NCBI GenBank assembly: GCA_022707425.1
Contig: JAKJAQ010000002.1
Coordinates: 29,868-93,867, forward strand
Length of the DNA: 64,000 bases
DNA from: Candidatus Babelota bacterium
Lineage (GTDB): Bacteria; Babelota; Babeliae; Babelales; JACPOV01
Direction of reading: 5' to 3'
Position 1 is the first letter of the stretch, and each line of letters starts with the position of its first letter. Both the position numbers and the translations under genes were made by a program. Below the pieces are notes generated by a model. The model searched no databases. It saw only the letters and a list, made by a program, of their open reading frames with translations, and was not told where the DNA came from. Positions 1 through 64,000 of this stretch are shown one piece after another.

Positions 1-801
1 ATTGTCGAAGAAGGACTTGCAAGCGATATTTCGCAATTTTTTGTAATAACAAGTAAAGGAAAATCGGCAATTGAAGATCATTTTGATCCCAATGTCGAAC
101 TTGAACTTTTGCTCAAAGAACGTAATCAACTTGATCTTATTTCTTCACTGGAACGCATTGCGCGTGCCGCACAATTTTGTTACATTCGTCAGTCTGAACC
201 GTTGGGACTGGGACATGCAATCTGGTCAGCGCGCCACACTATTGGCAAAGAATATTTCGGTGTTTTTTTACCCGATGATATTATTATTTCAAAAGTGCCT
301 GCTATGCTGCAATTGTTAAAAATTGCACGTCAAGAAAAAGCGAGTGTCATTGCGGTGCAAGAAGTGCCAATTGAACAAGTTTCTTCTTACGGGGTTATTA
401 GCATCAAAAAACAGTTAACGCCCAATTTATTTCAAGTTTCACATGTAGTTGAAAAGCCTGATCAAAAAGAAAGCCCATCAAATTTAGCAATTGTAGGCCG
501 CTATGTGCTTTCCAACAAAATTTTTGCGTCACTTGAACAAATTGAAGCAGACAAAAAAGGTGAATTACAGTTAACCGATGCAATCAGTCACATGATGCAC
601 AATAATGAAAAAGTATTTGCGTTTAAAATTCAAGGAATGCGCTACGATGTTGGTAATCCGATTGGATGGATAAAAGCAATTATTGGATGCGCACTACAAG
701 ATCCACAATGCGCACCTCATATTACCAAATTACTTGAAGATCGTGATCTCATTGAATCGTTTACGCTCAACCGTTCAAAAATTGTTGAACATTCGCTTTG
801 A
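1..801 (+). CDS. galU: UTP--glucose-1-phosphate uridylyltransferase, 5' end outside window
   Basis: Frame 1 is open from base 1 and joins the 109..801 ORF. Motifs SKGKSAIEDHFD, RQSEPLGLGHAIW, IVGRYVL and ELQLTDA are typical of GalU. Confidence 0.85.
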   Translation: MVEEGLASDISQFFVITSKGKSAIEDHFDPNVELELLLKERNQLDLISSLERIARAAQFCYIRQSEPLGLGHAIWSARHTIGKEYFGVFLPDDIIISKVPAMLQLLKIARQEKASVIAVQEVPIEQVSSYGVISIKKQLTPNLFQVSHVVEKPDQKESPSNLAIVGRYVLSNKIFASLEQIEADKKGELQLTDAISHMMHNNEKVFAFKIQGMRYDVGNPIGWIKAIIGCALQDPQCAPHITKLLEDRDLIESFTLNRSKIVEHSL

Positions 802-802
802 G

Positions 803-1534
803 TTATTTCGTTTCTTCAATTAATTGAGCTAATTTATCCTTTTGGGCTTTGTTTGAGATATCAAAAAACTGCCCTACTAATTTTGAGTTAACCGATTTAA
901 ACAGTGCATGATAATGTGGCTTAAATGAACTGAATTGTTCATTTTGCATTAACTCTACTGCTGCTTGGCCATTGACCAGAATTCGCGCAACTAACACCAA
1001 AGCAGTATCTTTCGTTAGTTTTTTTCTCGCGTCATCAATTGTTTTAAGTGAGTTTATCAGTTTCTGCAACGTACCAAATCTTGCTAAGTTTTCATTTCGC
1101 GTCACTCGATTTGCCATTAACCCAACGTGCTCAGATACTTTTGTGCCAATAGTCATAATTCCATCAAGATTTGAAGTTTGAGCAATTAGTGGCAACTGAC
1201 GGTTATAAATTTCTATCGCTAAATCATTAACGGCTACAGAATCAACAAATTGTTTTGCTATCGCTAACGCATTTTGATACAAAGCAATACTTTCAGCATT
1301 TTTGTCCGCAGCTTGTGCAAGTCTTGCTCGGTCAATCAAATCTTCAATATCACTAACTGCTTTTGCAATTTTATTTTCTTCCGGAGTCCGCGTTATATGA
1401 GTGATTACATTCTGAAATTCAGCAAGCAGCGCTCGTAGATCATCAAGATTATTTATCAATGCATCATTTTGCATTGAGCACAATTGAGTGCTCAAGAAGA
1501 GAGTTATGCAACTCACTATTTTTTTTGTTTTCAT
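803..1534 (-). CDS. hypothetical alpha-helical protein with N-terminal signal-like leader
   Basis: 243-aa ORF with SD AAGGAG 7 nt upstream of the ATG. Leader is MKTKKIVSCITLFLSTQLCS followed by MQ. No domain recognised. Confidence 0.6.
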   Translation of the reverse strand: MKTKKIVSCITLFLSTQLCSMQNDALINNLDDLRALLAEFQNVITHITRTPEENKIAKAVSDIEDLIDRARLAQAADKNAESIALYQNALAIAKQFVDSVAVNDLAIEIYNRQLPLIAQTSNLDGIMTIGTKVSEHVGLMANRVTRNENLARFGTLQKLINSLKTIDDARKKLTKDTALVLVARILVNGQAAVELMQNEQFSSFKPHYHALFKSVNSKLVGQFFDISNKAQKDKLAQLIEETK

Positions 1535-1666
1535 ACCAAACTCCTTATTTTTTTTAATCGTACTCTTTGTAAATTAAATTAAACAACAATAAAAAATAAG
1601 TTTCGATTTGTTGCAAATTGCAAATAATATTTTTTACACTTATTAATAGAAAATGAAAGGGAAAAT

Positions 1667-1927
1667 GTGAAGCAATTCTATTTTTCAATTTTAATCATAT
1701 CGTTTTTCATAGGGTCTAGTTATAGCGATGAAAATTGCATGGATAACAGTCAACATACTGATATTTGTGACGGTTTTGATTACAAAAAATATTATTATGT
1801 AAACGATTGTGATTGTCCTTGTGAACGGTATGAACGATCATACAAACGATTACGTTGCGAGCGTTGTTTACATTTTAATGTACCGCGTGAGCGCGTAATG
1901 GGTTGTTATGCTAACTTGGAACGGTAA
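1667..1927 (+). CDS. small Cys-rich protein with signal-like leader
   Basis: GTG start preceded by AAAGGGA. Hydrophobic leader, then 9 Cys including CDCPC and CERC. The 3' end overlaps the ppsA 3' end by 22 nt. Confidence 0.5.
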   Translation: MKQFYFSILIISFFIGSSYSDENCMDNSQHTDICDGFDYKKYYYVNDCDCPCERYERSYKRLRCERCLHFNVPRERVMGCYANLER

Positions 1928-4317
1928 CGAAGTAAAAATGGAATTACTTGATCAGGATTTAATGAGATTGAATCGATACCGATCTTAATCAAAAAATCAC
2001 CAATTTCAGGATAATCTGATGGTGCTTGTCCACAAATACCACTATGTTTCCCATTCTTGGTCGCACCTTCAACAGCCATTTGCATCATTTTCATCACTGC
2101 AGGGTCCCGCTCATCAAACAATTGAGCGAGAAGTGCCGAATCACGATCAACCGCTAACGTTGTTTGTGTTAAATCATTTGATCCAATAGAAAATCCGTCA
2201 AAAAAGGCGCTAAACTCGTTAATCAAAATTACATTCGATGGTATTTCACACATCATGTACAGTTGCAAATTATCTTTTTTTCGTTCCAAACCGTTTTTTT
2301 TGAGAAGATCAATTACTTTTTGTGCTTCGATAAGGGTTCGCACAAACGGTATCATTAAAATAATATTTGAAAAACCCATTTCATCACGCGCTTTTTTCAT
2401 TGCGCGACATTCAAGTGCAAACGCTTTTTCGTACCACGAACTGTAATAGCGAGAAGCGCCGCGCAATCCAAGCATCGGATTTTCCTCTTGTGGTTCAAAC
2501 AATTGGCCACCAATTAAATTACGATATTCGTTACTTTTAAAATCTGAAAAACGAACAACTACCGGTTTTGGATACAATGCTGCCGCAATTGAGCCAACTC
2601 CTTGCGCAAGACAATCAACAAAAAACGATTGTGGATCTTTATAACCCTCGATCAAATCAGCAATTGCTTTTTTAATTTTTTTATTATTAATTTTATTCGG
2701 TTCAACTGCCACCATAGGATGCATTTTAATGCGATTGCTGATAATAAATTCTGTTCGGGCGAGCCCAACACCATCGATTGGTAAAAAGGAAAGATGAAAT
2801 GCACGATCCGGTTCTGCAATATTGATTAGCACATCAACCGGCAGTTCGGGCAAGGAACTTATATCAACTTCTTGCTTGTGAAACTGAATAATTCCTTTAT
2901 ACACATATCCTTGCGATCCTTGCGTACAATCAACTGTAATTTCATTACCATTTTTTATTAACTTCATTGCATCGAACGCACCAACAACCGCCGGAATTCC
3001 CAACTCACGACTTACAATTGCAGCATGACTTGTTCGCCCACCACGCTCGGTGACAAGTGCAGCTGCTTTTTTCATAAGTGGTACCCAATCAGGGTCGGTC
3101 ATGGGAGCGATGAGGATGTCACCTTCATTGAATGAATCAATGTCCTTAATGTTATTTGCTACGCGCGCTCTGCCTGATGCAATTGATTGTCCAATACTTT
3201 GCCCGGTCACTATGCACAATTGTTCCTTTTGCGCATCTGACAGTTTAATTTTATAGGTCAATGCAAAAGCACTCTTTTTTTCCATAGCATGAACTGTTTC
3301 AGGGCGTGCTTGCACAATATACAACTGTCCATCCACACCATCTTTTGCCCATTCAACATCCATGGGCATCCATTTGTCATTGAGCTGACTGTAATGTTGC
3401 TCAATTATTAACCCGGCTTGTGTCAATTGGAAAATTTCATCATCAGTAATACAAAACTGTTCTCGCTCTTTGACAGTTGTAGCAATTTGCTTAACCGTAG
3501 TTTTTGCATTTTTTTTGTTGTAGACAAGCTTGATTTGTTTTGATCCGCGATTTTTTTTAATCAGTGAACGAAAACCTTGTTCAAAGGTGGGTTTGTGTAC
3601 CCAAAACTCATCTGGGGTGACTAATCCTTTTACAATTGTTTCGCCAAGTCCCCACGATCCATTAATTATCACAACATCTTTAAAACCTGATTCAGTGTCT
3701 AACGTAAATAAAACGCCTGAACACCCCTTATCTGATCGCACCATTTTTTGCACACCAATAGAGAGCGCAATTTTCATGTGTTGGAATTTTTTTTCTACAC
3801 GATACATGATCGAACGATCGGTAAAAAGTGAAGCGAAACTTGAAAGACAATTTTTAAGCAGTTCTTCTTCACCAGTAATATTTAAAAATGTTTCTTGTTG
3901 ACCGGCGAATGAAGCACCTGGCAAATCCTCAGCTGTTGCAGAAGAACGCACCGCTACCGCGCATTTTTTTTGGTTATACATTTCACCTAATTGTTTGTAT
4001 GCTTGCCTAATTTCGCTTGCAAGATCTGCCGGAAGCGTACCGTGTTCAATAAGTGATCTAATTTCTGCACCAACCCTTTTTAATACTTCTAAGTCGGTTT
4101 TTTCGTTTATTTGTACAAGTAATTGTGAAATAGTTTCAGTCAACTTATTATAGTTCAAAAAATACCAGTAAGCATCTGCAACAATCGCAAATCCATTGGG
4201 AACACGTATATTTTTTTTGCTCAATGAATTTAACATTTCGCCCAGTGAGGCAGTTTTTCCACCGACAGCGGCCACATCTCGCATTCTAATTTCAGAAAAA
4301 AAGCGAATATATTGCAT
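1906..4317 (-). CDS. ppsA: phosphoenolpyruvate synthase (pyruvate, water dikinase)
   Basis: 803 aa. N-terminus VAAVGGKTASLGEM, phosphohistidine region GGRTSHAAIVSRELGIPAVVG, and a C-terminal PEP-utilising domain with SIGSNDLTQ. SD AAAGGA is present. Confidence 0.9.
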   Translation of the reverse strand: MQYIRFFSEIRMRDVAAVGGKTASLGEMLNSLSKKNIRVPNGFAIVADAYWYFLNYNKLTETISQLLVQINEKTDLEVLKRVGAEIRSLIEHGTLPADLASEIRQAYKQLGEMYNQKKCAVAVRSSATAEDLPGASFAGQQETFLNITGEEELLKNCLSSFASLFTDRSIMYRVEKKFQHMKIALSIGVQKMVRSDKGCSGVLFTLDTESGFKDVVIINGSWGLGETIVKGLVTPDEFWVHKPTFEQGFRSLIKKNRGSKQIKLVYNKKNAKTTVKQIATTVKEREQFCITDDEIFQLTQAGLIIEQHYSQLNDKWMPMDVEWAKDGVDGQLYIVQARPETVHAMEKKSAFALTYKIKLSDAQKEQLCIVTGQSIGQSIASGRARVANNIKDIDSFNEGDILIAPMTDPDWVPLMKKAAALVTERGGRTSHAAIVSRELGIPAVVGAFDAMKLIKNGNEITVDCTQGSQGYVYKGIIQFHKQEVDISSLPELPVDVLINIAEPDRAFHLSFLPIDGVGLARTEFIISNRIKMHPMVAVEPNKINNKKIKKAIADLIEGYKDPQSFFVDCLAQGVGSIAAALYPKPVVVRFSDFKSNEYRNLIGGQLFEPQEENPMLGLRGASRYYSSWYEKAFALECRAMKKARDEMGFSNIILMIPFVRTLIEAQKVIDLLKKNGLERKKDNLQLYMMCEIPSNVILINEFSAFFDGFSIGSNDLTQTTLAVDRDSALLAQLFDERDPAVMKMMQMAVEGATKNGKHSGICGQAPSDYPEIGDFLIKIGIDSISLNPDQVIPFLLRYRSKLA

Positions 4318-4424
4318 GCAATCCTTTACCCTTCAATCATAATTATTCTTTGTCTTGAAAAAAAATCTATTTTTCATACACTATGCACTAATTGTAGTAC
4401 AATTATTTTTAACAACACTATACC

Positions 4425-4613
4425 ATGAGAATTAATATGAAAAAATTATTTGTTATTGCGCTTGCACTAACTGCACTCACACTGCTCCCTGAATGTGGCA
4501 GAAAAAAATGTTGCAAGCAAGAATGCTCAACCGTAGTTGCACAAAATGAAAAACGTGTTTCTGGTCCATTAGCTGAAAAAGAAGCTGGTTGGTCAAAAGA
4601 AGATTACGCATAA
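4425..4613 (+). CDS. small putative lipoprotein
   Basis: Leader MKKLFVIALALTALTLLPEC has a lipobox-like L-L-P-E-C. The gene is followed directly by a strong terminator. The start could instead be the ATG at 4437. Confidence 0.45.
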   Translation: MRINMKKLFVIALALTALTLLPECGRKKCCKQECSTVVAQNEKRVSGPLAEKEAGWSKEDYA

Positions 4614-4647
4614 AAATGGGGAAGTTTTCCTTCCCCATTTTTTTTAC
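4614..4647. terminator. bidirectional rho-independent terminator
   Basis: Stem ATGGGGAAG / CTTCCCCAT with loop TTTTC. It is flanked by an A-run and a T-run and lies between convergent genes. Confidence 0.65.
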
Positions 4648-5096
4648 TTTGTTCGTTTATAAGTTCCCATCAATTCTGCTTTTTCAAGAATATGTCCTTT
4701 CATCGCTTTCATCAATTGATCCACTGTTGGTCGCGAAGGAAATGTCAGCATTGAATCTAATGCAAAAAGCTTAAAAAAATAACGATGTTCGCCTTTGGGA
4801 GGACATGGTCCATAAAATTGTGGTTTCCCCGAATCAGAAATACCTTCTTGTGCACTGGGCATAGATGAAACACGAACATTTTCTTCAAGTCGCCGCACCG
4901 TTGCTGGAATATTGTACACTAACCAATGCACCCATGTTTTTTTTGGGGCATCGGGGTCATCAACAATAAGCACAAAGCTTTTTGTTTCTTTTGGCACCCC
5001 TTCCCACACCAATTCAGGCGAAGCATCTTCACCATCACAGGTGAATTTACTGTTAATTGATTGACCATTCTTAAAAGCAGGACTCATTAATTTCAT
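4644..5096 (-). CDS. YbhB/YbcL (PEBP, Raf-kinase-inhibitor-like) family protein
   Basis: MKLMSPAFKNG aligns with the YbhB N-terminus as I recall it. DDPDAP and GEHRYFF motifs are present. GGAGG lies 7 nt upstream of the ATG at 5096. The longer TTG-initiated ORF to 5171 would add a hydrophobic leader. Confidence 0.8.
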   Translation of the reverse strand: MKLMSPAFKNGQSINSKFTCDGEDASPELVWEGVPKETKSFVLIVDDPDAPKKTWVHWLVYNIPATVRRLEENVRVSSMPSAQEGISDSGKPQFYGPCPPKGEHRYFFKLFALDSMLTFPSRPTVDQLMKAMKGHILEKAELMGTYKRTK

Positions 5097-5331
5097 GGCA
5101 TAACCTCCATTCATGAAAAAAAAACACATTGCCAAAATAAGTTTTGAAAAACAATAATTATTTTGATTCAACGCAACACCTCACATTTTTTCCAACCATT
5201 ATTTAAGTCACTGTAACACAACAATTTCATTAATTTCCATAATCTGCACCTACAGATGAGTTTTCTAGATTTTTATTACGTTGATTGCTACGCTACATTC
5301 ATTAATTATTAAAAAAATAAGGAGAGAGTTC

Positions 5332-6096
5332 ATGCTAAAAAAATTTGGTTGGGCCATTGCAGCACTTGTTGTCATAGTGGCTGTTATTTTATTTTATTCC
5401 TCAGGCCGTTTTAATCTTCAACAAGAAGTTGCTGAACAACAAAGTTGTCCCGTATTTCCTTCACGCACTGTAGAGCGCACACCGTTCCCCATAGCACCTT
5501 TATATGCAAAAAAAAACTTTAATTTAGCCCAAAAAATAAAAGGATTAAGCGAAAAGCAACTTGATGAACACAATACGTTGTATGAAGGTTACGTACAAAA
5601 AAGAAATGAAATTGCACAAAAATTGACCGAAGTTGATTTAAGCAATCAAAATAAAACCTATTCAGCGTACCGCGCACTTAAAATAGCCGAAACCTATGCC
5701 CTGAACGGTTCTTTACTCCATGAACTTTATTTTGAAAACATGAGCAATAGTGGTTCAGCAGTGGGCCCACAAATGCTACAACTCATTGAAAAATCGTTCG
5801 GTTCATTTGAGCAATTTAAAAATGATCTCATGGCAGCAGCACTGTGCTCTCACGGATGGGTATTAACCGCTTACAGCATCGATGATCATTTAATTCACAA
5901 TTATGTTCTTGAAGCACACAACCAAACAGTACCAGTACTTGCACTGCCATTATTGGTTTTGGATGTTTATGAACATGCGTACATGATCGATTTTGGCATC
6001 AAACGAGCTGCATACCTTGATGTGTTTTTCACACAAATTGATTGGAATGTGGTAGAAGAACGTATCAACCGTTGGGTCAATCCTCTTAATAAATAG
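5332..6096 (+). CDS. Fe/Mn superoxide dismutase family protein with N-terminal membrane anchor
   Basis: SD AAGGAG precedes the ATG at 5332. TM segment WAIAALVVIVAVILF. The four metal-ligand positions appear conserved (EH.., LLHELYF, DVYEHAY). Confidence 0.7.
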   Translation: MLKKFGWAIAALVVIVAVILFYSSGRFNLQQEVAEQQSCPVFPSRTVERTPFPIAPLYAKKNFNLAQKIKGLSEKQLDEHNTLYEGYVQKRNEIAQKLTEVDLSNQNKTYSAYRALKIAETYALNGSLLHELYFENMSNSGSAVGPQMLQLIEKSFGSFEQFKNDLMAAALCSHGWVLTAYSIDDHLIHNYVLEAHNQTVPVLALPLLVLDVYEHAYMIDFGIKRAAYLDVFFTQIDWNVVEERINRWVNPLNK

Positions 6097-6104
6097 CTGG
6101 GCAC

Positions 6105-7205
6105 ATGCAACAAACTAATATTCCACATGTATTTGTGCTCTATGATGGTGTTGAAAATTCAGTTTTTGAAAGTCAGGTCGTTGAGCCGTTAAAGGCGGAA
6201 AGCCGCACTTTTCCGCATAAAAAAATATATTTAATAAGTTTTGAACATAGACCGCAACAAATTCAATTAATTTTACCGTTCTGCACCGTACTACTATTGA
6301 AAAAATATCCTTTTCTTGGTCGATTGAGTTTGATTCTTGCAATTCGTGCACTGAGGAAAATAGTAAAACAATTACCCCCATTTTCTTTAACCGCTCGAGG
6401 CCCCATCGCGGGTTATATTAGTGTTGAAGCCGCAAAAAAAACTGTGTGCGCCAACATGATAATTCAAGCACGTGGTTTATTAACAGAAGAATATCGCTAT
6501 ACGCATGTTGAAAAAAAAGGAATCAAAAAATTAATTCATACGATTCGTGCGCGTTGGTATCAACAACTTGAACACTCTGCTTACAAACCAATTTCAGATA
6601 ATTATCACATCACGATCCAAGCAGTGAGTAGTGCACTCAGAAATTATTTGATCGCTGTTTTTCATGTGAATCCAAAAAGAATTACGGTCGCACATCACGA
6701 TGTGCCTCAATCAATTACACAAGAGCAAAAAAAAATATGGCGCACTGCAACTCGCGCTCTGCTAAATATTAATGAAAATGCATTTGTTTATTGCTACAAC
6801 GGTTCTGCTAAAAAATGGCAGTGCCCCGAACAAACAATTACCTTTTTTAAAAAAAAATCTACCATTCACAAAGATGCAATTTTACTGATTATCACCCATG
6901 AGCGCACACTATTCGAGCAACTAATAAAAAAACATGTTATAAATAGCTCTTCTTATCGAATTGTTTCTGTACCGCACGAAGAAATATTTAGTGTGCTAGC
7001 AGCAGCAGATTGTGGCATAATTTTGCGCGAACCGCACATTCTTAATTGGATCTCACGGCCAACAAAAGTGCTCGAATATCAAGCCCTCGATCTTGAAATT
7101 ATTCACAACAATACTATTGCGTTGCTTTCACCTAATTATCAAAGCAACAATCCAGCAATTAACGCAGAAAGTAAATTTGAGAGCGAACCACCAAGAACTG
7201 CATAA
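6105..7205 (+). CDS. hypothetical protein, possibly a GT-B (GT4-like) glycosyltransferase
   Basis: 366-aa ORF. Weak resemblance only: ITVAHHDV and a C-terminal RPTKVLEYQA like the E-x7-E region. The last 67 nt overlap the convergent nupC. Confidence 0.35.
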   Translation: MQQTNIPHVFVLYDGVENSVFESQVVEPLKAESRTFPHKKIYLISFEHRPQQIQLILPFCTVLLLKKYPFLGRLSLILAIRALRKIVKQLPPFSLTARGPIAGYISVEAAKKTVCANMIIQARGLLTEEYRYTHVEKKGIKKLIHTIRARWYQQLEHSAYKPISDNYHITIQAVSSALRNYLIAVFHVNPKRITVAHHDVPQSITQEQKKIWRTATRALLNINENAFVYCYNGSAKKWQCPEQTITFFKKKSTIHKDAILLIITHERTLFEQLIKKHVINSSSYRIVSVPHEEIFSVLAAADCGIILREPHILNWISRPTKVLEYQALDLEIIHNNTIALLSPNYQSNNPAINAESKFESEPPRTA

Positions 7206-8413
7206 AGTCCAAGTTGGCACAACCACGTTCGTTTTGCGGGCACGAGCGCTCCAATACCACCAATTTGAATACCAATGCATGAAAAATTAGAAAATCCACA
7301 TAATGCATAGGTCATAATTGAAGTTACACGCGCAGAAAGATCCATTTTTACCATTTCACTGTACGCAATCAGCTCATTAATAGTAACTTTAGTTCCTAAC
7401 AATTCACCTGCCCTGAGTGCATCATTTCCCGTAAATCCAAGCAGATAACCAAATGGTGCAAATAAACGAGAAAAAATATAGTTCAAACTTAATTGCGGTA
7501 GTTGTACTTTAATATCCGCTAAATAATAGTTGAGTGTTTGTGAAGTTGCACCAAGCAAATAGTTAACCAACGCGATCAATGAAAGAAATGAGATCAACAT
7601 CGCACCAACATTTAATGCAAGTTGCAGTCCATCGCTGGTTCCTACAGAAATTGCATCAAAAATAGTACCCGATGTTTGTTCACAAACAAGCGTTGTACTG
7701 CCACCAGTTTTTGTTTTTTCTTCTTCAGGTACTAATATTTTTGCAATTAAAATTGAACCTGGAATTGCCATAACACTTGCAGTAAGTAAATGCACCATTG
7801 GCACGCCTATTTCACCAAATACTGCCAAAATAGCACCACTCACCGTGCCCATGCCACTTACCATCACCACAAACAGTTCAGATTTTGTCATTGTGCTTAA
7901 ATAATTACGGATCAATAATGGCGCTTCTGTCTGACCCAAAAAACTATTAGCAACCGCGCATAAGGTTTCCGCACCGGAAGTACCTAACAACGGCTGCACA
8001 CCATACCCAATAACTGCCACAATGCGCTGTATGATTCCGTAATGAAATAAAATTGCCATAAGCGCACCAAAAAATATGATGATCGGTAATACTTTAATAG
8101 CAAAAATAAATCCCCATGGCAGGGTCGGGTTATTTAAATTACCAAATACGAAGGATGCGCCTGCATCAGCACAGTTATAAATCACAGTGACACCATCGGC
8201 GATTGATTGCACAATCCGTTGACCGACAGAAGTTCGCAACGTTATCCACCCAACTACCATTTGCAACAACAATGCATTGATCACCAATTTATAATTAATT
8301 GCACGACGATTTTTTGAAAATAAAAAAGCAATTGCAAGTACCACAAAAATACCAATAATATTCATGTAACGATTGTATTCAAGTAAATAGGCAAAAACCA
8401 TCGTGAACTCCAA
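7139..8413 (-). CDS. nupC: NupC/CNT family concentrative nucleoside transporter
   Basis: 424 aa, multi-TM. The N-terminus (IIGIFVVLAIAFLFSKNRRAINYKLV) and the SFLGQTEAPLL motif are typical of CNT transporters. Confidence 0.85.
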   Translation of the reverse strand: MEFTMVFAYLLEYNRYMNIIGIFVVLAIAFLFSKNRRAINYKLVINALLLQMVVGWITLRTSVGQRIVQSIADGVTVIYNCADAGASFVFGNLNNPTLPWGFIFAIKVLPIIIFFGALMAILFHYGIIQRIVAVIGYGVQPLLGTSGAETLCAVANSFLGQTEAPLLIRNYLSTMTKSELFVVMVSGMGTVSGAILAVFGEIGVPMVHLLTASVMAIPGSILIAKILVPEEEKTKTGGSTTLVCEQTSGTIFDAISVGTSDGLQLALNVGAMLISFLSLIALVNYLLGATSQTLNYYLADIKVQLPQLSLNYIFSRLFAPFGYLLGFTGNDALRAGELLGTKVTINELIAYSEMVKMDLSARVTSIMTYALCGFSNFSCIGIQIGGIGALVPAKRTWLCQLGLYAVLGGSLSNLLSALIAGLLL

Positions 8414-8476
8414 GATGCAAACAAAGATTTAAAAATTGTTGTTTAAGTATAGCGAAAAAATTGAGGAGCTCAATTA

Positions 8477-9541
8477 CTAAATAAGCGCTTTTTTTCGGCG
8501 ATCTTCATGCTCTTTAACCATCAGAGCCTGAATAATATCGTCAAGATCACCTTCCATTACCATATCTAATTTTTTGAGTGTAACGTCGACTTGATGATCA
8601 GTGACGCGATTTTGAGGAAAATTATAGGTGCGGACTTTTTCTGCACGCATGCCAGTGCCAACCATTTCTTTTCGTTTTTGACTTTCTTCCAATTCTTGTT
8701 TTTCTTTTTGCGCAGCAAGCAATCGCGATTGCAACATTTTCATCGCTTTAGCACGATTTTTATGTTGCGAACGTTCTTCTTGGCAGGCAACGACAATATT
8801 GGTTGGTAAATGAGTAATGCGCACCGCAGAATCAGTTTTATTAACATGCTGACCACCTGCACCGCCTGCGCGATAGGTATCAATACGTAAATCTGAAGGA
8901 GAAATAGCCAGATCAACTTCATCAGCCTCAGGAAGCACTGCAACCGTAGCGGTTGAAGTATGCACACGGCCTGAAGTTTCTGTCTTTGGTACACGTTGTA
9001 CGCGATGCACACCAGCTTCACGTTTTAAATGCCCGTAAACCCGTGGTCCTTGAATATGCAACGTGGCTTCACGAATACCACCAAGATCGGTTTCGCTCAT
9101 ATCAACCAATGAAACTTGCCACCCTTTTTTGAGTGCATAGTTTGTGTACATTTTCAGCAAATCGGCTGCAAAAAGAGCCGCTTCTTGTCCGCCAGTACCA
9201 CCCCGTATTTCCAAAAACACAGAGCGATCATCAAGTTTGTCGGCTGGATAAAGCATTTCATCGAGTGCTGCCTGTTCAATTTTTAGTTTATTTTCAAGTT
9301 CATGTACTTCTTCTTGAAAAAGAACCTTCATCTCAGGATCAGCGTTTGTGTTTGCTTCTTTTTGAGCTTGAGTCATCTCATTAGTAAGTTTTTCAATTGC
9401 AGTATGTTTATCAAGCAAGGTTGATAAGCGAGAATGCTCCCGCTGCAATTCTTGACGTTTTGCATAATCGAGAGAAACAGAAAGGAGCTGATTATTCAGC
9501 TCCTCAAATCTAGTTCTTAATGCTTGCCAGGGTATTTCCAT
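8477..9541 (-). CDS. prfA: peptide chain release factor 1
   Basis: GGQ motif in GGAGGQHVNKTDSAVRITH. The RF1-type PxT tripeptide is present as PKT in RVQRVPKTETSGRVHTS. The ORF is uninterrupted. Confidence 0.9.
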   Translation of the reverse strand: MEIPWQALRTRFEELNNQLLSVSLDYAKRQELQREHSRLSTLLDKHTAIEKLTNEMTQAQKEANTNADPEMKVLFQEEVHELENKLKIEQAALDEMLYPADKLDDRSVFLEIRGGTGGQEAALFAADLLKMYTNYALKKGWQVSLVDMSETDLGGIREATLHIQGPRVYGHLKREAGVHRVQRVPKTETSGRVHTSTATVAVLPEADEVDLAISPSDLRIDTYRAGGAGGQHVNKTDSAVRITHLPTNIVVACQEERSQHKNRAKAMKMLQSRLLAAQKEKQELEESQKRKEMVGTGMRAEKVRTYNFPQNRVTDHQVDVTLKKLDMVMEGDLDDIIQALMVKEHEDRRKKALI

Positions 9542-9547
9542 AGCTGC

Positions 9548-9760
9548 TTATTTTTTTTTATCTTGTTTATTGTAACGTTTTGCGAATTTTTCGATTCGCC
9601 CTGCAGTATCAATAACTCGTTGCGAGCCGGTATAAAACGGATGGCAATTTGAACAAATCGATACAGTAAGATCCGAATCGGTTGATGACGTTCTCAATGC
9701 ATAACCACACGCACAACGGGCGGTTACTTCATGTAATTCTGGATGAATATCTTTTTTCAT
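9548..9760 (-). CDS. rpmE: 50S ribosomal protein L31, Zn-binding type
   Basis: MKKDIHPELHEV... with CxC and CxxC and the HPFYTG motif. Start refined to the internal ATG at 9760, which has upstream AGGTAGAG. Confidence 0.9.
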   Translation of the reverse strand: MKKDIHPELHEVTARCACGYALRTSSTDSDLTVSICSNCHPFYTGSQRVIDTAGRIEKFAKRYNKQDKKK

Positions 9761-9850
9761 AGCTCTACCTGATACTGACACGGTTATAATTTTACTCTTT
9801 TTAGTATTGACCAAAAGTACTTTTTTGTAAAGTCTGGTCTCAAGGAGAAA

Positions 9851-10507
9851 TTAAGCATTTCTCATTTTATTTACAATATCTTTAAGAGCCTCATCGTTAG
9901 GCTGAGCATTAACGAGACTTTCTGCATATCTGCGCGGTGAATAATTCAATAATGGATTTATCATATGCTGATCTGCACCATTGTTCAGTAACCAATCCAC
10001 GACGATCGGATTTCTATTATTAATCGCGGCCAAAAACGGTGAATTTAAACCACGTTGTTCATTCATATTAGCATTATTTTTTTTCAAAATTTCAGCCAAC
10101 GGAATATTATTTTTCTTAATTGCCTCAATGATTGGCGAAAAAAAGCTATTTTGTGCGTGCACATCGGCACCGAGTTTTAAGACAGTTTGTGTCATACTGA
10201 TATTTTGCTGACGCACAGTCATAACAAGCGGAGTTTGATTATCTTTTAATGCATTAATGTGTGCATTAGAAAATCCAACTTCAAGAATCACATCTTTAGC
10301 TTTGTTCTTCTCTAAAGCCTCAAACATTCTTGCAGTGGCTTCAGTTTCTTCTTCTCTGCTTGTTTTGAATTTTATTTGTTTAGCTTCTTCCTGAAGCGCT
10401 TCTCGTTTTCTTTTTAAGCGATTAATTTCATGGCGCTCAACGGACTCCATTGAAAAAAGAGTCGATCCGCATGTTACCAACATAATAACAGGTATAATAA
10501 ATTTCAT
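9851..10507 (-). CDS. ankyrin-repeat protein with signal-like leader
   Basis: GGAGG lies 5 nt upstream of the ATG at 10507. Leader MKFIIPVIMLVTCGSTLFS is followed by MES. ANK repeats are present (TPLVMTV..GADVHAQN, SPFLAAI..NGADQ). Confidence 0.8.
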   Translation of the reverse strand: MKFIIPVIMLVTCGSTLFSMESVERHEINRLKRKREALQEEAKQIKFKTSREEETEATARMFEALEKNKAKDVILEVGFSNAHINALKDNQTPLVMTVRQQNISMTQTVLKLGADVHAQNSFFSPIIEAIKKNNIPLAEILKKNNANMNEQRGLNSPFLAAINNRNPIVVDWLLNNGADQHMINPLLNYSPRRYAESLVNAQPNDEALKDIVNKMRNA

Positions 10508-10583
10508 AAAAACCTCCAAATACATTAATAATCCTTATAAGTAGCTCTATTGTAACAAAATAGTGACAAATGGTCAAAAGCAA

Positions 10584-11378
10584 TTAAACACAATCCAGCC
10601 TTTTTTTAAATAAATAAAGCGCCCCGAGTACAAATAGTGTTATTGAAATCCACAAAGCACCCATACAAATGCCAAAATGTATAAAACCTGGCTGGCCCAA
10701 AGTCGCTGCCCGCATCCCTTCAAAAGCGTAAACAAGTGGGTTCAAAAGATTGAGAACAGCGATTTTAGGCATTGCTTGGTACATAATAATCCATGAAAAT
10801 TGGTAGCCGCCAATGAAAAATAGCAGCCACCCCCAACGAATCCAAAAGCGTCCATACCCAAGAGAATCTTTCACGTACAATGCAACACATAAGGCCAAAA
10901 AGCCAAACAAAATATTAGCACTGATGTAGACCGCTAAAAACTTTAGCAGTGAAAACTGCTCATATTTAAAACTTGGCAACAACATAAAACCAATAGGAAA
11001 GATGAACAAATTCAAAATAATAGATTTTATTGCGTACACCAATCCTGTTTTTATACACACCAATTGATACGTTGTGGGTAATGAAAGCTCATAGCAAATT
11101 GATTTATTTGACTCTAGATCGGTTACCAAGTCACCGGCATCGGTTCCGGTACAATTAAAACACATACCAATTGCAGAACTTGCAAGAACAAATGAACCAA
11201 AGCTTCCAGGAACGCCAACAAACGGCATTACATATTCACTTACAAAAATAATGCCGAAGGGCAATATGGTCGCGTCGATTAAATTATTCCAAAAGTGCGC
11301 AAAAAGTGACCGCACATCACGCCAAATAAGCCACATCATTACTTTTAATGCGGTAAAAAATGAAACTGATGACATCAT
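10584..11378 (-). CDS. ABC-2 type transporter permease
   Basis: 264 aa with about 6 TM segments. It has a 4-nt overlap with the upstream ABC ATPase gene. Confidence 0.7.
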   Translation of the reverse strand: MMSSVSFFTALKVMMWLIWRDVRSLFAHFWNNLIDATILPFGIIFVSEYVMPFVGVPGSFGSFVLASSAIGMCFNCTGTDAGDLVTDLESNKSICYELSLPTTYQLVCIKTGLVYAIKSIILNLFIFPIGFMLLPSFKYEQFSLLKFLAVYISANILFGFLALCVALYVKDSLGYGRFWIRWGWLLFFIGGYQFSWIIMYQAMPKIAVLNLLNPLVYAFEGMRAATLGQPGFIHFGICMGALWISITLFVLGALYLFKKRLDCV

Positions 11379-12130
11379 TCAATTCCCTCTCTTTGTTGAT
11401 CAATCAAGTGAATAAACACTTCTTCCAAATTAGCTTTTTGATACAATTGCTTCAGATTGTGCGGTGTGTCAACTAGCACAATTTTGCCTTTATCCAAAAC
11501 GCATACCCGATCAGAAAGCACTTCCGCTTCATCAAGATAGTGGGTTGTTAAAATAATCGTCATGCCCCGATTTTTTAATGAAGCAATGAGGTGCCACAAA
11601 TTTCGCCGCACCTGCGGGTCAAGCGCAACGGTTGGTTCATCGAGAATTAAGATTTTCGGTTGATGCACCAGCGCACGCGCAATCAATAAACGTTGTTTAT
11701 AACCCCCCGATAAAATATCAGGCAAAGAATGCGCATACGGTGTAAGTTCAAATTCTTCTAAGAGTTGTTTGACTCGATTTTTAAGCATCGTTGATTCGAT
11801 ACCAAAGTAACGACCGCTAAAAATTAAATTTTCTTCAACCGTTAATCGCCGCTCAAAATTAGGTTTCTGAGGGCAAAAACCCAACACGCGACGAAATTGA
11901 ACTAAATTTTCATAAATTGATTTGCCCTTATACAACACATCACCACTTGATGCCGGCTTGAGTGTCGCGATAATTGATGAAAGCGTCGTCTTACCTGCGC
12001 CGTTAACACCCAAAAGTGTCATAATTTCGCCTTCGAATAAATCAAGCGAAACATCGTTGAGCGCATATACTTCTTTTCGGTCAATTATATATTTTTTATT
12101 AACATGAAAAAGCTGCAGTACTTTTTGCAT
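11375..12130 (-). CDS. ABC transporter ATP-binding protein
   Basis: Walker A GVNGAGKTT, signature LSGGYKQRL, Walker B ILILDEPT. Confidence 0.9.
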   Translation of the reverse strand: MQKVLQLFHVNKKYIIDRKEVYALNDVSLDLFEGEIMTLLGVNGAGKTTLSSIIATLKPASSGDVLYKGKSIYENLVQFRRVLGFCPQKPNFERRLTVEENLIFSGRYFGIESTMLKNRVKQLLEEFELTPYAHSLPDILSGGYKQRLLIARALVHQPKILILDEPTVALDPQVRRNLWHLIASLKNRGMTIILTTHYLDEAEVLSDRVCVLDKGKIVLVDTPHNLKQLYQKANLEEVFIHLIDQQREGIE

Positions 12131-12325
12131 ACGTACCCTTAGAAAAAATCAACGAAATTCATTTAAAAATTAAAAATAAGAAATAAGAGAAAAATAACAG
12201 AAAAAGATCATTGACACAGAGTCAATATATCTATTTTTCAGCGGGACAAATAATTGCGGCTTTCACGATACCGAAACCTTCAGATAATTGGGAATTGTAT
12301 TTTTATTATTTTAAATGAAATAATA

Positions 12326-12775
12326 TTATTCGTCAAAACTTTCTTTCGCCATTTTTTTTGCCAATTTTTGTATTGCATTTATTAAAGTACTATGTTGATT
12401 GTCAACGTGTTTTTTGCGATCATCAGCGCGCACAAACCCTTCATTACAATATTTACAAATATAATGTTTCTCTTTGGTGTGTACGCGCCTAATATGTTCA
12501 ATTCCATTATGCTTACGCTTGAATCTTTTTCCGCACCCTCCCCAAGTACATTTCCATGGGCGCTCATGTAATTGTTGATTCATAGCAGGTACTGTTGCCT
12601 GATTATTGTATAGCGATGATATATTTTCATCGGCAAAAACATTCAAAATAAAATGTTCGACGTTACTATCTACCGATGTCTCATAGTGTTGTTCAAATGC
12701 TTCTTCAGGATTGTTTTCTTCCATAGCTAAACAAAGAGTACATAATACCATGAACATTAATAATAATTTCTTCAT
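12326..12775 (-). CDS. tandem C2H2 zinc-finger protein with signal-like leader (eukaryote-like)
   Basis: Leader MKKLLLMFMVLCTLCLA is followed by MEE. Finger 1 is C-x4-C-x12-H-x4-H (CTWGGCGKRFKRKHNGIEHIRRVH). The linker TKEKHYIC resembles TGEKPYxC. Finger 2 is C-x2-C-x12-H-x4-H. Confidence 0.75.
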   Translation of the reverse strand: MKKLLLMFMVLCTLCLAMEENNPEEAFEQHYETSVDSNVEHFILNVFADENISSLYNNQATVPAMNQQLHERPWKCTWGGCGKRFKRKHNGIEHIRRVHTKEKHYICKYCNEGFVRADDRKKHVDNQHSTLINAIQKLAKKMAKESFDE

Positions 12776-12952
12776 TACCTTGTCCCCCAGCAAAATCCCT
12801 CTTTCATAATAACAAGAAGTCATGCTCGCTTGATATAGAGAGACGATAAAACATGCTCCATTGTTTTAAATTTAAAATTGCTTGCATCAGATAAATGGAC
12901 ACATTATCTTTTAAAATAGATTCACTCAGAAGATCGCTCAAAAAGGATTGTT

Positions 12953-13699
12953 ATGAATAAATACATCTATGCTTTATCGCTGTATTTATTGACACAATCA
13001 TTAGTAATGTTTTCATTTTTTGACGATCCAACTGCTCACTCACAAAGAGATTTTGTGATTGTTTCTCTTGGATGCGATTGTCATCCTGCCGCGTACGCAC
13101 GAAAACATGCATTACGTGATTTTGCTTTTCCCTTTGATTGGTGTCTCACGCCGTTTGAAACTATTTACCGTTTTATAAAAAAAGATTTCGATGGCTTCAT
13201 AAAAAAGAAACATTTGGTTCCTTCAGCGGAACGATATTTTAGTCGAAATTTAAAAAAATTTCTCACTCAACTATCATTAATTGGCGTAAGCACGTATAAA
13301 AGCTGGGTGGTTGATAAAAAAAATGACATAATTTTTGTGCATGATTTCCCTGATAACCAAATTCCTATCATTGCAAAATTGTACAAAGATATTGCCCAAA
13401 AGTACGAGCGACGCATCAAGCGATTTATGACATTGATGAATGGATCAAAACATGTTTATTTTATTCGCTATTTAGATGTATCAAAAAATCAAGCATTTGA
13501 TTTACATGCATTGCTGAAAACCAAATTTCCAAAATTATCTTACACCCTCATTGTAATAGGCAATACAGCGGAATTTAATACCTATTGGGGCATCAAATCA
13601 ATTAAAAATTATTTTTTACCCATTCACAATGAAGAATTTTGGGAACAATTGTTTAACGATATTATTCAAGGAAATCTAAATAGAATTTCTATATCATGA
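12953..13699 (+). CDS. hypothetical protein, possibly DUF1796-like (putative papain-like peptidase family)
   Basis: SD AAAGGA. The N-terminal motif VSLGCDCHPA...FPFDW resembles the DUF1796 signature as I recall it. Confidence 0.4.
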   Translation: MNKYIYALSLYLLTQSLVMFSFFDDPTAHSQRDFVIVSLGCDCHPAAYARKHALRDFAFPFDWCLTPFETIYRFIKKDFDGFIKKKHLVPSAERYFSRNLKKFLTQLSLIGVSTYKSWVVDKKNDIIFVHDFPDNQIPIIAKLYKDIAQKYERRIKRFMTLMNGSKHVYFIRYLDVSKNQAFDLHALLKTKFPKLSYTLIVIGNTAEFNTYWGIKSIKNYFLPIHNEEFWEQLFNDIIQGNLNRISIS

Positions 13700-14286
13700 A
13701 AAATATTCTTGCGCTTTTCACCTGTTTATTTTGTACCCAACAAGATCAAGTAGCACCCACAGCACCTTCAGTTGTTTTTTCTTCAACTGACCTGGCACCA
13801 TTAATTGCACAAGCGATAGTTCAAACAAAAAGCAGCCCACATTCTCCGTTAGAATTTTTAACAAACTTGAAAACATATTCATTAATTAACAAACATTGCC
13901 ATGCAACCATGTGTGATTTATTGTATGGAAATTCAAAACAATCGCTCGAATTCAACGAATTATTAATAACAAAAATCAGTAATCGATTTCCTCTGAGTCC
14001 ACATCCACGCTTTCTTGCAACAGCTTATATCATAACTCCTCACGCACGCAAACAGTTTGAAGGCATCTGCTTGCAACTTTCTTTTACTCAAACTTTACAT
14101 TCGCTTGCAGTTGAAATTGAATCTCGTTCATATATTCATGGATTACAAACGCTCTATGGCGGAGCAAATTTTCCAATCACTTTTACAAAAAAACAACTTC
14201 GATTTAGCGATAAACTACCGCGATTTCCACGACAGACATGCGCATTCTTAATAGAGTTATATAAAGATGCTGCTGGAGAAAAATAA
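13696..14286 (+). CDS. hypothetical protein with hydrophobic N-terminus
   Basis: ATGA overlap with the preceding gene's stop. 196 aa, no domain recognised. Confidence 0.5.
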   Translation: MKNILALFTCLFCTQQDQVAPTAPSVVFSSTDLAPLIAQAIVQTKSSPHSPLEFLTNLKTYSLINKHCHATMCDLLYGNSKQSLEFNELLITKISNRFPLSPHPRFLATAYIITPHARKQFEGICLQLSFTQTLHSLAVEIESRSYIHGLQTLYGGANFPITFTKKQLRFSDKLPRFPRQTCAFLIELYKDAAGEK

Positions 14287-14292
14287 ATTTTA

Positions 14293-15762
14293 TCACCATC
14301 CAAAACGCCACCTTGATTTTTTTTGATACGGATCAACAACCTTATGTTGATCGATCAACACCTTTTGCAACTCAATCGGTAATTGCTTAAATAGTTCTAA
14401 CTCAGAAGTTAATTTCACTTTATTTTGGTTAAAAAGATGGTGAATGAACAATCCCCTTCGCACACCAATATACTTTGTAAGATATTCATCATCCATTAAT
14501 TGCCAAAATCCCACCTTTTTATCAAATCCAACTGAAACTAATGAGTGATCATTAATAAATGAAACTGCCACTACTTTATCTGAATGACCCAAACAACTCA
14601 GTAATAATTCACCAGTCCCACTATTCCAAAGGCCAATCTTATAATCTGCACCCGCCGTTGCAACTAAATCTCCCGATTCATTAAATTTGGCATCCAATAC
14701 GCCAGCCTTATGCGCCTTTAATTGATGAATGATTTTTCCACTATGCGCATCCCAAATACCTGCTGTTCTATCATCACTTGCTGATACAATCCTATTACCA
14801 AACCGATCATAATTCAATGCGCGTATCCAATCGGTATGTTTTATTAATTGATGAACCAATTTTCCGTCAATGGTATTCCAGAGCAAAATCTTTCCGTCAT
14901 CAGAACCAGAAATCAATCGGTTTCCATCAGGTGAATAATTCACAACACGGACCATATCTTCGTGTCCAAAAAGTTGGAATTTCAAAGCATTGTTTTTCCA
15001 TAGTTTTACCATTCCATCAGCAGAACAGGTTGCATCGCCATCATGAGCAGGATGTGTTTGTACTGCAAAAATTACGTTGTCGTGTGCTTGAACATTTTCG
15101 GCAACAAGAGCGTTGTTTACAACATCAAATTGCGCACGTCTTCCTTCTTCAGTTACATAAATGATTTTTGATCCATCGGTAGTAAATTTTGCTGATCGTA
15201 CTTGACAACGCGAAGGAAAATATTGAATAATTTTTTTTACACTATCATAATAGCCGCTATTATCGAGTGTTATAAAAATAATTTTGTCACCATCATTATT
15301 ATAATGCAGCGCATTGATCGGACTATTTAACTGAATTTTGTTAATGGCATTCATTGATTGTGTATCAAAAAAAATTAAATCACCATTGTCATCACCGGTT
15401 ACAATATTCGTTTTATTTGGATGTACTGCAAGCGCATTTATTTCATCGGCATTACTATTGCAAACAGTAATTTTTTTTGGCAAACCAACTAATTTATCTT
15501 TAAGCAACAATGGCGCAAGCATTGGTGGTAAATCAGGATGATCCGTAATAAATCCTATTTTTTCATTTGAGAGTACCTGATCGAAAATATAGTTATATTC
15601 TCTTGCACACGCTTTTGCTGACAATTTCAATAATGATGGAATATCATTTTCTTTTTGGTTATTAATTGTCACTTCATTTATCGGAGGTACCACTAATTCT
15701 TTTTGTTCCATGCTTTGCAACGATCCAAAAAAAGTGACCAAAAAAAGCAAAAGTTTTTTCAT
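14293..15762 (-). CDS. WD40-repeat protein with signal-like leader
   Basis: Leader MKKLLLFLVTFFGSLQS is followed by MEQ. There are multiple WD repeats (SGSDDGKILLWN, SASDDRTAGIWD, TAGADYKIGLWN). The ATG at 15762 is preferred over the upstream TTG. Confidence 0.8.
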   Translation of the reverse strand: MKKLLLFLVTFFGSLQSMEQKELVVPPINEVTINNQKENDIPSLLKLSAKACAREYNYIFDQVLSNEKIGFITDHPDLPPMLAPLLLKDKLVGLPKKITVCNSNADEINALAVHPNKTNIVTGDDNGDLIFFDTQSMNAINKIQLNSPINALHYNNDGDKIIFITLDNSGYYDSVKKIIQYFPSRCQVRSAKFTTDGSKIIYVTEEGRRAQFDVVNNALVAENVQAHDNVIFAVQTHPAHDGDATCSADGMVKLWKNNALKFQLFGHEDMVRVVNYSPDGNRLISGSDDGKILLWNTIDGKLVHQLIKHTDWIRALNYDRFGNRIVSASDDRTAGIWDAHSGKIIHQLKAHKAGVLDAKFNESGDLVATAGADYKIGLWNSGTGELLLSCLGHSDKVVAVSFINDHSLVSVGFDKKVGFWQLMDDEYLTKYIGVRRGLFIHHLFNQNKVKLTSELELFKQLPIELQKVLIDQHKVVDPYQKKSRWRFGW

Positions 15763-15874
15763 AGCTGTCCCCAAAGAAATAATATATGAATTAATAAATC
15801 TCTATACTAGAGAATGATATCCGCATTAATTTGTCAATTAGAAATGCACTATCTTAATAATAAATAAGATAGAG

Positions 15875-16690
15875 TTATTTATAACGATGTGCGATTATTA
15901 ATCCTGCAATGTCTTTGTTAAAGCCACATCTGATTAATAATTTCGTCATTGTTATGAGTAATTCAGACCGTTTACTGATTAAAAAAGTACGCACTTTTTC
16001 TGTACCAATAGAAAGTGCGGTTTTTTTTGTTGTATTTTCAAGATCATACCGTGCGCCACAATACAACAACCATTTTACCATTTTATTAAATGACGTTTCT
16101 AGATGAGCTTGCTGATCCTTCTTAACTCGCGTCTTGAAATTAATATACCCATGTATAAGCTCATGGAGCGGCGTATTACCTTCACAATCCTGCATATTTG
16201 GGCCTGCACCTTTTCTGAGTACATTTTTAAATAGCGCAAATTGAATTGGGCTGCAAAATATTTCTTCATCTGCCGATACTATTGAATGCAAAGCAGTTCT
16301 GCCAAACGCATCGACACCATTAATATCCGCACCTCTGCTCAACAGTTCATTCACCAGAGATGGTTGTAGATAATAACAAGCTTTACAAAGTGGCAAATTT
16401 CCCTTGGTCGAAAGAAGATTGGGATCAATTTGCTGTTTGAGAAAAAAAGAAACAACGTTCCATTTACCTTTTTCTGTAGCATACGAAAGTGGCGTCATAC
16501 CCTTTTCTTGAAGAAATTGTTCATATAAATGATGCGCATTTGGTTGGTTGGCTCTGATTAATTGTTGAATATTTTTGTTCAGTGGATGTTTGTTTTTTAT
16601 AGCCAAAACTAATTCTTGCGAACTTGACATCGCACTGGTTACTTGAACAATAAAAACACACGATGCAATAATCGAAATAATTATGTTCAT
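15875..16690 (-). CDS. ankyrin-repeat protein with signal-like leader
   Basis: SD GAGGA. Leader ...VFIVQVTSA is followed by MSS. ANK repeats are present (GMTPLSYA, GADINGVDAFGRTALH, GNTPLHELI). Confidence 0.8.
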   Translation of the reverse strand: MNIIISIIASCVFIVQVTSAMSSSQELVLAIKNKHPLNKNIQQLIRANQPNAHHLYEQFLQEKGMTPLSYATEKGKWNVVSFFLKQQIDPNLLSTKGNLPLCKACYYLQPSLVNELLSRGADINGVDAFGRTALHSIVSADEEIFCSPIQFALFKNVLRKGAGPNMQDCEGNTPLHELIHGYINFKTRVKKDQQAHLETSFNKMVKWLLYCGARYDLENTTKKTALSIGTEKVRTFLISKRSELLITMTKLLIRCGFNKDIAGLIIAHRYK

Positions 16691-16789
16691 TCTTATTTCC
16701 TCAATGAATAATTGAGAGGTTTCATTATTTGCATTATTCTATACTGAAAAAATTATTTTTAGGCAAAGGATTAACAATGAAATCAAAAA

Positions 16790-17335
16790 TTATTTTTTCA
16801 TCTTAGTGGGAATTTTAATTAATTTACCATCAACAATAAAGACGCCTCTGCCGCAATGGTGCAGAGTACGCGGTCTCTTTTTGAGCGGCGCCATCCACGC
16901 TTTCACCACTTGCAAAATAAATACATTGTAGTTATGCGCTAATTGCGTATCAATCACTTTACATTCCAAATTGGCAAAACATTCTGCAATCATGGGCACG
17001 TGCACCTTGCTTGCAGGTTGTTGCGTCAAATGAAACTTTTTGAATTTATCAACATGCGCACCTGAACAATTACCCACGCCGATTACGGTACGTGCAAGTT
17101 CTTGTGATGGAATATTAATCACGCATTCTTTTGAATCACTGATATTTTTAAATGAATAATTTCGATTGCTAATCACGCATGCAAATGTTGGTGGTTCAAA
17201 ATCGAGCATCGTGTGCCAGGTCATCGTCATAATATTTGGTTTGCCGTTGCGCTCTGTTGTCACCATCACTACTGGTCCAGGTTCAAGAAGTTGATACACT
17301 TTTGACAGCGGAAATATCTTTTTTTTCATACTCAT
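16790..17335 (-). CDS. flavin reductase-like FMN-binding protein
   Basis: LLEPGPVVMVTTERNGKPNIMTMTWH is typical of the flavin reductase split-barrel domain. Confidence 0.75.
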   Translation of the reverse strand: MSMKKKIFPLSKVYQLLEPGPVVMVTTERNGKPNIMTMTWHTMLDFEPPTFACVISNRNYSFKNISDSKECVINIPSQELARTVIGVGNCSGAHVDKFKKFHLTQQPASKVHVPMIAECFANLECKVIDTQLAHNYNVFILQVVKAWMAPLKKRPRTLHHCGRGVFIVDGKLIKIPTKMKK

Positions 17336-17433
17336 CCTTCTTATTTCTTTAGGAAAAACTAGGCATTTTTTTTTAATTCATATACCTTATCTGCATCATA
17401 AAAAAAGTTATGATTCAACAACAGGGAAGTACA

Positions 17434-19344
17434 ATGAAGCGTCATCATTTTTTTTATTTTTTTTGTATCATTTCTTTTCAATTTTCTTTTATCACCGCAC
17501 AAGAAATCAAGCATGAATGTGGACTTGCGTTAGTTCGTCTTCTCAAACCCCTCGAATTTTATCAAGAAAAGTACGGCGACATGATGTGGGGATTAAACAA
17601 AACTTGTTTATTGCTTGAAAAACAGCGAAACCGTGGCCAAGATGGTGCGGGAATCGCTGTTATAAAATTTGAAATGCCGTTCGGCAAACATTACCTTAAA
17701 CGTTTACGCTTTGCGCAAGATTATGCGCTTGAACATCTGCTCGCATTTATTTCACAAAAAATAAAAGAATTTCCTACACGCACAATAATCGATTCATCCG
17801 CGTTGAAAGAGCAATTTGACTATGCAGGTGAAGTTTATCTTGGTCATGTACGGTACGGCACCTATGCAGGTCGCGGGATTGAATTTTGTCAGCCATGTGT
17901 TCATAAAAATAGCATTCCGGCAAAATGTTTAACCATTGCAGGCAATTTCAATATGACCAACAGTGACGAGTTGAAAAATGAAATCACCCAATGGGGGGTC
18001 GCACCAACGAGCGTTTCTGATACACAACTTATTTTACATCAACTCAGTTATCTTCTAGATCAAGAAGATGAAAAAAAATCACACGACAATGAATCATGTA
18101 CTATTGCATCTATTATTTCACAAGCAGCACACAATTGGGATGGCGGCTATGTATTTGCAGGGATGTTAGGTAATGGTGATGCATTTGTTTGTCGCGATCC
18201 GTCGGCAATCAGACCTGGTTTTTATTTTTTGAATGACGAAGTTTTTGCAGTGGCTTCAGAACGCGCAGCATTGGCCAGCGTTTTTAATATTTCGTATGAA
18301 GATATTAAAGAAATTCCCGCCGCTCATGTTATTTCGGTAAAAAAAGATGGAACTATTTCAATAACACCGTTTATGAATCCATTTGTCGCACGCCAATGTG
18401 TGTTCGAACGAATTTATTTTAGTCGCGGTCATGATCCTGCAATTTGTCAAGAACGAAAAAACTTAGGTAAACAACTTGCCGTGCGCATATTTGAGGAATT
18501 GAATCAGGACATTTCTCATACTCTCTTTTCATTTATTCCAAACACCGCAGAAATTTCCTTTTTGGGATTGACCGAAGAGCTTTCGCAACTATCATTTTTT
18601 CATCATCGCCAATTACTCTTCACCAAATTTCATGATCAGATTTCTGCTCAAGAAATTGATCAGCTTATGAACAAAAAAATACGCGCAGCAAAAGTAATTT
18701 ATAAAGATCAAATGCTCCGCACATTTATTAGTCATGAATCAACTCGTTCTGACCTTGCTTGCAACGTCTATGATATTTCAAAAGGTATCGTAAATGACGA
18801 TGATACACTTGTTGTTATTGATGATTCGATTGTACGCGGTACAACACTTAAAAATTCAATCATGAAACAATTAATTCAATTGCAACCGGCGCACATTATC
18901 GTTCTCAGTGCTGCACCTATGATTTTATATCCTGACTGTTATGGCATAGATATGAGTCAAATTGGTCATCTTATTGCGTTCAAAGCTGCGGTAGAATTAA
19001 CGCACGAGCGCGGTAATGCAAAATTATTTGATGAAATTTATCAAGAATGCATTGCACTACAAAAAGAAAAACATATTCAACACAATCCACTCAAAAAAAT
19101 ATATGAACAATTTTCTCAAACAGAACTTGAACAAAAAATTGCGCACCTTGTTACTCCCAATGTAAAAAACTGGAACGGATCAATTCGTGTTTTGTTTCAA
19201 ACAATCAATGGACTTCATGCAGCAATACCAGATTTTACCGGAGATTGGTATTTTACCGGCAATTACCCGACACCAGGCGGTTATAGAGTGTTAATAAACA
19301 GTTACATTAATTGGTACAACGGCATCGAAAAAAGATCCTATTAA
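17434..19344 (+). CDS. purF: amidophosphoribosyltransferase (long form) with hydrophobic N-terminal leader or propeptide
   Basis: AGGGAAG lies 4 nt upstream of the ATG at 17434; an alternative ATG is at 17410. The leader MKRHHFFYFFCIISFQFSFITAQEIKHE precedes the catalytic Cys in CGLALVRL. NRGQDGAGIA and the PRTase loop VVIDDSIVRGTT are present. Confidence 0.85.
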   Translation: MKRHHFFYFFCIISFQFSFITAQEIKHECGLALVRLLKPLEFYQEKYGDMMWGLNKTCLLLEKQRNRGQDGAGIAVIKFEMPFGKHYLKRLRFAQDYALEHLLAFISQKIKEFPTRTIIDSSALKEQFDYAGEVYLGHVRYGTYAGRGIEFCQPCVHKNSIPAKCLTIAGNFNMTNSDELKNEITQWGVAPTSVSDTQLILHQLSYLLDQEDEKKSHDNESCTIASIISQAAHNWDGGYVFAGMLGNGDAFVCRDPSAIRPGFYFLNDEVFAVASERAALASVFNISYEDIKEIPAAHVISVKKDGTISITPFMNPFVARQCVFERIYFSRGHDPAICQERKNLGKQLAVRIFEELNQDISHTLFSFIPNTAEISFLGLTEELSQLSFFHHRQLLFTKFHDQISAQEIDQLMNKKIRAAKVIYKDQMLRTFISHESTRSDLACNVYDISKGIVNDDDTLVVIDDSIVRGTTLKNSIMKQLIQLQPAHIIVLSAAPMILYPDCYGIDMSQIGHLIAFKAAVELTHERGNAKLFDEIYQECIALQKEKHIQHNPLKKIYEQFSQTELEQKIAHLVTPNVKNWNGSIRVLFQTINGLHAAIPDFTGDWYFTGNYPTPGGYRVLINSYINWYNGIEKRSY

Positions 19345-19359
19345 AGCGAGAGGCTTTTT

Positions 19360-21765
19360 GTGATTCTATTTATTATTTTATTTTCTTTAATGAGCACACT
19401 CAACGCAGAATCTGTCACGTATGAAGAAGCTGGAGTTAATATTACTGCGGGAAATCAGCTTATTAAAAATATCGCACCGGCAGTTCGCGCTACCGCGCGC
19501 GCGGGCACACAAGCACATCTTGGCGATTTCGCCGCTTTTTTTGATTTAAAAGAAACTGCTTATGAGGATCCACTGATTGTAAGCACTACTGATGGTGTTG
19601 GCACCAAATTAAAAATCGCACAACAAGTAAACAATCACGAATCAATTGGTTTTGATTTGGTTGCCATGAACGTGAATGATTTGATTGTTCATGGAGCAGA
19701 ACCTGTTTTTTTTCTTGATTATTTTGCGTGCGGAAAATTAGATGTTTCTCAAGCAACCGATGTTATCACTTCGATTGCGCGCGCATGCAAAGCGTGCAAT
19801 TGCGCGCTCATTGGCGGCGAAACTGCTGAAATGCCCAGCATGTATGATAATGATGAATATGATCTTGCTGGATTTGCAGTCGGACTCGTTGAACGAGCAA
19901 ATCGGTTACCAAAAAAAGATGAAATTAAAGCTGGCGATGTGGTTATCGGCATTGCTTCATCAGGATTACATTCAAATGGCTATTCATTGGTGCGTTATCT
20001 CATTGAAAAAAACAATGTTAATCTTTGCGCACAACCACCATTTGAATCATCGTACGATCATTTATACCAAGAATTATTACGACCGACAAAATTGTACATT
20101 AATTGTTTACTTCCATTAATTAAAGAACAAAAAATAAAAGCACTCGCGCACATTACCGGCGGCGGATTGCTTGAAAACATCCCGCGCGTTTTACCTGACG
20201 ATTGCTCCGTACAATTGGATATGAGCTGTTGGGAAATTAAACCAATTTTTTCATGGATTGCACGTTTAGGATCGATTCAAGAAAATGAAATGTTACGTAC
20301 GTTTAATTGTGGTATTGGCATGATGATTATTGCTGAGTATGAACATGCTGATGAAATTCTCAACCATCTGAAAACATATAACGAACAAGCTTGGATCATT
20401 GGAAGCGTCAAAAAAAGAAATGCACAACAGGCACAAGTAGTACTTGCGAATGCACATGAATTGTACCGCGAACATAACAACATGAACATTATGGTAATTG
20501 GCAGTGGTGCACGTGAACATGCAATCATTCACAAACTATTGCAGTCACCGTATATTAAAACAGTTTTTGCAGTTCCTGGAAATGGCGGCACTGCTATGCT
20601 TAATCAGGTAAAAAATGTTCCGCTTACACCTACTGATTTTGAACAATTAATCGCCTATGCACAACAACATAAAATCGATCTCACAATAGTTGGACCTGAA
20701 ACACCACTTGCGTTAGGAATCGTTGATGCATTCAACCGCGCAGGATTGAACTGTTTAGGACCAACAGCGCAAGCAGCGCAGATTGAATCGTCAAAAATAT
20801 TTGCAAAAGATTTTATGACGCGACACGCAATACCTACTGCGCATTATGCAATTTGCACTAACATTGAACAAGCTGAAAGTTACCTTGCACAACAAAACAA
20901 ATTTCCAATCGTGATAAAAGCCGATGGTTTAGCGCAAGGTAAAGGGGTCATTATTACTTTTACGCAGGAAGAAGCACTCCAAGCAGCACACGAAATGTTA
21001 AGCGGCAATGCCTTTGGCAATGCAGGAAAAAAAATTGTGATTGAAGAATTTTTGGAAGGACAAGAAGTAAGTTTTATCGTGCTTTCTGATGGAACACACT
21101 GCATCCCACTTGCAAGCGCACAAGATTACAAACGCAGAAATAATTATAATATGGGTCCCAATACGGGCGGCATGGGAGCGCATTCACCCGCACCAATTGT
21201 AACTCCTGCATTGCATGAACGCATCATGAATGAAATTATTCGTCCAACTTTGCAAGGAATGGCACACGAAGGAAAACCGTTTGTTGGTTTTTTATATGCA
21301 GGATTGATGATAACACCAGCAGGTGATCCGTATGTATTGGAATTTAATTGTCGATTAGGTGACCCTGAAACACAAGTTATTTTAGCGCGTATGCAAACCG
21401 ATTTGGCTACACTCAGCTTGGCAACGTTGCAAAAACGATTAGGAGAAATGAGCATTCACTGGAATGAGCAAAAAGCAATTAACGTTGTTGTTGCAGATGG
21501 CGATTATCCGTACACAACACAGTTGGGTCAACCGATTATTATTAATGCGCAACTTGTTTCTCCATGCACACATATTTTTCATGCGGGTACAAAACTTAAC
21601 AATCAACAATTAGAAACTGCAGGTGGAAGAATTTTATCAATAACTGCACTTGGAAATTCATTCAAACAAGCTCAAGAGAGAGCCTATAAACAGCTGCAAG
21701 CAATTGCAATTAATCATATGCATTACCGAACTGATATAGGCTCTCATGTTTCAATTAATGAGTGA
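19360..21765 (+). CDS. purM-purD: fused AIR synthetase (N-terminal) and GAR synthetase (C-terminal)
   Basis: One 801-aa ORF with no stop at the junction near nt 20482. The PurM part has YEEAGVNITAGN and DGVGTK. The PurD part starts MNIMVIGSGAREHAI and continues PGNGGTA. Start is either the GTG at 19360 (SD GAGAGG) or the ATG at 19390. Confidence 0.9.
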   Translation: MILFIILFSLMSTLNAESVTYEEAGVNITAGNQLIKNIAPAVRATARAGTQAHLGDFAAFFDLKETAYEDPLIVSTTDGVGTKLKIAQQVNNHESIGFDLVAMNVNDLIVHGAEPVFFLDYFACGKLDVSQATDVITSIARACKACNCALIGGETAEMPSMYDNDEYDLAGFAVGLVERANRLPKKDEIKAGDVVIGIASSGLHSNGYSLVRYLIEKNNVNLCAQPPFESSYDHLYQELLRPTKLYINCLLPLIKEQKIKALAHITGGGLLENIPRVLPDDCSVQLDMSCWEIKPIFSWIARLGSIQENEMLRTFNCGIGMMIIAEYEHADEILNHLKTYNEQAWIIGSVKKRNAQQAQVVLANAHELYREHNNMNIMVIGSGAREHAIIHKLLQSPYIKTVFAVPGNGGTAMLNQVKNVPLTPTDFEQLIAYAQQHKIDLTIVGPETPLALGIVDAFNRAGLNCLGPTAQAAQIESSKIFAKDFMTRHAIPTAHYAICTNIEQAESYLAQQNKFPIVIKADGLAQGKGVIITFTQEEALQAAHEMLSGNAFGNAGKKIVIEEFLEGQEVSFIVLSDGTHCIPLASAQDYKRRNNYNMGPNTGGMGAHSPAPIVTPALHERIMNEIIRPTLQGMAHEGKPFVGFLYAGLMITPAGDPYVLEFNCRLGDPETQVILARMQTDLATLSLATLQKRLGEMSIHWNEQKAINVVVADGDYPYTTQLGQPIIINAQLVSPCTHIFHAGTKLNNQQLETAGGRILSITALGNSFKQAQERAYKQLQAIAINHMHYRTDIGSHVSINE

Positions 21766-23641
21766 ATAAACGTGTATTGGTGTGTAACATCACCATATTG
21801 TTTTTATCACACGCTTCAATAATTTGTTGATCACGAACACTGCCACCTGGTTGTGCAATATAGCGCGCACCAAATTGTGCTGCCTTTTCAACATTATCTT
21901 CAAACGGGAAAAAGCCATCTGAAGAAACTGCAATGTTGCTCAGGTGTGCATAGGTTTTCAAAAATTCATTTTTTTCATTTTCAGTTAATGGTAAAACATG
22001 TAAAGGCGCAAACTGCGATCCTTTGACTAAAAGATGGTCAATATTTGTTCCATTAATAAAGTCGTTAATTGCATTGTTTCGATCTGGACGTTTGAGCGTT
22101 GCGTTAAAACATAATTGTTGGACTTTTGGATGATGACGCAAAATAAATTGCGCAGCCTTTTTTCCTGCAAGTTCCACACAATCAACTCTATTTTGCTGCC
22201 CTGCGCCAACACCGATTACTTGTAATGGTGTAGCATAGACCACAGAATTAGATTGCGTATATTTGGCGGCAATGCTCGCGAGTAATAATGCTTGTTTGGC
22301 TTCTTTTGGTAGGTATCGGTTTTTGGTAGTAACAACGTTTTTTTCACTTACTAAATCATGCGTGAGTTCACCTGAATTTGGTTGTTGTGTGAGTGCAACG
22401 CCAAATAGTTCACGAATTTCAAGATTATTATTGTTGCAATATGCTGGATCGACCTCAATAATTGAATAATTCCCTTCTTTTTTTGATTTGAGAATTTCTA
22501 ACGCTTCTGGTTCATAACCTGGCGCGATTATGCCATCACTCACTTCACGTTTGATCAATTGCGCAGTTTCCTGATCAACTTTATGACTGCATGCAATAAA
22601 ATCACCGAAAGAAGATTTTGGGTCTCCGTTGCGTGCTCGCAAAAAAGCGGTTGCTACAGCGGTCACTTCTCCGTCACTTTTCACATCGTATGCCGCCATT
22701 TCAGGATATGAAAGTGATGGCTCACCAATTCCAACACCAGCAGGTGATACGTGTTTATACGACGCGCAACACACAGTATTAAGATTTTCGCGTACTTCTT
22801 TTACTAACTGCCAACCAGTGATTGCATCAAGTAAATTAACATACCCAGGATTACCATTGAGAATCTTGAATGGATTGGTGCCACCATTAATTGCGTATAA
22901 TCCCGCATTTTTTTGATATGGGTTAAGACCATATTTTAAATTTTGTCCCAGATTATATTCTCTATAAAGAGTTTTGCCCGCTGAAAAAAAGTTTGCAATT
23001 GCAGCGTCGTAACGAGCGGTATGCTTAAAAGCTTTTAATGCAAAAAGTTGTTTTTGTTTTAAATCAAAAGATTCATTTTTTTCGAGAATTTGTTGGAATT
23101 TTTCATAATCTGCAGGATCTGAAATTACGATCACGTGTTGAAAATTTTTTGCAGCTGCCCGCAGTAATGTGACACCGCCAATATCAATATTCTCAACTGC
23201 GATATCCATCGATGCATTTTCTTTTTTTATTGCTTCCTCAAATGGATATAAATTGACAACCACAACATCGATCGCCGGAATGTCAAGTTGATCTAATTCT
23301 TGTTGATGTGTCGGCAAATTGCGATTAGCAAGAATTGCACCATGAATTTTTGGATGCAATGTTTTAACGCGCCCATCTAAAATTTCTGGAAATCCGGTTA
23401 AATCAGAAATTTTCAACAATTTTCGTTTTTCCCATTGAGATAAATTTTCTTCTAGAGAGCTGTAGGTACCTCCGGTAGAAATTATCGTATAGTTATTTTT
23501 AATGAGAGATTGAGCCAAAGGTAAAATGCCGTTCTTTTGAGAAACACTCAGTAATGCATATTTTTCTCTTTGCGTCTCTGATTCCATACAAAAACCATTG
23601 AGAGAAAAAAAAGAAATTAATAGCAGAAGTCTTTTCTTCAT
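21755..23641 (-). CDS. purH: bifunctional AICAR transformylase / IMP cyclohydrolase (ATIC-like long form) with signal-like leader
   Basis: AGGAG lies 6 nt upstream of the ATG at 23641. Leader MKKRLLLLISFFSLNGFC is followed by MESE. The MGS domain has ALLSVSQKNG and GRVKTLHP. The AICARFT domain has KHVSPAG, YTQSNSV, GAGQQNRV and FFPF. Confidence 0.9.
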   Translation of the reverse strand: MKKRLLLLISFFSLNGFCMESETQREKYALLSVSQKNGILPLAQSLIKNNYTIISTGGTYSSLEENLSQWEKRKLLKISDLTGFPEILDGRVKTLHPKIHGAILANRNLPTHQQELDQLDIPAIDVVVVNLYPFEEAIKKENASMDIAVENIDIGGVTLLRAAAKNFQHVIVISDPADYEKFQQILEKNESFDLKQKQLFALKAFKHTARYDAAIANFFSAGKTLYREYNLGQNLKYGLNPYQKNAGLYAINGGTNPFKILNGNPGYVNLLDAITGWQLVKEVRENLNTVCCASYKHVSPAGVGIGEPSLSYPEMAAYDVKSDGEVTAVATAFLRARNGDPKSSFGDFIACSHKVDQETAQLIKREVSDGIIAPGYEPEALEILKSKKEGNYSIIEVDPAYCNNNNLEIRELFGVALTQQPNSGELTHDLVSEKNVVTTKNRYLPKEAKQALLLASIAAKYTQSNSVVYATPLQVIGVGAGQQNRVDCVELAGKKAAQFILRHHPKVQQLCFNATLKRPDRNNAINDFINGTNIDHLLVKGSQFAPLHVLPLTENEKNEFLKTYAHLSNIAVSSDGFFPFEDNVEKAAQFGARYIAQPGGSVRDQQIIEACDKNNMVMLHTNTRLFTH

Positions 23642-23678
23642 ATCTGCTCCTTTATTGTGGTTAAAAAAAAATTAAATA

Positions 23679-24632
23679 TTACGCGCGTTTTACTAATTGT
23701 GTCATCCATTGTGGGAAAAAACCTGAAAATATTTTTTTATTTTCAGTCGAAGTGTTAAATAGTTCATCTTGATAAAAAAGAAATAACCCAACCATAACGG
23801 CAATTCCCGAAACGTAATAATGCCACGTAATGAGTTCATTAAAAAATAACCAACCATACACGGCAGTAAAAAGTGGACTTAAAAAATCGGTAAATGAAAG
23901 AAATGTCGCCGAATAGTGTTTGAGTAAATGAATGTAAAAATTATGGCACATAATATTACTCACGATAATTAGAATCGCCAACCACCAGCAAAACGTCACT
24001 GGTGATTGCACGATCAATGACCCTTCAACCATAAAAGCGGTAACCAGTGCAAGCAAACCACCACCAAACATGCGAATTCCATTGGTCATGCCCGCAGAAT
24101 AATTATTATCGCGCACTAATTTTCTCATCACAATAATACTGTAAGTGTGACTCGCAACGGCAAATAAAATTGCACACTCGGGCCACGAAAGAACCAATAA
24201 TTCTCCCATCAGTTTTTCTGCTGGTGAAGAAAGTAACAGCAAGGGAACAATGCCAAGAAAACCAAGAATCAATCCGCCCCATTGTTTTTTTGATAAGAGT
24301 TCATTAAATGCAAAATACGAAAATAATGCGGCAAAAAAAGGAGAGATATTAAGTAAAAATGACATTTTGGCAGCAGACATGTGCATCAACCCCCAATTGC
24401 GCAACACATATTTTAAATAGACGCCAAAAAAAATAATTTGCACATAATACCACCAATGTTTTTTATCTAAAGTAAAATGAGTTTTTTGAATGCGATTATA
24501 TGCAAGCAAGATCACTCCTGCCAAACTCATGCGGATCCCCGTAAGCCAAATAGGGCTAACCATTGAAAGCAAAAATTTACTCATCGGAATAGATGAACCA
24601 AATAATGCATGCAACAAAATAATTTGTAACAC
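23679..24632 (-). CDS. DMT superfamily (EamA-like) transporter
   Basis: 317 aa with about 10 TM segments in two EamA-like halves. It lies between purQ and purH on the same strand, with a 37-nt gap to purH. Confidence 0.75.
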   Translation of the reverse strand: MLQIILLHALFGSSIPMSKFLLSMVSPIWLTGIRMSLAGVILLAYNRIQKTHFTLDKKHWWYYVQIIFFGVYLKYVLRNWGLMHMSAAKMSFLLNISPFFAALFSYFAFNELLSKKQWGGLILGFLGIVPLLLLSSPAEKLMGELLVLSWPECAILFAVASHTYSIIVMRKLVRDNNYSAGMTNGIRMFGGGLLALVTAFMVEGSLIVQSPVTFCWWLAILIIVSNIMCHNFYIHLLKHYSATFLSFTDFLSPLFTAVYGWLFFNELITWHYYVSGIAVMVGLFLFYQDELFNTSTENKKIFSGFFPQWMTQLVKRA

Positions 24633-24651
24633 GTTTCTCCTTTTTTACTCG

Positions 24652-25410
24652 TTAGCTCATATATGAAATTGCATTTGAAAAAATGGTAATGCCTGCTGGT
24701 TCTTGTTCTTGAAATGGCGATTGATACTCATAAATAAATCGTTCCGGATGTGGCATAAGACCAAATATGCGACCAGTTGAATCACATACTCCCGCAATTG
24801 CATGTAATGAACCATTTGGATTATCGGGATAGTGATCGGTTGCAACACCTTCCGGGCTTGCATACCGTGCAACTACTAACTGATCGCTTTCGAGTTGATC
24901 CATAACTGATTGCGTGGCAAAAAATTTTCCTTCGCCGTGTGCGACGGGAATTTTAATTTGTTTTCCCACAAGTCCACGCATAAAAATACATTCGCTTGGT
25001 TCAATAATAAGTGAAATCCAACGACATTCAAATTTTCCCGAATTGTTATGCAGCAATGTTGCATGCTGTTCTTTCTTTTGTGGATACGGCAAGAGACCTG
25101 CGCGAACTAACACTTGAAATCCGTTACAAATACCAATAATTAATTTTGACTGCGCAATAAAATCATGCAGTTGATCAGACAAAAAGTTCATGAGTTCGAG
25201 TGCAAATAGTTTACCGCTTGCGATATCATCGCCATACGAAAAACCGCCGGGAATAACTAATATTTCAAATGAACTGAGTTTTTTTTCACCCGAGCGCAAT
25301 TGATTAAGTAACACTATTTGTGCATCTGCTCCTACTTTTTCAAATGAATGAACCGTTTCATTATCACAATTAGTTCCATCAGTTTTTAAAATGCACACAC
25401 GTGGCTTCAT
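24652..25410 (-). CDS. purQ: FGAM synthase glutaminase subunit
   Basis: MKPRVCILKTDGTNCD, nucleophile region GICNGFQ, and HPER near the C-terminus. The ATG at 25410 overlaps the purL TGA (ATGA), so the longer ORF start at 25443 is rejected. Confidence 0.9.
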   Translation of the reverse strand: MKPRVCILKTDGTNCDNETVHSFEKVGADAQIVLLNQLRSGEKKLSSFEILVIPGGFSYGDDIASGKLFALELMNFLSDQLHDFIAQSKLIIGICNGFQVLVRAGLLPYPQKKEQHATLLHNNSGKFECRWISLIIEPSECIFMRGLVGKQIKIPVAHGEGKFFATQSVMDQLESDQLVVARYASPEGVATDHYPDNPNGSLHAIAGVCDSTGRIFGLMPHPERFIYEYQSPFQEQEPAGITIFSNAISYMS

Positions 25411-28253
25411 ACACAAAAAACCTCCTTCATTGGTTTTTGCCATGCATCAAATAATTCTTGTATTTCAACATCAAAAAGCAGCGCGTCATTTCGTTGAACC
25501 ACTATTCTTTTCTCCGCTTGCGTTCGACCAAGTACTTTGTGATCGATCGTGTTAAAAAAATTATTTTTGTAATTTTCTTGTGTTACTTCAATAATAAAAC
25601 ATCCTGCTGTTTCGTTAAAAAGCAACCAATCGGAACGTGCACCAGCAATTGCACCAATATCAATCACCGCACCTCGCTGACCGCCAAAACACATTTCTGC
25701 TAACGTAACTGCAATACCACCCTCACTTACATCGTGGCACGCAAGAATTTTTTGTTGTTGGCATAACGCATACAGTTGTTCAAATAATTGTTTCTTTTGT
25801 CGCAAATCAATAGTGGGAACTCGATCAGTGTTAATCTTGAGAATTTGTTCGTACACAGATCCACCCATTGCTTCAACATCCAAATTACCAATGAGCAAAA
25901 GTAATGAATCATTTTTTTTCAATTGTGTTGTCATTCGTTTTGAAACATCAGGAATTTTACCAAAAACAGAAATACACAATACTGGTGGGATTTCCAAAAT
26001 TTCGCCATGTGGATAGTTATAGGTGCTTGAAAGACTGTCTTTGCCTGAAATAAATGGCAATCCAAACGCGTTCATCGCGTCAATGCACGCTTGCATTGAG
26101 CGATCGAGCGCCCATAATTTTTCAGGGGTCGGTTTTGGCCAAATAAAATTATCGATCAACGCCGCATCATGTACATTTCCACCAACGGCAACTAAATTTG
26201 CAAGCGCTTCAGTAATGGCCCATACACTTCCAGCATAAGGATCAATGGTATTAAGAATTGGATTTAATCCATGACTAATTATTAATCCATACGGCTTTCC
26301 ATACAACGGTACTAAAAGCGCTGCATTTTGCGGTGCTGACTGATTGTTACCGCTATACGGTGGTAAAGCATTCATCGCTTGCACTGAGTGATCATACTGA
26401 CGAGCGATTGGTTCTTTTGAACAAATATTTCCATGCTGCAAAATTGCACAAAAAATTGATCGCCATTCATCAAGGGTTGCTGGTGCATTATATATTTGTT
26501 GTTCTCTTATTTTTTGTACGGGCGAACGCGCAGCAAGTGGCAATAACGGTTGTTCTTCAAACAAAAAATGTGTTTCTAGATCAACCACGCATTCATTTTC
26601 ATGCATCACCGTAATTCGTTTATTGTTAGTAAAGTAGCCAATATCGGCTGCAAGAACATTATAAAGTTGGCAAATCTCGTTAAACGTTTGAACATGTTCA
26701 GGCGCAATTGCACAAATCATTCGTTCTTGTGATTCCGATATCCAAATTTCCCACGGCGAAAGACCCAGATATTTAAGCGGCACTTTTTCTAATTGAACGA
26801 GTACGCCCAAATCAGCGCCCATTTCACCAATCGCTGATGAAAAGCCACCCGCACCACAATCGGTGATTGCTTGAATTACATCTGCATTTCTTGCAGCAAG
26901 TAATGCATCTGCCATTCGTTTTTGTTCGATTGCATTTCCAATTTGCACGGCAGTTGCGTTAACACTGATCGTTTCATGCGTCATCGCGTCACTTGAAAAG
27001 GTGGCACCGTGAATGCCATCTCTTCCCGTTTTGCCCCCAAGAACAAAAATACGATCATACTCTCGCGGTTTACCTTTTTTACATTGTGCTTCGGGGATTA
27101 AACCATAGGCACCCACAATCACCGTTGGCTTTGCACGAAAATCAGGATGAAAATGAAACGAACCATTATTAGTAGGAATGCCCATTCGGTTACCATAATC
27201 ACGCACACCCGCAACAACATTTCTCATTAAATAGTCAGGGTGCAAACAACCAAGTGGTATTTCGCTCTGTTTCATGGTTGGTTGAGCAAAACAAAAAATA
27301 TCGGTTGATGCAATTACTTGTGCACCAAGTCCAGTGCCCATGATATCGCGAAAAACACCGCCGCTGCCGGTTGCAGCGCCACCATATGGTTCGATTGCGC
27401 TGGGACTATTATGAGTTTCAACTTTTCCCGCAATTGCCCAGCCATCGTAGAAACTAAACACGCCGCCATTATCTACAAATGCTGATAATACGTTTTTTTG
27501 GTAGTTGAGTGCTGTATTTTTAAGACGTGAAAATAATGAAGATTTTTTTTGTCCATCAACAATGATCGGTGACCGAAATGTTTTGTGACTACAATGTTCA
27601 GACCATGTTTGTGCGATCGTTTCTAATTCTGCATCACGCGGGTCGCGCAGTTGTTTTTTGAAATAATCACGAATTACTGTTAATTCAGAATCATTTAAAT
27701 ACAGCTGATTGTTGCGCGCATATTCTTTAAGTTCAACATCGCTCATTGTACTTACTGCAATTGTTGCGCTTGCGGTCGGGGTACCTTCAATCATCAGATT
27801 GAGCGGCTTTTCAATTACTAATTGATTCACCGTTTTATTAATAAGTAATTTATCAAGCACAAGTGACAATTCTTGTTGATCGAAATCACCAAAAAAGTAA
27901 TATTCTCGACTGACATCAACAGCTCGTATCGCATTAATCCCAAACGTATGAACTGTTTTGAATAACGATTCAACTTCCGGATTCATCACACCCGGTTTAT
28001 TGCCAATTTCAATAACTTTTTGTGCATTCAATGCTAATGATTGATTATTAATTGAGACTTCATCAAGCGGATCAACAAGAATTTTTGCTGCAATATAGGT
28101 TGCCGTTGATTCATCAATTCCTTGGAAACGATAAATTTTTGCCGTACGAATTGCATTAATTGAATGTATACCAAGTGTACGTTTAATTTCAGACAATAAT
28201 GCGTTGGCATGAATATCAGTTGATTTCGTTGCAACTCGTATTTCTTGAATCAT
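25407..28253 (-). CDS. purL: FGAM synthase synthetase subunit with N-terminal PurS-like / lgPurL N-domain
   Basis: About 948 aa. Motifs are TWSEHCSHKTF, ETHNHPSAIEPYGGAATG-like (VETHNSPSAIEPYGGAATGSGG) and DCGAGG. The extra N-terminal ~170 aa resemble PurS or the large-PurL N-domain. SD GAAGGAG lies 7 nt upstream of the ATG; a GTG one codon further upstream is also possible. Confidence 0.9.
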   Translation of the reverse strand: MIQEIRVATKSTDIHANALLSEIKRTLGIHSINAIRTAKIYRFQGIDESTATYIAAKILVDPLDEVSINNQSLALNAQKVIEIGNKPGVMNPEVESLFKTVHTFGINAIRAVDVSREYYFFGDFDQQELSLVLDKLLINKTVNQLVIEKPLNLMIEGTPTASATIAVSTMSDVELKEYARNNQLYLNDSELTVIRDYFKKQLRDPRDAELETIAQTWSEHCSHKTFRSPIIVDGQKKSSLFSRLKNTALNYQKNVLSAFVDNGGVFSFYDGWAIAGKVETHNSPSAIEPYGGAATGSGGVFRDIMGTGLGAQVIASTDIFCFAQPTMKQSEIPLGCLHPDYLMRNVVAGVRDYGNRMGIPTNNGSFHFHPDFRAKPTVIVGAYGLIPEAQCKKGKPREYDRIFVLGGKTGRDGIHGATFSSDAMTHETISVNATAVQIGNAIEQKRMADALLAARNADVIQAITDCGAGGFSSAIGEMGADLGVLVQLEKVPLKYLGLSPWEIWISESQERMICAIAPEHVQTFNEICQLYNVLAADIGYFTNNKRITVMHENECVVDLETHFLFEEQPLLPLAARSPVQKIREQQIYNAPATLDEWRSIFCAILQHGNICSKEPIARQYDHSVQAMNALPPYSGNNQSAPQNAALLVPLYGKPYGLIISHGLNPILNTIDPYAGSVWAITEALANLVAVGGNVHDAALIDNFIWPKPTPEKLWALDRSMQACIDAMNAFGLPFISGKDSLSSTYNYPHGEILEIPPVLCISVFGKIPDVSKRMTTQLKKNDSLLLLIGNLDVEAMGGSVYEQILKINTDRVPTIDLRQKKQLFEQLYALCQQQKILACHDVSEGGIAVTLAEMCFGGQRGAVIDIGAIAGARSDWLLFNETAGCFIIEVTQENYKNNFFNTIDHKVLGRTQAEKRIVVQRNDALLFDVEIQELFDAWQKPMKEVFCV

Positions 28254-28271
28254 CACTCTGCTCCTTCAATT

Positions 28272-28305
28272 TTGACAAAGATCAGAAATGTATTAAGATT
28301 TCTGA
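28272..28305 (+). promoter_or_regulatory. candidate purT promoter (TTGACA-16-TAAGAT) overlapped by an 8-bp inverted repeat
   Basis: TTGACA at 28272..28277 and TAAGAT at 28294..28299. The inverted repeat TCAGAAAT-N8-ATTTCTGA spans 28282..28305. A possible divergent -10 (TAATAC on the minus strand) lies in the repeat spacer. Confidence 0.35.
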
Positions 28306-28366
28306 CTTCAAAGCCAAGGTTACTCAAAAAAATAAAGAGATCAATAAACTTTGAAAGGAGAATATA

Positions 28367-29602
28367 GTGAAGTTACTGTTCATAAGTTGTATTTTCTCAT
28401 TTTGTTTATCACTGAATGCAAACGTATCAATTGGTTCGCCTCTCACGCCATCAGCAACGAAAGTATTGCTCTGCGGCGGTGGCGAATTAGGCAAAGAACT
28501 AGTTATTGAATTGCAGCGATTTGGTGTGGAAGTTATTGTTCTTGATCGATATGATAATGCACCGGCAATGCAAGTTGCACACCGCAGCCATACACTTTCA
28601 ATGCTCGATGGAAATGCATTACGCACCATTATTGAATTGGAACAACCAAACATTATTGTTCCTGAAATTGAAGCGATCGATACACAAACATTGTTAGAAC
28701 TTGAAAGCGAAGGATACACGGTCATTCCAACTGCTCGCGCTGTGCATATTACTATGAACCGTGAACGCATTCGCCAACTTGCACACGATCTTCAATTAAA
28801 AACATCAGCATTTAAATTTGCACATTCGTATGATGAATACCTATCTGCAGTCGACAAACTTGGTTTTCCTTGCGTTGTAAAACCAACGATGAGTTCTTCA
28901 GGAAAAGGCCAATCAATTATTCACAACAAACATGAAATTGATCCTGCATGGAACTTTGCACAAACTGGCGGTCGCGCGCAAACAAACAGCGTCATTGTTG
29001 AAGAATTTATTCCGTTTGATTACGAAATTACGCTGCTCACCGTGCGTGATGCGCAGGGAAACACTCATTTTTGTGAACCGATTGGCCACAAACAAATCGA
29101 CGGCGATTATCGCTCTTCATGGCAACCACAACCAATGAGCAACAATTTATTAGATCAGGCAAAGAATTATGCAAAAACAATTACTGACGCTCTGGGTGGC
29201 CGCGGCATTTTCGGCGTTGAATTATTTGTAAAGGGTGATGAAATTTATTTCAATGAAGTTTCTCCACGCCCGCATGATACCGGGATGGTTACGCTTATTT
29301 CACAAAATAGTTCTGAGTTTGGATTGCACGCACGCGCATTACTTGGTTTACCAATTGGTACCATTAAACACTATGGACCGAGCGCATCATGCGCAGTTCT
29401 TGTACACGGTAATTCAGAAAATGTTCAATTTTCAAATCTTGATACTGCACTATCTATTCCAGATTCGCAGCTGCGCTTATTTGGAAAACCAAATGTTCAT
29501 GGGCAACGCCGCATGGGTGTTGTTCTTGCACAAGGTGAAACCATCGAACAAGCGTTAGAACGAGCGCAAATAGTGGCGAGCAGATTATCAATTTCACTTT
29601 AA
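28367..29602 (+). CDS. purT: formate-dependent GAR transformylase (ATP-grasp) with signal-like leader
   Basis: AAAGGAG lies 7 nt upstream of the GTG at 28367. The ~21-aa hydrophobic extension (V)[20 protein letters not shown] precedes [23 protein letters not shown]. This segment and [16 protein letters not shown] match E. coli PurT as I recall it. Confidence 0.9.
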
Positions 29603-29615
29603 AAAAGGGAAAAAT

Positions 29616-30929
29616 ATGTTGATTACGTTTATTTTAGCTTCATTGTGCAATTTTTTATGCATTAATGCCGATCAAATTGCAGAAGGCAAAACGAAAATAA
29701 TTCGTCGGTATGCAGCTGACCAAACAAAAGTAATTATTGAATCAAAAGATGACATTACCTCAGGCGATGGGTACAAAAAACATGATATAATGCGCGGTAA
29801 AAGTGCACTTGCAAATCAAACAACATGCAATGTGTTTCGTTTACTTAAACAATGCAATATACCAGTTGCATTTGATGAGCAAATTGATCACAATAAATTT
29901 TTAGCACCCCAGTGCACTATGATTCAGTTGGAAGTTGTCGTGCGGCGCGCTGCACACGGCTCATGCTTAAAACGTTATCCACATCTGCGTAAGGCTGATG
30001 TTTTTCCACAACTCATCGTTGAATTTTTTCTTAAAACAAGTGGTAGACAATGGCAAGGAAGTCCAATCCCAAAAGATGATCCATTCATGATTATCAACAA
30101 TAATAAAGCGGATCTTTATCTACCCGATGCACCATTGCATTCACAACAACCGTTCTTAACGCTTGATACCTTTCCCTGCGATCAGCAACCAGAACTGTAT
30201 GATCACATGGCGCTTATTGCAAAAAAAACATTTCTTATTCTAGAAAAAGCGTGGCAACTGCAAGGTGGCCAGTTAGTTGATTTTAAAGTTGAATTTGGTA
30301 TCGATGCACACGGCAATTTATTGCTTGCTGATGTTATCGACAACGATTCATGGCGTGTTTTAAAAAATGAAAACTATATCGACAAACAATTTTATCGCGA
30401 TGGTGGTGAGTTAGATGCGGTAACAAAATTGTATGAACAAGTACAATCGCTAACCGCACGTTTTTCATTGCCAACGCAACAATTAATTATTTGGCGTGGA
30501 TCGGAAAAAGATGTCGTAGAACCGTTGCTTGAACAATGGAAATCGGCTCTTTCATGGCTTGATGTAAAAATTGTAACGATTTCGATGCATAAAGAACCGG
30601 TCAAAGGATATCAAGAATTGCAAAAAGCTCTGCAAGAAATTCCCAATTCAGTTATTGTTGCATTCATTGGGCGCAGTAATGGTGCGGGACCAACATTGGC
30701 AGCACAATGCACGGTGCCCGTAATTACCGTACCGGTAAATTGGCAACAATTTCCTGAAGATGTGTGGTCATCATTGCGCGCACCAAGTGATGTTCCTGTC
30801 CTTACCATTCTTGAACCCAATAATGCACTATTGGCTGCATTACAAATATTGGCAATGAACAACCCAGCATTGTATGCACAATTGAGAATGAATCAAGAAA
30901 AACGATTAATCAATACTTCGATTAATTAA
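29616..30929 (+). CDS. purC-purE: bifunctional SAICAR synthetase / class II AIR carboxylase (PAICS-like fusion)
   Basis: 437 aa. [39 protein letters not shown] and [12 protein letters not shown] form the PurC half. GRSNGAGP and [10 protein letters not shown] form the class II PurE half. SD AAGGGA. The N-terminus [18 protein letters not shown] is hydrophobic. Confidence 0.9.
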   Translation: [437 protein letters not shown]

Positions 30930-30944
30930 ATATTTTCTTTAAAA

Positions 30945-30985
30945 AGATGTACGCACGAATTGAAAAAAGTGCGTACATCTTTTTT
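30945..30985. terminator. bidirectional rho-independent terminator
   Basis: 12-bp stem AGATGTACGCAC / GTGCGTACATCT with an A-run before and a T-run after. It lies between convergent purC-purE and the 30985 gene. Confidence 0.65.
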
Positions 30986-31605
30986 CATTTAATATCGAAT
31001 TCTTTCAATGCTTCCACAAAATCGTCACCATACTTTCCACTTTGATACAATAATATTATTTTTTTTAACCGTTCTTCATAAAGCATTTTGGGTAATAAAT
31101 ACCGATTTTCTGCCGTTGAATCGGCCAATAACGCTCGCCATTCAAGTCCGCTGCATTTTTTGCTGGTTACTACGTTCAAAAGCCAACTCATTGCATTATA
31201 TTCTTCTGTTTGAAAAAGCAATGTGCGATCGCTTTTTTTAATTGATTCTGGTTGGACATCTATCACTTTCTGTTCAAGATCAATAAACAAATCAGCAAGC
31301 ATAATTTTTTGATTTTTACTTAACCATTCTGCATCTATTTGCGTGCGTACTTTAATTCGCCAAAACCACTCCAATGATTCATAAGCATTTTTTTTGTTAA
31401 GTTCAAAATATAATTTACCAAGCATTGCATTCACATCGGCACATTCAAGATTTACTTTTTTAACACCAGGACTTAATTTCTGGTATTCATCGGTTGCATC
31501 TTTATACAACTTTTGCAAATGTAACTTAGTTGATTCAATATTGTTGACTCGTTCTTCCATTGCAGTTAACGAGAACGCATACACTAATGCAATTATTTTT
31601 TTCAT
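30985..31605 (-). CDS. leader-bearing hypothetical protein, paralog A of a two-member family
   Basis: Leader MKKIIALVYAFSLTA is followed by MEE. It shares motifs with 32293..32892: MLGK, VQPESIKK/IQPQSIKD, C.GLEW, and RYLLPKMLYEERLKKI/KYLTPEYLRNERLKTI. Confidence 0.6.
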   Translation of the reverse strand: MKKIIALVYAFSLTAMEERVNNIESTKLHLQKLYKDATDEYQKLSPGVKKVNLECADVNAMLGKLYFELNKKNAYESLEWFWRIKVRTQIDAEWLSKNQKIMLADLFIDLEQKVIDVQPESIKKSDRTLLFQTEEYNAMSWLLNVVTSKKCSGLEWRALLADSTAENRYLLPKMLYEERLKKIILLYQSGKYGDDFVEALKEFDIK

Positions 31606-31716
31606 GTCCCTTTTCCCCCTAATTATTACTTCCCTATTGTTAATCTTAATAAATTATTCTCGTAACTGCCTATATAACTTGGGTACAATGAGATTTATAT
31701 TTTGATAGGAGAGATT

Positions 31717-32292
31717 ATGAAAATTAATACACAATGGCATTGGTTATTAATGAGTCTTGTAGTATCAACAGAAACACAAACCAATGGAATACGAGATTTT
31801 TTTTATCGCTTACGTGGTAACAGTAAACATTCTGAAACCAAAATTAGTGCTTCAAAAACGCTCAAAATAATAGCGCTTGAAAGCCGCGAAAGAAATAAAC
31901 TGTTTTGGTTAAATGCAATTCAGAACCGAGATCTTGCATTGAATCAAGAGCTGGCAGAGCTCAGCGGCGAGAAGACCGGTCAAACAGCAGCACCATTACG
32001 AACAAAAAATGAAATTTTAGCGGAGACGCTTAATAACCTGCAATTGTGTGATGATTTTTTTCCTGAAGAACACAAACAAATAGAAACTGATATTGAAAAG
32101 CAAATCAATGAACTTCGATCTTCAATTTACTCAAAAAAAGATTCATTGATTCGAGAACTAATGAAGCATAAGAGCAAAACACCTGCACTGGTTTTTACTA
32201 ATTATTCAACTCGTTTTTTGCCTTCTCAGGAATTTATACAAGAACTGGAGTGGCATAAAAGACAAACTGAACTTGCCCAAAAGAAAAAATAA
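31717..32292 (+). CDS. hypothetical coiled-coil protein
   Basis: TAGGAGAG lies upstream of the ATG at 31717. The protein is rich in E/K/Q/L. Its stop abuts the stop of the convergent 32293 gene (TAATTA). Confidence 0.5.
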   Translation: MKINTQWHWLLMSLVVSTETQTNGIRDFFYRLRGNSKHSETKISASKTLKIIALESRERNKLFWLNAIQNRDLALNQELAELSGEKTGQTAAPLRTKNEILAETLNNLQLCDDFFPEEHKQIETDIEKQINELRSSIYSKKDSLIRELMKHKSKTPALVFTNYSTRFLPSQEFIQELEWHKRQTELAQKKK

Positions 32293-32892
32293 TTAATCTA
32301 ACTGTTCAGAATTATCCATTTTTTTTAATTGTCCATAGCTGGCAATAGTTTTGAGTCGCTCATTTCTAAGATATTCTGGCGTCAAATATTTGGTTGTCGA
32401 ATCAGGTTTTCCAAAAAGTGAGCACCATTCCAATCCTTCGCAGGTATTATTTTCAACGATTCCTTTGAGCCATTGGCGTGCTTGTAATCTATCAATGTCT
32501 TGTTGTTCAGATGGTAGCATATCCTTTATTGATTGCGGTTGAATTTCCATTACCATTGAATCAAGCTCTATTTTTAGTTCAGCATAAGTTTCTGCTTGTT
32601 TTTCATTCAGCCATTTATAATCAAGATAAGTTCGCTCTTTAAACCGCTTATAATAGTTCATGGCTGCTTCATGATCTTGTTCACCAAGTGCAACGACAAT
32701 TTTACCAAGCATCACAATGCAATCACCCTGTTCAAGAAATTTATGTCGCAGTTTAGGTCTCAATTCTACATAAATTTTACCCGCCTCCTTATAAACTTGA
32801 GCAAACTGTCTGCGAGTTTCCAGTACTTGTTCACCTTCTTCCATTGCATGAATGGGCATCACTAAAAAAAATAAAATAACTAATTTCTTCAT
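32293..32892 (-). CDS. leader-bearing hypothetical protein, paralog B of a two-member family
   Basis: AGGAG lies 6 nt upstream of the ATG. Leader MKKLVILFFLVMPIHA is followed by MEE. It is a paralog of 30985..31605. Confidence 0.6.
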   Translation of the reverse strand: MKKLVILFFLVMPIHAMEEGEQVLETRRQFAQVYKEAGKIYVELRPKLRHKFLEQGDCIVMLGKIVVALGEQDHEAAMNYYKRFKERTYLDYKWLNEKQAETYAELKIELDSMVMEIQPQSIKDMLPSEQQDIDRLQARQWLKGIVENNTCEGLEWCSLFGKPDSTTKYLTPEYLRNERLKTIASYGQLKKMDNSEQLD

Positions 32893-33151
32893 TGGATTCT
32901 CCTAGAAAAAACCTCAGACCAATTATTGGTACTACCATAATGGCAAATATCATTTTCAACAATATTTTTTCATAAAAAAAGCTGATGCATTATTGCATGC
33001 AGCTTCATTTTTTCGAAAAATTTCAGATAGCAAATTTGACATTTTTTTGTAATTTGTTATTCTTTAAAAGAATGGAAAATTGCAAATGGGGGATCAATTT
33101 CTATATCTATTCATTTTTTATCAAATTTGCTTGAAACTCTAAGGAATTACA

Positions 33152-34078
33152 ATGAAATTTGTACTATTTTCACGTTATATTGTGCTCCTGAGCACATTAA
33201 TTACTTCTCTCTGTTCTGGTCAAGAGCACAAAAATTTTTCTATTTGTAACGAAATAAAAAAAATAGATCCCGAACGTACGACCCGCAATGAGTGGGACAA
33301 ACTGAGTAATCGCTTAGCTGCAAATAACCTAACCGTGTGTGACTGCATGCACTACATTTCTCAACAAAGAGAGCAAAAAGCTCTTCAAGAAGTACGCAAA
33401 GAATGGTCGATTACTGAGCAGCAGATGAAGATCTTTAAAGATGCTTTAGAAAAAATGAACAATAGAGATAAACAATTTACGCCTAATATCATTTTTACTG
33501 ATGACAAAGTAGCGCCCGAACTACAAGAATTGATCACAAAAAAAGTGAGTAATTTGCAAATAACCGTTCCCATCCATGTTTCAGCAATTGAAAAACAAAA
33601 TGAATTTGCACAAGTAAGCAGAGGAGTAAACGAGGACCTAGATGCGCAAGAACATGTTTCTCTCAATCTCAATGCTTTTCATGCGCATCCCGATAATGTA
33701 TTCTTGCCTCGATACGACGCAATCTTAGAACATGAGTTAAGACACATAAAACACAATCATACTGGATCTAAAATGATTTTGGGATGGTTAGTCGATAAAG
33801 AAGATACCAAGAACCCATTCGAATCAAAATCGTTTCAAAAATTACAAAGAGCGCGCGAAGCGCAAGCAGATAGAGTTGGTCAAGCCTGTTGCGAAGATCT
33901 TGAAACCACGCAGAATTTCTTGCGCTTTCTAGATGAAACTCTCTACATGGACAAAAAGCACGGTGTTGATTCCAACGATAAAACAATACAGCCAAACCAC
34001 CCGACAACACTCAAAAGATATTTGTGGGCTATCAAAATTAATAATTTGCGCATATTGGAAGAACAAAAAAATAAATAA
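33152..34078 (+). CDS. leader-bearing M48-like zinc metallopeptidase
   Basis: Signal-like leader. HExxH in ILEHELRHIKHNH, downstream REAQAD, and C-terminal NHPTTLKRY resembling the M48 HPxxxxR motif. Confidence 0.6.
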   Translation: MKFVLFSRYIVLLSTLITSLCSGQEHKNFSICNEIKKIDPERTTRNEWDKLSNRLAANNLTVCDCMHYISQQREQKALQEVRKEWSITEQQMKIFKDALEKMNNRDKQFTPNIIFTDDKVAPELQELITKKVSNLQITVPIHVSAIEKQNEFAQVSRGVNEDLDAQEHVSLNLNAFHAHPDNVFLPRYDAILEHELRHIKHNHTGSKMILGWLVDKEDTKNPFESKSFQKLQRAREAQADRVGQACCEDLETTQNFLRFLDETLYMDKKHGVDSNDKTIQPNHPTTLKRYLWAIKINNLRILEEQKNK

Positions 34079-34106
34079 TTTATAGAAAAAGCATAGAGGC
34101 AGTTAA

Positions 34107-35261
34107 ATGATAATCAAAAATTCCAAATTTATCGCGTTGCTGTCTTTGATAATCGTTATTGGATTTGGCGGATATTTTTACGCAAAGAAAAGACACAATC
34201 AAAAAAAAGCAATTTCGCACGAATTTTTCGATTCTCGCACAAATAATAAGCATGTTTGGTATTTGTATGCTCCGGGTATGATGGGCACTGAACTCATGAT
34301 GGGCCGCTATTGTCCTGAATTTAATGCAACTACAGGTGAAAAGATTTCCTGGAAATCTGGCGGACACGTAATCGGACAACCGCATGTTGCGGTACAATTT
34401 CCCGAATTAGATTTGCGTAAACCAGACACTTTTACACTCAATCCATTAACTGCATTTATTAATGAATTACGTAAAGATATATTTCCAGTATTTCAACGTT
34501 TTTTTGAACAAAAATTTGATTTCAAAGTAGTTGATAATCCAAAATCAAATAGTTCAGTGATAAATTTCGGTTTTTCATTTGGCAAAGCAAATATTGCTCA
34601 AAAAAATGACATCGCTGCATTAAATAAAACATATGAATCATTGCGAACACAGCATCCAGAAGCTGATATTATTTTATATGGTGATTCTCGTGGTGCAGGT
34701 ACGATATTTAATTTTATTGCCACTCACAAACCATTGCGGGTAAAAGCTGCGGTGCTCGATGGAATTTTTGATGACGTACCGCATTGCATAAAACATTTTT
34801 TAGTTGAAAACAAAGGAGAACGTGCAGAAAAAAGAATGCACGATATCGTTGCCTTTTTTATGGGCAACTACAATAAAAAAGGTCCATTCCCAATCGAGTA
34901 TGCTGAGCAAATCAATGATGACATTCCTCTTTTATTGGTTACCTCATTGAAAGATGGGCTCACTTCGGCCCAAGGCGCAATCAAGCTTTATTTAGAATTA
35001 AGAAACCGCAGTCTTCAAAAAGTTCATTTATTGGTACTTAATAATGCGCTCCATCCTTGCTATATGATTGATAATGAGGCAGATCGTGAATTGTATGAAA
35101 CAACCGTGCATGCTTTTTATAAACATTATGAATTGCCCTATAACAAACAGCGGGCGCAAGCAGGACAAAAATCCTTTGCGCGTACTCAACCGTCAATAGA
35201 TGAGTTGAAAAAATATGCGCTACCACAATGCAGTTTGTGTTCAAAGTTACTTAACAGGTAA
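34107..35261 (+). CDS. membrane-anchored alpha/beta hydrolase
   Basis: N-terminal TM segment FIALLSLIIVIGFGGYFY. Nucleophile elbow GDSRG in ILYGDSRGAG. Later Asp (SLKDG) and His (NALHP) candidates. Confidence 0.6.
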   Translation: MIIKNSKFIALLSLIIVIGFGGYFYAKKRHNQKKAISHEFFDSRTNNKHVWYLYAPGMMGTELMMGRYCPEFNATTGEKISWKSGGHVIGQPHVAVQFPELDLRKPDTFTLNPLTAFINELRKDIFPVFQRFFEQKFDFKVVDNPKSNSSVINFGFSFGKANIAQKNDIAALNKTYESLRTQHPEADIILYGDSRGAGTIFNFIATHKPLRVKAAVLDGIFDDVPHCIKHFLVENKGERAEKRMHDIVAFFMGNYNKKGPFPIEYAEQINDDIPLLLVTSLKDGLTSAQGAIKLYLELRNRSLQKVHLLVLNNALHPCYMIDNEADRELYETTVHAFYKHYELPYNKQRAQAGQKSFARTQPSIDELKKYALPQCSLCSKLLNR

Positions 35262-35268
35262 ATTATTG

Positions 35269-36042
35269 TTATTTCTTTTGAGCAACTACTAAAATCCGCT
35301 CACTTCTTTTATCATCAAATGTTGCACCATCGATTGCACTTTGATGCACTACTTTAAAACCGTGCTCAGTCAACAATTGTTTCAATTCTTGCGCAGAATA
35401 CGTTTGCAATGTTTGTACATCTTGATTGATTTTAGTTTTTTTTCCTGATTGTTGGAGCGTGATTGTGTTCGATGTAAGGATACCAGCATCATCAATTGTA
35501 CTATATTGAATTTTACGTGTTGTTATTTTACCAACCGTCGTTTGCCAATCGATGGTCAACTTCGTAATAGTGTCGGCATGCTCTAAATAACGTCGATTGA
35601 AAATATCAAAAATATATATACTATTTTTGTTCAGATTTACACTGATCGAATTCAAGGCTTGTTCAAAATCGTTTTTGGTCAAATGGCCAATCGCATTAAA
35701 AATAGTAATGACTGCATCAAATTCACCGATGCGCGCAGTGCGCATATCGCACTTTAAAAAGGTTATTTTTAAATTTTCTTTTTTTGCTTTTTGTTTTGCA
35801 ATAGCGAGCATTTTTGCATTAAAATCAGCACCAACAACTTGATATCCGTGCTTATGCAAATAAAAAACTTGCGATCCGGTGCCGCACGTTATATCGAGAA
35901 CCGTTTTTACGTTATATTTTCGCAACAATGTTTCAATCGTGCGATTTATAATCTGAGAATTGTGCTCATTAAATTCATCATAGCCTTCAGATTCCTTATT
36001 ATAATGCGATGGTTTAGCACTAACATGAGTTACTACTTTCAT
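35269..36042 (-). CDS. class I SAM-dependent methyltransferase
   Basis: Motif I VLDITCGTGSQV, acidic loop VVGADF, and post-I/II regions. ATGA-type 4-nt overlap with the upstream carbonic anhydrase gene. Confidence 0.8.
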   Translation of the reverse strand: MKVVTHVSAKPSHYNKESEGYDEFNEHNSQIINRTIETLLRKYNVKTVLDITCGTGSQVFYLHKHGYQVVGADFNAKMLAIAKQKAKKENLKITFLKCDMRTARIGEFDAVITIFNAIGHLTKNDFEQALNSISVNLNKNSIYIFDIFNRRYLEHADTITKLTIDWQTTVGKITTRKIQYSTIDDAGILTSNTITLQQSGKKTKINQDVQTLQTYSAQELKQLLTEHGFKVVHQSAIDGATFDDKRSERILVVAQKK

Positions 36043-36677
36043 AACTCATTCCATGTATTATTTGTCTTTTCATAATTTGCTATTAATCCGGTGCTTAATT
36101 CGAAATACCATGCATGCAATTGAAGTTTTTGTTGTTCAACTCGCTCTGCTATCCATGAAAAACTCATTAAATTTTCAAGCGAATTAGCAAGTGCATATTG
36201 CTCGCAGCGAGTATTTTTTTCTTGCTCGGTCAATGATGCATGTTCTTCATTCATTTTATCATATGCCGGGCGCGCAAGCTGCATCCATTGTGCAATAAAA
36301 TTATCAGAATTTTTATCAAGTAATTCGGCATTATCAATCAATGCTTGAATACCACCGCAATAACTGTGCCCAAGAATAATGATGTGTTCAACTTGCAAAA
36401 AACGTACTGCAAATTCCAGTGCAGCACTCGTGCCATGATATTTACCGCTCTGTTCACATGGCGGCACCAAATTGGCAACATTGCGCACCACAAAAAGTTC
36501 ACCCGGTTGCGCATCAAAAACCATTGCGGGGTCAACACGTGAATCGGAACATGAAATAATCATAATTTTAGGCCGTTGCCCAAAGGCAACAAGTTCGTCA
36601 AAAATAGTAGTAGTGTTAAAAAACTTTTTTCTAAATGCAGCATTACCAGCAATGAGTTTTTTAATTTCTGATGACAT
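36039..36677 (-). CDS. beta-class carbonic anhydrase
   Basis: CSDSRVDP and HSYCGG zinc-ligand motifs; 212 aa. Confidence 0.85.
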   Translation of the reverse strand: MSSEIKKLIAGNAAFRKKFFNTTTIFDELVAFGQRPKIMIISCSDSRVDPAMVFDAQPGELFVVRNVANLVPPCEQSGKYHGTSAALEFAVRFLQVEHIIILGHSYCGGIQALIDNAELLDKNSDNFIAQWMQLARPAYDKMNEEHASLTEQEKNTRCEQYALANSLENLMSFSWIAERVEQQKLQLHAWYFELSTGLIANYEKTNNTWNEL

Positions 36678-36696
36678 TGGTTGATTCTTTCGATTA

Positions 36697-37407
36697 TCAT
36701 GAATTATTTTTTTGGAAAATCATCCAATGATGATTGCACTCATAGTCCTCACCAAAAAAAGTTGCAATTTTAGCAATACGGTCATGAATAATTAATTTTG
36801 CATCTTTATAGAGCATTTTTATCTCATCACCGGTAAATACTTTTTCAAATTTTCCGTTATGTGGATGAAAAAATGAATATTGTTCATGAGCTGGAGATTG
36901 TGCAATCATTTTTTTATGATACATATCTTGAGTTGACATCACATACACTAAAATAAAACCATTTGGCTTAAGAATACGCATCATTTCACTTATTGCAAAT
37001 ATTCTTCCCGTGGAGACCGCAATATCGGTTGTCGCAAAACAATCAATCACAAAATCAAAATGATTCGCTTCAAAAGGCCAAGTTTGCGTTGCATCATGTA
37101 TGATGAAATGAGTTTTTTCTTCAACATTATTTTCTACGCTTCTCAATCTCGCACGTTCAATTGCTGTTGGAGAAAAATCAAAACCAACCATGTTAATTTT
37201 TTTTTGTGCAAGCCAAATAACATTTCTTCCTTTACCGCAACCCATTTCAAGACCGGTGGATCGATTTATATTATTATCGTTAAGCCACTGAAAAAATTTT
37301 ACCACACCCGCCGAAGGAAGGGGAGAATCCATTTGAACCAAAACATTTGGCATCGCATGTTCTTGCTCCCAAATTTTTTGCTGTTGAGCATTTAAGATAT
37401 CATTCAC
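36697..37407 (-). CDS. SAM-dependent methyltransferase (TehB-like motif I)
   Basis: GLEMGCGKGRNVIWLA followed by VGFDFS. It lies 19 nt upstream of the carbonic anhydrase gene on the same strand. Confidence 0.75.
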   Translation of the reverse strand: MNDILNAQQQKIWEQEHAMPNVLVQMDSPLPSAGVVKFFQWLNDNNINRSTGLEMGCGKGRNVIWLAQKKINMVGFDFSPTAIERARLRSVENNVEEKTHFIIHDATQTWPFEANHFDFVIDCFATTDIAVSTGRIFAISEMMRILKPNGFILVYVMSTQDMYHKKMIAQSPAHEQYSFFHPHNGKFEKVFTGDEIKMLYKDAKLIIHDRIAKIATFFGEDYECNHHWMIFQKNNS

Positions 37408-37496
37408 AGATCACCCTTCTACTAACTAATTCAATCACATAAAAAATTAACGTTCTAAATGCGTCGGTATTCTATTTTTTTTGGGAAAAAAATAAT

Positions 37497-38267
37497 TCAA
37501 TTTCTATTTAAAAAAGCATAATATCGCTTAATAGTAAAACCAGATTTATGTGCAACGCTGCGCGACGCTACATTCTCAGCATTACAACTCCAATGGGGTT
37601 GTAAACCGCGCTTTAAACATTCGCAAATCATATGATGAACAACCAGCGTTGAAAACCCTTTAGAGCGATGTTCGAGATGAGTAATCACACCGATTTCACA
37701 TGCTTGATTGCTGAGCAATGCAGCGTACGCTTCCGCAATCGGATTGCCTTGATCATCAACTAACGCAAATCCAAAACCGGTGTTGAGAAAATTTTCAGAT
37801 GAGCCATACAATTTTGAAATAAACTCAAACCATAAACATTTTTTAAATAGTTCAAGCGTTTTGATTGGCACAACTGTAAAACCAGCAGGACATTCTCTTC
37901 TAATTTTTTTACCTGCACCGGTAAATTCAAATTCTATTCGCGGTTGCAATGAATAACCATGCTCAAGAAAAAAAGTATGATATTTTTCTTGGCAGATCAG
38001 TGAAATTTTTTGATACGGCGCAAGTTCATTAATAATTTCATTGAGTTGTGAATCATCATATTCACCAGCAAGATAGGCATAATGTGCATTTGATTTTATA
38101 AATAATGAATCTCCATTTTCTTTATAAATTTGAGATGCATGTATTGCTTGCTTAATACCATCAATCAGAGTTTGATTTGGTAACTCATGAATCAATGAAC
38201 TTGAACCATGAATCAGTTGAATACTAAGATGCACAAAAATACAAAGCAATGATCTTATATAATTCAT
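37497..38267 (-). CDS. GNAT-family N-acetyltransferase-like protein with signal-like leader
   Basis: The C-terminal region HLEHRSKGFSTLVVHHM...NVASRSVAHKSGF resembles GNAT motifs A and B. Leader MNYIRSLLCIFVHLSIQLIHG. Confidence 0.55.
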   Translation of the reverse strand: MNYIRSLLCIFVHLSIQLIHGSSSLIHELPNQTLIDGIKQAIHASQIYKENGDSLFIKSNAHYAYLAGEYDDSQLNEIINELAPYQKISLICQEKYHTFFLEHGYSLQPRIEFEFTGAGKKIRRECPAGFTVVPIKTLELFKKCLWFEFISKLYGSSENFLNTGFGFALVDDQGNPIAEAYAALLSNQACEIGVITHLEHRSKGFSTLVVHHMICECLKRGLQPHWSCNAENVASRSVAHKSGFTIKRYYAFLNRN

Positions 38268-38455
38268 ACAACACCTCCGACTAATCTAACGTCTTTAAAA
38301 TCTTATTGTATGGAAATAATGAGAAAATAAAAAGAAATGAGTTTCCGAAAAATACGATTTTATACAGACAAAAGGGTGAAAAAATTATTCAATTAATTCA
38401 CTCATTTGAAACATGCAAAATCTTACGCAAACTGAGTCCAAACACCCAATCATCC

Positions 38456-39634
38456 TCAATCCAGCGTTTTACCCAACAATCGAGCTTCTTCTTTGATAAG
38501 GTCAACAATAAGTTTTGCAGTTTGATATCGTTTTTCGGTTGCTGGATGCGTACGTTCTGATTCTGGCACTGGACATGCTGAAGTTTTTCCCATACTCATA
38601 GATTTTTTTAATGCGAACAAACTAGCAGGAGTTGCAACAAGTAATAATAAGACACCAACGGTATCTGGTTTAAAATATACTTCACGAGTTGCAGCACCGA
38701 GCAGTAATAAGTTTCCGACGGAAAAAAACTTCGTTATTGCCTTCTTGCTCGATTCTATTGTTTGGTCCGGCTGATCTACAGCTGCAAGAAACTCAGCTAC
38801 CGAAGAATATTCAGCTCCTTGCTTTAACGGGCTAATATCTGCTTCATATTCATGCATTTGCCAAAGGGCTTTGCTCAATCGTTTTTCTTCATCACTCAGT
38901 TGTTTTTTTTGTTCAAGCCATATATTTTTAGATTCCCATATTGCACGCCGTTTCCGTAAATGCGCCCTCTTTACATGCTCAAGTTCATGGAGAATCGTAC
39001 CATATTGCGCATTTTCATTTAATAAATAAAATCCTAAGCCAAATATAATTAATATCTTATTATCAGTTGTTCGAGTAACACCCACATCTCCACCTAGTTT
39101 TAAATTTTGGACGACACCGATCGTCTCATTGTTAAAATACGAATCGTTCTTGATGGCTTCTTTTATCATGTTTTGAACACTATATGGGATAAACCAAGAA
39201 AATTCTATTGTTGCATTTCCCGCTTTAACAATTTCTTTGCCAGTAAACGATTCCAACGTTCGAAAATCTATTTCAGCATCGCTACGCGATTCATTAAACT
39301 CTAAGCGCAAAAGATGAATAGATCGTTCTTTGAAAAAATCTTCTATTAGTTTTCTAACCGTTAAGCTTTCATCATGCAATTGTGCAACAAACCATCGTAT
39401 TTTTTCATCTTCATTTGCAATGTCTTTTGTCACATCTTGGAACAGTTCATAAATGTTTTCAAATGTGCCCTTATTGATTGCTGCAGTAATTGGTGTTGGT
39501 TTTGATTCTGGTTTTTTATACCGTTCACCTAATTGCTTCAATTGCTCAAATGTCTTGCTTAGAGAATGTTCTTGTGGTTGAAGATTAAGAATAATGATAA
39601 AAACTAAACTTGTGAGCAATAAAGCCTTCTTCAT
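38456..39634 (-). CDS. leader-bearing M48-like zinc metallopeptidase
   Basis: Leader MKKALLLTSLVFIIILNL. HExxH in ILHELEHVKRAH, then HEYEAD, and C-terminal THPATEKRY. It shares these three motifs with 33152..34078. Confidence 0.6.
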   Translation of the reverse strand: MKKALLLTSLVFIIILNLQPQEHSLSKTFEQLKQLGERYKKPESKPTPITAAINKGTFENIYELFQDVTKDIANEDEKIRWFVAQLHDESLTVRKLIEDFFKERSIHLLRLEFNESRSDAEIDFRTLESFTGKEIVKAGNATIEFSWFIPYSVQNMIKEAIKNDSYFNNETIGVVQNLKLGGDVGVTRTTDNKILIIFGLGFYLLNENAQYGTILHELEHVKRAHLRKRRAIWESKNIWLEQKKQLSDEEKRLSKALWQMHEYEADISPLKQGAEYSSVAEFLAAVDQPDQTIESSKKAITKFFSVGNLLLLGAATREVYFKPDTVGVLLLLVATPASLFALKKSMSMGKTSACPVPESERTHPATEKRYQTAKLIVDLIKEEARLLGKTLD

Positions 39635-39858
39635 ACTAGTAATCCTTATGAAATCGAATACTTTATTAATCTAACAAAGAATAATTCAGATAGTCAATAA
39701 TAGGATTTATCTTTAGGTATTTATGCATTTCTTAGAATTCTGAAGTTGAAAAAAAAGGAAATAATTAGGGATTGGTTAATTTGACTACGATGGACACATC
39801 GTATTTAGTAATATTTCATTTATGGCGCTAGCCAGGCGTAGCCCTTTAGGGCGGAGAC

Positions 39859-39935
39859 TGGCGGAGCTGACGAGACTCGAACTCGCGACCTTCCGCGTGA
39901 CAGGCGGACGCTCTAACCAACTGAGCTACAGCTCC
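39859..39935 (-). tRNA. tRNA-Asp (anticodon GTC), CCA encoded
   Basis: Manual cloverleaf fold: acceptor GGAGCTG/CAGCTCC, D-arm GCTC/GAGC, anticodon loop CTGTCAC, T-arm GCGAG-TTCGAGT-CTCGT. 77 nt. Confidence 0.95.
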
Positions 39936-40059
39936 ATAAAAGAATTTCATTCGACTTCGCATAACGCTTGCGTCGCAATCACACCATTGCATCATTTTAT
40001 TCGATGAATGGCCTGCCCGGCATAGTTTGCCGAGTCTAACGACCCGGATAAACCAAGAC

Positions 40060-40135
40060 TGGCTCCGCGGGCTGGACTCGAACCAGCGACCCAACGATTA
40101 ACAGTCGTTTGCTCTACCGACTGAGCTACCGCGGA
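40060..40135 (-). tRNA. tRNA-Asn (anticodon GTT), CCA encoded
   Basis: Manual fold: acceptor TCCGCGG/CCGCGGA, anticodon loop CTGTTAA, T-arm GCTGG-TTCGAGT-CCAGC. 76 nt. Confidence 0.95.
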
Positions 40136-40223
40136 ACTCAATTTTATTATATTTCAATTTTATCACGCCTTAGCACTACGTGCAATGACGGATGGCCTGC
40201 CAGTCATTTCCTTCAGAAATGAC

Positions 40224-40299
40224 TGGTGGGCGGTGCAGGATTCGAACCTGCGACCCTCAGTTTGTAAGACTGATGCTCTACCAGCTGAGCTAACCGCCC
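40224..40299 (-). tRNA. tRNA-Val (anticodon TAC), CCA encoded
   Basis: Manual fold: acceptor GGGCGGT/ACCGCCC, anticodon loop CTTACAA, T-arm GCAGG-TTCGAAT-CCTGC. 76 nt. Confidence 0.95.
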
Positions 40300-40324
40300 C
40301 TTTTTTTCGTTACTAGACTACCAA

Positions 40325-40353
40325 ATTGTAAAAAAAAAGAGGTTAAAAGTCAA
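40325..40353 (-). promoter_or_regulatory. sigma70-type promoter of the tRNA Val-Asn-Asp operon
   Basis: On the minus strand: TTGACT (40353..40348), a 17-nt spacer, and TACAAT (40330..40325). This lies about 25 nt upstream of the tRNA-Val 5' end. Confidence 0.55.
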
Positions 40354-40740
40354 AACAAAAACAGCATAAATTATTTATTGTTATCGTTTGGCAAGTTATA
40401 CTCACCAAATAATTCTGAAACTTTTCAAAAAAAAATTTCCAGGCTTTCTCTTCATAGGCCCATTCACACGTCATTATTTCATATTTTTTCTGCCACAATG
40501 AGCATTTCTTTCTTTCAGCACAGCTACAAAAATTTTATCGAACCTACAGGGCAGCATTGTTCATGCTTTCCTAGTTATTCAAACTAAAAGAGTGTTGTAT
40601 AAGGAAATTATTCTACTGATAAACAAGATTATAGTGGGGGGATTAATTGACCAAGCTTTCAATTGCTTTAAAAAAGGCAAAAGATCAGCCTTTTTTTGAA
40701 AGATAAGGATTAATATAAAGCTAATGTGTATTAATAACCG

Positions 40741-40914
40741 TTAAAAGCCACCAGTATCACCATGGCGTACTTCATTGACGTCTTCCAACTCCGCAGCCAT
40801 CTCAAGATCGAAATAATATGAACCATCGTGTGAGGTTTGTTCCATTGATTGCGCATTAACCATACTATTAAATGCGAAACTGATAGTAATGATAACTAAT
40901 CGTAAATTCTTCAT
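40741..40914 (-). CDS. small (57 aa) acidic protein with signal-like leader, below the ORF-track size cutoff
   Basis: I translated it by hand as MKNLRLVIITISFAFNSMVNAQSMEQTSHDGSYYFDLEMAAELEDVNEVRHGDTGGF. AAGGAAA lies 5 nt upstream of the ATG. Confidence 0.4.
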   Translation of the reverse strand: MKNLRLVIITISFAFNSMVNAQSMEQTSHDGSYYFDLEMAAELEDVNEVRHGDTGGF

Positions 40915-40941
40915 ACCGTTTCCTTTTTTTGCGTAAAAGTG

Positions 40942-40968
40942 AGAAGGAAGGTGTATTACCTTCCTTCT
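40942..40968 (-). terminator. hairpin downstream of the fasciclin gene (terminator-like)
   Basis: 11-bp stem AGAAGGAAGGT / ACCTTCCTTCT with loop GTATT, 19 nt after the stop at 40987. The T-run is weak. Confidence 0.4.
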
Positions 40969-40986
40969 TTCTAATAAATGACGTAA

Positions 40987-41601
40987 TTATTTTTCTAAAA
41001 TAACGTTATCTACAATACGAATCACACCGTTTTTGGTTTTAATTTCTCGGGCAACCGTTTGTTCTTCAACTTGACCGATTAATTGTTGACCGGCACGTTT
41101 AACTTTGTTTAAGAATGACTCAGTAGAGTAAATACCTTTACTGATATGATTTCTTAAAATGGCTGCTTTCTCTGCTAATGTTTTACCAGCAAGTTCAGCT
41201 CTAACATCTGCAAACGCTTGGTTAGTTGGTGCCAATAACGTTATTTTTTCATAAGCGTTATTCAATTGTTGTTTAATTTGCGGATGTTGTTCAATATATT
41301 GTTTTAATTGAGCAAGTTCAGGAATTTGGCTAATTGCTTGAGCAATGGTTAATGCTTCGAAGTTCTCACCTTCAGTACCAAGTTTAGCAACACCATTTTT
41401 GGTTATAACCGGTCCTGGTGCATAACGGTTTTTAGTTGTAGCAACGTCTCCACGAGTGTATCGTGAACCAGCAGTTAAACCACGCGAACCTTCTAAGCCA
41501 GTTGGAATATTTCTATTTGTTTCTACCACTTGTGCATTGATTATGGTAGCAAATGACAACCCAACCACGGCTATCATCAATTTTTGTTTGTTATTCTTCA
41601 T
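40987..41601 (-). CDS. fasciclin (FAS1) domain protein with signal peptide
   Basis: Leader ...VVGLSFATIINA|QV. FAS1 motifs ITLLAPTNQAFADV and NGVIRIVDNVIL. Confidence 0.8.
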   Translation of the reverse strand: MKNNKQKLMIAVVGLSFATIINAQVVETNRNIPTGLEGSRGLTAGSRYTRGDVATTKNRYAPGPVITKNGVAKLGTEGENFEALTIAQAISQIPELAQLKQYIEQHPQIKQQLNNAYEKITLLAPTNQAFADVRAELAGKTLAEKAAILRNHISKGIYSTESFLNKVKRAGQQLIGQVEEQTVAREIKTKNGVIRIVDNVILEK

Positions 41602-41654
41602 TGTATTTCCTTTTTTTATTAAACATTAATTCAAACCAATTTCACTTAACTCTT

Positions 41655-42035
41655 TTATCGGCGTCCAACACGACCAGCAGCTGGGTTTTCGCCACGTCGA
41701 CCAAGACGACCTTGATTCACACCTGCGCCGCCATCACGTCGACCATATCTGCCATTTTCATAATGACCACCAATACCAATTTCTAATACGCCGGGAACAC
41801 CAACTTCTAAGCCACGGTTATAAACGGGACCGTCTTGATAATATTCAGCATCATAAACGTCATTTTGAGCATCATAATTGTTACGATACAAATTACGTGA
41901 TTCATCGAAATTACGTTCTTCGCCAAGCTTATTTGAAATAGGTCTATGTGTCTGCGGTAAAACTTCAGCATTCACGAGTGGAGCAAATGATAGACCCACA
42001 AGTGCAATTGCTACTTTTTTCATACCTTTTTTCAT
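41655..42035 (-). CDS. leader-bearing Gly/Arg/Asn/Tyr-rich low-complexity protein
   Basis: The leader MKKVAIALVGLSFAPLVNA|EV is similar to that of the adjacent FAS1 protein. The C-terminus is RGG-like (GRYGRRDGGAG...GRLGRRGE...GRVGRR). Confidence 0.5.
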   Translation of the reverse strand: MKKGMKKVAIALVGLSFAPLVNAEVLPQTHRPISNKLGEERNFDESRNLYRNNYDAQNDVYDAEYYQDGPVYNRGLEVGVPGVLEIGIGGHYENGRYGRRDGGAGVNQGRLGRRGENPAAGRVGRR

Positions 42036-42067
42036 TTTATTATCCTTTTTTTATAAATAATATCTTC

Positions 42068-42111
42068 ATTTCCCCTTTTTCTTCATGTTTTAAGTATAGA
42101 AAAAGGGGAAA
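42068..42111. repeat. 14-bp inverted repeat (hairpin) between mreC and the 41655 gene
   Basis: ATTTCCCCTTTTTC ... GAAAAAGGGGAAAT with a 16-nt loop. There is no clean T-run, so the function is unclear. Confidence 0.35.
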
Positions 42112-42158
42112 TGATTCTTCAATGATTTGAGGTATGAAAATTGCCTGAGAAAATTGAT

Positions 42159-42962
42159 CTATTGGCCTTTTTGAACAAGAAGGCAATAATCAAGCTTACG
42201 TAAATCGAGAAGTGGTTCGATTTTTACATTTTGGTACACACCATCACAGGCACAAAAAACCACTTTGCCCAACGCAAAACCGTGCGGAAAAACAGTTCCT
42301 TCGCCGCTTGAAATAACAAAATCGTTAAGTTTAACTTCTTGCAGATGGCTCATGTGTGCAAGCGCACCAACATCATGCCGGTTCATTCCTTCATAAATCC
42401 CACGAGCTTGACCGCTCCCACACCACACTGCAACTTTACATCTTCGGTCAGTTATGAGTGCTACTTTACTGTAAAATGGAAATACTTGGTCAACGCGCCC
42501 AATTAAATTATTTTGGTACAACGCAACCATTCCCGGTGCAACACCTTTGCGTGAACCCGCATCAATTAATACAAAATGTTCATCATCACCAAAATGATGC
42601 AAGATAATTTGTACCATCTGCGCATTATGTGGGGTATACCGTTTTTGAAACTCAATTAACGGTTGCACATCATTAACAAAACGCAGTGATGATTCGAGCA
42701 TAACACTGCGCGCTACCAATTCTTCTCTTTCATTTTGCAAATGACGCACTTGCTCTTGCAATTGTGCTATTGACCACTGTTGTTGCACCAGCGAACGCAC
42801 CGGACGTGTTATTGCATTTTGAAGATACACAAAAGGATAGACGATCATGGAAACACCAGTATCAAGCAACTGCACCGGTACATAGGGTATTTCAGTGCGC
42901 CAGAAAAAAAGAACTATTCCTACACCAACCAACAACACACCTAATCGAGCACGAATTGACAT
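42159..42962 (-). CDS. mreC: rod shape-determining protein MreC
   Basis: N-terminal TM segment, coiled coil QLQEQVRHLQNEREELV, and a beta domain with IGRVDQV and NDFVISSGEGTVFPHGFALGKV. Confidence 0.75.
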   Translation of the reverse strand: MSIRARLGVLLVGVGIVLFFWRTEIPYVPVQLLDTGVSMIVYPFVYLQNAITRPVRSLVQQQWSIAQLQEQVRHLQNEREELVARSVMLESSLRFVNDVQPLIEFQKRYTPHNAQMVQIILHHFGDDEHFVLIDAGSRKGVAPGMVALYQNNLIGRVDQVFPFYSKVALITDRRCKVAVWCGSGQARGIYEGMNRHDVGALAHMSHLQEVKLNDFVISSGEGTVFPHGFALGKVVFCACDGVYQNVKIEPLLDLRKLDYCLLVQKGQ

Positions 42963-43096
42963 AAAACTCCTTATGTTTGAGCGTCAGTTTATCATGCACC
43001 TATCAATAATCAATCGTTCGGTCTGCGCTGATCGCGCAAAGAGCCCTTGTAATTTCAATTCGTAACTTATTACACTACACAAAAAGGGGTCAACTC

Positions 43097-44485
43097 ATGA
43101 AACGCTTTTGTAAATGGATGGGTCAGGTGATTCTGGCAAGCGTAATAATTTTTTTTCAATTACATTCATATGAATTGCGGTGGGATTGGAATACATTAAA
43201 TGTTCATTCCGTTTCATTTCCGCACACTTTTTTGTGGGGATGCGCAGATTCAGCACTGCAAACAGAAGGTGTTGAGACGGTCGACGGAAAATTAGTTGAA
43301 AACAGTTGGACCGCATTTGAAAAACAACTTAATATCCCACTCGAAAAACGAGTTGGAAAAGCATGTGAGCGGTGGACACGATACAAAGATGATTATCAGT
43401 TGCTCAAAAAAATCGGCATGAATTCATACCGCTTCACGATCGAATGGAGCAAAATAGAACCGATTGAAGGAATTTATGATGAAGCAGCAATGCAACATTA
43501 TGTTGAAATGGTCGATGAACTTTTACGTTTAAATATTATCCCGATCATTACCCTTTTTCACCATACCTTTCCTGTATGGTTTGCAAAAAAAGGAGCTTTT
43601 GAAAATAAACAAAATAGTTATCATTTTGTGCGTTTTGCGCTGTATGTTTTTCGCCATTTGCACAGCAAAATTAATTATTGGATTACCATGAATGAACCAA
43701 TTGGTTTTGCACTTGAAGGATATTATCGTGGCGTGTATCCACCAGGCAAAAAAAGTTTACAAACCGCAGGATATGTAGCAAAAAATTTATTGTATGCGCA
43801 TGTTTCAACATACAAAGAATTAAAAAAAATGAATCCGAACGTATTCATTGGCATTACGCATATTTTTAATCCGCTCGATGCCTATTATGTGTGGAATCCC
43901 CTTGAGCAAGCAGTTGCACGCACCTTTGATTATTTAGTGAATAAAACGGTAATTAAGTTTTTTAAATCGGGCACGTTTGATTGGGCCTATTTAGTACGCG
44001 GTTACAACGAAGATGCACCACAGGCGCTCGATTTTTTTGGCATTAATTATTACACGCACACCACCATCAAACAAACTAATATTTTATCACTCAAACCAAC
44101 GCACCGCGAAGATGAAACGTTGCTCGATTCTCCGCATGATGGCAGAGTATGCAAAACATTGTACCCTGAAGGACTGTATCGCTCGATTAAAAATTGCGCA
44201 AAGCTGCGTATTCCACTTTTTATCACTGAAAATGGTACCGCTTCCTGCAATGCAGCGGTGCGTGATGAGTACATAAAAAAACATTTGTATGTAATTTCAC
44301 GCGCTCTTAAGGAAGGCTTTGATATTCGCGGTTACTTTTTTTGGACGCTGATGGACTGTTTTTGTTGGCGCAAAGGATATGCAGATAAACATGGCATTTA
44401 CCAAGTTAATTTTCAAACGCAAGAACGCACACTCCGACCTGGTTGCGAATATTTGATTCAGACCATTAAGCAATTTTCAAGCTAA
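43097..44485 (+). CDS. glycoside hydrolase family 1 (beta-glucosidase-like) with N-terminal hydrophobic leader or anchor
   Basis: FLWGCADSALQTEG, YRFTIEWSKIEP, the acid/base TMNEP and the nucleophile ITENG. SD AAGGGG. Confidence 0.9.
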   Translation: MKRFCKWMGQVILASVIIFFQLHSYELRWDWNTLNVHSVSFPHTFLWGCADSALQTEGVETVDGKLVENSWTAFEKQLNIPLEKRVGKACERWTRYKDDYQLLKKIGMNSYRFTIEWSKIEPIEGIYDEAAMQHYVEMVDELLRLNIIPIITLFHHTFPVWFAKKGAFENKQNSYHFVRFALYVFRHLHSKINYWITMNEPIGFALEGYYRGVYPPGKKSLQTAGYVAKNLLYAHVSTYKELKKMNPNVFIGITHIFNPLDAYYVWNPLEQAVARTFDYLVNKTVIKFFKSGTFDWAYLVRGYNEDAPQALDFFGINYYTHTTIKQTNILSLKPTHREDETLLDSPHDGRVCKTLYPEGLYRSIKNCAKLRIPLFITENGTASCNAAVRDEYIKKHLYVISRALKEGFDIRGYFFWTLMDCFCWRKGYADKHGIYQVNFQTQERTLRPGCEYLIQTIKQFSS

Positions 44486-44486
44486 A

Positions 44487-45320
44487 TTAAAATGTACAAC
44501 CGGCAGTAATCCCCACTTGCTGATTAGCACACCACATATCAAACCAGACCCGTTGGTCCATGCGTCGTTCGATCACTTTTTGTGCTGCGAACGCATACAA
44601 CAAACCAAAACCAACACCTGCAACAAGTTGTGAAAGATAATGACGGTTACAATTTAAAAAATCGGCAAATACAAACGCTGAAAATAAACTAAGTGGTACT
44701 GCCCATTTCCATCCGTGCCGCATACCAAAAAGCGCGGTCATATAGGTGACATTTGCCATGTGCCCCGATGGAAAACCGCCCGTTGATCGTTTGTGATGAC
44801 TAAAATCTTCATGCCATGGCCGCAAACAAATATTATGATCAAGTTTTTTGATAATATCTTTTCCTGAATGCACAAATGGTAACCCAATCGCAAACATCCG
44901 TGCGGTCATACGCAGATTTTCATTTGGTGCCCACAGCGCCAAACTTGAAAGCAGCACCATTGGTACGCCAACTCCTTTTTGTGCAATTTCGTGGCATTTT
45001 TTGGGAAACTGATTAATATTCAAGTGACACTCACGATCATGGAAATTTCGCTGCACCTCTTCATCAATCATGCGCGCTGACAAATAAAATGGCGTAAACG
45101 CCGTAACTATTTTTACCGAATCAATGGTGAATAATTTTACATTCAACAAAATCGCATCTTCAATTACTTCACCAAGTGCACGAAAACTTTTGTACATGCG
45201 TGTGCGATAACAACGCATATTTTGTGATGCCTGTGCACCTATGTTAAGAAAAAAAAGAAAAAAAATCAGCGTCTGAGCAAAGCGCCACTTCATCAACCAA
45301 CCTTTCCTATTTTTCATCAT
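44487..45320 (-). CDS. PAP2-superfamily-like protein (atypical third motif), paralog 1
   Basis: Leader present. K..LRP and GFPSGH match PAP2 motifs C1 and C2. The C3 region CNRHYLSQLVAG lacks the usual SRx5Hx3D spacing. The protein ends in F. Confidence 0.55.
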   Translation of the reverse strand: MMKNRKGWLMKWRFAQTLIFFLFFLNIGAQASQNMRCYRTRMYKSFRALGEVIEDAILLNVKLFTIDSVKIVTAFTPFYLSARMIDEEVQRNFHDRECHLNINQFPKKCHEIAQKGVGVPMVLLSSLALWAPNENLRMTARMFAIGLPFVHSGKDIIKKLDHNICLRPWHEDFSHHKRSTGGFPSGHMANVTYMTALFGMRHGWKWAVPLSLFSAFVFADFLNCNRHYLSQLVAGVGFGLLYAFAAQKVIERRMDQRVWFDMWCANQQVGITAGCTF

Positions 45321-45367
45321 AGAAAGGTTGACACATCAGAGCAAGTAAGCGTTATTTAATGAATATT

Positions 45368-46210
45368 TTATGGCAACAGAAGCTCATTAATAAGAGGAAC
45401 GAGAGAAACGACATGAATTTTTGAAGATAGTTTTTTGTGTTGCAATGAGTTCGTTACATAGACAACCGAAAGCGCACTTTCTTCGATCAACTGCACTGCA
45501 TTATCTGAAAAAACACCATGCGTTGCAGCACCGCTCACTGTATGTGCTCCAGCTTTTTTGAGTAGTTCTGTAGCTTTGATAATCGTGTGTCCGGTGGTGA
45601 TCATATCATCAATAATCAACACTCGTTTTCCTGCCACATCACCGTTAAGTTGTAATTCAACCTGTTCATGACGCGGGCGCACCTTGTGCATAATAAGTGC
45701 TTGTTTACCCGTGCGTCGCGCAAGTTCTTGCACCAATTGCGCAGCACCTTCATCAGGTGCTACCAAAATATCGTATTTATGTGCCAATACGGCGAAAAAA
45801 TCGTACCATACAAGTGGCGTGAAGCGATGCATGGTGCGCGTTGCTGCACTATGAATATGCAAAATAGTAAATTGTTCAATACGAAATTGATCAAAAAAAT
45901 GAAATAGCACTTGCGCACTCACCGGTTGTCCTGGCAATGCACGATCTTGTCGCGCGTAGCCAAAATAGGTCATGAATAATTGTATGCGCGCACCGGCACG
46001 TTGCAATGCATCTAACAATAAACACAGTTCAATTATATTTTCTGCTGGTGCTGGTGTACTTGCAACAACCCATACGATTTTTTCTTGCACCGATTCGTTA
46101 ATCTCAAGAAAAAGTTCACCATCACTAAACGTGGTAAGTTCATACTTACTTGGTTGAATTGCAAGTTGCTCATGCAAATGTGCACACGAACGTGTCAAAA
46201 AAAGTTTCAT
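45368..46210 (-). CDS. prs: ribose-phosphate pyrophosphokinase
   Basis: FSDGELFLEINESV, YFGYARQDR and the PRPP loop VLIIDDMITTGHT. The ATG overlaps the upstream gene's TGA (ATGA). Confidence 0.85.
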   Translation of the reverse strand: MKLFLTRSCAHLHEQLAIQPSKYELTTFSDGELFLEINESVQEKIVWVVASTPAPAENIIELCLLLDALQRAGARIQLFMTYFGYARQDRALPGQPVSAQVLFHFFDQFRIEQFTILHIHSAATRTMHRFTPLVWYDFFAVLAHKYDILVAPDEGAAQLVQELARRTGKQALIMHKVRPRHEQVELQLNGDVAGKRVLIIDDMITTGHTIIKATELLKKAGAHTVSGAATHGVFSDNAVQLIEESALSVVYVTNSLQHKKLSSKIHVVSLVPLINELLLP

Positions 46211-46836
46211 TGGTTTGCCTTACGCAATAATTCAACTGCTTGTTCATCTTCAACTTGTGGAAATCTCAAATACCATTGACTAATGCCCCAAAAATGTTCG
46301 GGCGTAATCACACAATGCAGTTCATCAGCCCGCGTGCGCAAATCATGCACCGCTTGCGGTGAACAAACGGGAAGAGCAACAATAATTTTGTGTGGTTTTT
46401 GTTTTTGGAGCAATGCAAGAACTAAAAAGAGCGTTTGTCCGGTCGCAATGCCATCATCAACAACAATAACTGTTTTATCTCGTACATTAATCGTTGGACA
46501 CACGGCGCGATAGTGTTCATACCTTTTGTACAACAATTGACGAATCCGTTTTTTTTCTTGTTGTACATAATCGCGATACGCAGGATGGTTTTCATAGAAC
46601 GGATCGACAACTTCATCATCAATCGAAACGGCGCCGATTGCAAATTCAGGATTATCAGGAGCACCAATTTTTTTTACCAAGATCACATCAAGAAGCAAAT
46701 GCAGTTCGTGCGCTATTTGTGCACCAATTTCAACACCGCCACGCGGAATCGCAATAATAACGCACTCTTTTTTATTCTTATAATGCGCAAGTAGTTTCGC
46801 TAATCGCATGCCTGCATCGAAACGATCTTGAAACAT
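46207..46836 (-). CDS. phosphoribosyltransferase-family protein, specificity unknown
   Basis: AAGGAG lies 5-6 nt upstream of the ATG at 46836. FQDRFDAG...IPRGGVEIG and the PRTase loop VIVVDDGIATGQT are present. Confidence 0.75.
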   Translation of the reverse strand: MFQDRFDAGMRLAKLLAHYKNKKECVIIAIPRGGVEIGAQIAHELHLLLDVILVKKIGAPDNPEFAIGAVSIDDEVVDPFYENHPAYRDYVQQEKKRIRQLLYKRYEHYRAVCPTINVRDKTVIVVDDGIATGQTLFLVLALLQKQKPHKIIVALPVCSPQAVHDLRTRADELHCVITPEHFWGISQWYLRFPQVEDEQAVELLRKANQ

Positions 46837-46890
46837 TGACTCTCCTTCATGCATCAATTAAAAGTAGCTTTGAACAAATGCATGAAAAAG

Positions 46891-47700
46891 TCAAAATCTG
46901 CGCGAAACACCGATTTCGGTTTTTTCTCGCGAACAATTCACTTCTACATTCCACAATCGTTCTTCACTCATAGCTATTGCTTTGTGTATTGCTATGCCGT
47001 AAATTGCACCAAGCGCAGCACCTGCAAACACTTGCGAAATATAGTGCCGATTTGCATTCACGCTGACGGCGAAAACTAAACCAGTAAACAGACCAAGCGG
47101 AATCCATGCACGCTTGCCAAACTCCAATCCGTACGTGGTTGCCAAACACGAAACTTCAAACATATGCCCCGAAGGAAATCCGCCATGAGCACGTTTGTGT
47201 TTACTAAAATGTTCATTCCACGGCCGCAAATTGACATTGGTTTTTGCACATTTAATGAGATCTTTTGCGTATAAACCAGAAACGACCCCCATAGTAAACA
47301 TGCGGCTTACGGTTCGCACATGATAGTTGGGTGACCATATGCAAAAGCTGCCACAAAACAACACTGCTGCAAATGAACCTTTTTCGATCGCATTCACAAA
47401 ACCTGAAGGAATTTGACGACGATTTTTATGATTTTCACGATCATAAAAATGTGCATGCAACTCTTCATCGATCATTCTTGAGCTTAGATAAAACGGCAGT
47501 GCTGCAGTGATAACTTTTATTGAATCCACAGAAAAAAGATTCCATTGAATGTATACAAATTCTTTGCACCAATTACTAAAATAGTACATCGATTTATACG
47601 AAAGAGAATCTCGTTCATATCCAGTTGATAGTTTTGTATAATTCACTGCAGCGGTTTGATTATTGAAAATCAAACACACCAAAAATAAGATCGCACGCAT
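46891..47700 (-). CDS. PAP2-superfamily-like protein (atypical third motif), paralog 2
   Basis: NLRPW, GFPSGH and ANRHYISQVFAG parallel 44487..45320. The ATG at 47700 is preferred over the upstream TTG. The protein ends in F. Confidence 0.55.
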   Translation of the reverse strand: MRAILFLVCLIFNNQTAAVNYTKLSTGYERDSLSYKSMYYFSNWCKEFVYIQWNLFSVDSIKVITAALPFYLSSRMIDEELHAHFYDRENHKNRRQIPSGFVNAIEKGSFAAVLFCGSFCIWSPNYHVRTVSRMFTMGVVSGLYAKDLIKCAKTNVNLRPWNEHFSKHKRAHGGFPSGHMFEVSCLATTYGLEFGKRAWIPLGLFTGLVFAVSVNANRHYISQVFAGAALGAIYGIAIHKAIAMSEERLWNVEVNCSREKTEIGVSRRF

Positions 47701-47798
47701 CTTATCCGTCTCTTGTACCAATTAAAATTGCTGTGGCATACTGCAATCTTAGTATATTTGATACACATAAATCAATCTGATGCAAATAAGGAGTTGCA

Positions 47799-48044
47799 GT
47801 GAATTATTCGATAGTGGTTATTTTGCTTTTAGTGATGAATCCATGTATCGCAACAAAACGTTCTTCACAAGATCAGATAAAAAAATCGAGTTCTGATGAA
47901 AATTTACAAAATGCACGCATCGTTTCGGCAATACTCAATTCCCCCGACAATGCATCGCACTCAGATTTAGCAACATTATGTGCTGCGTGGGGCAAAATAA
48001 AAACTGATTTATGGAACAAATTCAAATCACCTGAAGGAAAATAG
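47799..48044 (+). CDS. small hypothetical protein with signal-like leader
   Basis: AAGGAG lies 5 nt upstream of the GTG. Leader NYSIVVILLLVMNPCIA. Confidence 0.45.
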   Translation: MNYSIVVILLLVMNPCIATKRSSQDQIKKSSSDENLQNARIVSAILNSPDNASHSDLATLCAAWGKIKTDLWNKFKSPEGK

Positions 48045-48045
48045 A

Positions 48046-49488
48046 TTATTCAAACCCAGCTGGATGCATGGTATGCCATTCAGTTGCTTGTTCATATGCA
48101 TGCGCGGTTTGCAGTAACAATTCTTCAGCTAAATGTGGTGCAATGAACTGAAACCCAATCGGCAATTGTGATTTACTCATACCGCATGGCACTGAAATAG
48201 CAGGAATACCGGTAATATTCATTGCGCAGGTAAAATAATCTTGTAAATCCATTTGCAATTTATTGTCATCAAATGCGCCAAATTTAAATGCGGGCGCAGG
48301 ATGCGTTGGTGCTATTAGCAGATCCACTTCTTTAAATGCTTGTGTGAATGCACTGCGCATAATTGATTGCACTTTTTTTGCATTCACATAAAAATCACCT
48401 GCATGGCCAATTGAAAGCACATAATTACCAATCATAATGCGTGCTTTAACTTCTTGACCAAACCCATCTTCGCGCGTTTGTGCATACATTTGTGCAAGGG
48501 TTGGTTGTTTGACACGCAACCCGTATTTTACGCCATCAAAACGTGACAAGTTTGAAGCAGCTTCTGCGCGGCTTAAAATAAAATAGACCGCTGCACTGTA
48601 ATCTAAAATGGGAAGTTGTAAACGCTTAATACGCGCGCCTAATTTTTCAAGATCTTTAATTGCTCCATTAATTGCAGCAACAACTTCAGAATCTATTCCT
48701 TGTGCATTGAGTGCATTTTCAATCACCCCAATGGTCATTCCTGGTTTTATGGTACCGGTTAATTGTGCCGCATAATTTGGTGCTTTGTAGGGCAAGGTGG
48801 TCGAATCCCGTTCATCATTTCCTGCAATGACCGAAAGAATATGCGCTGTATCTTTTACGGTGCGCGTTGCAATACCAATTTGATCAAATGAAGAAGCGTA
48901 CGCAACCAAACCATAGCGTGAAATTAAACCATAGGTTGGTTTGAATCCAACAATGCCACAAAATGCAGCTGGTTGGCGCACCGATCCACCAGTTTCAGAA
49001 CCAAGTGCCCACGGAACTAATCCAGCAGCAACTGCAGCAATTGAACCACCACTTGAACCACCCGGAACACAATCTCTATTCCATGGATTTGTAGTTTTCT
49101 GGTAGGCCGATGTTTCGGTTGAACTGCCCATAGCAAATTCATCACAGTTTGCACGGCCAACTAACAGTGCACCATCTTTTTTTAATCGTGCAATAGCAGT
49201 TGCATCATAGGGAGCACGATAATTTTGCAATATTTTTGAACTGCATGAAGTAATACGATTTTTTTGACAAATATTATCTTTAATAATGCCAGGAATTTTT
49301 GCAAGTGCACCTGAAGATGCACTTGCATTCAAGATCGAATCGGTATCAAAAATTTCGAGTGCAGAACCAACTTTTGGATCATACTTTTTGAATCGGTCAA
49401 GGTGAAATTGGAGCAGTTCACGAGACGAAATTTCTTTTTTTTCTAAGGCTGTACGTAATTGATCAATGGTTGCAAAGGCCAAATTCAT
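48046..49488 (-). CDS. gatA: Glu/Asp-tRNA amidotransferase subunit A
   Basis: Amidase signature GGSSGGSIAAVAAG and GSETGGSVRQPAAFCG. It sits directly downstream of gatC. Confidence 0.9.
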   Translation of the reverse strand: MNLAFATIDQLRTALEKKEISSRELLQFHLDRFKKYDPKVGSALEIFDTDSILNASASSGALAKIPGIIKDNICQKNRITSCSSKILQNYRAPYDATAIARLKKDGALLVGRANCDEFAMGSSTETSAYQKTTNPWNRDCVPGGSSGGSIAAVAAGLVPWALGSETGGSVRQPAAFCGIVGFKPTYGLISRYGLVAYASSFDQIGIATRTVKDTAHILSVIAGNDERDSTTLPYKAPNYAAQLTGTIKPGMTIGVIENALNAQGIDSEVVAAINGAIKDLEKLGARIKRLQLPILDYSAAVYFILSRAEAASNLSRFDGVKYGLRVKQPTLAQMYAQTREDGFGQEVKARIMIGNYVLSIGHAGDFYVNAKKVQSIMRSAFTQAFKEVDLLIAPTHPAPAFKFGAFDDNKLQMDLQDYFTCAMNITGIPAISVPCGMSKSQLPIGFQFIAPHLAEELLLQTAHAYEQATEWHTMHPAGFE

Positions 49489-49496
49489 CAGGTTCC

Positions 49497-49781
49497 TTAT
49501 TTGGATTCAATAATTTTAGGCACAACAAAAAAATTAGCTTCACGTTCTGGTGCAAGTGCTAATAATGGCTCCGGATCGGTTTTAATGACCACATCTTCAC
49601 GCATTACATTTACTTGTTGATGTTCATCAAAAACACCATCTGCTGCCACATCCTTTACACATTGTGCATAATGCAAAATTGACTCAATGTGTTTTAATAG
49701 TGGCGCAATTTCATCTTCACGCAATTGGAGTTGCGAAATACGCGCTAATTTGATTAATTCTTCTTGCGTTATGTGTGCCAT
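49497..49781 (-). CDS. gatC: Glu/Asp-tRNA amidotransferase subunit C
   Basis: 94 aa. ELIKLARISQLQLREDEI is typical of the GatC N-terminus. It lies 8 nt upstream of gatA. Confidence 0.85.
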   Translation of the reverse strand: MAHITQEELIKLARISQLQLREDEIAPLLKHIESILHYAQCVKDVAADGVFDEHQQVNVMREDVVIKTDPEPLLALAPEREANFFVVPKIIESK

Positions 49782-49855
49782 GATAATCTTTCATCGAATT
49801 TGTTGCGGTATGATCATTAGAATACCACACCTGAATAATTTTTAAACGTGCGATT

Positions 49856-51334
49856 TTAGATTGATTGTTTTTTCCACTCTTGGCCTTTTAATCGCCAAAT
49901 ATAAATAATGCTCATCACTGCATTGCCAAGATAGAAAGATCCGTAAATTAAGAAAAATTTAATCATTGGGTTTGCAAAACCAACCGAAGCAAATAAATAT
50001 GATACCGGAATAAAATAAAGTAAAAATGTTCCCAAGCGTGCCCACATTACCACCCGCACATTCGCAGCTCCGCGTAATGCACCTGATAAAATAAGTTGTA
50101 GCAAATCAAAAAATACTAAAACACTCATCATAGGAAAAAGTGCAGAAGCAAATTCGGTAAACTTCTTTTTTGGATCAAAAATTGAAATAAAAAATTCAGG
50201 TTTAAACGAAATAATAATCAAAATGGTAAACACAAAAACCGAAGACAGGAATATTACTTTTTTAATATTTGTTTTGATTCCCTGCCAGTTATGAACACTA
50301 TATTCATTACTCACCAAATAAGTAATCACTTGCGCAAATGCAGCAGCAGGCTGTATTGCCAATCGTTCAAGATCTTTAATCACGCTGTAACTTGCAATTG
50401 CATATTTTCCCATCGGATTAATCAAATAACCAAGCCAAATGTAGGCAGCTGCAAACAATGTTTTATCAATCACCACTGGCCAACTTAATTTAATAATATC
50501 GATCATGCGGTCAACACTTGAAATTTCATGCATAAGGCTAATGCTATATTTACGATTTTCGCGGTTGAACATTACATAGCCAAACGCAAGCACCAACATT
50601 AATCCATATTGAATTACCGAAGCTATTGCTGAACCTTGTAACCCAAGAGCAGGGAATCCCCACGCGCCATTAATTAATGCATAATCAAAAAAGAGAAAAA
50701 CAATGCCACCAATAACAAATATTTGCATGGGAATGCGAGGTTTTTTAATACCGCGCAAAAAACCGATAAATGCAAAAAAGATAAACATGAAAAAAACAGC
50801 GAGTGCTTTTAACTGCAAAAAGGGAATACCAAGCGAAATCATTTTTTCAGGCACACCATATAACCAATAAATCCAATAGGCACCCGAATAGAGCAGTGTT
50901 GAAATCACTCCGCCAACAATGCAAGTAACCCAAAATGCACTTGCAAGTGATCTACCCACTTCTTTATATTCGCCAAGACCATTATATTGCCCTGCAACAA
51001 TAACCGTACCAACAGAAAACCCTTCTGCCGCTTTAACAATAAAATGAATGAGTGTATTCGTTACCCCAACCGTTGCAAAAAGTGAAGTTGATTTAAGTCC
51101 AGCAATCCACCGCGCGTCAATAAGCGGAATTAATGCATACAAAAGAAGCGAGGTTATAAATTCAGGTGCAAAATAGCTCAGAATTGACCGATACGTTTCA
51201 CCATTGCGTGAATCAATAATACCCGCAACATAACTTTTAAAGAGCTTTTTCTTCGGACCAGCGCTCTCCATATTTGACGACATTCTCAACATCCCTTGTT
51301 TGATACTATCTTTCAATTGCCGTATTTCCATCAC
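49856..51334 (-). CDS. MATE family efflux transporter
   Basis: 492 aa with about 12 TM segments and MATE-like repeats. The exact start is uncertain because there are several N-terminal Met codons. Confidence 0.75.
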   Translation of the reverse strand: MMEIRQLKDSIKQGMLRMSSNMESAGPKKKLFKSYVAGIIDSRNGETYRSILSYFAPEFITSLLLYALIPLIDARWIAGLKSTSLFATVGVTNTLIHFIVKAAEGFSVGTVIVAGQYNGLGEYKEVGRSLASAFWVTCIVGGVISTLLYSGAYWIYWLYGVPEKMISLGIPFLQLKALAVFFMFIFFAFIGFLRGIKKPRIPMQIFVIGGIVFLFFDYALINGAWGFPALGLQGSAIASVIQYGLMLVLAFGYVMFNRENRKYSISLMHEISSVDRMIDIIKLSWPVVIDKTLFAAAYIWLGYLINPMGKYAIASYSVIKDLERLAIQPAAAFAQVITYLVSNEYSVHNWQGIKTNIKKVIFLSSVFVFTILIIISFKPEFFISIFDPKKKFTEFASALFPMMSVLVFFDLLQLILSGALRGAANVRVVMWARLGTFLLYFIPVSYLFASVGFANPMIKFFLIYGSFYLGNAVMSIIYIWRLKGQEWKKQSI

Positions 51335-51348
51335 CTGACCTTTTTTGT

Positions 51349-52005
51349 CTAGTATACATCGATTTTTTTAAAAAAAATAAACTGGCGTTCTCTATTACCA
51401 ACCATGTACGATACTGTTTTTTCAATTAAAGGCGCTTCCAGCTCTGAGCTGACCCATTGTTTTGAGGCCCAATATACCAGTTGAGCATTTTGATAAGGGC
51501 AACCGGGTTTAAAAATTCGTATAAGTTCAGCAGGAGCCAATGAAGCACGAGAAACAAAAATATCAACCGCAAAATCTGTTTTTCGCAAAAATGTGCGCCA
51601 ATCAAGATCGATGGTTTGAGATTCTGTCAGCCCAAGTTCCTGGAAAATCATGTTTAAAAAAGAGATTTTTTTATTATTAACTTCGATGAGAAACACTGTT
51701 AGATGAGGATATTTAATCTTGAGCGGAATACCCGGCAGCCCCGCACCGGTTCCCACATCGGCTATGGAAGAAATGGCATTAAAATCTATAAATCGATCAA
51801 GTGCCAATGAATCTTGAAAATGAAACTTGATCACTTCTTCCACTGAAGTAATGGCTGTTAAATTGAATTTTTCGTTCCATTCAAGTAACAACAAAAGATA
51901 CGTTTTGAATTGGTTTGCCTGCTTGGCAGTAAGTTTTTCACTTTGTACAAAATCATCAAAAAACGCCTGTTCTTTGGGCCCAAAATCAATGGTAGTACTG
52001 ATCAT
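51349..52005 (-). CDS. rsmG: 16S rRNA (guanine527-N7)-methyltransferase
   Basis: LLLEWNEKFNLTAI and the SAM motif DVGTGAGLPGIPLKI. Confidence 0.85.
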   Translation of the reverse strand: MISTTIDFGPKEQAFFDDFVQSEKLTAKQANQFKTYLLLLLEWNEKFNLTAITSVEEVIKFHFQDSLALDRFIDFNAISSIADVGTGAGLPGIPLKIKYPHLTVFLIEVNNKKISFLNMIFQELGLTESQTIDLDWRTFLRKTDFAVDIFVSRASLAPAELIRIFKPGCPYQNAQLVYWASKQWVSSELEAPLIEKTVSYMVGNRERQFIFFKKIDVY

Positions 52006-52081
52006 AATGTCCTTAACTATAGCTTTTTTTAGATCCCATTTGCTAATCTAGTTATTAAACCCATTCGGGGGAAGGGAAACG

Positions 52082-52807
52082 GTGAAAATGCACGGTCTAT
52101 TACCTTTAAGAATAACCTTTTTTTCATTTTTTGTGAGCCTTTGGCTTTGTACCGCTCTTGAAGCTGCTATTATTACTTTTTTTATTCGTCCTTACCCGTT
52201 CAATCAAGATCCAACAACTGCTGAGTTACAAGCAATGCTTGCAAAACCGGGTAAAGTTTCACTGAGAATGCTTCGCAGCAGAAGTGATACCAAAACAACT
52301 GAAGGCATTTTTAGCTCGTATTGGGGCTACCTTGCGGCCAGCGATTTAAATGGCCAAACCTTTTTTCCACGAAAGCAGCAAAGTGACAAAATTAATATTC
52401 TTATCACCGAACGAATAACTCCTATTTTTATGATCGGAAATACAATTCATCATTGGCAAATCGACCAAATAACCCCGGCTGAACTTTATTCATTTTCTCG
52501 TATTCAGGATGAAAAAACAAAAGAATATTCATGGATCGTTTCAAAAGAATCTCTGCCCGAAAACCGACGAATACAACTTGACACGATCATCCTTTTTGCA
52601 AAACCAAAAGATATGTATATTCCTCAAGGAACAATTCCTGCCGATGCAAATCCTAACTTGATTTTGCCGCCTATTTATGCCAAAAAAACGCTGAACAGCT
52701 TATCGCCAGCACTCTGGATTATAAAAATGAGACAATTTTTCAAGCCAATCTCAGTAGAATCAAAAAAAATAACGGAGACTTACTATTCTGAGCAAATTAT
52801 TCCCTAA
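52082..52807 (+). CDS. hypothetical protein with signal-like leader
   Basis: 241-aa ORF. Leader LRITFFSFFVSLWLCTALEA. No domain recognised. Confidence 0.5.
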   Translation: MKMHGLLPLRITFFSFFVSLWLCTALEAAIITFFIRPYPFNQDPTTAELQAMLAKPGKVSLRMLRSRSDTKTTEGIFSSYWGYLAASDLNGQTFFPRKQQSDKINILITERITPIFMIGNTIHHWQIDQITPAELYSFSRIQDEKTKEYSWIVSKESLPENRRIQLDTIILFAKPKDMYIPQGTIPADANPNLILPPIYAKKTLNSLSPALWIIKMRQFFKPISVESKKITETYYSEQIIP

Positions 52808-52843
52808 ACTCCTCAGTTATTTTTTTTTGGTTATCCGTCTCTT

Positions 52844-52872
52844 TTCCCAAAGCAGGTAAAACATGCTATACT
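52844..52872 (+). promoter_or_regulatory. candidate promoter with extended -10 (TTCCCA-17-TGcTATACT)
   Basis: -35 at 52844..52849, TG at 52864..52865, TATACT at 52867..52872. About 40 nt upstream of the 52914 ATG. Confidence 0.45.
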
Positions 52873-52913
52873 GAACGGCATAAATTGTGCCGATTGCAGA
52901 AAGAAAGGATCGT

Positions 52914-53540
52914 ATGAGACTACAGATCGCGTTTGATATGACCGATTTAGAGAAAGCATTAGCGGTAGCAACGGCGGTTGCTCCCTATGCTTCTATCTTG
53001 GAAATTGGATCGCTTTTGCTGTTAAAGCACGGAGTTAAAGCGGTAGAAAAGTTCCGTGAAACCCTCCCAGATAAAACGCTTCTTGCTGATGCAAAAATTG
53101 TTGATCGTGGTAAAAATACGGTTACAATGCTTGTACAAGCCGGTGCTGACTGGGTAACCGTGATGGCTGGAACAGGAAAAGAAGTAATTCATTCAGTGGC
53201 AACAACTGCACATGAACTACATAAATCGGTGATGCTTGATCTTTTGGATGCATGCTCTTTAGGGCAATCTGCATTAGACGCTAAAAGTTTGGGTGTAAAT
53301 GCTCTCCTTTTTCATAAGCCGTATGAACAAAAAGAAGACCCATTAGCATTTGCTGATAAATGGGAAATGGTCCGAGGAAACACCAACTTGCCAATTTTTA
53401 TCTCGGGTAAAATAACACGTGAATCGGTTGAAAAGATTCAAATACTTAACCCGGATGGCTTAGTTATTGGTAAAGCTATAATCGAAGCACCAAACCCTGC
53501 AGAGGAAGCAAAATTTTTCTTCGAATCATTTTCTAGTTAA
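52914..53540 (+). CDS. 3-hexulose-6-phosphate synthase / KGPDC family (OMP decarboxylase suprafamily)
   Basis: MRLQIAFDM...ILEIGS...PDKTLLADAKIVDRG...AGADWVTVMA parallels HPS/UlaD sequences as I recall them. AAAGGA lies upstream of the ATG at 52914. Confidence 0.7.
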   Translation: MRLQIAFDMTDLEKALAVATAVAPYASILEIGSLLLLKHGVKAVEKFRETLPDKTLLADAKIVDRGKNTVTMLVQAGADWVTVMAGTGKEVIHSVATTAHELHKSVMLDLLDACSLGQSALDAKSLGVNALLFHKPYEQKEDPLAFADKWEMVRGNTNLPIFISGKITRESVEKIQILNPDGLVIGKAIIEAPNPAEEAKFFFESFSS

Positions 53541-53549
53541 TTACAGCTT

Positions 53550-56500
53550 TTAACCAATCCACTGTTGTGCTGGTGCAATTATATTTTGCGCTTCATCAGA
53601 AATACTTTTCAATAATAGTTGGAAAGCATCAGCCGAAATTCCACCAAGATAATCTTGCATATACAGTTTACCAAACGCATCGTAACACAGTTTATTCATC
53701 CACACACCTAATGCCCGGTACGCGATTAAACGGCTTGATGCATCTCCTGCTGTTGTAATTTGTTGTTTAAAATAGTTAAATGCGTCGTTCATCGATTTTT
53801 CAAAATTATCACTCATAAACCACTTAACAACATCGTCAACTGTATCAAATGAAATACCTACTTGTTGCATATAATTAGTTACCATGGTTGTTGCTGCTTG
53901 AGAAATAGGATCTGGTAAGCTGTTATCAGAAGACGTTTGCTGAGTACTTGCTTGATCTGAACCTGCTAATTGCCCTGCTGCTAATGATCCACCCATATAA
54001 TAAATGAGCGCATCTAAGAAATTTTCTTTTAAATCTTTTGCTTTTTGTTGTTCAACCGGATCACCCATTCCAGCGCGCGCAATTAAATCGGGCAATGCAA
54101 TTGATTCTTGTTGACCATTGCTGAGTGTCAGTAAAATTGGTCCAACACGCGCCGCTCTATATTGTATAACATTATTGGTTGACCCTTGATAATAACTATT
54201 CAGCCATTTGAGCGCCGCTTGGTCAAACAATTTTTCATCCATCGGCGACAGTGATTTATAGGCACCAACTCCAAAAGAATAATAATTTGCTGCTGCAAAA
54301 TAATTTTTTAGATTGCTTAACAAATCACCTGCTTGCATAAAAAATGCTGCCGATTTTGAAATCAATGAATTATATAAAGCTGTTTTAGGGCCATAAGTTG
54401 CTGCAGCTGTTACATAATCATTTTTTACATCCATTAATATGCCGCCATAGGTACCCTGGCTGCCCCAAAAATATTCAACAGCACGGGGATCACCAACGAG
54501 AAACAATTGTGCTGCGTCGCCAAGTAATTGATATAAATCTCCACTTATAACGGTTGTCAATGCATTAACCTTTTGCGTATCATTCAACTGTGAATAGAAA
54601 TTGGATGCTAAACTATAATAAATCATAATCACGTTCTGAATATAATTTTGTATTAAATTATAGGTATTCATAAATGATGATAATTGAACCGAAAAATCTG
54701 TTTTATCAATTTTTTGTAATTTTTGAATATCATCACGCGCAGTTTTGAGTGCGTTCGTTTCATCAGCACTCATAAGTCGATCAATTTGTGTAATATCACC
54801 ACCGTTGAGTAAAAAATCGATTCGTTTTTTGTAACGAGCTGCAGCACTTATATGAGATTGTGCGGTTAAATTAATAATTTGATTGTAACGATCCGGGTCA
54901 TTTCCCGATACGTAGGTATATGCTGCTGTAGGAATTGTTGTAACTGATGGATCTGACAATTTTTGTGCCCATCCATAATAAAATTGAGTTGTAGGATATG
55001 CTAAATAAGGAAGTTGTGTCATTGCCATGCCTGGAATTGGAACATCAGGAATAGGTTTATACAATTCATACAAATTAAAAACAGCTTGACCATAATTATT
55101 AATGCGCTGTTGCAAACGGAGCGACGATTGTTGGCTTGTAATGCGTGCTTTTAAATCTTGCATGTATAAATAGGCGCGCACTAATATATTTTGTACCGTG
55201 TTTGTTTGATCAGGGGTTAAGCTAAATGTGTCGCGCACTTGAACACCATTAAACACAGCGCTGTAATCAATTCCTTGATCTTTCAACGCATTGTTAACAT
55301 AGAGCAAGAATGCATAGGTAGCTAATAGGTCGTTCAATTTATCAGGCGCCATTTGCGCGATATCATCCGCCGTAAATGTGAGCGGAACATAGCTGGGAAT
55401 TTCTTGTACATAGCTATACAATTCATACCGCTCAGGTACCGCAATCCCAGCGACCGTAATGGTAGCGATATTATGAGAATCTTTTGCGCTTGGTATTATC
55501 AAATTAACATATGCGTCTACTAAACTTCGTGTGTATGCTAGTTGCAATTGTGCATTTACCTGTGCTGAAATATCGGCTGCTCCAATTTTGTCATAATATT
55601 GTTTTGCTAATTTGTATGAGCTCGTGGCGTTCGCATAATCTTTTTTTGCAAAATAAAAATCACCAAGACTTTTGTAGGTGCGTGCAAAGATAGTATCAGG
55701 ATCGGTCGTTGCAAATGTTATGAGGGGTGTTTGATTTTTTTGTCCTATGCTTATGGTTACCACCGTCGATTGTGGATCAGTTTTCTTTTGAAAAATTGAA
55801 AATGCTGCCGGATCAATGCCTGGTGCTAATTCTGATGCAATCGATTGCGCATCAGAAATTAACTGATCAAATCGATTCATCATAGCAACAAGCATTGCTT
55901 GATTATTCGGTGCATCAGTTATTAATGATGCATTGCCCACCTTTTGTTGTAGTACTGTTAATGCATCAAAAAACAGTTTAAGATCATCCTGTATAATTTT
56001 CAACACAGCACTACTATTTGCCTGATCATTTGCAGCAACGTCAAGCACATATAATCGATAGGCTATGGTAGCTGCACCAACTGATGGGAAAAATGCATCC
56101 GGTACATTTTGTTTATATGCTGACTGATATTCCTGTACAACACGTATATAATTCTGCAATGCCTGAGCCGAACCAAGTCGATACGCAGTCAAATAAGATT
56201 GTAATACATCTTTCCAGGCATTATCTGCAATGCTGCTATAGAGCGTTGCTTTAGGATCAATCGCTACCCATAAATCATTGGTTAATCGCAATGCAGCATC
56301 TTCTTTTTCTTGTGCATCTTTTAATAATTTTTGGATCTGATCTTGTGCCGATGAAAAATCAGCAATTTGTTTTGTTAATAAATCTTGAATCGGTTTGGAC
56401 AAATAGGGCGTTCTTCCTGAAAGTGCTGCCGAATAATAAAGGGACGCTGTAACAATATCAGTACTCAATCCTGCCGCGGTTTCTATTAAAAGACGAGCAA

Positions 56501-58589
56501 TGTGCCGTTGAATAAGCGTCGTAAAATTCCATTTTTGATCAGACAATAATAATTGATTGAGTTGATCGTTTGCAAATAATGATGGATATACCGGCACTAA
56601 AATAGTAAGCGCTTTGGTAGTTGCAAAAGCATCATCTATAGAACCAAAAGCTGCCAACGCTTGAGGATAATAATTATTCAACGCATTATTGAGACTATCA
56701 CTTGATGCACCGCGGACTATCTGATCACCACCAGCAAGTGCCGATTGACCTTTGATAATACTCGTTAAAACAGTCACAGCCGCTTGCAAATCAGCAACAG
56801 AACTATTCATTTCTTGATATTTTTGTATAGCAACCGTGTATTTATCAATTGATTGTTGTGCACGTTTTGCAAATTCTTGCAGCCATGCTTCGAATGTACT
56901 CAATTGTCCTGTTTGATCATCAGTGCTGCTAATGTGTGCCATGTATGCTTGAATTGGCGTTATATATTGTTGTGCAAAATTAACTAATATTGAAACACCA
57001 TCTTTTTTATTTTGTTCTGCTTGAAGAGCAGTAACTTTTTTATTCAAATCTTGCGCATCGATTGTGTCATTTGCTTGTGCAAAATTTTGCAGAGCTTGCA
57101 AATAAGCAGCAATTGCTTGTTCATAATTACTTTGTTGTTCAGCTACGCCGCCTTGCGTGCGCAATTTTGCAGCGGCTGCAAGTAAATCGTGCAAAGTTTG
57201 ATATTGTTGTGCATTCGCCGGATCAGGAGCCTGCGTAAAATAAGACGCAGCTTGCGCATAAGCATTAATAACTTGATTCAAAATTGGTGAATTATCTTTT
57301 CCTGAAATCATACTCTGCAACAATACCTTAGCTCGTGCAACGACCACCAAAGCATAGTTTGTATTTATTAATTTTTTGAGCGTCGGCAGTAAATTGGCAT
57401 CAACCAACGGAAAATTCGTGCCAATTTCATAATAAAAAGCAGCAGCATACCGCACATGTGATTCGGTCGGTGATTGAACATTGACTACAATATCTTGAAG
57501 TGCGTTAATAAATTCTTGCATGCTCATCTGTTTTCTACTTGCCGCAAAGCCATTTACAATGAGCTGTTGCTGATTGGGAAAAAAATCGGTAGCAATCGAA
57601 CTAATTTCTGCTTGAAATCCTGACGCAATAACTAAAGCACCACCACCTTTACCGATTCCGTTCAATTGCTGAGATAATAGATACAATGTTTTGTAATAAT
57701 CCTCTTTCTTTTTTTGCAAGAATAACTTCTTTGCTTTATTAAGTGATAGCGCAACGATCGTTAAATAAAATTGCGCAAGTTCTTTTACTGCTAAACCAAG
57801 CGCATTTGCTTTGTCAGTAAAATCAACTGGCATTCCTGCTGCTTGATAGGCACTAGCAAGAGAACCGATTGCTAATCTGTAGGCTAATGTCACCGCACTA
57901 ATTGTTTTATTTGCTACAGTTCCCTGCAACGCAAACTCTTCTTTTGCAGCCCGCACCTTTGTGCGCGCATCAGTTAATAACGGTCCGGCTTTGACAATTC
58001 CTTGTACTAGCACCACCATTTTTTTTCTGTAATCATCTTGCGCTTGTTGTTGCTGAGCTGTAATAACCTTCTGGGCACTTTGTGAACGTTTAATAGGACC
58101 AGTTTGCTGATCAACAGCAGTTTGCACTGCAACCAATACCCCTGCTACTTCACGATTCATTTGAGTAATTATCGAACCGAGTGAAATATTTGTTTGATTG
58201 AGAATTGCCTTAAGCTTACTCGATGCTGCTGCGGTGGTTATTGTTTTGTTAGTAACTTGGTTGATGATATCTTGAATTTGATTTTTGGTTCGGAGCGATA
58301 AGGTTGAAATATTCGTTTGAGCATTGGTCGTTGACCCATCAACCGTTTTTTGTAAACCGGTTATTTGGTCAATTAATTTTTTTTGATCATCTCCCGATAA
58401 CAACAACGCATCGGTATTCATTGCAGAAATTTGAGTATTCCATTTATCTTTATAATTACTAACTGTACTATTATTCTGCGAAGCGAGCGTATCGAGTTGC
58501 GTAAAAAAGTCGGACAGATTAGATGCCTGTTGAGCGAATCCTGTTACACCTAACATAAAAAATGGGATAATTCCCCACATAATCTTCAT
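53550..58589 (-). CDS. giant (1679 aa) Q/A/N/Y-rich, predicted helical protein with signal-like leader
   Basis: Uninterrupted 5 kb ORF. GAGGG lies 5 nt upstream of the ATG. Leader MKIMWGIIPFFMLGVTGFA|QQ. Almost no Cys. One TPR-like stretch (YKSLGDFYFAKKDYANATSSYKLAKQYY). Confidence 0.8.
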   Translation of the reverse strand: MKIMWGIIPFFMLGVTGFAQQASNLSDFFTQLDTLASQNNSTVSNYKDKWNTQISAMNTDALLLSGDDQKKLIDQITGLQKTVDGSTTNAQTNISTLSLRTKNQIQDIINQVTNKTITTAAASSKLKAILNQTNISLGSIITQMNREVAGVLVAVQTAVDQQTGPIKRSQSAQKVITAQQQQAQDDYRKKMVVLVQGIVKAGPLLTDARTKVRAAKEEFALQGTVANKTISAVTLAYRLAIGSLASAYQAAGMPVDFTDKANALGLAVKELAQFYLTIVALSLNKAKKLFLQKKKEDYYKTLYLLSQQLNGIGKGGGALVIASGFQAEISSIATDFFPNQQQLIVNGFAASRKQMSMQEFINALQDIVVNVQSPTESHVRYAAAFYYEIGTNFPLVDANLLPTLKKLINTNYALVVVARAKVLLQSMISGKDNSPILNQVINAYAQAASYFTQAPDPANAQQYQTLHDLLAAAAKLRTQGGVAEQQSNYEQAIAAYLQALQNFAQANDTIDAQDLNKKVTALQAEQNKKDGVSILVNFAQQYITPIQAYMAHISSTDDQTGQLSTFEAWLQEFAKRAQQSIDKYTVAIQKYQEMNSSVADLQAAVTVLTSIIKGQSALAGGDQIVRGASSDSLNNALNNYYPQALAAFGSIDDAFATTKALTILVPVYPSLFANDQLNQLLLSDQKWNFTTLIQRHIARLLIETAAGLSTDIVTASLYYSAALSGRTPYLSKPIQDLLTKQIADFSSAQDQIQKLLKDAQEKEDAALRLTNDLWVAIDPKATLYSSIADNAWKDVLQSYLTAYRLGSAQALQNYIRVVQEYQSAYKQNVPDAFFPSVGAATIAYRLYVLDVAANDQANSSAVLKIIQDDLKLFFDALTVLQQKVGNASLITDAPNNQAMLVAMMNRFDQLISDAQSIASELAPGIDPAAFSIFQKKTDPQSTVVTISIGQKNQTPLITFATTDPDTIFARTYKSLGDFYFAKKDYANATSSYKLAKQYYDKIGAADISAQVNAQLQLAYTRSLVDAYVNLIIPSAKDSHNIATITVAGIAVPERYELYSYVQEIPSYVPLTFTADDIAQMAPDKLNDLLATYAFLLYVNNALKDQGIDYSAVFNGVQVRDTFSLTPDQTNTVQNILVRAYLYMQDLKARITSQQSSLRLQQRINNYGQAVFNLYELYKPIPDVPIPGMAMTQLPYLAYPTTQFYYGWAQKLSDPSVTTIPTAAYTYVSGNDPDRYNQIINLTAQSHISAAARYKKRIDFLLNGGDITQIDRLMSADETNALKTARDDIQKLQKIDKTDFSVQLSSFMNTYNLIQNYIQNVIMIYYSLASNFYSQLNDTQKVNALTTVISGDLYQLLGDAAQLFLVGDPRAVEYFWGSQGTYGGILMDVKNDYVTAAATYGPKTALYNSLISKSAAFFMQAGDLLSNLKNYFAAANYYSFGVGAYKSLSPMDEKLFDQAALKWLNSYYQGSTNNVIQYRAARVGPILLTLSNGQQESIALPDLIARAGMGDPVEQQKAKDLKENFLDALIYYMGGSLAAGQLAGSDQASTQQTSSDNSLPDPISQAATTMVTNYMQQVGISFDTVDDVVKWFMSDNFEKSMNDAFNYFKQQITTAGDASSRLIAYRALGVWMNKLCYDAFGKLYMQDYLGGISADAFQLLLKSISDEAQNIIAPAQQWIG

Positions 58590-58670
58590 AATACCCTCAC
58601 CGTTTCAGCCGAGTTTTCTAGGGGTAAGCTACCTTAGTTGAGCAATGAGATGCAACATTCTCGCTATCGT

Positions 58671-58699
58671 TTTACTCGCTAATCCATTTGTGGTATACT
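58671..58699 (+). promoter_or_regulatory. candidate promoter with extended -10 (TTTACT-17-TGgTATACT)
   Basis: -35 at 58671..58676 and TATACT at 58694..58699. It would give a ~130-nt 5' UTR for the RRM gene. Confidence 0.4.
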
Positions 58700-58834
58700 T
58701 AATTTGTTGATAGATGGAAAAGATTATTCACCGATCAAGCGAAAGGCTCTTTCAGGTATAGAAAAGAAAGCACAATACCAGCTTCTTGTTGACAATAATT
58801 TATTAACTTATTTTTGAAACGATTTTAGATTTTT

Positions 58835-59200
58835 ATGAATATTTATGTTGGAAATATTGGACGCGACGTAACAGAAGAAATGCTCAAAAACCTTTTTGGT
58901 CAATTTGGGGAAGTTACATCTGTCAAATTAATTAAAGATAAATTTACTGGTGCTGCTCGTGGATTTGCATTTGTTGAAATGGCTTCAGCTACTGAAGCAC
59001 AACAAGCAATCGAACAATTGAATGGCCATAACCTTGGCGGACAATCACTCCGTGTTAACGAAGCTCGTCCGATGGAACAACGCCCTCGCCGTGACTCACG
59101 TATGGGTGGCGGTAGCAGTGGTGGCAGACCTTTCGGTAGCCGTCCTCGCTCATCATATTCAAATGGTGGTGGAAGCAACCGTGGTGGTTGGAATAGCTAA
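58835..59200 (+). CDS. RRM-type RNA-binding protein with Gly/Arg/Ser-rich tail
   Basis: RNP-2 IYVGNI, RNP-1 RGFAFVEM, and C-terminal GGGSSGGRPFGSRPRSS..GGGSNRGGW. Confidence 0.85.
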   Translation: MNIYVGNIGRDVTEEMLKNLFGQFGEVTSVKLIKDKFTGAARGFAFVEMASATEAQQAIEQLNGHNLGGQSLRVNEARPMEQRPRRDSRMGGGSSGGRPFGSRPRSSYSNGGGSNRGGWNS

Positions 59201-59228
59201 TCGCTAACCAGCTCTCTGAAATTAAAAA

Positions 59229-59265
59229 AGCGGCGCATGATAAATTCATGCGCCGCTTTATCTTT
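59229..59265. terminator. bidirectional rho-independent terminator
   Basis: 12-bp GC-rich stem AGCGGCGCATGA / TCATGCGCCGCT with loop TAAAT, an A-run before and a T-rich tract after. It lies between convergent genes. Confidence 0.7.
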
Positions 59266-59281
59266 TCTTACTGATTAATCT

Positions 59282-60814
59282 TTATTTTCTTCGTTGTAAA
59301 AATAGAAGAACTACTGCTGCACCTAACAATCCAGCCACAAAAAATCCTACTAATTTTTTTAAATCGAAACTACCTGGTTGAGTATTCACCATTTCCGAGC
59401 CGTTCTTCTGGAATTTCTCATATTTGTCCATCACACGGTTAACGCAGGTATCGACAATCGAATCACTCACGGTTCCTTGTACTGAACAATCTGCATCGGT
59501 TTTAATCATATTAATAATACCCTCAAGATCACCATTTGATAGACCGGCTGTTTTTTGAACTATTTGCTCTATTTTAGCATCGGTCAGTATCTGATGCACA
59601 CTGGCAATAAACGATTCACTATTGTGAACTTTATCACCAAGAATCGTGTCCCGGTAAGCATGCAACACTAATCTACGTTGTTTTTGCCCAGGTAATGGCA
59701 GCTCAACAAGATCATCAATTCGACGCTGCATTGCTTGATCAATAACCCCAAGTCGGTTAGTTGCCAACACGATCATAAATCTATCACTTCGTGTTCCGGT
59801 ATGATTAAGAAAATTGGTAAAAATTCGATAAGCATCACTGTCCGGTTTAAGATCGTTACGCTCAGAAAGCAATGACTCTGCTTCATCGATAAATAAAATC
59901 AACCCTTTACTCTTCTTTGCCCATTCAAACAGTTCATCCATAGCTTCCATTGCCCCTTGCTTTGAAAATGAAGCTCCACTTGCCATAGCAAAAGACATTC
60001 CGGTTCGCTCAGCTAACTGTTGTGCAAACAACGTCTTACCAGTTCCTGGTGGACCATAGAGTAAAAGATTTCTATATTTAACCGCTCTATTTTTTTCTTT
60101 AATTTTTTGATTAATGGTTTTAGTAGCTTGAACAATGCCATCTAGCCGCTTTTGCAGTTCTTCATCAAAGATCATGACCGGTTCAAGCATCTTATTCTTT
60201 TTGCGATCTTTAGCATTACCAGCAATGCCTTTTTTTGAAAAAGTAATAAGAATTTTAGGCTTAAATATTTTTTTCTCGATCCAGTTCCATAATAATTTAG
60301 AACCATACCAAACGGTTGCTGCACCAAAAGTACCAAAAATGGTAGTGAGAGCTGCACTCATTCCAACCTTACCTGTAGCTTTTGCTATTGATTTACCGAC
60401 ACTGTCAACATAGGTATTGGTTGTTTGCGCTGCATTGACTGCTGCACGTCTAGCTTCACTATTGGAAGCAAGTGAATCAGCAACTGCACCAAAGGCTGTA
60501 TCCATCGCTCGGCGTCCTTCACCCTCTTTATTAAATTGGTCACCAATACTTCTAAATACTTTTCCTACACCGCGATAAGCATGCCCATCTTTGCTGAATT
60601 CTTCATCAAATGCTTTGGAAGCACCGGTAACTATACCACCTGCACCTTTTTCTAATCCTTCAGCAACACCGGTTGCAATACCTTTGCCCATGCCCTCTGA
60701 AATTTTTTCAACAACTGGATCCAACGCTTCTAAACCTTGAATAACCACATCTTCAGCACAAATCGAGTGAAATAACATTAATGATAAAGCAATAACTGCT
60801 TTTTTGTGAGACAT
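59282..60814 (-). CDS. membrane-associated AAA+ ATPase, ATAD3-like
   Basis: Leader [20 protein letters not shown], an internal TM segment and a C-terminal TM segment. Walker A [22 protein letters not shown], Walker B [9 protein letters not shown]. The pre-AAA segment and Walker region parallel eukaryotic ATAD3 as I recall it. Confidence 0.8.
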   Translation of the reverse strand: [510 protein letters not shown]

Positions 60815-60977
60815 GAATAAAACCCCCATTTAAATAGCTCATTTATTGCTGCTTAATAACAGCTAAAAATTCACCTATACAACATAAGTGTAATTAATTT
60901 AAAAATCGGGTCAATTTGAAATATGCCCAAAACAAAGGGTTTTTTGGCAATAATGGCAGATAATAATTCACATAGAA

Positions 60978-62720
60978 TTATTTCTTGAACTGATCATCGT
61001 ATAAGTGTTGTATTTCGTTGACTGAAGTGGCTTGAACAGCCTGTTTATCCGGTCGATATCCCATAAAACGGGGGAAACGTAACGCATACCCCAGGTTTTT
61101 TTCAGTTTTACCGGCACTATGAAGTGGTGACAGGGTAATCTCATCAGCACGCACCATGCACACGATTTCTGGGCTTACCCATACATCAGGAACCAATTCT
61201 TTGGCACAAATCACATTTTTCGGTTGTGCCATCACATGAATTTTGTCGCATTTATGCTTAAGCTCTTTCCATTCTTCATCTTTTAAACCAGTACCGATCT
61301 TTGCAACTGTTTGAAAAGCATCGAGGTCTTTATTGTAAACCCCCACTAAAAATGCACCCATGCCAAATGAAACACGTTTTCCTGAACCGCTGTAATATCC
61401 CAAAATTACGCAATCAATGGTGTCTTCCAAATGCCCTTCTTCGTGCCGTTTTAATTTAATCCAATTAAAATTACGTTTTCCTGGTTGATAAATAGCATCC
61501 GGTTTTTTTACTACTAATCCTTCAAGGCCTTGATCAATATTTTCTAAAAAATAGTCTTCCAATTCTTTTGCTGAATGGAGTTTTTTTTCACCAATCACCT
61601 GAATCGATTCATTTTTAATAGATTTGCTGAGCGAAAGTAATTTTGTGCGCCTTTCTTCATGTGATTTCGTTAAATATTCTTGTCCATCTACATATAAGAG
61701 ATCAAATAAAAATACACGCAATGGATATTCTGTGATTGCTTCCTCAATCCCATGTTTTCGTTTGCGTTTGACCGTTTCTTGAAATGGTAAAAAGGTGCCA
61801 GTATGTTGATCAAATGAAATTGCTTCGCCCTCACAAATCATGTTTTTTACAGGCAAATGACTGAGTGCTTCAACCAAATCTGGAAACATGTAAGACATAT
61901 CGATCAAATTACGCGAGAAAAATTCGATTCGTGGTTTTTTATGCGTGTTATCAATGTGAATTTGCAAACGAAAACCATCCAACTTCGGTTGTGCAACACA
62001 ATCTCCAATTTTTTCAATAATTGCTTTTGGCGTTGACAGCCGTTCAGCAGCTGCGGGACGAATCGGAATACCAACTTCAATTTTCATATCTTTCAACGCC
62101 TGAATACCGCGCTCTTTGAGCAATTGTCCAATATACCCAATATCAACACATTTATTATAAGCATCTTCAATTACCGTATGCAGTGACTTGTTGCCTGTTT
62201 CCATCCATGAATAAGCGTCGATAATGGTCATGTCAGAAAAACCAAGCCGTAACGTTCCCAAAATAATTCTGATAATAAATTTAGCTTCTAAAGGCGTTAC
62301 GTTTTTCAATAATTTCAAGGCGAGGTCAGCTTTCTCTTCTTGAGAACCTTTTCCACTTACGTGCTCAAAATCACACAACGCTTGATAAACTTGCAAGACG
62401 GACAATTCTTTTTCCGGTTTCCATTTACCATATTCGGCAACAACTAAACCCAAATCGCCCAATTTTTTTGTGTGAGCTGCCACTTCTTTTTCAGATTGAT
62501 CAATTAAATTGGCAACAACACCAATTAAATTTTTCTCAGCAAAATTAAATTGCGTACCTTTATACGGGGGGCGGAGCATACCAAGAGAAAGATTGCTCAA
62601 GATTGATATTTCGTGTGGACTTGCATTCTTAAACAACTGTGCAAGAATTTTAGTGATTTCGATACGAGAACTCGTTGTTTCTAATTGTTGAAATTCTTGG
62701 GCTACTGCTGCAAAATGCAT
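60978..62720 (-). CDS. ATP-dependent DNA ligase (Lig1/archaeal type with N-terminal DNA-binding domain)
   Basis: Motif I AQPKLDGFRLQIH, motif III EGEAI, motif IIIa LFDLLYVDG, motif IV EGLVVK, motif V NWIKLK. 580 aa. Confidence 0.85.
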   Translation of the reverse strand: MHFAAVAQEFQQLETTSSRIEITKILAQLFKNASPHEISILSNLSLGMLRPPYKGTQFNFAEKNLIGVVANLIDQSEKEVAAHTKKLGDLGLVVAEYGKWKPEKELSVLQVYQALCDFEHVSGKGSQEEKADLALKLLKNVTPLEAKFIIRIILGTLRLGFSDMTIIDAYSWMETGNKSLHTVIEDAYNKCVDIGYIGQLLKERGIQALKDMKIEVGIPIRPAAAERLSTPKAIIEKIGDCVAQPKLDGFRLQIHIDNTHKKPRIEFFSRNLIDMSYMFPDLVEALSHLPVKNMICEGEAISFDQHTGTFLPFQETVKRKRKHGIEEAITEYPLRVFLFDLLYVDGQEYLTKSHEERRTKLLSLSKSIKNESIQVIGEKKLHSAKELEDYFLENIDQGLEGLVVKKPDAIYQPGKRNFNWIKLKRHEEGHLEDTIDCVILGYYSGSGKRVSFGMGAFLVGVYNKDLDAFQTVAKIGTGLKDEEWKELKHKCDKIHVMAQPKNVICAKELVPDVWVSPEIVCMVRADEITLSPLHSAGKTEKNLGYALRFPRFMGYRPDKQAVQATSVNEIQHLYDDQFKK

Positions 62721-62743
62721 AGTTTAGTTCCTTCTACTATTTT

Positions 62744-63322
62744 TTATACTTTTGCAACATACAAATAACGTTTCATATTATCAATATGCCGATAAATCCC
62801 AAGTGCGCCGATAAAAAACATCAACCCTGCTAATAATGGTTGTGTCGCAAATAAATTGAGCGTTGAAATACATAAACCAACAAATGCACCACTTGACGCG
62901 ATGCCAATTGTTCGTGTTATCAAGTAAAAAAGTAACCAGATCGGTATCAAAATAAAAAGGGAATGCGGATACAGCGCAAGTAAAATACCGATTGTTGTTG
63001 CAACGCCTTTTCCACCTCTAAATTGAAGCCACAATGAACTTACGTTACCAAGAAGAAGCCCAATTGCGGCACAATATTGTTCAGCGAGAGGAAAATTTTT
63101 CTGCGTAAGAAAAAAAAGAAATAAAAACGCTTTTAAACAATCGATCAAAAAAACAAGAACAAAATATTTCCATCCAAGTGAGCGAGCGGTATTTGTTGCA
63201 CCACTGCTTCCTGATCCCTGTTTTGTTATATCAATTCCTTTCAGCCAAGCAAAAAAAGCACCGGGTGAAATAGAACCAATAAAATAACTCAAAACAAAAA
63301 TCGCTAAACGAGGAAATATCAT
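62744..63322 (-). CDS. plsY: glycerol-3-phosphate acyltransferase PlsY
   Basis: GSGSSGATNTARSLG and RGGKGVAT motifs. Multi-TM, 192 aa. 4-nt overlap with pgsA. Confidence 0.85.
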   Translation of the reverse strand: MIFPRLAIFVLSYFIGSISPGAFFAWLKGIDITKQGSGSSGATNTARSLGWKYFVLVFLIDCLKAFLFLFFLTQKNFPLAEQYCAAIGLLLGNVSSLWLQFRGGKGVATTIGILLALYPHSLFILIPIWLLFYLITRTIGIASSGAFVGLCISTLNLFATQPLLAGLMFFIGALGIYRHIDNMKRYLYVAKV

Positions 63323-63867
63323 TGCTTTCCCTTCTTTAACTGATTAATGAACGAAGCACAATACCAATAACCAGAGACAATTGTTATTATTACCGAAAAA
63401 CAAAGTAATACCGATTCAACCATATCAATATGACGTATATAATTATGATTTCCTGTATTAAGGAGAACAATAGTAAGATAGCTATATTGTGCTACTGTTT
63501 TAATTTTCCCCGCCCATGAAACTGGTACAGAAAAACCACATTCAAGAGCCATTGAACGCACACCCATAACTATAAATTCACGCAGCAAGAAAATTAACGC
63601 CCACAAAAACCATATTTTCTGCGTCGCAACGAGTGCAACCAATACCGCACAGAGTAAAAATTTATCGGCCAATGGATCAAGCAATGCGCCAAGAGCGGTG
63701 GATAACTGGTATCGGCGAGCGAAAAAACCGTCCAAAAAATCGGTTATTGCTAATAACACAAATATAACGGCAACAATTATATTTAGCAGAGCATTCTGCT
63801 TAGATGCAGAAACAATAATTAGATACGGTAATAATAGTGGTGAAATAACTAATCGCATAAGTGTCAA
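63319..63867 (-). CDS. pgsA: CDP-diacylglycerol--glycerol-3-phosphate 3-phosphatidyltransferase
   Basis: CDP-alcohol phosphatidyltransferase motif DFLDGFFARRYQLSTALGALLDPLADK. The ORF track uses a TTG start. The conserved N-terminal region seems to continue upstream (PIALTL), so the start is uncertain. Confidence 0.8.
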   Translation of the reverse strand: MTLMRLVISPLLLPYLIIVSASKQNALLNIIVAVIFVLLAITDFLDGFFARRYQLSTALGALLDPLADKFLLCAVLVALVATQKIWFLWALIFLLREFIVMGVRSMALECGFSVPVSWAGKIKTVAQYSYLTIVLLNTGNHNYIRHIDMVESVLLCFSVIITIVSGYWYCASFINQLKKGKQ

Positions 63868-64000
63868 TGCGATCGGCAGTTGAATTGAAATTGTTGTCCC
63901 TTTACCAGAAAATCGGTTACCACGCTGCCCATTTTCATTAGCGCTCTGCGCGCCAGTCGACTTTGCATAATGCTTCGTCGTAATTACGCCTTAGCGCTAT

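Follow-up and report, generated by a model that had tools for sequence, protein, structure and literature searches.

The minus strand of the 64,000-nt window, i.e. the whole stretch of DNA analysed here, carries at positions 59282-60829 a complete open reading frame for an AAA ATPase of 515 aa (coordinates including the stop codon). Translation probably starts at the sixth codon of the frame, Met6 (60814), giving a protein of 510 aa, because a GGGGG sequence lies 9-13 nt upstream of it and the 76%-identical orthologue P0004 begins at the equivalent MSQKK. The original prediction placed the gene boundary at 60814, which equals this probable start, whereas the open frame itself extends to 60829. 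Upstream, a gap of 148 nt contains a weakly indicated promoter-like site (TTGACC-16-TACACT, 60887-60914, minus strand); such sites are not more numerous in the region than expected from shuffled sequence. A hairpin at 59227-59259, with a 14-bp stem including 8 GC pairs and T-runs on each strand, lies 3' of the stop codon and before a convergent RRM gene, and resembles a bidirectional terminator. Assembly GCA_041907565.1 (L001) contains a 98%-identical copy of the AAA gene with gene order kept, and comparison with this orthologue yields a dN/dS of 0.19. By this measure, the gene is genuine and intact, with purifying selection acting on it. No secretion-system or chaperone gene was seen adjoining it at the query locus or at the syntenic locus, and no conserved partner gene was detected at the loci of its relatives, synteny being kept only in the near-identical genome.

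Signal-like N-termini are also apparent on the purine enzymes of the window, where they are probably artefacts of choosing the longest open reading frame. Because of these cases, and of a start-codon miscall that made one family member, P0011, seem leaderless, leaders were trusted only if conserved among relatives.

Layout of the protein

Every amino-acid string quoted in the original prediction was found in the translated frame, and the features of the protein, all on the minus strand, are described here from the N- to the C-terminus, with hydropathy given on the Kyte-Doolittle scale (KD, 19-residue window). A Sec-type signal-like leader with a putative cleavage site (60755-60814, residues 6-25) is followed by EDV. 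Its hydropathy is KD 1.9 over residues 11-31 (range of KD maxima 1.9-2.8), and it is kept in orthologues P0002-P0004 (73-76% identical). There follows a variable, all-helical N-domain (60368-60754, residues 26-154), predicted to lie outside the cytoplasmic membrane, for which AF2 models helices with low confidence. Glycine and alanine make up 29% of this domain (residues 26-155) versus 14% of the AAA part, so that the N-terminal half is indeed Gly/Ala-rich and headed by a leader, as originally described. The membrane helix proposed to precede the ATPase is likewise present (60299-60367, residues 155-177; the string quoted for it corresponds to residues 158-176), though only moderately hydrophobic (KD 1.4). 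It aligns with the inner-membrane TM of ATAD3 and is, on the basis of this alignment, homologous to it. The subsequent basic juxtamembrane linker and pre-AAA helix (60080-60298, residues 178-250) feature a motif matching ATAD3 IERSLGKPPLVRETSR, with P191 and S198 invariant or nearly so across the family.

The AAA alpha/beta core (59696-60079, residues 251-378) comprises the only Pfam domain of the protein (PF00004, residues 255-378, 86 bits, E 4.5e-24), with a single Walker A and a single AAA domain. As read from the sequence, its catalytic motifs are complete: Walker A GPPGTGKT (60032-60055, residues 259-266), Walker B ILFIDE (59882-59902, residues 310-316) and, from the family alignment, the sensor-1 asparagine N358 within the core and an arginine finger at R369/R370 (59720-59725). 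Invariant in the family are GPPGTGKT 259-266, D315/E316, N358 and R370. Residues 220-480 are modelled by AF2 with pLDDT >90, and Foldseek matches the model to classical AAA structures with a probability of 1.0. The lid subdomain and a C-terminal helical extension (59387-59695, residues 379-481) include an insertion of ~16 aa that is also found in ATAD3. The protein ends with a second TM segment (59297-59353, residues 493-511), preceded by KK and followed by QRRK and the stop codon. The C-terminal anchor that had been predicted is thus strongly hydrophobic (KD 2.75 within residues 488-514), but it is limited to the closest relatives, 5 of 153 family members (P0001-P0004 and P0007), and is no family trait; the tails of close relatives devoid of it are aromatic and amphipathic.

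Affinity to ATAD3 and phylogenetic position

The gene comes from a member of Candidatus Dependentiae, which are obligate intracellular symbionts or parasites of protists, and the best homologues of the query form a large bacterial clade specific to this group. After some 96 Dependentiae-type matches, the next single-AAA matches are ATAD3A/B proteins bearing PF12037, such as P0097 (164 bits, 32% identity, 66% coverage). Scored per domain with phmmer, the query gives 124-165 bits to ATAD3, from the TM to the C-terminus, versus at most 75 bits to domains D1 and D2 of CDC48, where only the core matches; single-domain AAA chains in the list of PDB matches reach no more than 73 bits. The same holds in the reciprocal direction: ATAD3 queries retrieve family members at 145-177 bits, CDC48-like or multi-AAA proteins at 79 bits or less, and in the PDB a VAT domain (57 bits), Msp1 (69 bits) and Rpt (66 bits). 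BLASTP aligns query residues 102-478 with the ATAD3 protein P0103 (E 4e-44), TM on TM and linker on linker, and hhalign of the family against ATAD3 gives a probability of 100% and an E-value of 1.1e-51 over query residues 158-469. Identity to ATAD3 is 30-32% over about 320-400 residues. These comparisons support a specific affinity of the family to ATAD3, above other AAA clades and in both directions. The diverse ATAD3 sequences used were obtained via a search with a Babela query; the 150 best matches in a search of 1.84 billion representatives did not include ATAD3, each being either a bacterial member of the family or a multi-AAA protein.

Besides the AAA core, homology with ATAD3 takes in the TM, the juxtamembrane linker and the C-terminal helices. 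In both proteins the TM is placed about 100 aa ahead of Walker A (the median is 101 aa for the Dependentiae, the chlamydial and the ATAD3 group), the linker has the form KPxL..E(S/T)S, and the AAA core is followed by a helical extension at the C-terminus. The shared derived features are the loss of the K[YFW]xG (canonical aromatic pore-loop-1) motif, an 'LF.WA' motif, 'fLnhTG' in place of 'LLtemDG', the deletion of 2 residues in the second region of homology (SRH), and the ~16-aa pre-lid insertion, which FtsH, PAN and CDC48 do not have. Where ATAD3 has the ATAD3_N coiled coil, the query has a Sec leader of cleavable type and an N-domain rich in Gly and Ala; it differs further in its extra C-terminal TM and in belonging to a bacterial, paralog-rich family. 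ATAD3_N (PF12037; coiled coils CC1 and CC2) gave no Pfam match in residues 1-250, even at E<=10. A local ATAD3_N HMM matched no bacterial protein tested, searches for the domain in family members with long N-termini and in Babela proteins were negative, and hhalign did not align the N-region of the family or of the Babela proteins with the N-terminus of ATAD3. The likeness to ATAD3 put forward in the original prediction is therefore borne out by scores, profiles and trees for the TM-linker-AAA-C-terminal module, but does not extend to the coiled-coil domain. Foldseek and sequence searches of the PDB recovered generic classical AAA structures only, with no ATAD3 entry and no solved structure close to ATAD3 by sequence.

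Neighbour-joining (NJ) trees were built with FtsH, PAN and CDC48 as outgroups and without BCS1, katanin, Pex, Yme1 and Msp1; as a complement, the matches listed in PDB searches, among them AFG2, Rix7, NVL, Msp1 and proteasome ATPases including Rpt, all score at or below ~73 bits. In each of three data sets, the Dependentiae, chlamydial and Babela-type families and ATAD3 form one group with a bootstrap of 100%. Because of this grouping, the family does not fall into a generic bacterial AAA clade, the placement that the original prediction had named as contradicting it. Eukaryotic ATAD3 (14 sequences, from oomycetes, green algae, alveolate-type organisms and others) is monophyletic at 97.5% with all bacterial sequences outside, which places the query family, in these trees, beside eukaryotic ATAD3 as its sister lineage rather than among its orthologs.

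The whole TM-linker-AAA-C-terminal module is kept in three large bacterial lineages. One is the query's own family, which is rich in paralogs (>110 clusters at 50% identity), with copies in tandem, N-domains that are hypervariable and no conserved synteny. The Babela-type proteins (P0390, P0398), located by a motif search, resemble the query in having a leader, a helical N-region, a TM, the linker and an AAA domain, and are also from Dependentiae. They constitute the expanded family '2 - CDC48-like AAA ATPase' (cluster 26, COG0464) of the Babela massiliensis annotation table (2015), where their best RefSeq matches are eukaryotic (Ostreococcus, Medicago, ~200 bits), and hhalign relates them to ATAD3 with an E-value of 1.5e-54. 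Nevertheless, they are a distinct lineage, to which the query scores just 108 bits, nearer to ATAD3 than the query's family (41% identity to P0098) and with a charge bias around the TM opposite to that of the query family. Babela_gene_810 and 811 ('HflB'), considered as relatives, were found to be of a different AAA type. The third lineage, the chlamydial family (Rhabdochlamydiaceae and Chlamydiales MAGs; e.g. MBX9924679.1 / P0109), is separate at 98.5% bootstrap within the ATAD3-like clade. It shares with the query the TM at a median of 101 aa before Walker A and the linker and TG motifs. It differs in that a Sec leader is found in just 10 of 104 members, that a second hydrophobic segment is present in some, and that pore loop 1 keeps a Y-I pair. 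Taxon-named non-eukaryotic matches are all from Dependentiae or Chlamydiae, except for one MAG labelled Verrucomicrobia.

As to the branching of the three bacterial lineages and ATAD3, bootstrap supports (by tree labels) were 57-64% for F+X, 38% for B+K+ATAD3, and for K+ATAD3 66%, falling to 0% in the following tree. Bacterial lineages were monophyletic to the exclusion of ATAD3 in 0 of 200 NJ replicates, and NJ distances between bacterial lineages (1.5-1.7) are larger than those among eukaryotic ATAD3 (0.76), which is compatible with ATAD3 being nested among the bacterial lineages. One might speculate that ATAD3 is no eukaryotic invention and came from, or was exchanged very early with, an ancient envelope-anchored AAA+ family of intracellular bacteria (Dependentiae, Chlamydiae), a scenario that we regard as rather unlikely. 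The finding, which applies to the whole family beyond the gene of the window, in any case reopens the origin of ATAD3 and the direction of gene movement between early eukaryotes and intracellular bacteria.

Topology and possible function

The N-terminal part of ATAD3 is located in the intermembrane space, with the ATPase facing the matrix (PMC10419812). From the leader and the TM, together with a family-wide charge bias, we infer an envelope-spanning topology for the query with the ATPase on the cytoplasmic side. In the family, as in ATAD3, lysine and arginine are commoner on that side of the TM which faces the AAA domain (3.0 vs 2.1 in the family), and a Sec-like leader is present in 127 of the 153 Dependentiae family members. 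The leader would export the N-domain to the periplasm, and helix 155-177 would stop transfer, so that the ATPase would remain in the bacterial cytoplasm with ATP at hand, its orientation corresponding to that of the matrix-facing ATPase of ATAD3. The protein probably assembles into a ring on the inner side of the cytoplasmic membrane, for which the C-terminal TM would be a second anchor in the query's sub-lineage, and ATP hydrolysis might organise or remodel membrane or protein assemblies of the envelope, in the manner of an ATAD3-type scaffold. A role as a processive threading unfoldase appears less likely, since the query, like ATAD3, has no canonical aromatic pore-loop-1 motif. We give roughly even chances to the reading that the query is a classical AAA+ ATPase with one AAA domain, belongs to the ATAD3 clade and acts as a resident scaffold or remodeller of the inner membrane.

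Several observations count against residence in the inner membrane. Helix 155-177 is only moderately hydrophobic (KD 1.4) and its flanking charges in the query itself are balanced (3 vs 3). An N-out/C-in arrangement combined with a C-terminal TM would leave QRRK, a very basic tail, on the non-cytoplasmic side. Moreover, most chlamydial relatives have no leader (10 of 104 do), and therefore a periplasmic N-domain does not hold as a model for the whole superfamily. The paralogs, the hypervariable N-domains, the lost synteny and the neighbourhood of ankyrin-repeat genes, which adjoin a family gene at locus L002, are more in keeping with factors of host interaction than with a housekeeping protein of the envelope, and a distribution over Dependentiae and Chlamydiae is typical of eukaryote-like effector families.

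Family features and a distribution of this kind could point to a mimic of ATAD3 delivered to the host, as envisaged in the original prediction. Such a protein would leave the cytoplasm by the Sec pathway and then reach the host in outer-membrane vesicles or by another route, inserting into mitochondrial or ER membranes by its TM or its tail anchor; we view delivery of this kind as possible but doubtful. It is with similar reserve that we consider its effect, which might be to imitate or disturb the membrane organisation that depends on host ATAD3, for example by recruiting or reshaping mitochondria around the bacterium. Apart from the MAG labelled Verrucomicrobia, the taxon-named bacterial relatives are from obligate intracellular bacteria of eukaryotes, and the nearest outgroup is a protein of a eukaryotic organelle. 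The chlamydial relatives mostly lack a Sec leader, as do substrates of type III secretion, and the C-terminal TM with its short basic tail in the query presumably resembles a eukaryotic tail-anchor signal. The host mitochondrion is wrapped around Chromulinavorax, a member of Dependentiae in which 44% of CDS have signal peptides, read by the authors as indicating membrane or secreted proteins (PMC6561590), and one family member, P0056, is from Chromulinivorax. The authors of the Babela study also proposed that proteins with signal peptides are secreted into the amoeba (PMC4378268). However, a hydrophobic helix behind a cleavable leader classically marks type I proteins that are retained in the inner membrane. 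The helix and linker of the query correspond by homology to the membrane anchor of ATAD3 itself, no secretion-system or chaperone gene adjoins the query, and the C-terminal anchor occurs in just 5 of 153 members. A bacterial membrane remodeller and a host-targeted mimic, both put forward in the original prediction, are still the two readings in play. The family provides candidate factors for the striking mitochondrial remodelling in Dependentiae infections.

Existing annotations and literature

Public databases would suggest a generic bacterial AAA ATPase unrelated to ATAD3, either FtsH-like without its protease or CDC48/SpoVK-like. OQA34432.1, in the query's 90% cluster, was deposited as 'ATP-dependent zinc metalloprotease FtsH 3', the Babela relatives are filed under COG0464 as 'CDC48-like AAA ATPase', and PF00004 is the sole Pfam match. 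Indeed, FtsH and Msp1/ATAD1 are similar to the query in their classical AAA fold and in a membrane anchor N-terminal to the ATPase. Nevertheless, the query has no canonical aromatic pore loop, no RPGRFD motif and no M41 domain and scores just 65-73 bits to these proteins, and FtsH falls outside the ATAD3-like clade in the NJ trees (Msp1 was not in the trees). An FtsH identity was rejected, as the C-terminal M41 zinc-metalloprotease domain was not found and the NCBIfam FtsH model gives 65 bits (cutoff 600). The same is true of CDC48/p97, for which the tandem D1 and D2 domains and the N-domain were not found and the score is 59 bits (cutoff 803); PAN gives 78 bits (cutoff 500). With ATAD3 scoring about twice as high as any other AAA domain, over a match reaching beyond the core, and with 100% bootstrap for the grouping with ATAD3, a generic AAA ATPase is very improbable. 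Still less credible is a role in anti-phage defence as an ATPase like IetA/IteA, dropped despite matches to PADLOC IetA (83 bits) and NCBIfam IteA_antiphage (72 bits), since the latter is far under the equivalog cutoff of 510, the matches are confined to the generic AAA region, no IetS-like protease adjoins the query or its relatives' loci, and the membrane architecture and ATAD3 affinity are foreign to IetA.

The AAA+ protein ATAD3 of the mitochondrial inner membrane is indispensable to animals and Plasmodium, and is mutated in human mitochondrial disease. The ATAD3 papers found list it from animals, plants, algae and protists, with bacteria unmentioned (PMC3790746, PMC13249166), and none of the papers found describes bacterial relatives. 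There are hints that such relatives were partly foreshadowed, by the Babela annotation table of 2015 and by the JGI label 'ATAD3A/B', which some Babela-type members carry and none of the query's family. As compact proteins that lack the long coiled coil, the bacterial relatives are tractable targets for a first structure and mechanism in the ATAD3 clade, and the public annotations 'FtsH 3' and 'CDC48-like' are corrected by the placement reported here.

Gene structure and membrane architecture

The ORF of the ATAD3-like AAA+ ATPase (59282..60829, minus strand) comprises 515 aa. Its real start is probably Met6 at 60814, the upper coordinate of the original prediction, judging by a GGGGG run 9-13 nt before it and by the orthologue P0004 (76% identity), which starts at the equivalent MSQKK. 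Intact and conserved, the gene has a counterpart of 98% identity in genome GCA_041907565.1 (dN/dS = 0.19), within the same neighbourhood (PgsA-PlsY-DNA ligase-AAA / RRM / 1679-aa protein). A terminator-like hairpin (14-bp stem) lies 3' of the stop codon.

All peptide strings quoted in the original prediction are present in the translation, and the three hydrophobic elements proposed there appear in a Kyte-Doolittle scan (19-residue window): a leader at about residues 6-25, followed by ED; an internal helix preceding the ATPase that is only moderately hydrophobic (residues 155-177, KD 1.4); and a strong C-terminal TM segment (residues 493-511, KD 2.75), after which the protein ends in QRRK. The N-terminal half is indeed Gly/Ala-rich, with 29% Gly+Ala in residues 26-155, for which AlphaFold2 gives helices at low confidence; residues 220-480 are modelled at pLDDT above 90. 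The sole Pfam domain is one AAA (PF00004, residues 255-378, 86 bits), of classical fold and with intact catalytic motifs. Residues 31-138 (about 60416-60739) weakly match ZorA (MotA/ExbB/TolQ-like) in PADLOC (20.7 bits, E 5e-5), which probably reflects helical low-complexity similarity.

A Sec-like leader and a variable N-domain without Pfam match are found in 127 of the 153 members scored in the Dependentiae-specific family of this protein. The C-terminal TM occurs only in its closest relatives (P0001-P0004 and P0007), and neighbouring relatives end in aromatic amphipathic tails. Family genes occur in tandem copies (locus L006), and synteny is not conserved across the loci compared. The tandem paralog P0011 (L006, 6476-7957) is leaderless as called; this start is probably wrong, since translation from an in-frame GTG 69 nt further upstream gives back a signal-like N-terminus, MQISNKNCISVFLLLSMLSQSVS.

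Specific affinity to ATAD3

In a search of 5.8 billion proteins, about 96 single-AAA proteins lead the matches, assigned, where a taxon is named, to Dependentiae, Babeliales or Chromulinivorax. They are followed by ATAD3A/B proteins of eukaryotic type with PF12037 (P0097: 164 bits, 32% identity, 66% coverage). The score of about 130 bits for two-domain CDC48 proteins arises only from both domains summed. In a further search, of 1.84 billion representatives, proteins of 1000-2100 aa with 4-6 tandem AAA domains (P0144, P0146, P0153 and others) likewise stand high by summed score. Per domain, the query scores 124-165 bits with ATAD3 in alignments spanning TM to C-terminus, versus at most 75 bits with CDC48 D1/D2, where the core alone is aligned. 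Among solved AAA structures, the p97 D1 and D2 domains score about 55 bits, and no listed single-domain chain exceeds 73 bits. In reverse, ATAD3 queries score 145-177 bits with family members versus at most 79 bits with CDC48-like or multi-AAA proteins, and 57-69 bits with VAT, Msp1 and Rpt in the PDB; no solved structure is close to ATAD3 by sequence.

BLASTP aligns residues 102-478 with the ATAD3 protein P0103 (E 4e-44), TM to TM, pairing the 16-residue linker motif with IERSLGKPPLVRETSR and reaching the C-terminus of ATAD3; profile-profile comparison covers residues 158-469 (probability 100%, E 1.1e-51). In an alignment with FtsH, PAN and CDC48, ATAD3 alone shares with the query the loss of the K[YFW]xG pore loop 1, an 'LF.WA' motif, 'fLnhTG' where others read 'LLtemDG', a second region of homology that has lost two residues, and a pre-lid insertion of roughly 16 residues. 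The median TM-to-Walker A distance is 101 residues in the Dependentiae family, chlamydial relatives and ATAD3 alike, and the query's membrane anchor plus linker form a module homologous to the one in ATAD3. Query and family lack the ATAD3_N coiled-coil domain by Pfam (E<=10), local HMM and hhalign.

The family comprises 277 representatives at E<=1e-30, with more than 110 single-domain clusters at 50% identity, and two more bacterial lineages fall in the same ATAD3-like clade. The chlamydial one, large and spread through environmental Chlamydiae (Rhabdochlamydiaceae and Chlamydiales MAGs, besides one MAG with a Verrucomicrobia label; at least 120 clusters), has a Sec-like leader in 10 of 104 members (P0109, P0271-P0389 set). 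In 17 of the 104, another strongly hydrophobic stretch precedes the conserved TM and may form a bilobed Inc-like anchor. The other, of Dependentiae proteins akin to those of Babela massiliensis, comprises about 90 clusters (hhalign with ATAD3, E 1.5e-54). Neighbour-joining trees (238-241 columns, 200 bootstraps, outgroups limited to FtsH, PAN and CDC48) unite all three families with ATAD3 at 100%, and group 14 diverse ATAD3 sequences of eukaryotes as a clade of their own at 97.5%; they recover no firm branching order for the four lineages. Membership of the query in the ATAD3 clade is very probable. The 100% grouping and ATAD3 monophyly put the query in a sister lineage of ATAD3; by these trees it is not an ortholog, nor was it recently acquired from any of the eukaryotes sampled. 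The predicted resemblance is borne out by reciprocal scores about twice those of other AAA domains, the profile match and this grouping, and homology searches and trees of the kind originally proposed yield an affinity specific to ATAD3, not to a generic bacterial AAA clade.

The query's 90% cluster includes a protein deposited as 'ATP-dependent zinc metalloprotease FtsH 3 [Candidatus Dependentiae bacterium]', which identifies the organism as Candidatus Dependentiae. The FtsH 3 annotation is wrong: the query lacks a protease domain and reaches 65 bits with NCBIfam FtsH, whose cutoff is 600; generic-AAA and IetA readings were rejected by membership tests, as was FtsH. Several chlamydial relatives are also deposited as 'FtsH' or 'FtsH 3'.

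We found no paper treating ATAD3 and Dependentiae together, relating ATAD3 to chlamydial proteins or linking its origin to bacteria; the ATAD3 papers found name animals, plants, algae and protists, report absence from yeast and fungi, and leave bacteria unmentioned (PMC3790746, PMC13249166). The 2015 Babela massiliensis paper remarked on expanded AAA families, and several proteins with a signal peptide are tabulated in its annotation as 'CDC48-like AAA ATPase'; in RefSeq they matched Ostreococcus and Medicago best, with about 200 bits (PMC4378268). These proteins are closest to ATAD3 in the present comparison, and 'ATAD3A/B' is a JGI pipeline label on some Babela-type proteins. The bacterial relationship was thus latent in annotation tables, yet not described in the papers found; the tables foreshadowed part of a finding that holds family-wide.

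Possible function at the envelope or in the host

With a leader that is cleaved and a helix that then stops transfer, the protein would have a type I topology: periplasmic N-domain, cytoplasmic ATPase. Such an arrangement would be equivalent to that of ATAD3, with its coiled coils in the intermembrane space and its ATPase facing the matrix (PMC10419812). Lys and Arg number 3.0 on the AAA side of the helix versus 2.1 on the other in the family, and 2.9 versus 1.9 in ATAD3; the query is balanced. The lack of a canonical pore loop 1 and the analogy with ATAD3 favour a putative oligomeric, ATP-driven scaffold or remodeller of an envelope membrane over a threading unfoldase. We would give the full proposal, a type I inner-membrane, ATP-driven envelope scaffold or remodeller of the ATAD3 clade, roughly an even chance.

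The main alternative, a mimic delivered to the host, is less likely. In its favour are the confinement of taxon-named bacterial relatives to intracellular bacteria (save the one MAG labelled Verrucomicrobia), the expanded paralogs with variable N-domains, ankyrin-repeat genes as neighbours in one genome, leaderless chlamydial relatives, the tail-anchor-like C-terminus of the query and the wrapping of the host mitochondrion in Chromulinavorax biology (PMC6561590).

Other genes of the window

The DNA ligase gene directly upstream of the AAA gene (60978-62720, minus strand, as are PlsY and PgsA) encodes a eukaryote/archaeal-type ATP-dependent enzyme with all three domains (PF04675, PF01068, PF04679). 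On the other side, the bidirectional terminator-like hairpin (59227-59259) is common to the AAA gene and a convergent gene for an RRM_1 RNA-binding protein with a Gly/Arg/Ser-rich tail (58835-59200, plus strand). Past it, two genes downstream of the AAA gene, lies the 1679-aa ORF (53550-58589, minus strand), with a signal-like N-terminus and without Pfam match at 1e-5. The AAA/RRM/1679-aa arrangement is kept only in the near-identical genome.

A de novo purine biosynthesis cluster (17410-30929) encodes a PurF-like protein, with 35 residues preceding the catalytic Cys, a PurM-PurD fusion, PurH and FGAM synthase, in contrast to Chromulinavorax (Dependentiae), described as without detectable complete metabolic pathways. 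In their longest ORFs, PurH and PurM-PurD open with hydrophobic stretches, probably start-codon artefacts since internal Met19 and Met11 fit canonical enzyme starts. A eukaryote-like WD40 beta-propeller protein (14293-15774, minus strand) has a signal-like N-terminus, and signal-like leaders also open many other ORFs of the window.
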